DNA of 63,966 bases, the filler included, from Folioceros fuciformis (Eukaryota): the NCBI GenBank assembly GCA_049999805.1. It is 23 parts of 23 records of this genome, joined end to end, with 100 filler letters (N's around TTAATTAATTAA, not from the genome) between each part and the next. Parts side by side here need not be neighbours in the genome. Positions count along the whole stretch, not along the records: positions 28,810 to 33,867 come from JBNGIO010006604.1; 22 more parts are not named here. One strand, 5' to 3'. The number at the start of each line of letters is the position of its first letter. Position 1 is the first letter of the stretch. Below the pieces are notes generated by a model. The model searched no databases. It was not told where the DNA came from and was given only the letters and a program-made list of their open reading frames with translations. The translations under genes and the position numbers were made by a program. Shown in pieces: positions 1 to 63,966 of this stretch.

Positions 1-210
1 ACAACACTTAGGATAATGTAGATTATCCCATATTGAACTCGTAGTTATCTACCACCTAAGTGTTATCAGGATATACCAGGATATTGCACCCTCGAGACTA
101 AGGCTTACCTTATCGAGGGTTGCCTCGCCTGAAGGCTATATATATAGCATCCTATGCACCATAAGGAATGTACTATGGGGTCCATCTAAGCTAGTTGTTC
201 TATTTCAACA

Positions 211-223
211 TGGTATCAGAGCC
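211..223 (+). promoter_or_regulatory. Primer binding site (tRNA-iMet) of Copia element
   Basis: TGGTATCAGAGCC directly after the LTR-terminal CA. Confidence 0.92.
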
Positions 224-778
224 AGAGAGAGCATCGACGGCCATGGTGGCTATGGCGGGGGTTTGAGGCTATGGCCATGAGTGTAAAGGTGGCTGGCAAC
301 ACAAGCCATTGAGAGGCGTAGAAGACGCAGCAGCGTAGGTGGCGTAGGAAGCTGCAATAGGTGCCACAGGCTCAAGAGCGCGCAAGAGGCGCAAGAGGGA
401 GAGAGACTCAGGAGGAACAGCAACTACTGGAGGCAACCAGGCCGTGGAAGCCACAGTAGGCCCAGGATTTGCAAGGAGGAAGGCCTGAACTTGGCAAACA
501 GTGTTTTGTTTTTTAAAAGCTTGAGCAAAGGCTGTTTTTGCTTAGCGAAGGGTCAGCTGCACATTCAGGAATTGCTGAGATCTGATTGAGGCTTGTGGAG
601 TGCTGGAGCTCTACAGCAGTGCAGGGAGTTGCACTCAAGATTGTCAAAAACATCTATTGGAAGACGCATGAAAGTGTTTTGACAATCTATCCACAAGGGA
701 CTTGGTGGCACAGCAAGCAAGAGAAGGCAACTGACCTGAGGTGCAGGACAAGTGTTGGTGCGTAAAGGAGCCTGAATC

Positions 779-3700
779 ATGGCTAATGTGCAGGGATCAG
801 ACAATATCTCTCAGGATGTGGGAGAGAAGTTGGATAATAAGAATTTTGCTATGTGGAAGTTCAGGATGAAGAACTTCTTGGTAGGTAGAGGCTATTGAGA
901 CCTCTGCACATGTGATGAGAGTGAACCGGAGATGGATCGTACTCCATCACAGGAGCAAAAGATTGCTCACAAGCATTGGATTGAGAGAGCATGTAAACTG
1001 TTACACTGGCTCTCCTTAAGTATTTCAGATGCTATGGTCATATTGATCACGGGATGTGAGTCTCCGAAGGATGCGTGGGACATACTCATGAGGAACTATG
1101 GAAATGTCACACATGCTAGGAAAATCCAGTTGAAGCAATAGTTCAACAACTTATCACGAGGTAGCAGATCCATACTCGTGTATACAATAGAGGTGAAGAC
1201 CATAGCTGATCAGCTTGCTACAATCGGTGCAAGTGTGACGGAAGATTACATGGTTGCAATTACTCTGAACGGACTTGGCAAGGAATACAAGTCCTTTGAC
1301 ACATCAATCTCTATGAGAGGTGAGTCCCCAAGTTGGGATGAATTGGTTGCTTTGTTGCTGCATGAGGAAGTTAAGCTTGGTCTGAACACAGGTTTAGGTA
1401 TGTCTCAAGGGAGAGACACTGTTTCGTTTTCTAACCAGCGTGGGAGAGGCCACAAAGGTCGTGGTTCATTCCGAGGACGGGGTGCTGCTCGGAACACGCA
1501 AAATCAACAAGACAATTGGCCTGGAGGAAATGCGCAAGGCCAGAGAGGATCTGGAAGTTTTAGAGGCGCAGGTAGAGCCACAAGAGGAAGAGATGGTTCT
1601 TTTCAATCTCATGACCATTCCAATCGAGACAAGGAGTGTTACTACTATGGAAAGGTTGGTCATATTGCTAAGGACTGCTATAAGCAGCAAGCAGACATGA
1701 GAGGAAAAGGAAGGCAGCATGGGAACTATGCCTCTTCTAGTAATGCTGGAAATGACCAGGATAGGTTGTTTGCCATGCAACATCTCTCTGAACAGGATGG
1801 GCAGAATGATGAGAGATGGTACATTGATTCAGGAGCATCAAACCACATGACTCCACATGGCGAGTGGTTTAACAAGATGGATGCAGGTCCCCATGGTCAT
1901 GTGTGTACAGGAGATGACACACAACATGACATAAACCACAGAGGAATTGTTCCTCTTAGGATGCCGAATGGTCAGCAAAATAGTCTGCAAGATGTGTTGC
2001 ATGTTCCAACCATTACTAAGAACCTGTTGTCTATTGGACAGATGGCTGAACAAAATCTGCAGGTTTGATTCAATAAAGATGGATGCGTTATTGAAGAATA
2101 TGACAGAGGGCGCAAACTAATTGCTAAAGGTAGTAGGAATGGACGGATGTTCACTCTGGATGCATCCATTCCAGAGCTAAATGCAGTAATGTTTACAAAT
2201 GATGTAGGTGCCATACGTGATGTTGAAATATGGCATAAGAGGATTGGGCATGTGAACATAAAGAAGCTGAAATCTATGCAACAAAAAAGCGTGGTGGAAG
2301 GATTGCCCAAGTTCAAGCATGTTGATCCTGGTCATGTGTGTTCTGCATGTCAATTGGATAATAGTCAAGGTTTTCATTTGTGCGACACGTCCAGAACAGC
2401 TCAAGACCTTTGCGATTGATACACTCTGATGCATGGGGTCCTTCACAGAATGCATCGTTTGGAGGAGCCCACTACTGTGTCTCCTTCTTTGATGATTTCA
2501 GCAGGTACACGTGGCTGTACATACTGAAGCATAAGGATGAAGTGTTCGAGTCTTTCAAGGACTTCAAAAAGCATGCTGAAAATGAATTCAGCTGCTCCAT
2601 CTCTTGTCTAAGATCAGATGGAGGGGGAGAATGTCTCAAATGAGTTTGACAGGTATCTTGCAGATCATGGTATACGAAGACAGCTGACTTGCATATACAC
2701 ACCACAGCAGAATGATGTTGCAAACAGGAAGAACAGGGTAGTCATGGAAATAGCAAGGGCAGTTGAATGAGAAGTGCTTACCTAATGATTATTGGGCAGA
2801 AACATTGATGATAGCAGTGTATGTAATGAATCAAACTCCTACGACAGGAATTCATGATGCTACACAAATTGAGAAACTGTATGGCTATAAGCCGGATATT
2901 AGGCACTTGAAAGTGTTTGGGTGCATTACATATGTGCATGTACCTGATGAGAAGCGTAGGAAGCTTGATCCTAAAGTACTGAAGAGTGTTTTTATGGGGT
3001 ATGCACGAAATAGGAAGGTATATAAGTGTTATGTGCCATCCACACATGAGATCCTGATAAGCAGGGATGTGGTATTTGATGAGTTAGCCTCCTGGTATAG
3101 CAACTCAGTTGCACTACCCTTTGACGCACCCACAGGGGAGACTACTGTTAAGAGTACTCCAGCACAGAGTGAGAATGTGACCAATGGTGGATCACCAACG
3201 GTGAATCCATGGTCTGGAAGACTGCGGAATGGTAAACCTAAGACCACTGACCTGGACATGTTAGTGAGGGGGAGAGTAGAAAGCAGCAAAACTGGAAATG
3301 AGGGATATGAATCCTCAAGTAGTGAGAGCATTGACAGTGAGTTTGGCATTCCGTCTGTGGAAACGCCAGGTGCTTAAGAGCAATGATATGCAAGGCAGGT
3401 TCAAACTGAACCAAGACCAAGGAGATCTGAGAGGGTTAGGAAACCCATTGACAGGTACACCTATATGAGCTACAATGCGCAACATTATGCTTATAAGACA
3501 AGGGTCACAGCTTGTAAGGAGCCAACCAAGTTTGCTGAGGCAGTGACAGATGATAAGTGGTGTCAAGCCATGGATGAAGAATACTCAGCATTAGTTGAGA
3601 CGGAATGTGGGATTTGGTTCAATTGCCTGATGGCAAAGTTCCTATTGGTTCTAAGTGGGTGTACAAGCTGAAGTTCAAGTCAGATGGAACGCTGGAGCGT

Positions 3701-4760
3701 TACAAGGCCATGTTGGTTGCAAAGGGATATGCACAACAGTATAGTCTTGATTATGAGGAAACCTTTAGTCTAGTAGCCAAGATGACAACTGTAAGGACAG
3801 TCATAGCATTAGCAGTAGCTAAAGGATGGAAGTTATGGCAAATGGATGTCAAGAATGCTTTCTTGAATGGTGAGTTGCAGGAGGAAGTGTACGTGGAACA
3901 GCCTGAAGGCTATGTTCATCCTAAGTTTCCAACGTACGTATGCAAACTGAAGAAGGCATTGTATGGACTCAAACAGGCACCTAAAGCATGGAATGCTCGT
4001 ATCACAACCTATTTGAAGGAGCGAAGGTTTGTGATTGGAGACGTAGATCACAGTCTGTTTGTAAAATAGACCAAGGTAGGACAAGTGTGTCTTGTCGTTT
4101 ATGTTGACGACCTGATCATCATAGGAGATGATGCAGATGGTATTGCAGATGTGAAGGCGAATCTGCAAAAAGAGTTCAAGGTGAAGGATCTTGGTGAACT
4201 CATATACTTCTTAGGAATTGAGGTTGTGTCTACACCTCAAGGAATCTAGCTATTGCAAAAACAATATGCTAAGGATATGATGCAGAAGTATGGCATTGCA
4301 GATTGTAAAGCGATGGATACACCATTAGAGCAGAACGTCAAGCTACAAATGGATGTAGGAACTGAGCTGGAAAATGTGACCATGTATCGATAGATGGTTG
4401 GAAGTTTGATCTACTTGACTATCACACGTCCTGACTTAAGTTATGCAGTAGGACTGATTAGTCAATTTATGCAGAACCCAAGGAAACTGCACTTGGATGC
4501 AGTTAGAAGAGTCATGAGATATGTGAAAGGAACTACTGAGTTTGGATTGCTCTATGAGCATAGGAAGCATCTTGAACTAACAGGATATACACATGCTGAT
4601 TAGGCTGGTTGTGCGTATGATAGAAGATCAACCAATGGATATGCATTCAGTCGGGGAAGTAGTATGATCAGCTGGCAAAGCAAGAAACAACCGACAATTG
4701 CTTTGTCAAGCACAAAAGCATAGTATCGAGGAGCTGCAATGGCAGCCTATGAAGCATTGT
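779..4760 (+). pseudogene. Copia gag-pol pseudogene
   Basis: Starts MANV...KLDNKNFAMWKFRM. Degenerate zinc knuckle CYYYGKVGHIAKDC, protease WYIDSGAS, WHKRIGH..CSAC, LRSDGGGE, KLDPK, RT WQMDVKNAFL/LYGLKQAP/YVDD, TRPDLSYAVG. Stops at 896, 1139, 2066, 4067, 4247, 4391 and 4601, plus frameshifts. Confidence 0.93.
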
Positions 4761-5699
4761 GGAGGCAAAACCCCGGGCATTGATTGCCAATGGGTTCCAC
4801 CTTTAGTGGCCACACTTATCCCACTGTCGTTGAAACATTCAGCTTCGTTCCCACGAAGGAGCAATGGGGTTCCTTGCTGCTGTGGATGGAGAGTCGGACT
4901 TGATCGACTCGATGATGGATTCGAGGGCTCCCCTCCAGCTCCGATCAGGCGTAGGACAGGCCGCGCTGTCCGGCGGTCAGCTGCACCTCTCTCGGTGCCC
5001 ACAAAGGCATGTCAGGTTGTCTCAAGCTCCGTGTCCTTACAGACTCTTGACTGTCTGCCCACAAAGCTCCCGTGAGATTTCCTGTCAATTCCTTCCCTGC
5101 TGCCAAGCAAGGGCTAGCACACTTTCTTGCAGCTGCTGAGGCTATTGCAGCTATTGCCTCCACTTGTCAGCCCTTCCACAGAGCTCTGGGGATCAACAGC
5201 TAGTCCAGTAAGCTGACAGGGCCTTGTCGCCCTTCTCCTCACTTCCTGCACACACCGATATGAGAGTTAGCTGCCGGGACGCTTGCTGCCGATCTCCCTC
5301 CAAGCTGCTCCAACTTCTCGTAGCTGCTCTAGCTTCTGGTGTGCACTCTTGCTGCCTCTTGCAGCACCTCCTACGCCGATCTTGCACCGCCTGCACTGGG
5401 CTCTGATACCATGTCAATAGGATCGACTCCAGTCTACGTGCAAGTGTAGGAGAGGAGAGAAGAGAGGGTGGTATTGGTGATCACAACCATGAAAACAATA
5501 CACATCACCACTGTCTTACTATGGAGGTCCGAGGTCTCCATTCAAGTAGTACATTTAGGGCTACACAACTTCCAGGTTCAATATGGGATAATCTACACTA
5601 TCCTAAGTTCACTAATAACTAGAACTAGTCTAGTATGAACCCAACTGGGATAACTAACACCACATGAGTTTAGCTCATATAGAGCTCGATAACTCAACA
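4761..5699 (-). mobile_element. Inverted LTR element fragment (LTR + PBS + non-coding leader), related LTR family
   Basis: GGCTCTGATACCA at 5399-5411 is a PBS on the minus strand, preceded (on minus) by LTR-terminal CA at 5412-5413. The reverse complement of 5576-5608 matches 6-38 at 32/33 nt. Confidence 0.8.
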
Positions 5700-5953
5700 N
5701 NNNNNNNNNNNNNNNNNNNNNNNNNNNNNNNNNNNNNNNNNNNNNNNNNNNNNNNNNNNNNNNNNNNNNNNNNNNNNNNNNNNNNNNNNNNNNNNNNNNA
5801 TATAGAGCTCGATAACTCAACAAAGGAGACTTTGGGTATAAATACCCAAGTCTTATTCACACGCTAAGCTGGTACACTCGCATTCTAACAAAAAAAAAAT
5901 CACAACCTGTGCATTCTGTGCTTCAAAATGGGAGTCCCGAAAGTGTTTTTCTT

Positions 5954-6170
5954 CTACATACTCTCCTTTTCATTTGTTGGCGTCCTCGCCAACCTACACA
6001 TAATATTCACTCCCCAACCGTTGACTCTGGTTGGTTGTGACTGTCCGTCCATCTGTTGCAGCTGAATGGAGCCATTGTCAAAAAATTTAACTACCTTATA
6101 TGGTCCCATCCACCTCAGATGCAACTTGTTAGAAATCAAGCTCTAACTGAATTGTTATTAAGAGCATACA
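5954..6170 (-). pseudogene. Ty3/Gypsy integrase C-terminal (GPY/F) fragment
   Basis: KLHLRWMGPYKVVKFFDNGSIQL...RVNG resembles the KL..RW.GPY...VNG tail of Athila/Tat-type integrases. Confidence 0.7.
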
Positions 6171-6270
6171 NNNNNNNNNNNNNNNNNNNNNNNNNNNNNN
6201 NNNNNNNNNNNNNNNNNNNNNNNNNNNNNNNNNNNNNNNNNNNNNNNNNNNNNNNNNNNNNNNNNNNNNN

Positions 6271-9200
6271 ACAACACTTAGGATAATGTAGATTATCCCA
6301 TATTGAACTCGTAGTTATCTACCACCTAAGTGTTATCAGGATATACCAGGATATTGCACCCTCGAGACTAAGGCTTACCTTATCGAGGGTTGCCTCGCCT
6401 GAAGGCTATATATATAGCATCCTATGCACCATAAGGAATGTACTATGGGGTCCATCTAAGCTAGTTGTTCTATTTCAACATGGTATCAGAGCCAGAGAGA
6501 GCATCGACGGCCATGGTGGCTATGGCGGGGGTTTGAGGCTATGGCCATGAGTGTAAAGGTGGCTGGCAACACAAGCCATTGAGAGGCGTAGAAGACGCAG
6601 CAGCGTAGGTGGCGTAGGAAGCTGCAATAGGTGCCACAGGCTCAAGAGCGCGCAAGAGGCGCAAGAGGGAGAGAGACTCAGGAGGAACAGCAACTACTGG
6701 AGGCAACCAGGCCGTGGAAGCCACAGTAGGCCCAGGATTTGCAAGGAGGAAGGCCTGAACTTGGCAAACAGTGTTTTGTTTTTTAAAAGCTTGAGCAAAG
6801 GCTGTTTTTGCTTAGCGAAGGGTCAGCTGCACATTCAGGAATTGCTGAGATCTGATTGAGGCTTGTGGAGTGCTGGAGCTCTACAGCAGTGCAGGGAGTT
6901 GCACTCAAGATTGTCAAAAACATCTATTGGAAGACGCATGAAAGTGTTTTGACAATCTATCCACAAGGGACTTGGTGGCACAGCAAGCAAGAGAAGGCAA
7001 CTGACCTGAGGTGCAGGACAAGTGTTGGTGCGTAAAGGAGCCTGAATCATGGCTAATGTGCAGGGATCAGACAATATCTCTCAGGATGTGGGAGAGAAGT
7101 TGGATAATAAGAATTTTGCTATGTGGAAGTTCAGGATGAAGAACTTCTTGGTAGGTAGAGGCTATTGAGACCTCTGCACATGTGATGAGAGTGAACCGGA
7201 GATGGATCGTACTCCATCACAGGAGCAAAAGATTGCTCACAAGCATTGGATTGAGAGAGCATGTAAACTGTTACACTGGCTCTCCTTAAGTATTTCAGAT
7301 GCTATGGTCATATTGATCACGGGATGTGAGTCTCCGAAGGATGCGTGGGACATACTCATGAGGAACTATGGAAATGTCACACATGCTAGGAAAATCCAGT
7401 TGAAGCAATAGTTCAACAACTTATCACGAGGTAGCAGATCCATACTCGTGTATACAATAGAGGTGAAGACCATAGCTGATCAGCTTGCTACAATCGGTGC
7501 AAGTGTGACGGAAGATTACATGGTTGCAATTACTCTGAACGGACTTGGCAAGGAATACAAGTCCTTTGACACATCAATCTCTATGAGAGGTGAGTCCCCA
7601 AGTTGGGATGAATTGGTTGCTTTGTTGCTGCATGAGGAAGTTAAGCTTGGTCTGAACACAGGTTTAGGTATGTCTCAAGGGAGAGACACTGTTTCGTTTT
7701 CTAACCAGCGTGGGAGAGGCCACAAAGGTCGTGGTTCATTCCGAGGACGGGGTGCTGCTCGGAACACGCAAAATCAACAAGACAATTGGCCTGGAGGAAA
7801 TGCGCAAGGCCAGAGAGGATCTGGAAGTTTTAGAGGCGCAGGTAGAGCCACAAGAGGAAGAGATGGTTCTTTTCAATCTCATGACCATTCCAATCGAGAC
7901 AAGGAGTGTTACTACTATGGAAAGGTTGGTCATATTGCTAAGGACTGCTATAAGCAGCAAGCAGACATGAGAGGAAAAGGAAGGCAGCATGGGAACTATG
8001 CCTCTTCTAGTAATGCTGGAAATGACCAGGATAGGTTGTTTGCCATGCAACATCTCTCTGAACAGGATGGGCAGAATGATGAGAGATGGTACATTGATTC
8101 AGGAGCATCAAACCACATGACTCCACATGGCGAGTGGTTTAACAAGATGGATGCAGGTCCCCATGGTCATGTGTGTACAGGAGATGACACACAACATGAC
8201 ATAAACCACAGAGGAATTGTTCCTCTTAGGATGCCGAATGGTCAGCAAAATAGTCTGCAAGATGTGTTGCATGTTCCAACCATTACTAAGAACCTGTTGT
8301 CTATTGGACAGATGGCTGAACAAAATCTGCAGGTTTGATTCAATAAAGATGGATGCGTTATTGAAGAATATGACAGAGGGCGCAAACTAATTGCTAAAGG
8401 TAGTAGGAATGGACGGATGTTCACTCTGGATGCATCCATTCCAGAGCTAAATGCAGTAATGTTTACAAATGATGTAGGTGCCATACGTGATGTTGAAATA
8501 TGGCATAAGAGGATTGGGCATGTGAACATAAAGAAGCTGAAATCTATGCAACAAAAAAGCGTGGTGGAAGGATTGCCCAAGTTCAAGCATGTTGATCCTG
8601 GTCATGTGTGTTCTGCATGTCAATTGGATAATAGTCAAGGTTTTCATTTGTGCGACACGTCCAGAACAGCTCAAGACCTTTGCGATTGATACACTCTGAT
8701 GCATGGGGTCCTTCACAGAATGCATCGTTTGGAGGAGCCCACTACTGTGTCTCCTTCTTTGATGATTTCAGCAGGTACACGTGGCTGTACATACTGAAGC
8801 ATAAGGATGAAGTGTTCGAGTCTTTCAAGGACTTCAAAAAGCATGCTGAAAATGAATTCAGCTGCTCCATCTCTTGTCTAAGATCAGATGGAGGGGGAGA
8901 ATGTCTCAAATGAGTTTGACAGGTATCTTGCAGATCATGGTATACGAAGACAGCTGACTTGCATATACACACCACAGCAGAATGATGTTGCAAACAGGAA
9001 GAACAGGGTAGTCATGGAAATAGCAAGGGCAGTTGAATGAGAAGTGCTTACCTAATGATTATTGGGCAGAAACATTGATGATAGCAGTGTATGTAATGAA
9101 TCAAACTCCTACGACAGGAATTCATGATGCTACACAAATTGAGAAACTGTATGGCTATAAGCCGGATATTAGGCACTTGAAAGTGTTTGGGTGCATTACA

Positions 9201-11463
9201 TATGTGCATGTACCTGATGAGAAGCGTAGGAAGCTTGATCCTAAAGTACTGAAGAGTGTTTTTATGGGGTATGCACGAAATAGGAAGGTATATAAGTGTT
9301 ATGTGCCATCCACACATGAGATCCTGATAAGCAGGGATGTGGTATTTGATGAGTTAGCCTCCTGGTATAGCAACTCAGTTGCACTACCCTTTGACGCACC
9401 CACAGGGGAGACTACTGTTAAGAGTACTCCAGCACAGAGTGAGAATGTGACCAATGGTGGATCACCAACGGTGAATCCATGGTCTGGAAGACTGCGGAAT
9501 GGTAAACCTAAGACCACTGACCTGGACATGTTAGTGAGGGGGAGAGTAGAAAGCAGCAAAACTGGAAATGAGGGATATGAATCCTCAAGTAGTGAGAGCA
9601 TTGACAGTGAGTTTGGCATTCCGTCTGTGGAAACGCCAGGTGCTTAAGAGCAATGATATGCAAGGCAGGTTCAAACTGAACCAAGACCAAGGAGATCTGA
9701 GAGGGTTAGGAAACCCATTGACAGGTACACCTATATGAGCTACAATGCGCAACATTATGCTTATAAGACAAGGGTCACAGCTTGTAAGGAGCCAACCAAG
9801 TTTGCTGAGGCAGTGACAGATGATAAGTGGTGTCAAGCCATGGATGAAGAATACTCAGCATTAGTTGAGACGGAATGTGGGATTTGGTTCAATTGCCTGA
9901 TGGCAAAGTTCCTATTGGTTCTAAGTGGGTGTACAAGCTGAAGTTCAAGTCAGATGGAACGCTGGAGCGTTACAAGGCCATGTTGGTTGCAAAGGGATAT
10001 GCACAACAGTATAGTCTTGATTATGAGGAAACCTTTAGTCTAGTAGCCAAGATGACAACTGTAAGGACAGTCATAGCATTAGCAGTAGCTAAAGGATGGA
10101 AGTTATGGCAAATGGATGTCAAGAATGCTTTCTTGAATGGTGAGTTGCAGGAGGAAGTGTACGTGGAACAGCCTGAAGGCTATGTTCATCCTAAGTTTCC
10201 AACGTACGTATGCAAACTGAAGAAGGCATTGTATGGACTCAAACAGGCACCTAAAGCATGGAATGCTCGTATCACAACCTATTTGAAGGAGCGAAGGTTT
10301 GTGATTGGAGACGTAGATCACAGTCTGTTTGTAAAATAGACCAAGGTAGGACAAGTGTGTCTTGTCGTTTATGTTGACGACCTGATCATCATAGGAGATG
10401 ATGCAGATGGTATTGCAGATGTGAAGGCGAATCTGCAAAAAGAGTTCAAGGTGAAGGATCTTGGTGAACTCATATACTTCTTAGGAATTGAGGTTGTGTC
10501 TACACCTCAAGGAATCTAGCTATTGCAAAAACAATATGCTAAGGATATGATGCAGAAGTATGGCATTGCAGATTGTAAAGCGATGGATACACCATTAGAG
10601 CAGAACGTCAAGCTACAAATGGATGTAGGAACTGAGCTGGAAAATGTGACCATGTATCGATAGATGGTTGGAAGTTTGATCTACTTGACTATCACACGTC
10701 CTGACTTAAGTTATGCAGTAGGACTGATTAGTCAATTTATGCAGAACCCAAGGAAACTGCACTTGGATGCAGTTAGAAGAGTCATGAGATATGTGAAAGG
10801 AACTACTGAGTTTGGATTGCTCTATGAGCATAGGAAGCATCTTGAACTAACAGGATATACACATGCTGATTAGGCTGGTTGTGCGTATGATAGAAGATCA
10901 ACCAATGGATATGCATTCAGTCGGGGAAGTAGTATGATCAGCTGGCAAAGCAAGAAACAACCGACAATTGCTTTGTCAAGCACAAAAGCATAGTATCGAG
11001 GAGCTGCAATGGCAGCCTATGAAGCATTGTGGAGGCAAAACCCCGGGCATTGATTGCCAATGGGTTCCACCTTTAGTGGCCACACTTATCCCACTGTCGT
11101 TGAAACATTCAGCTTCGTTCCCACGAAGGAGCAATGGGGTTCCTTGCTGCTGTGGATGGAGAGTCGGACTTGATCGACTCGATGATGGATTCGAGGGCTC
11201 CCCTCCAGCTCCGATCAGGCGTAGGACAGGCCGCGCTGTCCGGCGGTCAGCTGCACCTCTCTCGGTGCCCACAAAGGCATGTCAGGTTGTCTCAAGCTCC
11301 GTGTCCTTACAGACTCTTGACTGTCTGCCCACAAAGCTCCCGTGAGATTTCCTGTCAATTCCTTCCCTGCTGCCAAGCAAGGGCTAGCACACTTTCTTGC
11401 AGCTGCTGAGGCTATTGCAGCTATTGCCTCCACTTGTCAGCCCTTCCACAGAGCTCTGGGGAT
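6271..11463 (+). repeat. Apparently exact duplicate of 1-5193 (offset 6270)
   Basis: Identical ORF track, identical stops and frameshifts; the copy starts immediately after an N gap. Confidence 0.95.
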
Positions 11464-11563
11464 NNNNNNNNNNNNNNNNNNNNNNNNNNNNNNNNNNNNN
11501 NNNNNNNTTAATTAATTAANNNNNNNNNNNNNNNNNNNNNNNNNNNNNNNNNNNNNNNNNNNN
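11464..11563. other. Artificial scaffold linker N44-TTAATTAATTAA-N44 (first of 22)
   Basis: The same six-frame-stop spacer occurs at 11508, 13041, 16274, 17491, 18736, 20394, 22055, 24391, 26101, 27634, 28754, 33912, 37088, 39425, 41465, 47142, 53539, 55471, 56873, 58998, 60385 and 62633. Confidence 0.98.
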
Positions 11564-11889
11564 GCAATTCCAACGGTTCATCACAGTCATTTCCTAGTGT
11601 TCCCAAGCACCCGACGTCACCGTGAGTGTAGATTTATTTCGGCAGGGCGCTTCTCGCAATGCACATGGAACAAGACTGCTGCTTCGCACCCGCAGCCAAG
11701 GAAGGAGAGGATCATCTTTAGGTGACAATCACCATCGGTGGCTGAAAGATAGGAACAAACAGAGGGATTTGCTAGTAGATAGACAGTTTGAGTCTGCTTG
11801 CAAGGGTTGCGTGATACGGACGATAATATGCCTCGTCTCTGAGATCTGACTCATCTTCTGATGGCAGGACCATCACATGTGCCTTTCAG

Positions 11890-12996
11890 TCAGTATCCGT
11901 CATCAAGCAACCACTTCAAGTGCTGCTCGAACTCCTCCAGAGTGAAAAGACCTTGTTTGGCGGTTCCACAAGGGGGCAACGAACTTCCCGCTTGCCAGAC
12001 TGAGAGTGCTTCTTCCTTCCCCTTGTATAGAACTCTCACATACAGCTGGTCTCCACTGGGAGGCTTGAGCAGCTCCACCACGATGAAGGATGCGTAAAAT
12101 GGCCAAGTCTTCCATGGCGAGCCGAGGCATGCTGCAGGAGGGTCATTGAATGGTAGCAGTGTCAGTGTCCCAAGCCATTCCAAGTATGGCATCCTGGATA
12201 GAAGACAAGGGGAAAGAATTCACCCGAGAGTGCGAGAATCGTTGCATCATGGCCCGAGTAGAGAAACAAGGAAGGGGTGATGGCCGTCTGGTCACGGACC
12301 TTACCCATCGTGGCAGTGATCCCTCCAAGGAGCTCCCCCATGCACAACTGACAGATTTCTTGGTTCTGCTGGATGTCGCAACGAGGAGTGGAATCAAAGG
12401 CAGTGAAAATCAGGAGCAACGAGTGCACTGCGAGGGTAAGCTAGGGTGAGTTTACGTCAGCATGGGCCAGTGGGACGCACCTTAAACGTGGCCACGTAGT
12501 TCCTTGCGACTCGTTGCGCAATTTCCTCTGTTTCCGAGAAGATCACTCCCGCAGACAGTGCATCTCCATGGCATCGCCAACAGTTGATCACATCCATTTC
12601 CTACTCTTGCCCAACACCCGACATAAATACGAGAACTTCAAATTTCAGCACTGCTCCCCTCACAATGCATATGGTACAAGGCTGCTGCTTCCTACCAGCA
12701 GCCAAGGAAAGAAAGGATTATCTTTAGGTAGCCCAAAGTGGAGTTGCAAAGCCTTTTCCAATCCCTGATGGAAGAAACCAAGGGCACAAATGATGAGCGA
12801 GATGTCACGAGATGGAAGTAAGCAATCTGTCCGGTCACGTCAAGCAAACAGCCTGCTTCATGTCTCCGGCTACAGAAACTACCTGATATTCTGTCTGCAA
12901 ACCGAGATTCCCATCCGGCTGCAAACTCAACTCCCTCCACTTGCTTCTCCACAACTTCCGTAGTCTGCATCATTGAGACACCACCCAGCATGATAG
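11890..12996 (-). CDS. Histidine acid phosphatase (branch 2, ACP6/lysosomal-like), 3' exons
   Basis: LFLYSGHDATILAL (catalytic HD), a GT-AG intron of about 90 nt, then WPFYASFIVVELL...LYVRVLYKG...C; stop at 11890. Confidence 0.85.
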
Positions 12997-13096
12997 NNNN
13001 NNNNNNNNNNNNNNNNNNNNNNNNNNNNNNNNNNNNNNNNTTAATTAATTAANNNNNNNNNNNNNNNNNNNNNNNNNNNNNNNNNNNNNNNNNNNN

Positions 13097-13945
13097 CACA
13101 ACTTCCGTAGTCTGCATCATTGAGACACCACCCAGCATGATAGGACATGGATCAGTCCAGGTAATTGGCACGGCACCAAACCTTGAAGTTGCCGGGAAAC
13201 TACCGAGGGCAGCTCTCGGTGTTGTACAGATTCTCCTGATGCTTGATGGGGACCAAGGCAGCAGCTGCGGGGGACCCTAGCAGGCTTTCAAGAACGTACC
13301 ACGCTGGCATGGACATGCTCACCTCAGGTAAGTGTCCGGGCAGGAGATCTCCCTAAGGTGGCAAACATTGAACCACCCCAGATTACATTTACCTGTCATG
13401 TGCGTGCGCTTGTAGTTGGTGCAGCTCACAGCCAGGGAGGACGAAGGTTCTTCAGCAGACAGCCTAAGCGATTCCCAGTAGTACCTCCTCAACCAGCTTC
13501 CAATCTCCCGAGCCTGTCTGGCACCTGCCAACACCTCCCATTGAGGATCAAATGGTAACCGAATGGTAACCCGATTCAACCAGCGTCCGCCCCAAGGATC
13601 TAAGGAAAGTATGGACCAACCTTGTTGCGTGAGCTGGCCCCAAGGATGCTCCTGCGCATGACAAGGCTCCAATTCCTGCATAAGAGTGGAAGCAGTTTGC
13701 AGTCTGGCTGCCCACAATTCCCCATGGTCCTTTCCGCTCAAGCTTCCCGCCATTGGTGACCTGTCTCCATGCCTAAACAATACATGCGCCTGGCCAGGCA
13801 CTGGACCGGTAAGTCCAAGCACAACACAGCGAGAATGCACCTGAACCAGTTCCAGTTTTGCACCGAGACCCACAGCTAATGCCAACACCCGGGAGAGGAA
13901 TGCCACATCATCCAACCTGCACAGCCTGAAGCACAATTCCATCCA
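13097..13945 (-). CDS. Histidine acid phosphatase, 5' exons (start uncertain)
   Basis: KLELVQ..VLFRHGDRSP (RHGxRxP), GQLTQQG, IGSWLRRYY, SCTNYKRT; joins the preceding scaffold by a 47-bp overlap. Confidence 0.85.
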
Positions 13946-15054
13946 CGGTTGCTGGCTCGTACGGATGTGGCTCTGTCTGTTCCATTGCGGGCAGCCCTTC
14001 AAGCGGCCAACAAGCTTGATTGGTGTCTTCGGTCCAGAAACCCGAAGGAACTTCAACACTCCTGATCAAGGAACGGATTGTCCCTGGGCAAGTACAGGTC
14101 GTTCAGGGAGCCTGGAACTCTGGTTCAGTTTATACCCTACAAATCGGTTTCACCTCAGTATCAATCTCAAAAACGGCATTTGCCATAATAGCCAGGGAAG
14201 GGTGCCAGTTCCTAGAGGCAGAAGCTGATGTGCGAACGACTGTGTCTAGCCCCCTCCCTCCCCCCCTGTGATGGGGCTGGTGCATCGTTTTCTAAACGAG
14301 CTAGAATCGTCTCACGGTTGTAACCAGATTCTGGACGTGCGCAAACCCGGAAGCAGGTAGGCTGGAAGAGCCCAGAGGCCCAGAGCAGGCCCGGCAGGGA
14401 GTAAAACATGAAAATTTCGAATACACATATGTATAGGTGAAAACCACAGCCCCATTTGGGCAACTGGGGTGGAACGGGGGCCCAAACATGTGACTGAAGA
14501 ACATGGCGGGACGAATGTATGTACACTACGGACCCCCGTGCTTTAAGGTTAGCGTGACATTTCCTCAACAACTTTCTGTCACCCTTATCACTGTAATCCC
14601 GTATGTGGTACAAGTGTGGTGGGTGGCATGTACTGTGTGTACAATGCCTGTAGGGCGTCAGACTGTCCCGCTCATACTCGCATCATTCATACGGCCTGGC
14701 TCCTCGCGCAAAAACCTTACCCCTTTAAGCATGGCGCAATAGATCCGCCCCTACGCCTGAACCGCTCTGGACATGACGCCCTCGGCAGCAAGCGAATTAT
14801 TGTTGGCCCTAGCTATCATAGCCAGGGTGAACTCTGGTAGCTATGTATGCACTTTCTCTTTGGTTTCTTTTGTTTTTTCTTGACCTATATATTGCTTGCA
14901 TTAAATTTGAGTTACAAGAGTGGCTTTGGCTGAAGGGCCTTTCACAAGGAATAATGTGGAGACTTGGAAATGCCTTCTCCATCTTATTCAATTTTATGTA
15001 AGGTCCGGAACGACTTCGATCTCAAACACATGTACATTCTTTAAGGTCCTTTGT

Positions 15055-15320
15055 ATCCATCATTTATGATAAGCATTCAACGCAAGAGATGAGTGTCTAG
15101 ATCCATCATTTATGATAAGCATTCAACGCAAAGGACGAGTGCTAGATCCATCATTTATGATAAGCAACACAAGGGATGAGTGTCCAGATCCATCATTTAT
15201 GATAAGCATTCAACGCAAGGGATACAAGGGACGAGTACTAGATCCATCATTTATGATAAGCAACACAAGGGACGAGTATCCAGATCCATCATTTATCATA
15301 AGAATTCAATGCAAGGGACT
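15055..15320. repeat. Minisatellite, 6 units of 42-54 bp
   Basis: Core ATCCATCATTTATGATAAGCA at 15055, 15101, 15146, 15188, 15242 and 15284 (last copy degenerate). Confidence 0.9.
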
Positions 15321-16329
15321 GATCACCACGTTCTTAGTCTGCACCCAATTTACATGTCTTTGTCTGATCTCGCTAATGCATACTAAAGCAAAGTAGAAAA
15401 CTTAATTTTTTATCCATACGAATAGGCTCTAATCCTCTTCTACAACCATAAAATGATGAAGGCATTGCTCCATAAAGCGAAGAAGGCATTACTCCAATCA
15501 TTCTCAAGCCATAAAATGACAAGGGATATAAAGGAGTAGTGTAGATAGGGCTGAAGGTGATACAAAGGTGTAGTGTGGATAGGGCTGAAGGTGATACAAA
15601 GGAGTAGTGTTGATCAGGAAGGAAAGGACAAGGAAGCATAAGGATCTGTGATATCACTCATATAAAGCGAGGAAAGGAGAGAGGGCGGGATATGGCAAAA
15701 CACGGGCACTGGACCAAACGGTCTGCTTGCAGTGGAGCGGGAAAGCCTTCGAGCGTTGTAGCACATGGTGCAAGCGCTTAACAAATATTGTTGGTTCGCA
15801 ACGCGATTTGTGGTGCTATCATCAACTGCAACAGTCATTGGTCAAAGAGCCCCTGCCGTTGCAAAGTATGACATCTGAATTGAAGACAAGCGGGAAGGTG
15901 TCACCTGAGAGTAGAAGATTCGTCGAGTCGCCACGGACATTAGCCATTGTGGCTGTGATGTCTCTAGGAGCTCCCCGTGGACACCTGACACCTTTCTTAG
16001 TTTTGGTGGATACCGCAATGTGGAGTGGAGTCCGAGGCAGTGAAGAATCATGAGCAACGAGTGCCCTGGAAGGGTAAGGTGTAAAGGTAAGCATACGTGG
16101 GATACACCTGAAAGACGCGGCCTAGTGATACCTCGCGACTGTTTGCATAGTTTCCACTGTTTCCAGACAACGCATCACCATAGCAATTCCAACGGTTCAT
16201 CACAGTCATTTCCTAGTGTTCCCAAGCACNNNNNNNNNNNNNNNNNNNNNNNNNNNNNNNNNNNNNNNNNNNNTTAATTAATTAANNNNNNNNNNNNNNN
16301 NNNNNNNNNNNNNNNNNNNNNNNNNNNNN

Positions 16330-16910
16330 AGAGCAGGAAGCTTTGTTCCCAGATTCAAGAAGGATGTCTCGAAGCTCACAAATATCTGTTCGCACGCGGG
16401 GTGGGGCTTGGATCAGCTTCAGCAGGGAAGGAAGCTGCATACCCAGATTCAGGAAGCAGGCCTCGAATCTGGGTACCTTCCCCACCAGAGTCTTGGGGCT
16501 TGGTTGTTTAGAATCGTTGTGGGTACTGAGATTGGCTGGCCGCTTTGATAACGGAGAATCTGATACATCAACCAGGGAGGGTGGTTACCTAGTGCCTAAT
16601 ATGAGGGGGCTACCGTATCTCGAGGCAGCTGCCTGCATCCGCAATGAGGGTTGTTGGCTTGAAGAACAGCATGACCTGAAGCTCACAAATCCCATTCGGG
16701 TCCACGTGACTTGATAAGGATGGTCTACACAGAACATGTGGTTAGCAGCTGCGCAGTGTGGTTCACTTTGGCTCCCTTGACGGCTGGCGGTGTTGGTTTC
16801 CCACCATCTGCAGTGGGATTTTGTATTAGCTTCCGGCTGGGCGCACCTCGGGTGGCACGTGCAGCAGCTGGAGATAGCGCAGCTGTATTTCAGGCAGAAG
16901 ATTCCTTGCA
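16330..16910 (+). pseudogene. Possible degenerate PLS-class PPR remnant
   Basis: Broken frames give ICSHAG..LQQGRKLHTQIQEAGLES, AQCGSL and VLASGWAHLG, reminiscent of PLS PPR motifs. Confidence 0.3.
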
Positions 16911-17774
16911 AATCGGTGCCTCTTCTTTTACCCCACACTTCTTGGGACGGCAACATGTTGCACAGGCGACAACATTACAACTATCCCTACTTCCTCCGTC
17001 TCCAGACTCTTTGAAACCATGTAACAAAGAATGCCACCACTGAAAGCGACTCCCAACAACTGAGAAGGGGTAGCAACAGTTCCAATCAACCAAGTGTCTG
17101 GGTTACGGGAAGAAACTACTAGACAGCAATCCCAGGTGGTTCGATTCACAGTCCAAAGGTTACCAGCTGGTCTGCAACGACGGGATCGTAGCTGTTCAGC
17201 TTTTTGATGGTTCTCCCCGTTACCATCTGCAGGAGTTGGACGGCTCTGGAAGTCTCACACTTTAATCAGAGATCAGTCCGAACGTGGATGCCCTCACCTG
17301 GAATGCCAATCTCAAGGCTATGAATCGGAACACTTGGGTTCGCTTCGAAAATGCAGAGACAGGAAAGAAGACATGGGCAAGCTACCGCCTATTTGATGCT
17401 TCCGTTACAAGTACATTATGAGGGAAAGGTTTGCTGCTTCTCTCCANNNNNNNNNNNNNNNNNNNNNNNNNNNNNNNNNNNNNNNNNNNNTTAATTAATT
17501 AANNNNNNNNNNNNNNNNNNNNNNNNNNNNNNNNNNNNNNNNNNNNGGCGTCAGGGTGTGAGGACCTTGGGATACCTGTCTGTGAGTGAGGTGTCAGGTC
17601 TCGCAACCTCGGGGTCCGCAGGTCCGCCGGGTCCGTCCGCATTACTGCCGTACCGCATATTGATTTACGCAACCAGCAGGCTGGTTACGTTAATGAAAAG
17701 ATTATGTCCGATGACAGCCACCTGACAGGCCTCGATCGTCACGCGAGCACTGTCCTGGGTTCCAGCCCACGACA

Positions 17775-18691
17775 ATGTGTGGATTTGCATGCAGGATGAA
17801 GGCCTTTGCAACATCAATGCTGGTCGGGGTAGGGCGGCTTATGGCTGTGGATGGCAGGTTTGGCGGGCCCCGGGGTGGTGCGCATGCAGGGTCTGGCCTT
17901 GGCTTGTGGATACGCGTCACGGTCATGATATGCAGTTTGCTGCTGACAGTGTGCGGCTTTGGAAGCAACGTCGGTGCCGAGCTCTCCCCCGATGGACAGG
18001 CACTGTTGAATTTCACGATCGAATACTCGGGTAGGCTGGGGAGGTGCGAGCCCGACTTGGCAAGCTGAACGGTATGGTGATTGGCCGTTCCTCGCTCACA
18101 TCGTTGACAATGCTGAACATGTCCGGAAGTTGGTGCATTTCGAGTGACCGAGACGGTGACTTCTTCGGAGCTACAAACCACCGAACTCTAGATGTGGACG
18201 GAGGGTGCGTACAGGCACGTCTAGCACGAATCAAGGTTCCCCTTCGGAGCTGGAATTGGCCGCGGGAGCTGGAGCAATTGTCTCTTGCTGACAGCTTCCT
18301 GACGGGAGGCTTCCCTGAGGAATTCACAACCCTCACCCAACTGGTGACCCTGGATGTGTCTCATAACTTACTCGACGGAAGCATCCCCAATTTGGAAGGG
18401 CTTACACGCCTTACCCGCCTCTCTCTCACCAGCAACAATTTTATCGGGGAGGTGCCCGCTGCCCCGACTCTGGGGTACCTGGATGCCGCCCTCAACAATT
18501 TCACAACCTTCCCCGATGCCTTCTTCCAGATGCATCCTGCTCATCAGTGGGTGAACTTCTCTCGCAACTAACTTGGAGGACAAGTATCAGATTTCGCAGG
18601 CCTCGACGTTTCCGGTCTTCATACGTTGGACTTGGCATGGAACTATCTGCACGGCCGTATCCCGTCCTTCGTGCCGGCTCTGGCGTACCTG
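17775..18691 (+). pseudogene. LRR receptor-like kinase ectodomain, copy A (internal deletions)
   Basis: LRRs (LEQLSLADSFLTGGFP, LVTLDVSHNLLDGSIP); two deletions relative to copy B; in-frame TAA at 18569. Confidence 0.85.
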
Positions 18692-18791
18692 NNNNNNNNN
18701 NNNNNNNNNNNNNNNNNNNNNNNNNNNNNNNNNNNTTAATTAATTAANNNNNNNNNNNNNNNNNNNNNNNNNNNNNNNNNNNNNNNNNNNN

Positions 18792-19898
18792 GCCGCCTTG
18801 CTCGAGAGGGGAACGGTGACGGTGATGCCTCTTCGGGACCTCCGCAAAGCCACCTCCAACTTCTCGGACTCAGCCCAGATCGGAACCGGCGGCTTCGGCA
18901 CAGTCTACGGTGGCAACCTCGCCGATGGCACCCCAATGGCCATCAAGAAGGGCAAGCGTGAGGGCTCCCCGGAGTACGAGCACCAGTTTCTCAATGAGGT
19001 CAGGATTCTGTCGGGAGTCAGTCACAGGCCCTTGGTGAAGCTGTTGGGCTGTACCATGGAGAACAAGATTGCTCTCCTCGTCTTCGAGTTTGTTCCCAAC
19101 GGCACATTGAAGGAACATCTGCAACGGTCCAGACAAGGGTTCTCTCCCCCCCTCACTTGGAGCCAACGCCTTCTCATAGCGCAGCAGACTGTCGATGCCT
19201 TAGCTTATCTTCATTCCGCTGCTGATCCTCCCATTATCCACCGGGACATCAAGTCTTCCAACATTCTGCTGGACGACGACCTGAATGGTAAGGTGGCAGA
19301 TTTCGGCATATCCAAGCTGGTTCCCACCAGCTCAGCTACCCACGTTCCCACAGCGGCAATTGAAGGCACCATGGGCTACATTGATCCAGAGTATTATTTC
19401 ACGGTACAGCTGGCTCCCAGGAGCGATGTTTACAGCTTCGGCGTCGTGCTACTGGAACTCCTCACGTCAAAGCCTGCCATTGATTTTGGGAGGGGCTATG
19501 AAGTAAGCACCTTGGTGGTGCTGGCACAGTCTGCCATGGAGAGGTGGGAGTGGCAAGAACTCATGGACCCTGTGTTGGCGGACACGCACAGTTCAGCGGA
19601 TGGGGGGCCATCGATAGCCAGCGTGGCCGCTTTGGCTGTGAGGTGCTTGGCCGCAAGATCCCGAGATCGTCCCCAAATGAAGGAGGTTCGAAACGAGTTG
19701 CAAACCCTCTGGCTTCACTGGGATTCCAACGCCTCGAGCCGCTGTCAATCGGATCACGCCCGCCATTCGGCGCAGCCACAGACTTCCGGGATTGATGGAC
19801 ATACTTCACGTGACCGTAGTTCCCACTCCTCTTTGTGGAATAGCTCCAGCACGTATCAGTACATTGGAACTGAGATGCCAAATGTGATTCACCTCTGA
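18792..19898 (+). CDS. RLK/Pelle kinase domain (WAK-like), 5'-partial, open frame
   Basis: GTGGFGTVY, AIKK, HRDIKSSNILLD, DFG, GTMGYIDPEY, SDVYSFGVVLLEL. Confidence 0.93.
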   Translation, partial: AALLERGTVTVMPLRDLRKATSNFSDSAQIGTGGFGTVYGGNLADGTPMAIKKGKREGSPEYEHQFLNEVRILSGVSHRPLVKLLGCTMENKIALLVFEFVPNGTLKEHLQRSRQGFSPPLTWSQRLLIAQQTVDALAYLHSAADPPIIHRDIKSSNILLDDDLNGKVADFGISKLVPTSSATHVPTAAIEGTMGYIDPEYYFTVQLAPRSDVYSFGVVLLELLTSKPAIDFGRGYEVSTLVVLAQSAMERWEWQELMDPVLADTHSSADGGPSIASVAALAVRCLAARSRDRPQMKEVRNELQTLWLHWDSNASSRCQSDHARHSAQPQTSGIDGHTSRDRSSHSSLWNSSSTYQYIGTEMPNVIHL

Positions 19899-20927
19899 TT
19901 CCAACACGCTGGAAGCAAGGTGCTTTTGACGCATGATGGATGGACTGATGAGCTTCATGAACATTAGCCTCTATCGTGCAGACTGTACAGAATGTGCTCG
20001 AATATGAACAGGACCGTGTGCACAAAACGTGTTCGTCCACTCCCCTGCGTGGGAAGGCTTGAGATGCCGCAAAATCTTAGAGGTATGTTAGCCTCAGTGG
20101 CTATGGAAATCCTTCACTTGCGATGCTGGCTGAGTGGTGGCAACGGAAGTCTCTCATGTCTCATCCTGCCAGCAACCCTTCTACCACAATGGCTCATGCT
20201 TACAAGGTCCTCATGTTTTGTTCGTTTTGATTGTTGTAGCAGGTATGGCTAGAGCCAAGCCAATGATTGTCAGTTCAAACAGCAAGTTTGTGTGAGAGGC
20301 GTTGAGGGCTCAGCTCAATGGCGTGCATCTTTCACTGAGGGCTCAGCTCNNNNNNNNNNNNNNNNNNNNNNNNNNNNNNNNNNNNNNNNNNNNTTAATTA
20401 ATTAANNNNNNNNNNNNNNNNNNNNNNNNNNNNNNNNNNNNNNNNNNNNCAGATTTGGTGGACAGATGCAGGCGTCAGGGTGTGAGGACCTTGGGATACC
20501 TGTCTGTGAGTGAGAGGTGTCGGGACTCGCAACCTCGGGGTCCGCAGGTCCACCGGGTCCGTCCGCATTAAGGCCGTACCGCACATTGATTTACGCAACC
20601 AGCGGGCTGGTTACGTTAATGAAAAGATTATGTCCCATGACAGCCACCTGACAGGCCTCGATCGTCACGCGAGCACTGTCCTGCGTTCCAGCCCACGACT
20701 TGAACTTGAACCATGTGGTGCCGGGCCTGCTTGCCTGCGTGGTGACGGTGAGAAAGGGTCATGCAGTTCTTCCACCTTGAAGCCAAGGTTGTGGAGTTGG
20801 GTAGTCGAGTTTTCAGTCCCGGGGGTGTCTGAATGTAAGAGGTGCGTGAGAGAGCGGGTGGCATCACTCTTCCTTTGCATTTGTAGCTGGTTGCGAGCCA
20901 CAGGAGAAGACAAGTTGTTGCTTGACA

Positions 20928-22010
20928 ATGTGTGGATTTGCATGCAGGATGAAGGCCTTTGCAACATCAATGCTGGTCGGGGTAGGGCGGCTTATGGCTG
21001 TGGACGGCAGGTTTGGCGGGCCCCGGGGTGGTGCGCATGCAGGGTCTGGCCTTGGCTTGTGGATACGCGTCACACTCATGATGACATGCAGTTTGCTGCT
21101 GACAGTGTGCTGCTTTGGAAGCAACGTCGGTGCCGAGCTCTCCCCCGATGGACAGGCAATGTTGAATTTCACGACCGAATACGCGGGTAGGCTGGGGAGG
21201 TGCGAGCCCGACTTGGCAAGCTGGAAAGCTAGCGACCTTACGCCGTGCGGTTGGATTCGTGTGATTTGCACTCCCAATTCCGCTGTGGCGGGCCTGAATT
21301 TGTCCGATTGCATTCTTCCTGGTCTAATTCAATTTAACCAGTTGAGCGGGTTGAGAAGCCTTCGAGGGTTGAAATTGGCCTCCAACCCCGGTATGGTGAT
21401 TGGCCGTTCCTCGCTCACATCGTTGACAATGCTGGACATGTCCGGAAGTTGGTGCTTTTCGAGTGACCGAGACGGTGACTTCTTCGGAGCTACAAACCTC
21501 CGAACTCTAGATGTGGGCGGAGGGTGCGTACAGGCACGTCTAGCAGGAATCAAGGTTCCCCTTCGGAGCTGGAATCGGCCGCGGGAGCTGGAGCAATTGT
21601 CTCTTGCTGACAGCTTCCTGACGGGAGGCTTCCCTGAGGAATTCACAACCCTCACCCAACTGATGACCCTGGATGTGTCTCATAACTTCCTCGACGGAAG
21701 CATTCCCAATTTGGAAGGGCTTACACGCCTCACCCGCCTCTCTCTCACCAGCAACAATTTTATCGGGGAGGTGCCCGCTGCCCCGACTCTGGGGTACCTG
21801 GATGCCGCCCTCAACAATTTCACAACCTTCCCCGATGCCTTATTCCAGATGCATCCTGCTCTTCAGTGGGTGACCCTCTCTCGCAACTAACTTGGAGGAC
21901 AAGTATCAGATTTCGCAGGCCTCGACGTTTCCGGCCTTCATACGTTGGACTTGTCATGGAACCATCTGCACGGCCGTATCCCGTCCTTCGTGCCGGCTCT
22001 GGCGTACCTG
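20928..22010 (+). pseudogene. LRR receptor-like kinase ectodomain, copy B (signal peptide, LRRNT, LRRs; in-frame stop)
   Basis: Hydrophobic leader, ELSPDGQAML..LASW..TPCGW..VIC cap and LRRs; TAA at 21888-21890 with LRRs continuing in frame after it. Confidence 0.85.
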
Positions 22011-22110
22011 NNNNNNNNNNNNNNNNNNNNNNNNNNNNNNNNNNNNNNNNNNNNTTAATTAATTAANNNNNNNNNNNNNNNNNNNNNNNNNNNNNNNNNN
22101 NNNNNNNNNN

Positions 22111-23161
22111 GCCGCCTTGCTCGAGAGGGGAACGGTGACGGTGATGCCTCTTCGGGAACTCCGCAAAGCCACGTCCAACTTCTCGGACTCAGCCCAGATC
22201 GGAAACGGCGGCTTCGGCACAGTCTACGGTGGCAACCTCGCCGATGGCACCCAAGTGGCCATCAAGAAGGGCAAGCGTGAAGGCTCCCCGGAGTACAAGC
22301 ACCAATTTCTCAATGAGGTCAGGATTCTGTCAGGGGTCAGCCACAGGCACTTGGTGAAGCTACTGGGCTGTTCCATGGAGAACAAGATTGCTCTCCTCGT
22401 CTTCGAGTTTGTTCCCAACGGCACACTGAAGGAACATCTGCAACGGACCAGACAAGGGTTCTCTCCTCTCCTCACTTCAACGCCTTCGCGTAGCACAGCA
22501 GACTGCCGATGCCTTGGCGTATCTTCACTCCGCTGCCGACCCTCCCATCATTCACCGGGACATCAAATCTTCCAACATTCTCCTTGACGACGACCTGAAT
22601 GCTAAGGTGGCAGATTTCGGCATCTCCAAGCTGGTTCCCACCAGCTCAGCTACCCACGTTTCCACATTGGCAATCCAAGGCACCATGGGCTACATTGATC
22701 CAGAGTATTATGTCACGTTGCAGCTGACTCCCAGGAGCGATGTTTACAGCTTCGGCGTTGTGCTACTGGAACTCATCACGTCAAAGCCTGCCATTGATTT
22801 TGGGAGGGGCCAGGAAGTGACCACCTTGGTGGGGCTGGCACAGTCTGCCATGGAGAGGGGGGAGTGGCAAGAACCCATCGACCCTGTGTTGGCAGACACG
22901 CACAGTTCAGCGGATGGGGGGGCTTCGATAGCCAGTGTGGCCGCTTTGGCTGTGAGGTGCTTGGCCGCAAGATCCCGAGATCGTCCCCAAATGAAGGAGG
23001 TCCGAAACGAGTTGCAAACCCTCTGGCTTCACTGGGACTCCAATGCCCCGAGCTCGTCTCAATCGGATCGTGCCTGCCATTCTGTGCAGCCGCAGACTTC
23101 TGGGGGTGATGTTCATACTTCGTATGACCCTTCTTTGTGCAATAGCTCCAGCACGTATTAG
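22111..23161 (+). pseudogene. RLK/Pelle kinase paralog with frameshift
   Basis: Close paralog of 18792-19898; a 5-bp deletion (GGAGC) near 22478 splits the kinase into two ORFs. Confidence 0.88.
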
Positions 23162-24299
23162 TACCGTGAACCTGAGATGCGGCATCACCTCTGATTCCAC
23201 CGTACTAAGGCCTCCTCCACTATGCCCTTTTTTGAAGGGGGATGGCACTTAAAAGAAGACTATAATATGGACTACAAACGGAGACCTACTATGTTAAGTT
23301 TTGCTCTTGCTATTATAATAGGCGTGGATTCATACATATCTGAAGAAACTTCGAGAATGCTGTGCACATTGCCCATGGGTCTCGATGGAATTGGTGCCTT
23401 ACTGAAAAAAAATAAGATGAGAAATCATCTACCTAGAAAAAGGTGACTTAGCCATCTAATCTAAGCTTAGTCCCACGAATCGCTAAGCCAAAAAACTACA
23501 TGAGCATCCGAAAAACTACATGGAGCACCTAGGATATCATGAAATAAAGGTATGCCCTGCTTGCATTGTTATAAAACGTTTTCCATAACTTCCTCTATAC
23601 ATATGTGTAATCATTATATATATATAATAATAAAACTTCCTTTAGTATGGGTACAAACCCAGTTTTTCGGTGTTAAGGTGGCTTCCTTTTCGTTTTTCTT
23701 GCACGTGGAGGGGGAGGAGGTTCAGGGAGCAAGATAGCTGTTGAGAGAACTACAAGATGTATGGTGAGCAGAAATACTGAGAGGATGTTCCGGACGCTGC
23801 TGTTGAACAGGGGACAACGGAAGAAACAAAGAATTGCAGAGCTGTGGACAGATGCAGGGGTGTGGGTGCGAGGACCTTGGCCGTGAGTGAGTGGACGGTC
23901 TCGCATCCCCGGGTCCACAGATCCGCCGGGCCCGTCCGTATCACTTCAGTGCCGCAGTTTGAGTTATCCAACCAGTAGGATCTGGTAGACTGAATTCAAA
24001 GATCTTGCCGGATGACCGCGACCTGAGGAGGCTCGAGTGTTCGTGGCGCGAGCACTGCCTTGCGTTCCAGCGAACGACCTGACCTTGACCTTGAAGCATG
24101 TGATGACGGGCCTGCTTGCCTGCGTGTGGACGGTGACGGGGAAATCCAGCTCTTCCCCCTTAAAGCCAAGCTTGTTTGGTTGCATCCTCGCGTAGTGGAG
24201 TCCTGAGTCCCGGGAGTGTGTGATTGCAGCAGGTGCGTGGTGGCTGCGCCATTCCTTTGCCGTTGGTCACCGCAGCAGAAGACTAGTTGTCGCTTGATT

Positions 24300-24946
24300 G
24301 TGTGTGGATTTGCATGCAGGATGAAGGCCTTCGCAACATCAATGCTNNNNNNNNNNNNNNNNNNNNNNNNNNNNNNNNNNNNNNNNNNNNTTAATTAATT
24401 AANNNNNNNNNNNNNNNNNNNNNNNNNNNNNNNNNNNNNNNNNNNNGCCTGGGGTGGTCCGCGTGCAGGACCAGGCCTTGGCCTGCGGATACGCGTCACA
24501 CTCATGATGACATGCAGTTTGCTCCTGGCAGTGTGCCGCTTTGGAAGCAAATGTCGGCGCCGAGCCCTCGCTTGATGGACACGTCCTGTTTAAATTTAAG
24601 TTCGAGGTGGGGGATGGCGTGTTCACGGAGGCGTGCGGGTCCGACTTGGCAAGCTGGAACGCTAGCGACGATACGCCGGGTGGTTGGGTCCGGGTGTTTT
24701 GCAATACCGATTCTGCTGTGCGCAGGGTCGATCTTTCCGATTGCTCTCTTTTTTCGGATGCAGACTTGGACCATTTGAGTGGTTTAAGAAGCCTCCAAGA
24801 GTTGGACTTGTCCTCCAACCCGTCGCTGTGGGATATCGATAGCTATTTATTTTCCCAAGTTCCCTGAGTTGACGTGGCTGGATGTGTCTGGAACTTGGTG
24901 CTTGGACTACCCCATTACTGAGATGCCAAATGTAATTCACCTCTGA
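24300..24946 (+). pseudogene. Third, divergent LRR-RLK copy; N-terminus fused to kinase 3' tail (spans linker)
   Basis: Signal and LRRNT homologous to copy B, then at about 24917 the sequence jumps to ACTGAGATGCCAAATG..CTCTGA matching 19869-19898. Confidence 0.78.
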
Positions 24947-26709
24947 TTCCAACACGCTGGAAGCAAGGTGCTTTTGACGCATGATGGATGGACTGATGAG
25001 CTTCATGAACATCAGCCTCTATCGTGCAGACTGTACCGAATGTGCTCGAATATGAACAGGACCGTGTGCACAAAACGTGTTCGTCCCCTTTTTTTTTTGC
25101 GTGGGAAGACTTGAGATGCCGCAACATGTTAGAGGTATGTTAGCCCCAGTGGCTATGGGAATCCTTCACTTGAGATGCTGGTTGAGTGGTGGCAACGGAA
25201 GTCTCTCGTGTCTCATCCTGCCAGCAACCCTTCTACCACAATGGCTCATGCTTACAAGGTCCTCATGTTTTGTTCTTTTTGATTGTTGTAGCAGATACGG
25301 CCAGAGCCAAGCCAATGATTGTCAGTTCAAACAGCAAGTTTGTGTGAGAGGTGTTGAGGGCTCAGCTCAATGGCCGTGCATCTTTCACTGAGGGCTCAGC
25401 TCAATGGCATGCATCTTTCACTGAAACTGGGTCTTCGTCATTGGACTTGTGTACAGGATGATTCCAGGTGTTGTAAGCAGGGTTCAATAGAATAGCTCAA
25501 GAACGAAGTTATGGGTGATGCTTACCTACGTAGATGATTTGGGGGATAGTATGTGAGAATCACAGACTACGTGGTGGATGGACCCATACCAGCCTAAAAA
25601 AGCAATGAGACCGATCATACACAGATCATACCCAAATGAGAAGGCATACTCTTAACTCTTTGCTGCTATCCAGCTTGATGACCAGCCCATTGTAATTGAA
25701 ACCGGTAGGACGAGGCTCTCCTTACTCCGATTGGTGTCCGGCCATGAAAGGCAAGGGGAAGGACAATTTAAGAAAGATGTGATAACAGTAAGTCCTTGCC
25801 ATCTTTTCGCTGTTAGGGAGCCTTCCGTTTTGTTGTCTTGTACAGGAGTACTCATGTACTGTGAGAGTGAGCCCCAGGAAGACAGCTGTTGGGAACAATA
25901 TCCACGTACAGCACATGCTGCTCAGCAGGAAGACGGAGAGATCTTCCGGATGCTCGTGGTGAACACCACAGACGACAGACATTCCACGAAATGAAATGAA
26001 CAAAAAATACAGATTTGGTGGACAGATGCAGGCGTCAGGGTGTGAGGACCTTGGGANNNNNNNNNNNNNNNNNNNNNNNNNNNNNNNNNNNNNNNNNNNN
26101 TTAATTAATTAANNNNNNNNNNNNNNNNNNNNNNNNNNNNNNNNNNNNNNNNNNNNGTAACCTAGACGTACAACTAGAGTTATTTAGGATTATTAAACAA
26201 ATACTTTATATATGACTCGTGTTTTTTTATTCAATTGAACATTACTATTCAAGTCTTCTCATTTTTAGCTATCGCTCTCCACGCTTCATGATGTCAAGCT
26301 GCCTTGACTACAAACCAGCATTTCCTATTCTTGTTAGTCTTGCCAAGGGTTATACGTCATGGGACAATAGTCAAGAAACACTTGTTTCACTCGGTTGATT
26401 CAATGGTCGTGTCGCCATATCAAAAGCCTTTGGGCATTTTTGGCAATGCTCATTCACATGTTTTCAACAAATAGGGATTGGGTGGTAGATGCATTTGCTG
26501 GTTTAGGTTCGTTTCTCCAAGTTGCCATGGACGTAGATATCAGGTGCGCTTTGTATATGTAGCAAAGAGTGCATGTCATTAGCAACATTCTAGACGCGGA
26601 TGAGTAGGTGACGACAAATACATTTTCCAGGGATCCATCGAAGTTCTGGGCTGAAGAGGTGTGAGCTAACGGTAATAGTGTGGCCTACACGGACTACACG
26701 TATTTGAAG

Positions 26710-27589
26710 ATACGTGTAGAGTTTCCACCTCCGAAACCGTTGTCTCTGCAGATGACGAAAGCATCAACAGAACAAAGGCATAGGGCAATTGAGGTGGGCA
26801 AATATGACATGTAGAAAGTGGACTTCCAACGCTTACCATTCATACGCCACAACTTCACCTGCCGATCATCAGCTCCCGATACGCTCAAAGGCAAGCTGGG
26901 ATGAAACGCAGCCCAGTTGACACCTTGATCACGTCCTTCTAAAACATACTTCACCACAGCCTCGCGCCCACCGAGGACATTCATATTGATATGACTCAGC
27001 TTGACAATATCCTCCGCAGGAGCCACGGGTTTCTTGCGAAGAGTAACGAGATCCCATACCCTCACCGTCTTGTCCAAGGATGCAGACACCACCAAATCCT
27101 CCTTCATGTGAAAGGAAGCACACACGACAGAGCGAGTGTGCCCTTTGAGCACAGATATGCATGTCCGGGAATGCCAGTGCCAGTCCCATATCCGGACAGT
27201 CTGGTCATCACTTGCGCTCACAATCCAAGGGTACTCGTGGTGAAACTGTACAGTCCTGATCTTATCGAGGTGGCCCACGAGGGTCAAGACGCATCGGCGC
27301 ATCTCGTAGTTCCACACCTTGATCTTATAGTCATCCCCTGTTCCAAAAATCAGAGTGTCAGACCTCCTGCCACAAGCCCACCCTAACACACAAACAAACA
27401 GCGTACACAGTCCAGCAGCAGCAGGAGCAACAGCTCCGCTCCCATGCCCTGCCCTGCCCTGCCCTGCCCTCCCCAACCCAAACCACTCCAGACCCAAGCT
27501 TCACAACACCCGCACCACAAACCACAAGCCCAGATCCCACCAGGTTCCACTTCAGCGGCTGCGACGTGTGGAAGTGCACGCTGCGCACG
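26710..27589 (-). pseudogene. Coatomer alpha subunit (alpha-COP) WD40 fragment, divergent/truncated
   Basis: [76 protein letters not shown]; similarity is lost after the next intron. Confidence 0.85.
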
Positions 27590-28961
27590 NNNNNNNNNNN
27601 NNNNNNNNNNNNNNNNNNNNNNNNNNNNNNNNNTTAATTAATTAANNNNNNNNNNNNNNNNNNNNNNNNNNNNNNNNNNNNNNNNNNNNGGTCTAGCAGC
27701 CGTGGTGTAGGCCATGGCAGCCCTGGGGAGCTAGAATCCTGGACTGCAGCAGGCAGTTGCCGCTCTCTTTGGCTCCCCGCTACCATCGGATGTGCTACAG
27801 CAGGCGTTTGGAATCGATGATAAGATAGTCCAGTGGCTGGAGGCCAGTCCGAAGTAGACGCATCTACAAGCACATATCAGCAATGCAATGCATGGGCCCT
27901 CCGTTTGTTAGCCAGTCCAGTCCAGTTTATCAATGACGGTGCAATAGCATAGCATTCATCCACTCTGGACAGTACCCTTGATCCTGCTCCTGGGCCTAGA
28001 GGACATTGCACTTATTCCACTTTTTTCTGAAATGTATTCCCGAATTTATTGGATCACTCGGTACAGTATTCTGTACCTAGCACTCGAGCGTCGTGCGGAA
28101 GAAAATGTATAACAAATCAGTCCCTTCAACATGCCTTCAAGTGTTTTTGGGTGCCTCTAAGGTCTAGGGTAAGCTAAGTAACTAGATTATGTCTCAAATA
28201 CTCCCTAAGAGTCTACATCACACATCTCAGGCTACTTTGTTCTCTTTGGTTTGAACACTTTGAAGAGCTCTAGAAGCTATATGCCTATCAGCCAATGTCA
28301 TATACGTAATAGTGGTTGGTATGGGAGGTCGATTTATTTGCTTTGACGTTGAACTAAATTTTTTGTGATAAGCTGCTCATAATCATTGAACATCTATCTC
28401 GATAGGAACCACAAGCTTCTCTTGTGTCATCCCAAGTTTCTTCTCTTGTGTCATCCCAAGTTTAACAAGGAATCAAATGCAATCCTCAACATGCTGGATG
28501 ACATACTTGGTGACAATACACAGCTTTGTGGCCATAAAATATTATGTCAAATGAATCTAGCGGCCATGACCTCCCTACCTGTTCCCGTGGAGTGCTGGGT
28601 TGACAATGACAATGTGCACAGCAAGGGGTACCGCCGGACATATGGGGCGGCGCGCTCCTCGCGTGACGGGCGAAATGGTGGAGCCTGAGAGTCTGATTTT
28701 GGCCAAGCANNNNNNNNNNNNNNNNNNNNNNNNNNNNNNNNNNNNNNNNNNNNTTAATTAATTAANNNNNNNNNNNNNNNNNNNNNNNNNNNNNNNNNNN
28801 NNNNNNNNNTTCTTAGGAGGTTTTGCCTGGAACACACAATTTGTTTCCAAAGGCAGCAAGAAGCATACTTGCTTTTTCATCAAGACAGTTCTAGATTTAG
28901 CTTTCACCTTTCTACTTTTAACTTTCACCTTGTTTCACTTATGCCACCTTATGCCATTACT

Positions 28962-28973
28962 CTCTCCCCCACT
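28962..28973 (-). promoter_or_regulatory. Polypurine tract of Gypsy element
   Basis: AGTGGGGGAGAG on minus, about 20 nt after the pol stop. Confidence 0.8.
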
Positions 28974-28991
28974 AGGAAGATGTCATTGTCC

Positions 28992-31900
28992 TCAATGACC
29001 TGCAGTATAACGTGAGATCATCCATGATCCTTGTTGCACATCTTGAAGTGAAACCCAGACAGGATCTGCAAAATCACGAAGTCTTACTAGATACTCTAGA
29101 ACATTACCACGGACAGAAGGCACTTCTCTTTCTGCTAGAAATTCAACAATCTCTTGTAGACTATGGTTATATTGAACCAGGATAACATAGTCTTTTCTGT
29201 TCATGTCTTCATTCTCTTTCGAAATCACAAACGGTTTCAGCAAAGAGACATGAAACACATCATCAGAGAAGATCCAATTAGGCAGTTGTAGTTTGTAAGC
29301 CACATTCCCAATGCGCTTCAGAACTGTAAAAGGACCTCCATACTTAGGCCTTAACTTTGGGGACAATCCTTGAGGTATTGGGAAGTGTTTCAACTTTACC
29401 CAAACCTTATCACCCACTTGAAATTCTGCCTCTTTCTTGTGCCTATCAGCAAACTTCTTTTGCCTGTCTTGAGCTTTGGCCAAAATCCTCTTAGCAATTT
29501 CATGCCTGGCGCTTAACTGCTCAATAAATTCATGTAGTTCTCTTGCTGCTATCTCAAACACGTCAGCATTCAACATGGAAACTGCGTCCATTGCTTCGTT
29601 ACCTGTNNNNNNNNNNNNNNNNNNNNNNNNNNNNNNNNNNNNNNNNNNNNNNNNNNNNNNNNNNNNNNNNNNNNNNNNNNNNNNNNNNNNNNNNNNNNNN
29701 NNNNNNCGTAAGTATTCCTCTTGGATTCTGTTTACTCTTTCTGTAGATCCATCTGTATCAGGGTGATATGCTGTACTTAGACATAGTTGCACTCCCAAGC
29801 TCTTCATAAGCTGTTGCCAAATTTCCGCTGTGAATCTGGGATCTCTATCACTCACAATTTGCATAGGCAATCCATGTAACACATAGATATGCTTCTTAAA
29901 CAATTGAGCAACTTCTAAAGCCTTCACTTGCTTCTTCGTGGGGATAAAGTGTGCTTGCTTGCTGAACCTATCAACAACTGTCATGATAGCTGTGTATCCA
30001 TTACTAGGTGGCAATGGCATAACAAAATCCATTGATATACTCTTCCAAGGCCCACTTGGAATAGGCAGGGGTTGCAACAAACCTCGTGGATTTGTCTGCT
30101 CTACTTTATCCTGTTGACAGTCTACACAAGACTTCACATACTCTACAGTATGTTTGTACATTCCAGGCCAGTAAAACAGCTTCTTCAACTTCTCATAAGT
30201 TGTGTCAATTCCCCGATGACCAGCACTTAGCACATCGTGACATTCTGCAAGCAACTTTTTTCTCAACTCTTGAGAATCAGGAATCACAATCCTGTTTTGC
30301 TTGAACATTAACAAGCCATTTCTAAGCTTAAACTTAGACCCCGGTTGCTCTATCTCGTTGATCCAATCTTGCACTAATGGATCATGCAAATAAGCCTCCT
30401 TAATCTGCATGTGAGTGTCCCTTGGCTCAATCACCATCTGTGTTGTAGCTAGCTTAGGATTCTTCAGCTTAAAAACAGACATTAAACTCAACTCCTGCTT
30501 GCGACTAAGAGCATCTGCCACGAGATTTTCCTTCCCTGGCTTGTACTTAATCTCTACATCATACATCGCTAGGAAATCTTGCCATCTAGCTTGTCTAGCA
30601 TTTAGTCGCAACTGATTAGAAAAGAAGCTTGTACTTACATTATTTGTGTACAGCACAAAAGATCTTCCAAGAAGATAGTGTCTCCAAATCTTGAGACAAT
30701 TGATGACGGCTGTCATCTCCTTCTCATATGTGGGGTATTTCCTCTCATGTTCATGCAACTTTCTTGGTTCGTAAGCCACTGGCCTACCTTCTTGCATAAG
30801 CACTCCTCCAATAGCTGTATCTGACGCATCAGTATACACTTTTATATATTTCTTTGGATCATAGATTGCTAGTACTGGAGTAGTGCTGAGTTTCAACTTG
30901 AGAAACTCAAATGCCCTTTGACATTCTTCATCCCACTTCCATGTCTTCACCTTCTTCAAGAGATCAGTTAATGGGGCAGCAATTTTGGCAAACATTGGTA
31001 CAAATCTTTTGTACACGCTAGCCAATCCTAAAAATATACGCACTTCATGCACATTGCTTGGCGGCAGCCAACTCTGTATGGCTTTTACCTTATCAGGATC
31101 CATCCTGATTCCATCCGCAGAGACATTGAATCCAAGGAAGTCTATTTCTTCCTTAACAAAGTCACACTTTGTTATAGCTAAGAACAAAGAATTTGCCCTT
31201 AACCTTTCCAACACTTTCCTCAAGTGTTGGACATGCTCCTCTAAGGTAGAACTGAATATCAAAATGTTATCCAAATAGATCACAACACACTCATCCAACA
31301 GATCTCTGAATATACTATTCATGAGAGTCTGAAATGTGGCTGGTGCATTAGTGAGTCCAAATGGCATGACTAGAAATTCAAAAGATCCATACCTTGTCCT
31401 ACAAGTAGTTTTGTATTCATGTCCTTCTGCGATGCGAATCTGGTAATAACCAGCCATCAAATCCAGTCTGGTAAAATACTTAGCACATTTCAACCTGTCA
31501 AACATATCATCCATCCTTGGCAAAGGATAGGAATTTTTGACTGTTATCTGGTTGAGTGCTCTGTAATCCAAGCATAACCTTAATCCTCCATTCTTCTTTC
31601 GCGTAAACAATACTAGCGCACCAAATGTGGATTTTGAGACTCTAACATAGCCCTTGGCTAACAAGTTAGACATTTGTCTCTTCAATTCTTGAAACTCATC
31701 TAGCGACAATCTATACGGCGCTCTTGATGGCGGTACACTTCCTGGCTTTAGATCAATTTCATGATCTACAACTCTCCGTTGAGGTAAAGGAGGTAACTCA
31801 GTAGGCATCAAGTCTTTAAACTCATCTAAGACATCCTGTATCTCCTTTGGAATCTTTGGTTGCTTCTGAGATTCCATCTCAATACCATCTTCTAGTCCTT

Positions 31901-32360
31901 GCAACACCAACAAATACAGTTCCTCTCCATTTTTAACACAACGCTTGAGCTCTTTGTTAGAGATGACTTCATCAATCTTGTGCCCAAGCTGATGCTCAAG
32001 GACTGCACAACTCACTTTGTGCTTTTCATCTCCTATGATCTGTATGGTGCGTGAGTCCACGTCTACACATACCTTATTGGCCTTCATCCATTCTAAGCCC
32101 AAGATGATTTCATGATCACCTATATCTACAACTGTGAAGCTTGCTTGTCCTGTCCAATTGCCTATCTACAAAGGAACTTTTTCTAGCTGTCCTAAGAACT
32201 GCAGCTTTCCTTTTGCTTGTTTCACTGTACATGGCTCTGAAATACTAGCCCATGTCAAACCAAGCTTACTTGCTCTGCCAGGAGAAATGAAATTATGTGT
32301 TGCTGCTAGATCAAGCAACATCTTCGCTTCTTCACGATTCACACATCCTTCTATATACAT
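28992..32360 (-). pseudogene. Gypsy pol (protease, RT, RNase H, integrase, chromodomain-like)
   Basis: LLDLAATHNF, ILGLEWM, LCLDYRALN, VMPFGLTNAPATFQ, YLDNI (D>N), TDASD, ADALSR, H-H-C-C, SMDFV, SDRD, ERVN, KYGGPF, EYLVRL; TAG at 32166. Confidence 0.92.
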
Positions 32361-32447
32361 GAGCTCTCCACCTGCCCTATGAATAATGCTGTCCTCAGCA
32401 TCTTGAGAGTCACCACATGTAGCCTGTGCAACATGTGGCCAATCCCG

Positions 32448-33692
32448 TCATTTGGGATTTTCAGTTCCGGATACTTCTGTAATCCTGAGTCTTTGGGGCT
32501 GTGGGCTGTCTTGAACAACATTCAAAGTTTGTTGAGTATTGGGGCATTCATTCGCGTAATGTCCCGGCTCTCCACAAGCAAAACAAACTCCTTTCCGAGA
32601 ACCCATTGTCACTGTTCTCTGAGGTCCGCGCCCCCTGCGCACTCCTTGATTTCTCCCACGGAAGCTCGCACTGGAGTTGCCTCTTGCAACTGTACTCCTT
32701 TCATTATCCTTGGGAGTCCCTCATGCAACATTGTTGGAAGAAACCCTAGTTTGCATATACCGTCCACGGGTATTACCTCGAAATCTTCTTAAGGAGTTGG
32801 ATGTGTTGGAATGAAAGGTATCTGGGATAGCATCTGCTGCTGTTATGGCCTCTGCCAAGGTCATTGGACTATACAACTCAATTCTGTTAGCAGCCCAGTC
32901 CTTCAAACCAACTATGAAGCGATGTAGTTTGTCAACTTCACTCATTGAAGTACAATGCATAACAGCTTCACTGAATGTATTTACATATTCTCGTACAGTA
33001 CCTGTCTGCTTTATATTATCAAGCAGCTGCCGGCTCAAGCGTAAAGCATTCGCAGGTTGGAACTGCTTCTTCAAGGCCTCTTTAAAAGATGCCCAGTCTG
33101 TGATGGTGTGTGCTCGATTTCCCTGGGCTACATTAGCACAATAACTTCGCCACCACACCAAAGCATACCCTTTGAGAAAGTTGCCCACAGTTCCTAAGTA
33201 ATGCTTAGGCTCCAGGCCAGATGAAGCAAGATAGCTTTCAATAGAGTAAATCCAGGAATCAATAGCTTGTAGATCCCTTACTCCCTCATACTTATCTGGC
33301 ACGGTCAACTTCAGATTTGCCCTCGGAACTGCTTCGAAGATATGAAAAGGATCTTGATTGTCTTCCGCTTCCTCATTTTGTAGAACTATAGGCTGTGGAT
33401 CCTNNNNNNNNNNNNNNNNNNNNNNNNNNNNNNNNNNNNNNNNNNNNNNNNNNNNNNNNNNNNNNNNNNNNNNNNNNNNNNNNNNNNNNNNNNNNNNNNN
33501 NNNGTCTTCCGCTTCCTCATTTTGTAGAACTATAGGCTGTGGATCCTTCCTTGCCTTTTTCCCAGTTGCTATCAAATCTTGGAGAACTTCCGGCAATACT
33601 TCGGGGAGAATTTGTTGTAAAGCGACCATCATCTGCATCTTCCAATCTTCAGATTTGTCTCCGGATGGTCCTGCTGAGTCGGTAGGCGGCAT
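32448..33692 (-). pseudogene. Gypsy gag with CCHC zinc knuckle
   Basis: PDKYEG..W, LKGYALVWW, QTGTVREY, FIVGL, CFACGEPGHYANEC; internal TGA at 32721-32723; ends at TGA 32448-32450. Confidence 0.9.
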
Positions 33693-33780
33693 CTCCTTGC
33701 CTTGATTTTCCTCGAGTTGTTGAGGGGGGGATTAGGAGAAACCTCTCCTAATCCCCCGCCATCTTGGAGGAATAGACTAT

Positions 33781-33792
33781 GCTCTGATACCA
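33781..33792 (-). promoter_or_regulatory. Primer binding site (tRNA-iMet) of Gypsy element
   Basis: TGGTATCAGAGC on the minus strand, upstream of gag. Confidence 0.9.
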
Positions 33793-33967
33793 ACTAAGTA
33801 ACGCCCCCTTCCTTATGCAACGTAAAAGGAAGCAACGGCCTCGAATCTCGTCTAAACACTCCGCAGCNNNNNNNNNNNNNNNNNNNNNNNNNNNNNNNNN
33901 NNNNNNNNNNNTTAATTAATTAANNNNNNNNNNNNNNNNNNNNNNNNNNNNNNNNNNNNNNNNNNNN

Positions 33968-35298
33968 TGCGCTACCGGCAGTAACACGTTGAATGCCGTG
34001 AAGAGCATTTTGGATGTGGTGAAGGACAGATACCGGATTCGGAATGTGGGGATGCCGGAGGTGGAGGTCTCCTTTTCCGATCTCCCGTCCAACGATTTCA
34101 ACACTCTGTTCCAAGAATTGCCGCCCCTCAATTGTGTGGTGGCCAACCGGTCCCTCAAGGACTTCAGGCGGAATGCTAGCAAGAGGGTTTTCTACGCCGG
34201 CGGTGTTCCCGGCTCCTTCTTCAAGGAGAGGCTCTTCCCTTCCAGGAGCATGCACATCATCTCGTCCTTCTCGGCCCTGCATTGGCTCTCCGAGGTGAGT
34301 TTGCATTCCCAAACTGTATTCAATCGTGCCAGTAGCATTGTTGCCGAACAGTATGGAGAAGGATGAAACCGACATCGATCTCCGGTCGGCTGTGTGCAGG
34401 TTCCTGCAGAGGTCACAGACAGAAACTCTCTGGCCTACAACAAGGATCGGATCTGGTTTGATGGAACCAGTGGACCAGTACGAGATGTGATTGCCCAACA
34501 ATCCGCCGCTGATTTGACGAAGTTTCTGCAGTTTCGAGCTGAGGAGCTGGTCCCTGGTGGCATTCTGGTGCTCATGTTCGGAGGCCGATTGGAGAAAGAC
34601 NNNNNNNNNNNNNNNNNNNNNNNNNNNNNNNNNNNNNNNNNNNNNNNNNNNNNNNNNNNNNNNNNNNNNNNNNNNNNNNNNNNNNNNNNNNNNNNNNNNN
34701 GACCTGGCTCACGGCGTGGAAGAGTTTCAAGGCTTGAGTGAAGCTGGAGAATTGCTTCAACAAAGCTTCCAGGAACTTGTTTCTGAGGTACCTACTGATC
34801 TAACCGCGTCCATGGAGCCTTGGCTTCATATCGTGCATTGCAGAGCTCTTCCGGATCCCCTTACCATGCCCCAAATCTGTTGAACCCACCATCATCTCAA
34901 TTTGATATCTTCTGAATTGACAGGGCGTGATTGAGCAAGAGAAGCTGGATACCTTCAACATCTCAGCTTACAGCAGAAGCCTGGCAGAAGTGAAGAAAGC
35001 CGTGAAGGAGTCAAGGCTGTTCGACATCCACTTGCTGGACAACGTAGCCAAGGCAGACATCATCCCGGCAGAGGAGAAGAAAAGAATGTGGCCTACCCGG
35101 GAAGCTTTTGGCAGGACCTGGGCAAACAAGACGAGGAGCGTGACATCGGGACTGCTCCACAGCCACATCGGGCCTGAGCTTTCAGACCTCTTGTTCCAGC
35201 GGCTGGAGGCCAAGGCCACCCAGAACTACGACAAGTACAGCAACATTAGAATGTGCGCAATCGTGGCTATTCTGGTCCGCCGGCCCCAACGATCTTGA
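33968..35298 (+). CDS. SABATH family SAM-dependent carboxyl methyltransferase (5'-partial, 3 exons seen)
   Basis: CATGSNT, SDLPSNDFNTLF, GVPGSFFKERLFP, SSFSALHWLSE|VP, FLQFRAEELVPGG, KLDTFNI; introns at about 34294-34399 and 34788-34924. Confidence 0.92.
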
Positions 35299-35769
35299 GG
35301 TGCTCAAATCAGTACTTGCAACCATTCCGTCTGCTCAATCACTTCACAGAATAGGATGAACCACTTGCAGGAATTTTAGACAGTTCTCAAAGTCCGCACC
35401 TCTCAACAAGCATGAGAGGCCTGGGGCTCAATGACTTGCAAGTTGAAACAATTCTTTGTGTCATTAGACATGCATAGATCCCCGGGGCTACAGGGTAGAG
35501 AGCCCTAGCTAGACTAGTCCTCTGTACATACATGCGCCTCACTCGTGTGAGCGCCATGTAGAATCTCCCACCTTTGTACATCCAAAAAAACATTCTCTAC
35601 ACGATCGTAGTGACTCTTTCTCTGGGCGGTGGCAGAAGGCACTCTGAGAAAGTAATCGCCCAGAAAAAGGCCCGGAGGAAGTTCAAAAGTGAGACTCACT
35701 TATGACACTCGGATAATAAATTGGATGCACACTCTTGGAACCAGAATCCTGACAATTCCAGATCACTTG

Positions 35770-36010
35770 TTTGGTAGCTCCTGTCTGCAAGGCATGTATT
35801 CAAACGGTTGCTGATAACAAAGATGCTCTCCAGGTTCGGGACAGCATGCATGTGCCGCCGACAAGGAACGTCCTGTCATTGAGGTGCAGAAAAGGTGGGC
35901 AGATGCAAGAAGCCCGGAATGCATGGCCTCAAAGCATGGAGGGGGGACAGAATCATACAAATACCTTGATTTCTGGATATGCCGAGTAGAGGGACATGAA
36001 GCTGCGATCC
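35770..36010 (+). pseudogene. Possible degenerate PPR remnant
   Basis: DALQVRDSM..RNVLS, GQMQEARNA and NTLISGYAE resemble PLS PPR motifs; stops present. Confidence 0.3.
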
Positions 36011-36915
36011 CGGACCGATGACGAGAGGATTTCCCCATACCATCTTGCCTGGTGAACTGTGTGCAAACGCTTGGGTTCTGGACAGGATGCATATGGCCAG
36101 TATAAGATTCGACAGTTCCAGTGAGCTCTTGGGGTGAAGTATGGTGTAGCTATATGATTCTCTTGGATCAGTGGGCGCAAGTGGGCGTCTTCAAGACTGT
36201 CCAGCAATGGAACAATTCCAGAACAAGCGGTCGTGATGAAAGAACCGTGTTGAGGTTTGTCATAGGACTCCAGCTTCTCGCATATACTTTAGGATGGGGT
36301 GCAAACGTTGTCTTCGGAGAAGGAGGTGAGCGCTTCTAATAGGTCAAGACGACTATTTTGCGATTCTTTTACGATTCTTTCTTGAGGAGCACAGGAGTCG
36401 ACGTCAATGGTTGGCCTTCTTTTCTGACGTCTGGTTTTGGAGCCGACCGGCCTGAGGGTATGAGAGAACGGTCAGGAATAAACCTGTGGACCGGAAGTCA
36501 TGTGACGCATGGGCAACTATGGACATGCCAGACGGCACAACTTTGACACGAGCTCCAGGCAGCTTCTTGGGGCCTTGTGATTCCGCGTCTCAAGTCTGCA
36601 CTAGTCGTCCAAAGTTTGCGCACCTTGCCTGCCGGACGCCGGCTATGGCCGATCATCCAAACGAAGAGGATATAAGGGAGCTGCCCCAGCCTGTCTACCT
36701 CATCAATCCTCCTCGTCTTCGACACTCAACACTCAGAGTCGTGTCTTACGGATCTCTCCCACACCTCCCGTTCCTCCGCTCGAAGTGTGCTCAGACATCG
36801 CTGACGGCCGTCTTCAGCCTGTCTTTGCACTGCACCTCCGGAATCGTGTTGGGTTTTTCGCTCAGTCTTGCTGTTGCACGACGTTGCAAGCGGGACACAC
36901 CATCCGGATTGCAAA

Positions 36916-37043
36916 ATGACGATCCAGGCGCTCAACAGCTGCGACAACGAGGCCATCCAGGTCGCCAAGTCCAGCATGTCGGGAGGCAATGGAGACGCCA
37001 GCTACGCCAAGAACTCGCAATCGCAAGCACACGTCTTCAATTT
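36916..37043 (+). CDS. SABATH methyltransferase N-terminus (next tandem copy, 3'-partial)
   Basis: MTIQ...MSGGNGDASYAKNSQSQ matches the SABATH N-terminal MxGGxGxxSYxxNS motif. Confidence 0.88.
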
Positions 37044-37267
37044 NNNNNNNNNNNNNNNNNNNNNNNNNNNNNNNNNNNNNNNNNNNNTTAATTAATTAAN
37101 NNNNNNNNNNNNNNNNNNNNNNNNNNNNNNNNNNNNNNNNNNNGTTCTCATCCATCAAGCGTCACGTTACAGTAGGGTTCCAGCGCACATGGTCGTACGC
37201 TTGCCAAGTCGTGAGGCACACATAGGCAGCCTTCTTTGTATCAACACGTTATTGCTTTATTAATCTT

Positions 37268-37309
37268 AATTCCAATTCCAATTCCAATTCCAATTCCAAT
37301 TCCAATTCC
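37268..37309. repeat. (AATTCC)7 microsatellite
   Basis: Direct reading. Confidence 0.95.
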
Positions 37310-37399
37310 AACTCGTATCTCTATTCATTTACCATGCGTGCGAAAGAATGCATCGATGACCGTGCTTACACGCTCACGTTACAAGTGAGCTTTCCAAAA

Positions 37400-38589
37400 C
37401 TACAGTCTGCACTCTTGCATGAACCAAGCCGGTATGATGTCGGATTCATGCGCACACAACATCTTGTGAGTCTTCCTGAGCGTACTCGCCGCCACGTCGC
37501 ATGCCTTGGCAATGATTTCGAGTGAGATGGCTTGGTCATTTGAAATCCTACACACCATGTAGATCACGGCGGCGGCGATGGACGTTGGGGAGCTCGTGGG
37601 GTTGAGTTTTTCAACGGCGCTCAAAGACTCAACCACGGCTCTTGCACTCGTCTTAGGCAGTTGGAGCTTGCAGCAAAACCGCGGTGCAAAATCCCTAGGC
37701 CGCAGAGCTTTGGACGTGCGCGCTGGATTTCCTCGCATGCACGGCTTGTCATGTGCATGCACGTCGCTCGATTCCAGGAGGCCCACCAACTTTTTGATGT
37801 CCCCCCGGACAAGAGCGTAATTGCGGGCACCCAAGAAGTTCTCGTAGATGTCTTGGGCTGACCAAGGAGCGCGTTCTTCTCGACAAGCCACGAACGTGGC
37901 AGCAGCCACGCACATGTCTTCATCGTCGCCCCCTTTTCCCAACCTCACTAGTTCCTTGTACAAGAACTTTGCGCGCACCTGCCTGTTGCTCGGAAGTGCC
38001 ATTCTTTCAGCGAGCTCTGAAATCCTATCGAAAGCGCATCTCATGGTGGTGGCATCGTGATCGGGAGCCAACGCATTCACCCTGCGCATTGTGGATGCAA
38101 TCCCCTTGTCCTTTGCGCGTGTAGTGTCAATGCAAGTGGTTAGCCCACCGTGGTCGAGCAAGCCATCCGTACTCGTGACGTGTCCCACACGCTCCTTTTC
38201 TTGGTGCTCCGTATCATTCTCAAACCTCCTATATTCCGAGGTTTCGTCGATACAACGGTCTCCCAACACCATGCCGCACTCTTTGCAAACGGTGTCTCCC
38301 GTACTGTGGTCGTCAAGGATGTCCGTCTCTTTCTTGCACTGCGGGCATACGAGGCCCGTACTCTCGGCTCTCTGCGGTGGAACAAAAAAAAAAGAAAAAA
38401 AAAAAAAAAAAGGTTTAGTTTCGACGAACTCGAATCATTTCTTGCGAAAGAGCATCGATCCAAATCCAAGGAGACGTAGGTAGGCCAATCACGTACCGGT
38501 GGGAGGCTGCCCTCGCGCTTCGCACGCAAGACCACGGCTTGGCACGTGTGCTTGGGGAGCGTCATGTGAATTCTTGGTGGAGGCCTCAT
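37400..38589 (-). CDS. Divergent TFIIB-like transcription factor (2 exons, about 354 aa)
   Basis: Exon 38589-38497, GT-AG intron, exon 38371-37400. Zinc ribbon CPQC..DHSTGDTVCKECGMVL, IDETSEYRRF, cyclin folds ACREE and SPTSIAAAVIYM. Confidence 0.9.
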
Positions 38590-38708
38590 AGCTAGGTTAT
38601 GGATAGGAGCTACGGGACTTAGCTAAGCTTAGCTTCCTTAACCCGAAGCAAAAAGCACAAGCGTCTGCGCGTTTGGCATTTTGGAAAAGAATGCACACCC
38701 TCCTGCGC

Positions 38709-38715
38709 TTATATA
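38709..38715 (-). promoter_or_regulatory. Candidate TATA box for the TFIIB-like gene
   Basis: GGCTATATAAGCG on minus, about 120 bp upstream of the ATG. Confidence 0.5.
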
Positions 38716-38783
38716 GCCAAAGGTCCACATTAGGAAACACCAAGGGCCAAGGACGGACACGACCGTCCTACATGGTACCCAAC

Positions 38784-38942
38784 TAAGGAACCCCAAGGGC
38801 CAAGGACCTAATTCATTGGGTGCCTGCACCTGGCCGCGAGTGCAACCACCACGCCTCCTTCGTCATAGAGGCTAGGAACCCCAAGGGCCAAGGACCTAAT
38901 TGATGGGACAGGCCTGCACCTGGGCCGCGCGTGCAACCACCG
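38784..38942. repeat. Imperfect tandem repeat (about 88 bp x2, partial third copy near 38732)
   Basis: GGAACCCCAAGGGCCAAGGACCTAATT...GCCTGCACCTGG...GTGCAACCAC occurs twice. Confidence 0.8.
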
Positions 38943-39749
38943 CGTGCGCATGCGCGTGCACGTGCACGGGCACGCCTCTCCCACCGCGGCCGGGGGAAAG
39001 GAAACGTTCGCTAGGTCCGATTCCCGCACCACCGTTTGAAACTACGTCCACCCCCTTTTGTGCGATGTATTGTACGTACAATTCTTTCATCAAGCAAGGT
39101 GGTTCGGGGTTTGCTAAGGTTTGCCAAGAGCATGTTGTTACACTAACGTGGTCCTCCAATCATGGTGGATTGGCGGCACTCATTATGAGTTATGATAGAA
39201 TCTTGAAACCCCGCCGCCAAAAACCGCGGCCATGGAGAGGGGAGTGGGAGATACACCTAGCAGGTCGGGTCGGGTCGATCGCAAGCAAGTGGCCGTGCGC
39301 GTTTACTCCCCGGAGGCGCAACGGCGGCGCTCCTTCCACTATACAGCCTCCCGGCTCCGCACATGGGAGGGTTGAACTTTNNNNNNNNNNNNNNNNNNNN
39401 NNNNNNNNNNNNNNNNNNNNNNNNTTAATTAATTAANNNNNNNNNNNNNNNNNNNNNNNNNNNNNNNNNNNNNNNNNNNNGCCAACTCCCACTCCCTGTC
39501 CATCCAGATCTTCAACGGGGATGGCGCCGACGCCGTCCTCATCGGCCTGCTTCTCTCATGTAGTAAAGATAGGGCTGACCATCCCTATGTTTGTACTAGT
39601 TTTGATGGGCATTAGGGCGTTAGTCCTTCCTTGTAGGAGTCGGTTTGGTTGCAAGCCTTGGGTGAGCAAACAACGGCCTCTTTCTGCGGAAGGCAAAGCG
39701 AAATTCTCGAACACTTGCGATCGCCTTCGGAGAGAAGTGTGCGCGAGCC

Positions 39750-41420
39750 ATGAAGATGAAGGAAGCAGAAGAGTCGGAGGCATCGGTTGCTACACCTCTG
39801 TCGTCTCACAGGTCGGGCAGCTTCGGCCCGGAGAGTGAATTGGACTTCACGGTACAACTCACCGCCGCGGATTCCTCTGACGACATCTTCAAACCTGAGC
39901 CCAAAAAGCTGAAGAAAGCCGACCCAAAAGTGCTGCTGGCACAAACAGAGCAAGAGAACAAATTCATTCAAATAGAGAATGAGCTCTTCAAGCAGCACAT
40001 TATGGTGAGATGTGTTCAATTTGAAATGCTGGATCACACAATAATGTCAGAGCTGGTAGTGTGTTGTAAGAGATGTATTCTACAAGTGATACTGGAAGAC
40101 GGGTGCAATTGTGTCAGCGCGTCTCGGCAAGAGCGGCTCAGGAAGCTCGTCTACGACTAGATGACACGGATTCAGAGGATGGTTACACCATGACCGATTT
40201 AGATTCCGTATCAATATTCAGTCGATCTACGAACAGAAGCAAGGCAATGAGAAGCAGTACTGGGGACCTAGCTCTTGAAGGTGTGAAAAGGTCCAACCTC
40301 ATGTTTAGAAGCCCATCCTTCAGTATCACAGACTTCTCTAGACTGAGCAGAGGATTTTCAAGATCTAGCACTAAAGAGGTGCAAGAGAAACGTTTTCAGC
40401 CTATGACGAATGAGGAAAAGATTCAAATGGCAAGAGCCGAAATACGAATTCTCAACGACCAATTAGAAGCTCTGAAAAACGACAGCAACAGAACCTTTGA
40501 TGATTTGCAAGCTCTTTACAAAGAGGCTGAGATTAGGATCGCAAGGGCACGAAGAGACACAGCGGATTTCCAACGAGATGTGCTCACACCTAGCAGCCCC
40601 AGCAGGAAAGCAATTGCAGAGAATGTTTTGAGGTAGTAGTACTCAATATCAATTTCACATACTAAGGTTCACAATACTTGGAAGATCTTCAATTCACTTA
40701 TCCATGACTCTCTTCATGTTCACTGTATAGATTCTTAGAAAGGAAGATGAAGGATACAACGATCTCTACAAAGAAAACAAAGGAATACAATGAAGCATTG
40801 CAATATAATATCGTGAAGACAGAAAGTTCTCTAGAAGACAAACAAGACATTAAAGATTTAATCCAGGCCATAGACTTTGAACAGATGGTCATTCTTAATA
40901 AGCAAGTTTTGCATAGCCTGAGAAGCTGCGTAGCTGAAATCCAACGTCGCAAACTGATTCTGGCTTCCAATTCCAAGGTGCAGTAGCTTAAGCTTCCAAG
41001 AAGATTGAATACCGACAATGTTGCACCACATATCTAGATAAGTCTTTGCTGTCGTAAGTACAGTAACTCATGTTTCACTCTGATGGCATTCACTTGTGGA
41101 ATTTGTAGACTTTACTAAGTCTAAAGAACGAACTCTCAAGGTTAGATAGTGAGGTGATTAGGATTAGGCACACCATTGCAGATCGTCTTCCTCGTCTGGA
41201 AGATGTAAAAAAGGATGTAAAAAACAACACGATTGCATTAGTAAGTCCAGTTTGCAAGTGATCTTTATCTTCACCTATGTGCATGAGAGAGGGTTCGCCT
41301 TGGTTCTTGATTGACAACATTTTGAATACGGGTGTGAAGATATGTTCTTTAATTTTAGGAAAGACTTCAAGACGAATTGCATCAACTCATCATACAAGAA
41401 ATACATGGTGTGGGCCAACC
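39750..41420 (+). CDS. CCDC113/CFAP263-like flagellar coiled-coil protein (3'-partial)
   Basis: Exons 39750-40004, 40118-40632, 40731-40977, 41109-41240 and 41359-end. Motifs IENELF, MTNEEKIQMARAE, EAEIR..DFQRDV, IAENVLRFLE, IDFEQMVILN. Confidence 0.7.
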
Positions 41421-41520
41421 NNNNNNNNNNNNNNNNNNNNNNNNNNNNNNNNNNNNNNNNNNNNTTAATTAATTAANNNNNNNNNNNNNNNNNNNNNNNN
41501 NNNNNNNNNNNNNNNNNNNN

Positions 41521-42429
41521 GCCAACTCCCACTCCCTGTCCATCCAGATCTTCAACGGGGATGGCGCTGACGCCGTCCTCATCGGCGGGGTGAGCATACC
41601 GTTGCAGGACATCGTGCGCAGCAGGGCGGCTGTGGAGGGGGAGGAATTCATCTCCTGCCAGCTGCTGCGGCCGTCAGGCAGGATCCAGGGGGTGGTGAAC
41701 CTGTCGGTGCAGTTGCTGCCGGTGCAGGATGGCCATAGCCAGGGCCAGCTTTGCTCCGTGAGGGAAGAGCCGGAGCAGGAAGAGGCGGAGCGGGATGATG
41801 GGCAGGAGGCAGCAGCAGCAGCAGCCAGCAGCAGTAACCCTACTAGCTCTCCCCGGGGCCAAATCCAGCAACACCAGCAGCATATGCATCACTTACAGCA
41901 ACAGATGCAGCAGCACCAACATCAGATTGAGTTCATCCAGCAGACCCAACGCCATCAGCAACAGCAGGTACTGGAGCACTCGGATTCCCGGCACCTGGAC
42001 CGCCACCGGCTCGACACCTCTCCGGTCTCCCCCAGTGGGGAGCACGATGGGCAACAACACGGGGAGGATGCATGGGGGGAGCAGCAACAGCAGCAGCACC
42101 ACCGAGGGCTTAGACCTGAAGCAGACGCGGAGTCGAGGCACCCGAGGAGGAGGATGTCTGGGCATTTCTCAGAGGTTGCTCCGGATGCCCTGGACCTGGC
42201 CAACATGGGCGAGCAAGGTCATGCTCCTCTTCCCGAAGGCACAGCACCGGCGTCGTTGGCGACTGGCCCGGCCTTCGATACTGCTGGCACCGGAGACCCG
42301 ACGGGCCTAGGGGTTGGCGTGGGCGTCACCGGTGGCTCCCTCGGGGCTGCTGTTTTGGTTGAGGTGGTGATGGCAGACATTGCAGGCGCCTTGTCTGGAG
42401 GAGACGGGTCAATCGGCCATCTCTTTTGA
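41521..42429 (+). CDS. SRC2-like C2-domain protein with Gln-rich region (5'-partial)
   Basis: LSIQIFN..D..IGGVSIPLQD..SCQLLRPSGRIQGVVNLSV, poly-Q stretches, C-terminal GLGVGVG..GG.LG hydrophobic motif. Confidence 0.78.
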   Translation, partial: ANSHSLSIQIFNGDGADAVLIGGVSIPLQDIVRSRAAVEGEEFISCQLLRPSGRIQGVVNLSVQLLPVQDGHSQGQLCSVREEPEQEEAERDDGQEAAAAAASSSNPTSSPRGQIQQHQQHMHHLQQQMQQHQHQIEFIQQTQRHQQQQVLEHSDSRHLDRHRLDTSPVSPSGEHDGQQHGEDAWGEQQQQQHHRGLRPEADAESRHPRRRMSGHFSEVAPDALDLANMGEQGHAPLPEGTAPASLATGPAFDTAGTGDPTGLGVGVGVTGGSLGAAVLVEVVMADIAGALSGGDGSIGHLF

Positions 42430-42977
42430 CTTGAGGACTTTTTTCTCTTCTTCACGAATTCCATGCGAAGCTTCTTCCTCGTCTGTCCTAAGTCAGACAG
42501 ATGGTGGAATTGCTGCAGATGATTCCTTCCCCTTTGCATCACCCTTCCACCCTGTGTGGTTGGTGAATCTGCCTGGAATCCGGAGGCCAGCCATGGATGG
42601 CGTTCAACCCGTAAGCATCAACCCACAAGGAATAGCATTCCAGACCACGTCGAGACACATCCTTTATTGTTGCAACCTTAAAGAAGCGATTTTGCCCGCT
42701 CGAAAGAATTAGCAGACACAAATGACACGATCAATCACTGCATACAGTAGTAGCCTTCAAGTTCAAAAATCCCTTCCAGCCAGGAAAGTGTTGTGAACAA
42801 AAAAATGCACCGACGAAGAGCGCTTGGCAGCACGCAGCAGAGCTAACTCGCTGATGCCTCAGCTTCTTGAACCAGCACTAACACAGTAACGACTAGGCTG
42901 TTTCCGAATTCTGGTGATGACATGAGTATAGGCTCAAGGTAGTACAATTACGTAGAGCAGAGTAGAGAGACGTCTGC

Positions 42978-44857
42978 TTAGAAGTGGAGTAGGGAAGACA
43001 GCACAGCCGACATGGCTAGGCAGCAGCAGAGTATTGTCCACGCGAGGTCACTGCCAGGGCCTCCTCCGACTGCATTGCTCCGAGAATTCGCAGATCTGCT
43101 GCAAACACAACCCGGTGAGGCAAAGGACTGGTCAGCAAAGAAGGAAGAAAGAAGGAACAGGCGGCGAGGGAATGGCATTCGAAGCGAAGGAGTGGAAGGG
43201 GTGTGTGGAGCAAGAGGGAGTTACCTTCCGGGGTATTTACAGCCACCATAACCTGCGGCCAAAAGAGGTATGGGGGCAGATATTAGCTTGTAACTTCGGC
43301 AAAAGGGAAGAGCATGCTCTCATGACATAACATGACAGAGAAGAGAAGAGAAGGGAAGCAAAGACAAGAGAAGAAAAGAGATGAGAAGGGAGACATGGAG
43401 GGAGGGTGGTCTTACTAGGATCCTGGTAGGTGATGACGGCTGTGCCCCCAAAGTCACAGGTGCCCGGGGCATTGTCGAACATCTGATAGTAGCTGTTGTA
43501 GGCCCAGGAGGCGTGGCTGGCAACAGTGTTGGGAAGGAAACAGTTCCCACTGGGCTGAATCTGCTTGCAGACAGAAGCAGCGATACCACAGGCATAGTCC
43601 AAACCGAACTGCAGGGCCGTGCCGCTCACACCAGACTTGGCAATGCACCAAGAGGTGGCGGATGCGTTGGGGAGGACCCCAGTTCCGGCCCAGTCCAGGG
43701 GATAGACAGCCGTCTGGTTGGGATAGTAGAGCCCCCAGTTCCTGGCAGAAGTAGGCCCAGGCACGGCATCCTCGTTGAAAAGCTCGTAGATCATGACCCC
43801 GATGTCGAGCCCGGGCTTGGTTGGTGTGCCCGTGTTGTTGAGGAGGCGGAGAAGCAGGTTCTGATTGTAGGTCTGCGCGTTGTCCACTGTGATTCCCGTC
43901 TCGGTGCTGTCCCCCACAGACGGCCAGCCCGTGGCCGCCACCACCACGGGGAGGTCGGAGACGTTGGCGGCCGCCAAGGCGTAGTAGAAAGCATCCAACA
44001 CTGCGTCGAACTCGTTGTCGTAGTGCAGCCCGGTGTTGGGGTCGGTGATGCCCACATTGGGGCGGAAGAGGGCGTAGTCGAGCGAGATGACACTGCTGTG
44101 CTGGTAGTCGTTGCTGGGGTAGAGATTGATCATGAGGTAGGAACCGGTGGAGTCGAGGAAGCTGAGGAGGGGAAGCACGAAGTTGGGCAGCAGGGACTGA
44201 TTGAAGCGCGCGTCGTAGGGCGGGAAGGAAGTGCCCAACACCGACACTGAGTGGGGGGTGGAGACCTTCACCACCCCGTCCAGCTTGGCCGCCTGCAACG
44301 CGGTGTGCAGGTTGGTCATGGCCGGCACAAGGTACGGCGCCACCTGAGGCGACTGGAGCTGCGTGAGCACCTCATTCCCCACCGTGATCCCGCTGATGTT
44401 CACCGCCGGAACGTAGGCCAGCACATTGTTCTTCACCCACGCCTGCGCTGTGGAGTTGCTGACGGCGATGCCCAGAATCTCCTGGTCCTGTACCGCAATC
44501 CAGAGAAGGATGTTGGAGCCACCGAAGGCCTGGATGACGGCAGCGTCCGAGTTGAATATCCGGCAGTAGCCAATCCCCAAACCCTTGAGCAAAGCCACTG
44601 CATCTGCCGGTGTCGGCAGGTTGTCCCCCCTCGTCCCGTAATTCACACCCACGAATGCCCCTGCACCAATCCAATCCAATCCGACGCAATGCAATGCGCC
44701 GCAATGCAATCCATCAGCCTTGTCCCTGTCGGGTCACGGGCACGAAGCACAATAAGCACAATCAGGCAGCAAACAGCCCACCTGCTGGGCTGCCTGACCG
44801 CAGCACCCACAAGAGCAGCAAGGCCAAGCGCGCCCACACGCCCCGCCTCCCCACCAT
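42978..44857 (-). CDS. GPI-anchored glucan endo-1,3-beta-glucosidase-like protein (GH17 + X8)
   Basis: Signal exon 44857-44782 (MVGRRGVWARLALLLLW); main exon 44660-43416 (GVNYG, VGNEV, TGWPS, YELFNED, WCIAK..LDYAC..ASWAYNSYY); exons 43252-43225 and 43098-42978 with a hydrophobic GPI tail. Confidence 0.93.
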
Positions 44858-45235
44858 CCCTCCCCCCCTCCCTGCCTCCCTCCTTCCTTCCTTCCTTTCC
44901 CCGACGCGGCCGCTCCGCTCCAAATGCTACTACTCCTTTCCTCCTCCTCCGCCTCCTGCCTGCTGCTGCTGGGAATGCGGGCGTCGTCGTTCCTGCCAAT
45001 GCCAATGCCAATGCCAGTACCAATGCCAATGCGAATGCCAATGCTGCTGAAGCCTCAAGCTCACAGGAGCAGCAGCTGCATCAGGAACGCGCATTCCTTC
45101 ATGGCGCGCTCGGCTGGCGGCACCGGCAGGGCCGTAAAGCAATCGCCCGGGCTCTGCAGGGCCGCCAACGGGCTGATCGCGAAGGGCAGGCCTTCCACGC
45201 CCCACAGATTTTCACCGCCCAGCTGCGTGGCCTGC

Positions 45236-45405
45236 CGTTGCGTTGCGTTGCGTTGCGTTGCGTTGTCTCGCCTCGCCTCGCCTCGCCTCGCCGGGCCTCG
45301 CCTGGCCTCGAGACCCGTCGCCCCGTCTCTCCCCGCCCAACTCTAGCCGGCAACTCGCTCGTGGCGGGGCCAGGCCAGGCCAGGCCAGGCCAGGACAGGC
45401 CAGGG
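45236..45405. repeat. Pentanucleotide microsatellite cluster (CGTTG)n, (CCTCG)n, (CCAGG)n
   Basis: Direct reading, upstream of the GH17 gene. Confidence 0.85.
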
Positions 45406-47244
45406 AGACGTCTCGGGGTAAAAGGGGAGCATGAGTGGGGTGAAAAAGTTGGCGTCCTAGGATTGCGTGCGTGGACAGCATCATACACCAGGAAATGCAG
45501 CACAGTAAATCCTGTCCACCCAGGGTAAACCCAAACGGACAAACTGGAACAAGTACAAACGGGAGTGGCATGTACTGTACATCACATACAGTAGGTTAAG
45601 TTAAGAGCTAATTCGAAATTTTAAAAGGGTCGCAAGGCGTCCCGGGTCCACGTGCAAGGGGGTCCAGAGACGCAGTGGCGGCAGGCCTTAAATGCACACC
45701 GTGTCGTGCGGAAGTGACGTGCATGACAAAGGTACGTTTAAGCCCGGGTGCTTGGCGCCGCCTTGGACGCTGTGCGGGCCCGGGCCTCCTTCTGCCTTCC
45801 ACGTCCCTTCCTCCTTCGCACCACAAACACACTTCCGTATCACCATAATGCGCCCTGCGCAGTCAGGGCATCTCCCCCAATTTTCTCCTCTTTTCAATTC
45901 TTTTCCTTTCTTTTCCATTCTTTTCCATTCTTTTCCTTTCTCTTGTATGCCGTTTGGAGCAGCCATGGAACCAAGGCCGGGCCGGGCCCGGCCAGGCCAG
46001 GCCGCGCCTCTGTCTCCAGAAGATTCCAGGCCTCTGCTCTTCTGCGTTTCACTTTACGCAGCGTGTTATTATTATTATTTCTATTTTTATGTTTCTGACC
46101 ATTATACACACACGAGGGTGTAGGGTGTATGGTGCATGGTGTATGCTTTGGGATGGAGACAGGAGACAGGAGACAGGAGACAGAGAGGGAGGTGCTGTGC
46201 AGCTATGATGCTGGGCGATACAGGCAGGGTCCCTTCTCAACCCCACTGGGCCCGCGGGGCCTTTCCTTTCTTTTCCTTCCCTTCCCTTCTCTTTTCTTTC
46301 CTTTTCCTTTCCTTTCCGACCCTCCCCCTCCCAAACGTACAGTATTGTACATGCACGAAATATGTGTATTCGTATGCGTATGTAGCCCCTGGCGGCAACG
46401 GCTCAATGCAGTGGCCTCTTCAAAATCTCCTCCCTTTCTGGTCCTTGTCCACCCTATTATATTTCTTTCTTCATATTTTTAATGGTAAATTTTCTTTAAA
46501 TCCTAAACTGATAGAACATCATGTACTTTTTCACACTAATGGTGTCTCATGTTTCAATGATTGAATATATTTTATTTTTAGAATATTAAAAGTAAATTTT
46601 ATAAAAAGTCAATCTAAGCACGTTCTTATGTTTCAATATCAAGATATTTTTTTATTGGAATTAGATAATTTATTTAAAAATTGGGTTATGATTTGGTACA
46701 TTATAGGTCAAATTTTAAGAGGCCCCATACAACTTTAAAATAAGCATGGTTTATGATTCGGAGAAGATCTGCATTCTCCAAAGCTAATATATGTACTACA
46801 CAAGGAGTCATGTCGATTACACATCAAACTTAGTAATTACTCATTAAATTAAATTTTTTTTGAAAAACCCCATTATCCAATGTGGAAAGAGAATGAATAG
46901 ATCAAAATGATTCTCACATTTTTTTTGTACATCTTGAATGTATTTGATGGACAAGCATCATATCATACATCTTAACAAGGTTTAATGTCAAACCTTCTTA
47001 GAATTCCTTCTGTGGATAATCATGCAACTAGCATGGACCATTATGAAAATAGTGCTTGTATTTTCTATTATTGAAAAAGAGATGAAAAGAGATGGACNNN
47101 NNNNNNNNNNNNNNNNNNNNNNNNNNNNNNNNNNNNNNNNNTTAATTAATTAANNNNNNNNNNNNNNNNNNNNNNNNNNNNNNNNNNNNNNNNNNNNCTC
47201 TCTCGCCCTCCGGCTCTCACCTCCCGCTACATGCGAACTTAACA

Positions 47245-47257
47245 TGGTATCAGAGCC
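47245..47257 (+). promoter_or_regulatory. Primer binding site (tRNA-iMet)
   Basis: TGGTATCAGAGCC after CA. Confidence 0.92.
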
Positions 47258-47292
47258 ATCTTGGTTCTGATGATTCCTCATCGTCGCTAAGA

Positions 47293-47850
47293 ATGCCTCG
47301 GCGAGGCGGTTCCGCCAACAAGGGGCGCGGATCACATTTCTACAAGTGCGACAACTCGCCCCGCTTTCCTAAGACGGTTCCGGCTGAAATCAACGCCTTG
47401 GCGTATTATCTTGCTGGTGGAGCAGGCTCCCACAGCCCATTCTGGTCCCGCGATCGGGAACGGGCTGAATTGCTTCGGCAATTCTACAGACAGGACCGAA
47501 GCCCTGGCGACCACAAATCGGAGCGGCGGCAGCGACAATTCTACCCCCACCCTGCATTGAATTCCTTCCGCGACCTGCCCAGGGAGGTGCGCCCAGGATA
47601 TTCATTACATGCCAGAGGCGGGGTTCCTGTACGCGCTCCCCACGGCCAATTCAACGACCACTTCGAGGAGACCTCCACCACCTCAGAATCCGTCCACGTT
47701 AGAACTCTTATCAGTGAAATGAAGAACCTAATGGACGGATTGACGATGAAGATCAAGGAATTGGCTGATTACCTGCTTCGATTTGAGATCTCTGCACCCA
47801 GTATCTCGCAGGCATCAGCTCTTCCTGACCACACACATTCCGCTGCCTGA
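47293..47850 (+). CDS. Extra ORF (185 aa) between PBS and gag, unknown function
   Basis: ATG-initiated open frame with a basic N-terminus and an amphipathic helix LISEMKNLMDGLTMKIKELADYL. Confidence 0.45.
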   Translation: MPRRGGSANKGRGSHFYKCDNSPRFPKTVPAEINALAYYLAGGAGSHSPFWSRDRERAELLRQFYRQDRSPGDHKSERRQRQFYPHPALNSFRDLPREVRPGYSLHARGGVPVRAPHGQFNDHFEETSTTSESVHVRTLISEMKNLMDGLTMKIKELADYLLRFEISAPSISQASALPDHTHSAA

Positions 47851-48111
47851 GAGCTGCGAGGCGCGAAGCGCCGCGTTTGCCCTCGCGACTTTTCGGCTTG
47901 TGGAGACAGCTGCCTGAGCGGCATGTCCACGTTGCCGAAGGTGTGAGAGCGAGGCCAGAAACGCCGCGCAACCATAGGTACAGAGTCGCTGTCGTTTGGC
48001 GGTGCCCCATGCCAGCGGACACCTCTAACTGAAAACCCGTTGACTCGAAGGGGAAGGAGAGTTACAGCAGTTAGCAGAGTTGGGTCAGTCATACCTTCGT
48101 CACCCCTGCGT

Positions 48112-51100
48112 ATGTCAGACAGCTCTGAGTCCCCTGACGTCGGCAGCGATTCTGGTTCACCACAACCCGGTTTTCTTGATTCCCTGGTAGACCAGCTATC
48201 AGCTCAGTTGCAGGCGCTTGTATTAGTACCCGAGATGGGCACTAATCCCACACAACCGCCTCCTCCACCTCCGCCGCCACCACCTCTTCCCTCAAATCCG
48301 GTGTGGCACCGGTCAGCACCCCTCCCCACCTTCACCTCGGACATGAAAGAAAAGGACCGCTTCAATGGCACCAAGTACCCTGTTTGGAAGGTGCGCATGC
48401 GCTCAGCACTTGAAGCCCGAGGAGTCTGGGGAGTGGTGGACCAGTCAGTTCCGGAGCCAGACCTCAACAGCAATCCTCCCCCATCGGCAATTGCTGTGGA
48501 GCGCTGGCAGTCACTCAATTCCATTGCTCTTGCTTTCTTGATAAACGGGCTTGATGAGGACCTCGTACCTACAGTGGAATTCCATACGAAAGCACACCAG
48601 GTTTGGGATCAGCTTGCAAGTACGTATCAAGTTAAAAACCTTATGTCCCTTTGTGCCGTCAGGCAGGAATTCTATACCTTGAAGATGAGAGAGGGGGAAA
48701 AGATGGCTGCACACATCACCAAATTTCGTCAGCTCCGCTCTCAGTTGCTGAGTATGGGCACGAAAATGGATGAGTTGGATGCAGCTGCTCACCTCCTCAC
48801 GACGTTGCCACCTTCTTACCAAGGCTTCATCACTACACAGAACATTCCCTATTTGACTGCCTCGGCTGGCCGTACCTCCACTTATACAGTTGACATCCTT
48901 ATCGGAGCCCTTTTTCAGGAGGAACAAGCCAGGAGTCATTCTTCAGGGAGCTCACGCTCCAAGGGAGATAAGATTCTGTCAGCTCGGCACACACCTAACA
49001 AAGGCAAGAGCAAATTTCAGAAACCTGATTCAAGCCCTGCTAACCCTCCCAAAAGGACAGGGACTTGTAACTGGTGTGGAATTGCTGGGCACTGGGCCCG
49101 TGAGTGTAAAAAGAAGAGGGCTGGCGAACCGCAGCGAACATCCAAGACTTCGGCTAGCGTTGCTAAGGAGAAATCCAGTGATACTAAGAACGTGGTTAAG
49201 ATACTCACAGTTTGCTTGACTAGTTCTTGTTCGGACACAGAAAGCTGGTACCTGGATTCTGGTGCCACGGCTCACATTTGTCGAAACAAGAATCACTTCA
49301 CCTCTCTGACCCCTTGTTGTGAGAATGACAAGGTGTTCCTTGGAGATGAACAGCTCGATAGCAGTTTGCAAGTCAAAGGACAAGGCAAGGTTACTTTCCG
49401 ATTGAAGGACGGTTCAGATCTTACTCTTGAACGCGTTCTGTACGTACCAGCCATGGCGAAGAATCTACTGTCCATGAGTCAGCTCCTGAAGCTGCGGACG
49501 TTTGAGATGCAAGCCACCGGTGATACGTGCACCTTCTACAGGAAGGTTGCCCCAGACACTTGCTTTTTCAAGGGTTTCCTTGATAATGATCTGTATTGCC
49601 TTGATCTGCTGTCTGTAAGGAATGCCACCGTGCATAGCACTGGATTAGCTAACCTGGACACCAAGCAGCTGGCTATGTTATGGCACGCAAGACTCGGACA
49701 TCCCAACAAACAGAAGTTGCTGGACATGTCCGTCAAACAATGTTTTAGGGAACCCCTTCCCCGTTGTTTCAAGGACTTACCGTCCTGTGAGGCGTGCATA
49801 ATAGCCAAGCAAAAGGAACACCCCTTTCCTTCCACTCCAGCATACAGAGCTACCTCTGTCTTAGGCTTGGTCCATGCGGACATCTCTGGAAGGATACAGG
49901 TGCCATCTATAGGTGGTTCCAATTACTACCTTACCTTAACGGACGACTACAGCCGTTACACTTGGACATTCCCTATGCAGAGGAAGAACGATGTCTTCGA
50001 CATCTTCAAAGAATGGCTTCCTGCAGTACAACGCCAAACGGGTTTGCTGTTAAAGTACCTGCGTACAGATAATGGCACCGAGTTTGTTAATGATGCCTTT
50101 GATGAATACCTAGCTGCGGAGGGGATTCAGCGGCAACTTACCGTTCCTTATACACCCCAGCAAAATGGGGTTTCTAAGAGGAAGAATCAGTCCTTGTTGG
50201 CCATGACCCGGAGCATGTTGCTCTGGTCCGGCCTCCCTCAAGCGTATTGGGCAGAAGCCATTTGTGCAGCAACATACATTCTGAACAGAATTCTTACGAG
50301 CTCTGTCCCGAATCAAACACCCTATGAGGTCTTCCATAAGAGGAAACCAAGTCTGCTGCACCTGAGAGTTTTTGGTTCCCGAGCATATGCGTTTATTCCT
50401 GCGAAGAAACGCCAGAAGTTAGACCCGAGAGCTCAAGCCCTTGTTTTTGTAGGGTACAGTGAGCAGTCTAAGGCTTATCGACTGTATGACCCGACTCTCA
50501 GGAAGATGTCACTCGCACGGAGTGTCACCTTCATTGAGCCCCATTCTCCATTGCTCACCCATGCTCCGCAGACAGAGGGAGCTTCGGACATACCTGAGGA
50601 GACAGAGGGAGGATCTACGTACCCTGTGAATGAGGGACAGGTCACTTATCAGATGTATCCTCAGGATGCCGAACCTCAGGATGCCGAACCCCAGGATGCC
50701 GAACTCCAGGATGCTGAACCCTTGGACGCTGTCTTGCCGACACCCGATTTGGTCGCACCTCTTCCCGCTGAACCAGACCCTCAGGATGACCCGGACCTCA
50801 TCCCTTTTGACGACCCAGGTGCTCCTGTCCAAGTTGCTGCGGACTTACCAGATGCTGCTCTTTTCGACGAGCCGGATCCAGCACCCATTATGGATGAGCA
50901 TCTACCGGAGGTCATTGAAACTCCACCAATCCCTCCTGCAGCAGTTGCCCGCGACACCGAGGAAGTGGTACCTCGCCGTTCTGACCGCCACCGACCACCA
51001 CCTGATCAATGGGCTGAACCGCGTTACCAATCTATTGACTTCCGCCATCGGGCAGCCCCAGCTACAGCACACACTGCTCCGTCGGCCATCCCGGATGAGC

Positions 51101-52689
51101 CACGCACTTTGGCCGAGGCTTACAACGGACCTGACAGTAAGCAGTGGCGTGCGGCCGTCGAAGACGAGTACCAGTCTCTGATTAAAAACAAGACCTGGAC
51201 TCTTGTGGACTTGCCACCCGGCCGCAAACCCATTTCATGTAAATGGGTCTTCAAACACAAACTGAATGCTGAGGGCGAGATCGCCCGGTACAAGGCCCGT
51301 CTCGTGGCCCGTGGTTTTACCCAGGTGGAGGGTCTGGACTATCAGGAGACATTCTCCCCTGTCGTCCGGTCCCAATCCATACGCATGCTGTTGGCTCTGG
51401 CTGCAGAATTCGACCTTGACTTATGGCAGATGGATGTCTGCACAGCATACCTTTATGGGTCTCTGGATGAAGAACTGTACATGCAACAGCCGGAAGGTTA
51501 CGTTAGTAAGCAGCACCCCAAGCAGGTTCTTAAACTTTTAAAATGCATCTACGGACTGAAGCAATCTGGTAGGGTTTGGTATTTTACCATCCACGTCTAT
51601 CTGTTGGACTTGTCTTTTGTTCAAAGTGCCGCAGATACCAATGTTTACCGGCTGACTAGGGGCACAGCTTTCGTCATAGTTGCCTTGTATGTCGATGATG
51701 TCATTCTGGTCACAAACAGTAAAACTCTGTTAGATGAAGTCAAGCAAATGCTCAGCGACAGGTTCGAAATGAAAGACATTGGTGATCTAAAGTTCTGTTT
51801 AGGGATACAGATCCTCCGAGTTCGTGAGGAGGGTCTTCTGGTTATCCACCAGCATAAATACATTCGGGAAATCCTGCATAAGTTCAAGATGGATCAAGCC
51901 CGTCCAGCCACCACTCCTTCAGCTGTGGGCATCAAGTTAACAACTGATCAGTGCCCTACCACTAAGGAAGCTAAGCAGGATATGGCGGATGTACCTTACA
52001 GGCATGCTGTTGGCAGTCTTTTGTTTGTGGCAAACTGGACTCGCCCAGACATACAGTATGCAGTGAGCACCGCTTCTCAGTTTATGGAAAACCCTGGACG
52101 CCCCCACTGGTCAGCCGTAAAAAGAATCTTCCGTTACCTGCAGGGCACACACACATATGGGTTATTCTATAAACGAAGTGGCACAGGCACATTCCATCTA
52201 TCTGGCTTCACGGATGCTGACTGGGGTTCTGACAGTGACGGACGTCGCAGTTTATCTATTTACTGTTTCTTGCTGGCCAATGCGTCTGTAAGTTGGAGCT
52301 GCAAGAAACAAACTACAATAGCACTGTCCTCATCGGAGGCTGAATACAAATCTCTTACAGAAGCCTCCAAGGAGGCAGAGTGGGCTCGACAGTTTCTGGC
52401 CGACCTTGGTCATCCTCAACGTGCTCCCACTCCTATTCTCTGTGACAACACTGGTGCTCTTGACCTTGTGGCAAATCCCCGATATCATGCTCGTACAAAG
52501 CATATCGAAATCCAACACCACTATATTCGTGATGTATCTGCACGAGGCGTGGTGAGAGTGGGTTATGTTGATACCGAGCTGAATACTGCCGACATTTTTA
52601 CTAAGCCACTACCTAAGCTCAAGCACTATACACACATGACGGGACTTGGCCTGCAGGATTACTCTGCTCATTTTGATTCAGTGCCATGA
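48112..52689 (+). CDS. Copia gag-pol polyprotein (about 1525 aa)
   Basis: FNGTKYPVWKVRM, CNWCGIAGHWAREC, WYLDSGAT, WHARLGH/CEAC, RTDNGTEF, KLDPR, YVDD, DADWG, SSEAEY, ADIFTK; no stops. Confidence 0.95.
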   Translation: MSDSSESPDVGSDSGSPQPGFLDSLVDQLSAQLQALVLVPEMGTNPTQPPPPPPPPPPLPSNPVWHRSAPLPTFTSDMKEKDRFNGTKYPVWKVRMRSALEARGVWGVVDQSVPEPDLNSNPPPSAIAVERWQSLNSIALAFLINGLDEDLVPTVEFHTKAHQVWDQLASTYQVKNLMSLCAVRQEFYTLKMREGEKMAAHITKFRQLRSQLLSMGTKMDELDAAAHLLTTLPPSYQGFITTQNIPYLTASAGRTSTYTVDILIGALFQEEQARSHSSGSSRSKGDKILSARHTPNKGKSKFQKPDSSPANPPKRTGTCNWCGIAGHWARECKKKRAGEPQRTSKTSASVAKEKSSDTKNVVKILTVCLTSSCSDTESWYLDSGATAHICRNKNHFTSLTPCCENDKVFLGDEQLDSSLQVKGQGKVTFRLKDGSDLTLERVLYVPAMAKNLLSMSQLLKLRTFEMQATGDTCTFYRKVAPDTCFFKGFLDNDLYCLDLLSVRNATVHSTGLANLDTKQLAMLWHARLGHPNKQKLLDMSVKQCFREPLPRCFKDLPSCEACIIAKQKEHPFPSTPAYRATSVLGLVHADISGRIQVPSIGGSNYYLTLTDDYSRYTWTFPMQRKNDVFDIFKEWLPAVQRQTGLLLKYLRTDNGTEFVNDAFDEYLAAEGIQRQLTVPYTPQQNGVSKRKNQSLLAMTRSMLLWSGLPQAYWAEAICAATYILNRILTSSVPNQTPYEVFHKRKPSLLHLRVFGSRAYAFIPAKKRQKLDPRAQALVFVGYSEQSKAYRLYDPTLRKMSLARSVTFIEPHSPLLTHAPQTEGASDIPEETEGGSTYPVNEGQVTYQMYPQDAEPQDAEPQDAELQDAEPLDAVLPTPDLVAPLPAEPDPQDDPDLIPFDDPGAPVQVAADLPDAALFDEPDPAPIMDEHLPEVIETPPIPPAAVARDTEEVVPRRSDRHRPPPDQWAEPRYQSIDFRHRAAPATAHTAPSAIPDEPRTLAEAYNGPDSKQWRAAVEDEYQSLIKNKTWTLVDLPPGRKPISCKWVFKHKLNAEGEIARYKARLVARGFTQVEGLDYQETFSPVVRSQSIRMLLALAAEFDLDLWQMDVCTAYLYGSLDEELYMQQPEGYVSKQHPKQVLKLLKCIYGLKQSGRVWYFTIHVYLLDLSFVQSAADTNVYRLTRGTAFVIVALYVDDVILVTNSKTLLDEVKQMLSDRFEMKDIGDLKFCLGIQILRVREEGLLVIHQHKYIREILHKFKMDQARPATTPSAVGIKLTTDQCPTTKEAKQDMADVPYRHAVGSLLFVANWTRPDIQYAVSTASQFMENPGRPHWSAVKRIFRYLQGTHTYGLFYKRSGTGTFHLSGFTDADWGSDSDGRRSLSIYCFLLANASVSWSCKKQTTIALSSSEAEYKSLTEASKEAEWARQFLADLGHPQRAPTPILCDNTGALDLVANPRYHARTKHIEIQHHYIRDVSARGVVRVGYVDTELNTADIFTKPLPKLKHYTHMTGLGLQDYSAHFDSVP
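50662..50721 (+). repeat. 15-bp coding tandem repeat x4 (QDAEP)
   Basis: CAGGATGCCGAACCT units in the integrase-RT linker. Confidence 0.9.
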
Positions 52690-52871
52690 CTCTAGCTACT
52701 GCAGCTGGATATGAACACTTATCTGGGGGGGGGGAGGGTGGGAACCTAAGTTCCCTAATTGCTGCTCCTCTCCAGACACCGTCTTTCTGCAGCCCACTTC
52801 CACAGTCTGTCAGTGTTTTTCCTCGCCGTCAAGCTGGTGCAGGTGGATGAAGCTTCACTTACCTGATCTAA

Positions 52872-53240
52872 TCACTCTGCTCCAGCCTCCACAGTACTCC
52901 CTTCCATCCCTCTGGTGGCCGGCACGAACTCCATTGGCAAGGGAATCTTGGCAGCCATTTGCAGCAGTTCGCGGGCGTGCTCCGTGCTGGTGTCTTCAGG
53001 TCGCTTGAGGACTTCTTCGGCACGCCTAACTCTGGCTATGGCGACCTCCATTGACCACTTGCCCTCCCAGCCGGCAAACCTGATCAAATGTTCCACCCTC
53101 ACAGGCGTCCAGCTCTGGCCTACCCTCTTCTTCTCTTCTGGTGGCGGCGCTGCTCTCCTTGCCCTTGCTTTTTTCTCTTCTGGGGGTCTTGCACAACTGT
53201 GAAGATCCAATCCATATCTACGACCACTGCGCGTTGCCAT
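52872..53240 (-). CDS. Antisense ORF (122 aa) between pol and PPT, unknown function
   Basis: MATRSGRRYG...PPEEKK x2...; open frame with a helical-looking core. Confidence 0.45.
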   Translation of the reverse strand: MATRSGRRYGLDLHSCARPPEEKKARARRAAPPPEEKKRVGQSWTPVRVEHLIRFAGWEGKWSMEVAIARVRRAEEVLKRPEDTSTEHARELLQMAAKIPLPMEFVPATRGMEGSTVEAGAE

Positions 53241-53438
53241 AATCCAGCGGTGGATCCCTATGCTCAGTGTAGCTAGCGCAACGAGGAGAGCCGTCACCGC
53301 AAGGGTTCTCTGTCAGGGTCTTGCCCATCGTGGGCGCCTGGAGCTCGTCAGTGCCGGGCGATGGCGCTTCCTCTTCTCTACGGAACGGAACGCAGTGTTG
53401 CCCTCGCCGCCGCCGTAAGTAGTTGACGCCGTTAGGTT

Positions 53439-53447
53439 AAGAGGGAG
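53439..53447 (+). promoter_or_regulatory. Polypurine tract preceding the 3' LTR
   Basis: TTAAGAGGGAG-TG, a typical Copia PPT/LTR junction, 47 bp from the scaffold end. Confidence 0.7.
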
Positions 53448-54594
53448 TGACGAAGGGGTAACCCTACACTTGGTCAACTAACTAGCCGAGTTAGNNNNNN
53501 NNNNNNNNNNNNNNNNNNNNNNNNNNNNNNNNNNNNNNTTAATTAATTAANNNNNNNNNNNNNNNNNNNNNNNNNNNNNNNNNNNNNNNNNNNNGGCGAC
53601 CAAGCTGCGGGCTGTCTGGATTCAGGGTTGAACGAAACAGTGATATGTTGCGGTTCTTCCATCCCTGTGCATTAGGTGTGGTTTTTGAGCCTTCAGTAAC
53701 GCTAGCGCTCCTACACATCACATGTTGAATTGCGTGCAGCTGCTCAAACCTCCCGTACTTTTTCAAGGAGCGTTATGTGGTAGCAGACTTCGTTTCTTGG
53801 AGTGACATATGACCTTGACGCTATGCGGTTTTGTTTTCCGTAGGCACGAATCGGATGGTGATCACGTCCGCGATGGGTTTACCACGGACATAAAAAGAAA
53901 AGGATTTGGCATAGATGTATGTATAAGATGAAGTATGTACGGATATAAGATATCCCTATCTCCGTTTATGTAGCTCATCACGGTCTGCGNNNNNNNNNNN
54001 NNNNNNNNNNNNNNNNNNNNNNNNNNNNNNNNNNNNNNNNNNNNNNNNNNNNNNNNNNNNNNNNNNNNNNNNNNNNNNNNNNNNNNNNNTTGGCATAGAT
54101 GTATGTATAAGACGAAGTATGTACGTATATAAGATATCCCTATCTTCGTTTATGTAGCTCATCACGGTGGCTTACTCGCGGGACACCCGGGCTTACTCCT
54201 TTGAATGTGCTACATATTAAATAAAAACTTACATATTAAATGGAAATCTACATATTAAATGAAAACCCTTAAATGGAAAAAAATACAATTTAATATAAGT
54301 AAAAATACATATTAAAATGTTTTTTTAGGGTTTGTTAAATTTGAGATTATGTCAAGTTAATGGCTATCGAGATTATATCATAAAACAAAGATAGTCATCG
54401 AGATTGGGCTTTTATATATATATATATATATGGTAGTTTTGTACACTATGCTATGATTACATTGTTCCTAGTACATAAGTTGTTTCATTGTACAAGTTGT
54501 CTTATGGCGTTCTAAGTTGTGTTATGGTGTTGTAAGTTGTCCTGTTGTGAGATATTTTGTATGTGTTCCTTACCCATTCTCTTTGACGTGTATA

Positions 54595-55426
54595 ATGCCT
54601 CCCAAGTTGCCACCCAAGCATGCTACCCTAACAAAACAACAAAAGAAAGAAGTTTGCGAATATTATGTCCAACACTCTTGCACACTTAAGGAGTTGACTA
54701 GATGGACAACAGAGAAGTTTTCAATAGCGGCTTCTAAAAGTGCATTGTCTAGGATTGTGAATGACAAAGACAAATGGTTAGACCCTACCATTGGTCTAAC
54801 ATCTAATATGGCAGGAATGAGGGATAGAGCAGTCGTATGCCCACAAATTGACCACGCAGTACATGTTTGGGCTCTTGCAATCCAAGCTCAAGGTGCCACA
54901 ATTTCAGATGACTTGCTTTGTGAGTGCATCAAGTTGTATCGTGACTATCGTGACTATCAAGTAGTGGTTATGTTGGTAAAAGCTTGGACATAATTTGTGA
55001 GTCCTCATACCATACGCAATTGTTGGAGGCATAGCACTTTGGATGCGGAATTGCGTGCACAAGATGCTTGGTTCCGTGAGTCTTTAGATCTAAATAGCAC
55101 ACCATATGATCTAGAGGATCCATTGTCAGGTCCTCAAAATCACTCTAATTCGTTGGAAACGCAGGTAGAAGAGCTACAACAATTCAATGTGAAGCTTAGC
55201 ATTATTAACATCTGAGGATATGATAGGAATTGCTGATGTTGGATATCCAACGATGACAGCTGAAGAGTATCTGAACTTTGAGGAGGATGAAGGATTGAAG
55301 ACTACGTATATTCCTATAGAGGACGAAATATGGCAAGCATTAATCCCTCCGCTCGTCAATGAGGAGGGTGAGGAGAATAATACAGCATCAGTGGAGACCA
55401 TAGCGCCAAGACCATGTACGACAAAG
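54595..55426 (+). pseudogene. Internally deleted pogo/Tigger (CENP-B-like) transposase
   Basis: LTKQQKKEVCEY..LTRW..KF..SALSRI (HTH), PQIDHAVHVW..GATISDDLL (Tc5 HTH), then directly AW..VSPHTIRNCWRHS and an acidic tail; DDE core absent; stops present. Confidence 0.78.
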
Positions 55427-56928
55427 NNNNNNNNNNNNNNNNNNNNNNNNNNNNNNNNNNNNNNNNNNNNTTAATTAATTAANNNNNNNNNNNNNNNNNN
55501 NNNNNNNNNNNNNNNNNNNNNNNNNNCACTCCCACCTGTTGCTATATCTACTAGGCTTCTATTTGCTTCATGTTGGCGCTTCAATTTCAAGTAATGTCCA
55601 CACACGAACGATAGGTAGTGCACGAGCTTAGTAGTTATTCTCACACACCCCTTGTGGAAATATGATGGAGTTGCATGTTGTACCGCCAGCATTCTGGTTA
55701 GTGTATTCCTATTTGTTGGTTTAAAAAATTTTGTGCCAGGTTTCAAGAACAGCTCACAAGCCAGCAAGTTCTCGACTTTGTGATGGCGCCACATATTGAT
55801 GTCAGTGGTAACTAGAAACGGAGGAGCACCTACACTAGGGATTCTCTCGGCCGCTTCATCACTAAGAAAATCAAGGAGCATCAAGCCAAGATTGCGAGAT
55901 TTGCTTCAGCCAGCAAGCCTGTACACCGGCTTCCACACCTGATTCTAGCAAGGGCGTCTTCAGCTGTCAACGCAGCAAGCAAGGTTTTGAGGTGCGCACT
56001 CTAGCGGAAGAAAAAGAAGATGGGGGCGCCAGTTAGGAAGACGCCTGCCAGAGCCGCTGCAACACATGCTGTCACTTAGAAGGCCGTTGTGGAGGTGCGT
56101 TACAAGCACGCCTCTCATACTAACACCCAATCTATTCCAGAATGCTTTCCCATCGGTGAGTTGTGGAAGGAGACAAAGATCTACTCGCTGCGAACAATCT
56201 CTAAGCTAGGAACACAAGTGTGGTATAAGTGTTGGAAGACAGGCCTGAAAATGGTGCGCGCAAGGGTCAAAGACAGCAATCAGATCCTCAACCACGTAAT
56301 TAGCTTCTACAGTAAGCTTGCAAAACTCAAAACCGCTGATTTTCTTGTTCTCCTGCACATCTACAAGTTCTCTTTGCGATTCTGAGTTGTGTGCATGGGG
56401 TTCGGTTTGCGGGTTGATTCGCTGCCCCGAAGTCTTCATAGTCAGCGGAATGCCATGAAGCTCACGGCATCGTTGCTAACCCTCTGTCTTCAGTCTTACA
56501 GTTTCCCTTTTTTTTTTTGCTTTGGTTTGTTCAGTTTTCATCTAGCTCGGGTTCAAGCAACAGCACATAGGCTCAGACATATTCGCTTAGCTACCCTGAC
56601 CAGGTAGTTTGTGCCTTCAGGATAGCACCTAAAGCTGATTGCTATTTTTTTTGTGGTTGTTTCGGTTGTGCCAAACACCTACTGAAAATCCCAAATACTT
56701 GATCCTTCATCCTTTGTTATCAAGTGCTGATATTCCATTATGTTGTGCTACCATCCAGAAATCTCGACATGTACTGAAAAATCCCACTGTTTATGTAGGG
56801 TCTGAACAGAGAATTGACAAAGAGCAAGNNNNNNNNNNNNNNNNNNNNNNNNNNNNNNNNNNNNNNNNNNNNTTAATTAATTAANNNNNNNNNNNNNNNN
56901 NNNNNNNNNNNNNNNNNNNNNNNNNNNN

Positions 56929-58953
56929 TTGGCCATCGACGTGTGTTATTCATATGAACTCGCATCATTGTAGTCCATTGTGGACATTGGCATTCCCCCC
57001 CTTTTTAATTGTCCTAACTCTCAAACTCATAGTACATTGTAGTCCTTGGCCATTGCCGTTTTTGATTCATCCAACATCGCGATCTTGTTATCCTTTGCAC
57101 GCATTGGCCATCGACCATTTTCAGGTTCCCACGTCGCACCCTAGTCTTTCCAATGCACGTGTACACTATAAATGACACGGAAACTCGTACAAAATACACA
57201 TTCCCTTCACCCCTTGCAAAGAATCCCCTAGTTCATTCTTAAATTACTAAACTATGTAGTGTGTTCGGTGGATACATGGCCATGCCCCATTGTCACCACC
57301 CATCACCCTCCCTTCAGCCCCCCTCGCTCTCATTGCATTCCAACAATTCATGCATACTCGCGAACTTCTAATCAACTATGGTCCTTGGCCATGGACAATT
57401 GAGGTTGATCCATACTCGTGACCTTATTCACATTTGTAGTCATCCTCAATGAGAGACGACATCCGCATCTGCAGAATGTAAATCTTGCTTCTTTACAACC
57501 GCTCCCTGCTTTATCATGCACCAAAGGACATGTGTCCCTTCTCTCTAGGTTTATTAACCAACGCACGGGTTATGCGTCCGCTTTAGCGGGTACGCAAGTT
57601 TGAGGGCCAGCACCAAACCAGACAATTAGCAGATGCATGTGCAACAAATTGTGTGGAGGCCACTTCAAAGACGTTTCCTTGGATAGACAAAAAACCCTAC
57701 ACCCTGAGCCCTAAGCCCTACATGGTAAACCCTAAACCCTAAGCCCCGTGCCATACCTATGCAATCCAAAACGGGAATACCCTATATAGATCCAGTTTGG
57801 TGCCGCTCTGTGGTAAACCATAAAAAGAGAATATTTTGTGAAGATCCAACACTGGGGAACAGGAAAGAGCATAAACCCATAAACCGGACACTATCTCAAT
57901 GCATAGCGATAGAGTGTCCGGTTAGGCATGCCATATCCTTGGTCTCGGGTTCTGATGAAGGACCGCACCAACGGGAAGGTTTGAGGCATCGGTTGTAACA
58001 ATAAAAGGTAAGGCTTTTTTTTCCCAGCGTTGTCTTGAGCAGCACTCCATGGCGGAGTTTGACGATTTGTTTGTGGCACTCATAGTTTACATGTTGGATT
58101 TGCACCGCTTCAGCTTACCTTGCAGTGCATTCATGTATGCAATGCCAAAGCGGACACTCTATAACTGCAACTATGTTACTGGTTTTTAGGGGATATCTTG
58201 AAGAAAACTCTCTTTTCAACCCCAAGTTTTACATTTCCCCTTTGGTAAACGTACGAAACCGGTCCTGCACCAAATGGGACATGGATTGTGTCGTTGTCTC
58301 AAACCAAGGACACACTCTTCATTTCAAGGGGTGCGCAGCGATGGCGCGTGTATTGCTTATCGATTTTGTATGTCGCCCAATTTCTTATTGAAATTCGTTG
58401 TGAATTGGTTGTCGTCCTATAATCCGGCATATGCACTCAAGTCCTCCACAGATCTTGACCTATTTAGCTCAGATCTAGCTAACAAAAGGGCACCCTTGGG
58501 CATGCTATGCGTGACTCCTCCCTTTTGCCCTCTCTGCTTCTACAAATTTGCGAATATGTCTTCTGTAGGTGTTCGGAGGGAGTGGATAAGAGCGGGCCGA
58601 GGCACGACGGGGGCTGCCGGCACAGCCTTGGTGAGGATTGAGGCCTGCCAAGCATATATGTTTGGTTTGCTTGCTACAAATGCCAACTGCACAGTCCTCC
58701 GTCACTTCATAGCAGGTTAGGGTTTAGGGTTTAGTCGAGTCATCCTCCGATGTCGAGGAATACTTTTATCGTCTTTCTCCTTTGGTCCCACTTCTTCCTA
58801 TCGCGATTTCGCCTCTCCTCCTTTCGCGACTTCTTTCTATCATCCGCGTTGGACTGCTCATAGTTCAACGCCGCCCGTATTGCTCGCTCGAAGGCTTTCT
58901 TAGGCAGGAAGCGCACATGGTTCCCCATCGCCGTGACTAAGCCTCTCGCAAAC
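56929..58953. repeat. Repeat unit with telomere-like motifs, long variant
   Basis: Shares both 47-bp ends and most internal sequence with 59054-60340; CCCTAAA-like runs at about 57693-57746 and TTTAGGG at about 58715-58734. Confidence 0.85.
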
Positions 58954-59053
58954 NNNNNNNNNNNNNNNNNNNNNNNNNNNNNNNNNNNNNNNNNNNNTTA
59001 ATTAATTAANNNNNNNNNNNNNNNNNNNNNNNNNNNNNNNNNNNNNNNNNNNN

Positions 59054-60340
59054 TTGGCCATCGACGTGTGTTATTCATATGAACTCGCATCATTGTAGTC
59101 TATTGTGGACATTGGCATTCCCCCCCTTTTTAATTGTTCTAACTCTCAAACTCATAGTACATTGTAGTCCTTGGCCATTGCCATTTTTGATTCATCCAAC
59201 ATCACGATCTTGTTATCCTTTGCAGGCATTGGCCATCACCCATTTTCAAGTTCCCACGTCACACCCTAGTCTTTCCAATGCACGTGTACACTATGAATGA
59301 CACGAAAACTCGTACAAAATACACATTCCCTTCACCCCTTACAAAGAATCCCCTAGTTCATTCTTAAATTACTAAACTATGTAGTGTGTTCAGTGCATAC
59401 ATGGCCATGCCCCGTTGTCACCGCCCATCACCCTCCCTTCAGCCCCCCTCGCTCTCATTGCATTCCAACAATTGATGCACACTCACGAACTTCCAATCAG
59501 CTATGGTCCTTGGCCATGGACAATTGAGGTTGACCCATACTCGTGACCTTATTCACATTTGTAGTCATCCTCAATGAGAGACGACATGAAGCACCTGCAG
59601 AATGTAAATCTTGTGTCTTTACCAACGCGCTCTGCCTTATCATGCGCCAAAGGAGATGCGTCCCCTCTCTCTAGGTTTATTAACCAACGCACGGGTTATG
59701 CGTTCGCTTTAGCGCATACGCGAGTTTGAGGGCCATCAAAGACGTTTCCTCGGATAGACAAAAAACCCAATACCCTGAGCCCTAAGCCCTAAATGGTAAA
59801 CCCTAAACCCTAAGCCCCGTGCCATACCTATGCCCTCCAAAACGAGAATATCCTATATAGATCCAGTTTGGTGCCGCTCTGTGGTAAACCATAAAAAGAG
59901 AATATTTTGTGAAGATCCAACCTTGGGGAACAGGAAAGAGCATAAACCCATAAACCGGAAACTATCTCAATGCATAGTGATAGAGTGTCCGGTTAGGCAT
60001 GCCATATCGTTGGTGTCAGGTTTTGATGAAGGACCGCTCCAACGGGAAGGTTTGAGGCATCGGTTATAACAATAAAAGGCGTTGTCTATAACTGCAACTA
60101 TGTTACTAGTTTAGGGTTTAGTCGAGTCATCCTCCGATGTCGTGGAATACTTTTATCTTCTTTCTCCTCTAGTCATTCATCTTCCCATCGCGATTTCGCC
60201 TCTTCTCCTTTTGCCACTTCTTTCTATCATCCGCCGTGGACTCCTTAGAGTTCAACACCACCCGTATTGCTCGCTCTAAGGCTTTCTCAATCTGGAAGCG
60301 CACATGGTTCCCCATCGCCGTGACTAAGCCTCTCGCAAAC
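59054..60340. repeat. Same repeat unit, short variant with three deletions
   Basis: Colinear with 56929-58953, with substitutions and deletions. Confidence 0.85.
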
Positions 60341-60592
60341 NNNNNNNNNNNNNNNNNNNNNNNNNNNNNNNNNNNNNNNNNNNNTTAATTAATTAANNNN
60401 NNNNNNNNNNNNNNNNNNNNNNNNNNNNNNNNNNNNNNNNTAGTGGGACACCTCTTCTAGGGTAACTAAGAATCCATGCATGTGTCGTGAATGCCACATT
60501 TGCACGAAGATCATGCCCCCGGTCATTGACGTTATCCATAATGATTGTGTACTGCAGAAAGCATGGGTGGATGTAAAGCTTACTGAATTCCA

Positions 60593-60674
60593 TTCCTCTG
60601 CACAGTGAGACATGGTGTGATGAGGCGGACATTTTCCTCTGCAAAGTGAGACATGGTGTGATGAGGCGGACATT
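60593..60674. repeat. 41-bp tandem duplication
   Basis: TTCCTCTGCA(C/A)AGTGAGACATGGTGTGATGAGGCGGACATT x2. Confidence 0.9.
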
Positions 60675-60934
60675 AGAAGGGAAGAGTAAGGGGAGAAGAG
60701 CGCTTATGCTCTTTGACCGTGTGTTTACTTAGAAGGGAAGTCTAGCTTTTATGCAAAGGCTTGCAACGAACATGCCACATATTGTGGTCGGAACCTGGTT
60801 AGATCATAGCAGCAAATTATTCAGCCTCTAATTGCGGAAGATTGAGCGCCATCATAGCCTATTCATAACAACTCATCCCGGGGAGAATAGGCTTCAACCT
60901 CGAAGCCAAGGAGCTATAGTTTATGATCACAAGC

Positions 60935-61075
60935 ATAGGTACAAAGTAAATCAGGAGAACGGGAGAGGTTGGCAAGGGATTCCCAAAAGGCATCGCCGAT
61001 AGGGTAACCTTTCCACAATACTCAAAATTCGCACCTACGACGAACACACTGATGGCAAAGAAGCTTTCTGCATCG
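60935..61075 (-). pseudogene. Chromodomain remnant
   Basis: RRCEF*VLWKGYPIGDAFWESLANLSRSPDLLCTY fits the VxWKGY...WE...NL chromodomain consensus; stop at 61022. Confidence 0.65.
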
Positions 61076-61277
61076 TCCGCATCATCATCACATGTATCAA
61101 TTTGGGTGGCGACAGAATTGGGGAGCCATGATCATAAACATGAAAGACAAGGTGAATGTGAGATTCGGGAGGGAGAGTGAGTTCATAGGTGTGAAACATT
61201 AAATTTTGGATAATAATTTGGTTTTGTTTTATTTTGGTAGGATCATGTCTCACTGATCAAGGGGTAGCGGAGTGATG

Positions 61278-61384
61278 GAAAAGGAAGATACCTATAATGC
61301 ATGTATAGTGACCGAAAAGGAAGATACTATATTGCATGTATAGTGACGGAAAAGGAAGATACCTATATTGCATGTATAGTGACG
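61278..61384. repeat. 35-36 bp tandem repeat x3
   Basis: GAAAAGGAAGATACCTATA(A/T)TGCATGTATAGTGAC units. Confidence 0.9.
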
Positions 61385-62706
61385 GTAGGATGTATACCTA
61401 CGTAGGGAGAGTGGCCATGTAGAGAAAGTACCTACATGGGAAGGGTACCTATGTAGGTCTCTAGGATATCTACTTATAGGCAAACATCTACTTAGGGAAG
61501 GTACCTACCCCTACGTACACCCCACCCACAAAACGTGCTCAACCTAACGTGCGACAGAAAAGTTTGGTAATAGGTCTAAATTAGCCTAGGATGGTTTCCT
61601 TGGTTCTTTTTGCTCGGGATAGTTCAAAGAGACCCATGTTGAAGGCAGGTTTCTAGGCAAGCATCCATGGTAAGTAGTGAATAGATGGTGAAGGTTGTTT
61701 GGATTTGTTCTGTTCTATTTTGGTAGGTTAGGTGTGTGGCAATAGAACAGCATAGGGTAGATGCCTAGTAGGGAGGGTATCTACTTAGGTGTGTAGGATG
61801 TCTTCTTATAGGCTGGAAGAAATTTCTATGTAGGGAAGGTACTTATAGGGTAAGACCCCTATGTAGACACCCCACCTAGGAAAAGTGCTTAACTACGAAA
61901 AGAAAGTGGTAAGAACATATCTACAGTGGGAATGATAAGGAACCTACCTATGAAGGGGGAAGGGAGCCCACCTACGGCAAAGGGAGCAATAGAGAACCTA
62001 CCTACAGAGGGGACATCCTCTCCCTAAGTAGGGAGGGAGGATCATAGGGACAAACCCTCCATTGAAGGGAGGAGTTCCTCTAGTTGAAAGACAAGTGACC
62101 CCCTTTTTAACAAATGCTAGGAGTGATCCCGTAAGTGGTGGTGAAGGGACGACCCGAGAGATGACCACAAAGGAAGGTTTAGTGGAAGCTCCAGATCCAA
62201 GAGAAGACATATCCCAATAATGGAGGAGGGCCGAGCTGAAACCCCACCTCCCTTCAGGAACAGTCCTAGTCACTCTCTTTTGAAGGGGGGCCTAAAATCT
62301 CTTATGATAGCATTGATGGTCCCCAAATTTTAGTGGCGCGAATTGCCTTCATAGATTATTGGTAGGTGTGTGTATTTAAGTTTATGGCGGATAGGGTGAG
62401 AGAAGGGTACCTACATGTAGGGGACGGCTCATGTGTGAAGCTCTCCTATAAGAAGGGGCTATACAAAGAAATGAACCACCACATTTTGCATTCTTCTCAT
62501 GGCGAGTCCTTATGCTTAGCGAAGCATAGGAATGTCGTTGCCGGCTACGTGCCATCACAACGCCTGGTTGTGGCTAGAGTTGTAGTGGNNNNNNNNNNNN
62601 NNNNNNNNNNNNNNNNNNNNNNNNNNNNNNNNTTAATTAATTAANNNNNNNNNNNNNNNNNNNNNNNNNNNNNNNNNNNNNNNNNNNNGCGTGTATGTGT
62701 GTGTTT

Positions 62707-62873
62707 GAGAGAGAGAGAGAGAGAGAGAGAGCTGCGAGTGCCAGACGGTGCTTAGCTCATCGTGGTGGGGGGTTTTGGTGTGTGAGAGGCCTCTGTGTGG
62801 ATGTGTATATTTGTGTGGTGTGGTGCGGTGTGGTGTGTGTTGGCGCGTGTGCTGCTGCTGCTGCTGCTGCTGC
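62707..62873. repeat. (GA)12 and (GCT)8 microsatellites in a GC-rich, leader-like region
   Basis: Direct reading. Confidence 0.85.
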
Positions 62874-63966
62874 TACTGCTGGTGGTGGAGGGGATGAGAG
62901 CACGACACACACACAAACAATGACAGCCAGGCGAACGGGCGGACGGGCGCGCGGTGCAGCGACAATGGCGGTGCAGAGAGTCGTGCAGCTCCTCCTGCGG
63001 TGTGTGTCTTCTTCTTCCTTTCTTCCGGTGGCAGCCTCTCTTCCTCTTCTCTCTCGGGACCAGGTGGAAGTGCGTGAGAGGCGGGAAACGGTGGTGGAGG
63101 GATGCTGCGGGCGCCGGCGGTGGAGCACTGGCCCCCCTTCTAAACTGTTTCTCGAAGGCTTCGTTCTTCGTTCCCGAGCCCGTCAGCAGCCTTTCCCAGC
63201 CAAAGCATCCCAGAAATAACTGCGTTTCAGCCTGCCTCTGCATGCGACGCCGCACAATTGGTCGCGGCCACACCCATGCGCCTGCCGCTTTTTGCACTCC
63301 CGCCCACTCAACACGTGTGCTCTGGTCCATGGGCGGGTTTTTTTCCTTTATTGCAATCAACGCGCCTGCTGCCCTCGTCTAACCCCCCATCCCCAAGCGG
63401 ATCCTCCCACGTCCATGCTCACCGCACCTCGCTGCCAGGGCGCTCTGTCGGCCCACTCCCATGATGCACGCAATCAATCACCGCCAGGTGGTGTCATGAA
63501 TTCAAATGGTCCTAGAAAAGGCCAAAAGCCCACCCCTTGCACCGCTTCTAGTGCTGGACTGATTCCATGTACTTCAACATCGTGTAGAGCAAGAGACTAG
63601 AAAGGGGAAAAGTATCAGAAACGGCTTTTGTGACTACAGAGACTCGATTTCGACATGTGGATGCTCCCCGCACACAATTCATCCAAAAAAAAAACGGGCT
63701 TTCTTCGTCGTAACCTGAAATGACTCCCTCCACGAGAGAATGCGGAAGGTCCCCCAGTCAGCCACCCTCTTGCAGCCACGCCCAGTGACCGCCTTATCGC
63801 GACCGCCCTGGCCTCCATCGCCTCGCCTCGCCGCCATTGTCCCGCGGCACAATCCATAGTCACGCCCACTTTCTACCTGCACCAGCACCGCGACCTCTCG
63901 CACCGACACCGGTCACACCAGCCCCTCGCATCCCGGCTCCGCCTGCCCTCGTGCCTGTCCCGGTCA

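Follow-up and report, generated by a model that had tools for sequence, protein, structure and literature searches.

A conserved in-frame UGA and downstream hairpin between gag and pol of two Ty3/Gypsy families in Folioceros fuciformis: a candidate readthrough signal

A Ty3/Gypsy element whose gag and pol are separated by a stop codon

The window analyzed here is a stretch of 63,966 nucleotides from the genome of Folioceros fuciformis (GCA_049999805.1), made up of many short contigs with runs of N around a TTAATTAATTAA linker between them. The part derived from JBNGIO010006604.1 harbors a Ty3/Gypsy LTR retrotransposon, assigned by its Pfam domain order gag-protease-RT-RNase H-integrase (Table 1). 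Retrotrans_gag and zf-CCHC are found upstream of an in-frame TGA and an aspartyl protease (with matches below the curated cut-off), RVT_1, RNase H, integrase, and SH3 downstream of it. The primer-binding site TGGTATCAGAGC is presumably of the tRNA-Met type. Both ends of the element coincide with record ends, and the high depth there would fit repeated LTR sequence. A search of the C-terminus of this copy and of one copy of a second family, described below, gave no Pfam match to a chromodomain at E ≤ 0.1. In its place, both families carry a conserved 79-amino-acid tail after the integrase SH3 domain (29231-28995, minus strand), which has no Pfam match.

Table 1. Coordinates of the features of the element, counted along the whole window
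Feature	Position	Strand	Basis or remark
Primer-binding site TGGTATCAGAGC	33781..33792	-	seen in the sequence
gag ORF, starting at its first ATG and running through its final sense codon	32451..33692	-	Pfam Retrotrans_gag E 8e-17, Ty3_capsid E 2e-11
CCHC zinc knuckle	32544..32585	-	Pfam zf-CCHC E 9e-8
In-frame UGA between gag and pol	32448..32450	-	copy counts in two families
8-nt spacer, starting CGG (CGC in family 2)	32440..32447	-	counts of codon +1
Stem 5' arm: +9 G, then CCACATGT	32431..32439	-	identical in family 2
Loop of 10 nt (family 2: 7 nt)	32421..32430	-	varies more than the arms
Stem 3' arm: ACATGTGG, then U pairing with the +9 G	32412..32420	-	U kept in both families
5'-splice-donor-like GGTGAGT (GGTGACT in this copy)	32408..32414	-	copy counts
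3'-splice-acceptor-like pyrimidine run and AG	32377..32386	-	17 nt upstream of the in-frame AUG
pol ATG, the first in frame (codon +30, within LMY)	32358..32360	-	three out-of-frame ATGs before it
pol, sharing the frame of gag, with protease, RT, RNase H, integrase, and SH3	28992..32447	-	Pfam

A first-pass annotation of this DNA had noticed that gag ends with ...CCC AAA at the TGA (32450-32448) and that pol follows in the same frame (CGG GAT TGG CCA CAT), which our analysis bears out. It had also placed this stop just past the zinc knuckle; in fact, 31 codons separate it from the last Cys of the knuckle. Its caveat that other premature stops are present in this copy was justified. Two were found, one in gag (32723-32721) and one in the protease region (32168-32166) behind the protease Asp (32312-32310), and the RT active-site motif is altered as well. 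This copy is therefore dead. The gag and pol reading frames each contain an assembly gap of 100 N, and a short duplication flanks one of the two gaps.

Conservation of the stop codon and of the hairpin in two families

To follow the junction through the copies of this element (family 1), we used a DNA search of the genome that returned 39 matches; 30 were fetched, and 27 of these, this copy included, cover the junction. All 27 carry TGA. By comparison, the gag stop at 32723-32721 is a sense codon in all 21 other copies covering it, and the protease stop at 32168-32166 is a sense codon in 22 of 23, the remaining copy sharing the stop. The junction TGA is thus kept family-wide while the other two stops are near-private, and the majority of sense codons that the first-pass annotation named as evidence against its proposal was not observed.

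A protein search (89 matches) revealed a second family in the same genome, whose amino acid identity to the first is about 50% across knuckle and protease and reaches 85-87% in RT. Forty more stretches were fetched and 28 loci counted. Among the 27 that make up the junction count, 23 have TGA, three TAA, and one a deletion; outside this count stands one very decayed copy (32% identity, many stops) with TGT at the junction. For both families together, the 55 junction-covering copies comprise 50 with TGA, three with TAA, one deletion, and one sense codon. Pol shares the frame of gag in both families, and frameshifting was rejected on this ground.

Codon +1 of family 1 is CGG in 21/27 copies, TGG in 5/27 (hence a +4 T in these five), and CAA in one. 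In family 2, it is CGC in 21/27 and CGN in 22/27. Exceptions to UGA-CGN are mostly C-to-T changes at a CpG. The usual junction of family 2 reads TCT AGG TGA CGC CAG GGG, followed by both stem arms around a 7-nt loop. The two families differ in the codons upstream of the stop, in spacer sequence, and in the loop, which is one codon shorter in family 2, and what they have in common is the spacer length, the CG, the G at +9, the two stem arms, and the U that closes the stem. A search for the pattern of stop plus arms found 39 places in the genome, compared with none for a reversed control, and all of them belong to the two families by spacer and loop sequence. In one of three sets of contigs whose RNA status is a guess, a 256-nt contig spans 32355-32610 with two differing letters, none of them in the stop or stem, and no joint is listed at the junction; since this contig may be DNA or stem from the sample used for the assembly, it was counted neither for nor against. 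The support comes from only two independent families of one genome. The stop and its accompanying signal are real, conserved, and very probably functional.

The first-pass annotation had described UGA-CGG followed, 9 nt downstream, by a perfect 8-bp stem formed by CCACATGT (32438-32431) and ACATGTGG (32420-32413). Both are present, and an additional G:U pair (32439:32412) extends the stem to 9 bp and shortens the spacer to 8 nt. RNA folding, which had been proposed as a check, gave -31.6 kcal/mol for a 91-nt region (z = -3.0), a value equaled by 3 of 200 shuffled sequences. Pairing probabilities predicted for the stem exceed 0.8 in both families. Among 194 windows per family, a junction window ranks second-lowest by folding energy in both families, and by z-score it stands out in family 1 only. 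A perfect 8-bp stem begins 8-10 nt after 10 of the 4,945 stop-like triplets on both strands of the window, the junction included, and the 4,540 nt of the element alone contain seven such matches. The hairpin by itself is therefore not rare, and it is notable for its place rather than its strength.

Its conservation was assessed letter by letter. All 16 arm nucleotides are identical between the families, compared with about 60% nucleotide identity in the flanking linker codons, and the loop differs in length by exactly 3 nt, so that the frame is kept. Minor-letter rates are 0.014 and 0.014 for the two arms of family 1 (loop 0.041, gag 0.054) and 0.024 and 0.019 for those of family 2 (loop 0.093, gag 0.081), so that, with the exception of the family-1 TGA, nothing in the junction varies less than the arms. 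No arm variant is common to three or more copies. The +9 G is present in 26/27 copies of family 1 and 23/26 of family 2, and the U closing the 3' arm in 27/27 and 26/26, respectively. An A at position -1 occurs in only 15/27 and 4/26. Stem pairs are broken in 4/27 copies of family 1 and 6/27 of family 2, as decay would give.

Six of six synonymous codons within the stem are identical between the families (P about 0.013). Since runs of six to seven identical codons also occur elsewhere (codons 395-396, 356, 147, and -37), this conservation is a weak statistic. The modeled hairpin is likely to form, although no compensatory double changes were seen among 54 copies. The identical arms could also represent a primary-sequence element; the palindrome ACATGT occurs in each arm and may be a site of dimerisation. 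Two further structures were dismissed. A 6-bp hairpin enclosing the stop (32459-32441, in the centroid structure) cannot form in family 2, and a second hairpin predicted after the stem in both families differs between them in sequence and register and was not counted. Rfam returned no match. The 3' arm also contains, in both families, an out-of-frame AUG-UGG-UGA mini-ORF (32418-32410, minus strand).

Selection on pol and possible ways past the stop

Pol behind the stop has been maintained as a protein. Over pol codons 200-450, real copies of the two families show 85% amino acid identity, with identities of 0.87, 0.91, and 0.55 at the three codon positions, and only 42% of four-fold synonymous codons are identical. 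The protease region gives 0.63, 0.76, and 0.42. By these patterns, pol is under purifying selection in both families, and a working pol was kept behind the stop in both lineages until silent sites were nearly saturated. The stop must therefore be bypassed somehow. An inherited defect, with a non-autonomous gag-only lineage amplified by the Pol of another element, would agree with the decay of most copies and with the atypical protease motif of both families. This explanation is scarcely tenable: it is largely refuted by the strong purifying selection on RT and protease between stop-bearing families, and some copies still have long open frames before as well as after the TGA.

The protease motif itself lacks its usual Gly (32312-32301, minus strand). 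It reads D-L-A in 17 of 17 reads of family 1 and D-S-A, D-S-T, or D-S-V in most reads of family 2, instead of D-S/T-G. As the region is conserved as protein, either the enzyme is atypical or its role has changed.

Retroelements need far more Gag than Pol. Based on the sequence comparisons described above, we consider programmed UGA readthrough the best reading of the gag-pol junction, with a probability of about 0.68. The Gag:Gag-Pol ratio would then be set by readthrough in this Ty3/Gypsy lineage of two families. For most ribosomes, translation would end at the UGA and yield a Gag of roughly 370 amino acids, and a few percent would decode the stop with a near-cognate tRNA (for Trp, Cys, or Arg; these are described as UGA suppressors of plants) and continue in frame into protease-RT-RNase H-integrase. 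A leaky UGA-CG context and the 9-bp hairpin, which starts 8 nt downstream and would thus stand at the mRNA entrance of the ribosome, may favor this event. We infer all three elements of this proposal, namely readthrough as the bypass, the hairpin as its stimulator, and the efficiency. Readthrough would explain at once why the frame is kept, why the context is UGA-CG, and why the stem lies where it does.

The linker that leads from the stop to the in-frame AUG of pol bears on the alternatives. It comprises 29 codons, of which codons +14 to +29 show no codon-position pattern between the families (10/9/9 of 16), and variants shared among copies are six nonsynonymous to two synonymous in family 1 and four to five in family 2. 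Translation of the linker is therefore not well shown by its sequence. The in-frame AUG is codon +30 in family 1 and +29 in family 2, and in both it is preceded by three out-of-frame AUGs, which would hinder any alternative based on scanning. In 52 of 84 database proteins with a protease motif, this Met is an ordinary residue within the chain, which counts against reinitiation.

Termination followed by reinitiation, or internal initiation, at this AUG (32360) on the full-length RNA, aided by the hairpin, is hence extremely unlikely in our judgment. The AUG is kept in both families as this mechanism would demand; against it stand the three preceding AUGs, the structural explanation of the Met, and a frame that has been kept from stop to AUG without need.

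The main rival to readthrough is a separate pol mRNA, spliced or made from an internal promoter and translated from the AUG at 32360, for which the UGA would be an ordinary terminator. Foamy viruses make pol from a spliced mRNA. In the spliced version, an upstream donor would be joined to the acceptor-like site at 32386-32377, and the hairpin would serve otherwise, in packaging, dimerisation, or splice control. A pyrimidine-rich run with AG before a G is present at the homologous place in both families. At least 80% of copies retain the AG, and in each family the first AUG to follow is the in-frame Met; the linker, which shows no clear coding signature, also favors this rival. Nevertheless, this AG is at the same time part of a conserved Arg codon (AGG) and the Met is internal in single-ORF relatives, so that neither needs a role in splicing. 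The 60 nt upstream of the acceptor-like site contain 55% AT and 27% U (the element mean is 58% AT), unlike plant introns, which are AT/U-rich. A protease begun at this AUG would have only 16 residues before its Asp, and a separate mRNA leaves the UGA-CG context, the spacer length, and the frame kept across the loop indel unexplained.

Observations from other elements point both ways. Weak promoter activity is reported at the gag-pol junction of Tca2 (PMC2194720), and the Gag:Pol ratio of plant Copia elements is described as set by splicing (PMC5580714). By contrast, the latter account gives no conserved splicing for Gypsy elements of Arabidopsis (Oberlin et al.; PMC5580714). Taking these points together, we regard a separate pol mRNA as unlikely. 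A donor-like GGTGAGT after the stem, present in 18/27 copies of family 1 and 23/26 of family 2, is in line with splicing as well; the GGTGACT variant belongs to the subfamily closest to this copy. Lying at the foot of the stem, this motif could yield a spliced gag-only RNA or bind U1, and it might let splicing act as a further layer in the control of Gag:Pol.

Alternatively, the stop could be removed or recoded in the RNA, by a small intron or by editing, or passed in a Tca2-like manner that depends on a host factor or on sequences far away. TGAC looks like a branch point, the loop of family 1 contains CAG followed by G, and a GT overlaps the stop in family 2 and in 12/27 copies of family 1. 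Moreover, the bypass in Tca2 is itself described as unexplained (PMC2194720). An intron over the stop is nonetheless unlikely, because 15/27 family-1 copies, including those nearest to this copy, lack a GT there. In addition, the AG of the loop is lost or shifted in 5/27 copies of family 1, and GT sites conserved upstream in both families lie only within zinc-knuckle code. We therefore rate this group of explanations as very unlikely. For annotators, the case is a warning to treat the junction stop as part of the design of the element and not as decay.

Relatives, comparison with known signals, and other elements of the window

The phylogenetic position of the families was determined with a FastTree of RT sequences (70 sequences after dereplication of 228 at 80%, midpoint root). 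Both families form one clade (support 1.0), and its sister group (0.92) consists of elements of the seed plants Helianthus, Ipomoea, Nicotiana, Quillaja, Corylus, and Phoenix, several of them with PF00385. The RT thus groups with chromodomain-bearing plant elements, as that of a chromovirus would. Judged by motifs, the sister group is probably the Galadriel clade, which this lineage resembles. In the REXdb table, 74% of Galadriel elements have a single ORF (PMC6317226). The sister elements shown likewise run unbroken in a single frame from the gag side to the protease, in a sample that favors single ORFs because only proteins of 833-2,375 amino acids were searched. Among 20 loci of this genome that fall into other RT groups, the four that are clearly readable are all open from knuckle to protease; the remaining loci are decayed or were not read in the needed frame. 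In this biased sample, the sequences suggest that the stop probably arose within this lineage from a single-ORF ancestor.

Outside this genome, metagenome, viral, Gag, Pol, and representative-sequence searches yielded no close relatives. The metagenome scan kept 80 of 213 loci, none of them in the clade of the element: 33 have the knuckle one frame off pol, eight are open through, and the rest are short or decayed. None of eight candidates from viral contigs was confirmed, and three matches to the junction pattern in prokaryote genomes were taken as chance. Among 2,114 candidates of the Gag search, none reached E ≤ 1e-10, and the representative-sequence search gave only distant Gags with about 26-39% identity apart from short stretches. 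The best match of the Pol search has 45% identity over 87%. A literature search, which covered few subscription papers, found neither a description of this family nor, for any plant retrotransposon, a signal of UGA-CG and a hairpin. It is possible that REXdb already lists the family as GAG:s:PROT.

The layout of gag, stop, and pol is known already, from Tj1, Chlamyvir, and RIRE2, and no new mechanism is established here. Gao et al. 2003 is said to be the main survey of gag-pol recoding. Readthrough had been called rare among LTR retrotransposons in the first-pass annotation, and the REXdb counts do not agree with this view: a single stop between GAG and PROT (GAG:s:PROT) is listed for 80% of Chlamyvir, 12% of Athila, 10% of Tekay, and 10% of SIRE elements (PMC6317226, MOESM5). 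This is the same single gag-pol stop as found here; the table gives no signal or mechanism for it (PMC6317226). Rice RIRE2 was named a readthrough candidate in 2009, when, according to the same source, all verified plant cases were viral (PMC2754532). In those parts of the literature that could be examined, the mode of bypass at plant Gypsy gag-pol stops is assumed rather than shown.

A close match in signal is described by Firth et al. 2011 (PMC3159437) as the conserved element of replicase readthrough in Virgaviridae, xxA-stop-CGx-xxx-xxG with a stem after a spacer of 8 nt. With tobra-, peclu-, furo-, and pomoviruses and the alphavirus type II signal, our families share UGA-CGN, the +9 G, the 8-nt spacer, and a stem, and this copy fits the Virgaviridae motif letter for letter, including the -1 A. 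The viral stems are described as having 12 or more bp, spanning about 138 nt, and showing compensatory changes, whereas the stem described here has 9 bp, a loop of 7-10 nt, and no such changes. The likeness is one of convergence, not homology. The candidate signal is very short and sharply conserved, and exists in two natural versions that have the same arms and differ in loop, spacer, and upstream codon. It is conceivable, although we lean slightly against it, that a compact plant-virus-like signal (UGA-CGN, +9 G, 8-nt spacer, hairpin) evolved independently here beside single-ORF relatives. If true, plant nuclear DNA would have provided a minimal structure-stimulated readthrough cassette of less than 40 nt.

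Other retroelements resemble the families in layout. Fission-yeast Tj1, Tcry1, and Tosmo1-3 also belong to Ty3/Gypsy, and a single in-frame TGA-C, kept across families, separates their gag from pol (PMC4600332; bioRxiv 10.1101/2022.12.06.519325), and the chromovirus Tj1 is reported to need its in-frame gag stop to transpose (PMC4600332). The Tj1 group has a GAA-TGA-CT context and belongs to a self-primed fungal clade, and the accessible portions of these sources mention no downstream stem; the families studied here, in contrast, have TGA-CG, a conserved stem, a tRNA-type primer-binding site, and a plant-type lineage. In Moloney MuLV, too, Gag-Pol is produced by passing an in-frame stop, and an RNA structure begins 8 nt beyond it. 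There, the reported signal consists of UAG, a purine-rich spacer, and a pseudoknot, compared with UGA and a simple hairpin here. A MuLV-type (type III) signal does not fit the junction: the stop is UGA, the loop differs between the families in length and sequence, and it contains no conserved sequence for a second stem. Tca2 of Candida albicans likewise combines a gag-pol UGA, an 8-nt spacer, and a predicted structure (PMC2194720), but it is a Copia element with a predicted pseudoknot, in contrast to a Gypsy element with a hairpin. Its junction is reported to give only background readthrough (0.3%) in an S. cerevisiae reporter (PMC2194720), and layout alone is therefore no proof of mechanism.

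Elsewhere in the window, ordinary plant genes are found at 18744-21890 (plus strand; tandemly repeated LRR and protein-kinase pieces), 37400-38434 (minus strand; a TFIIB-like ORF), and 43237-44733 (minus strand; a GH17 and X8 glucanase). A Copia element at 47947-52689 (plus strand) has gag, protease, integrase, and RT in one open frame of 1,580 codons from stop to stop. Two further Copia-type copies at 1-11400 (plus strand) lie 6,270 nt apart, are identical over the 300 nt compared, and have the same ORF pattern; this pair is possibly an assembly duplicate.
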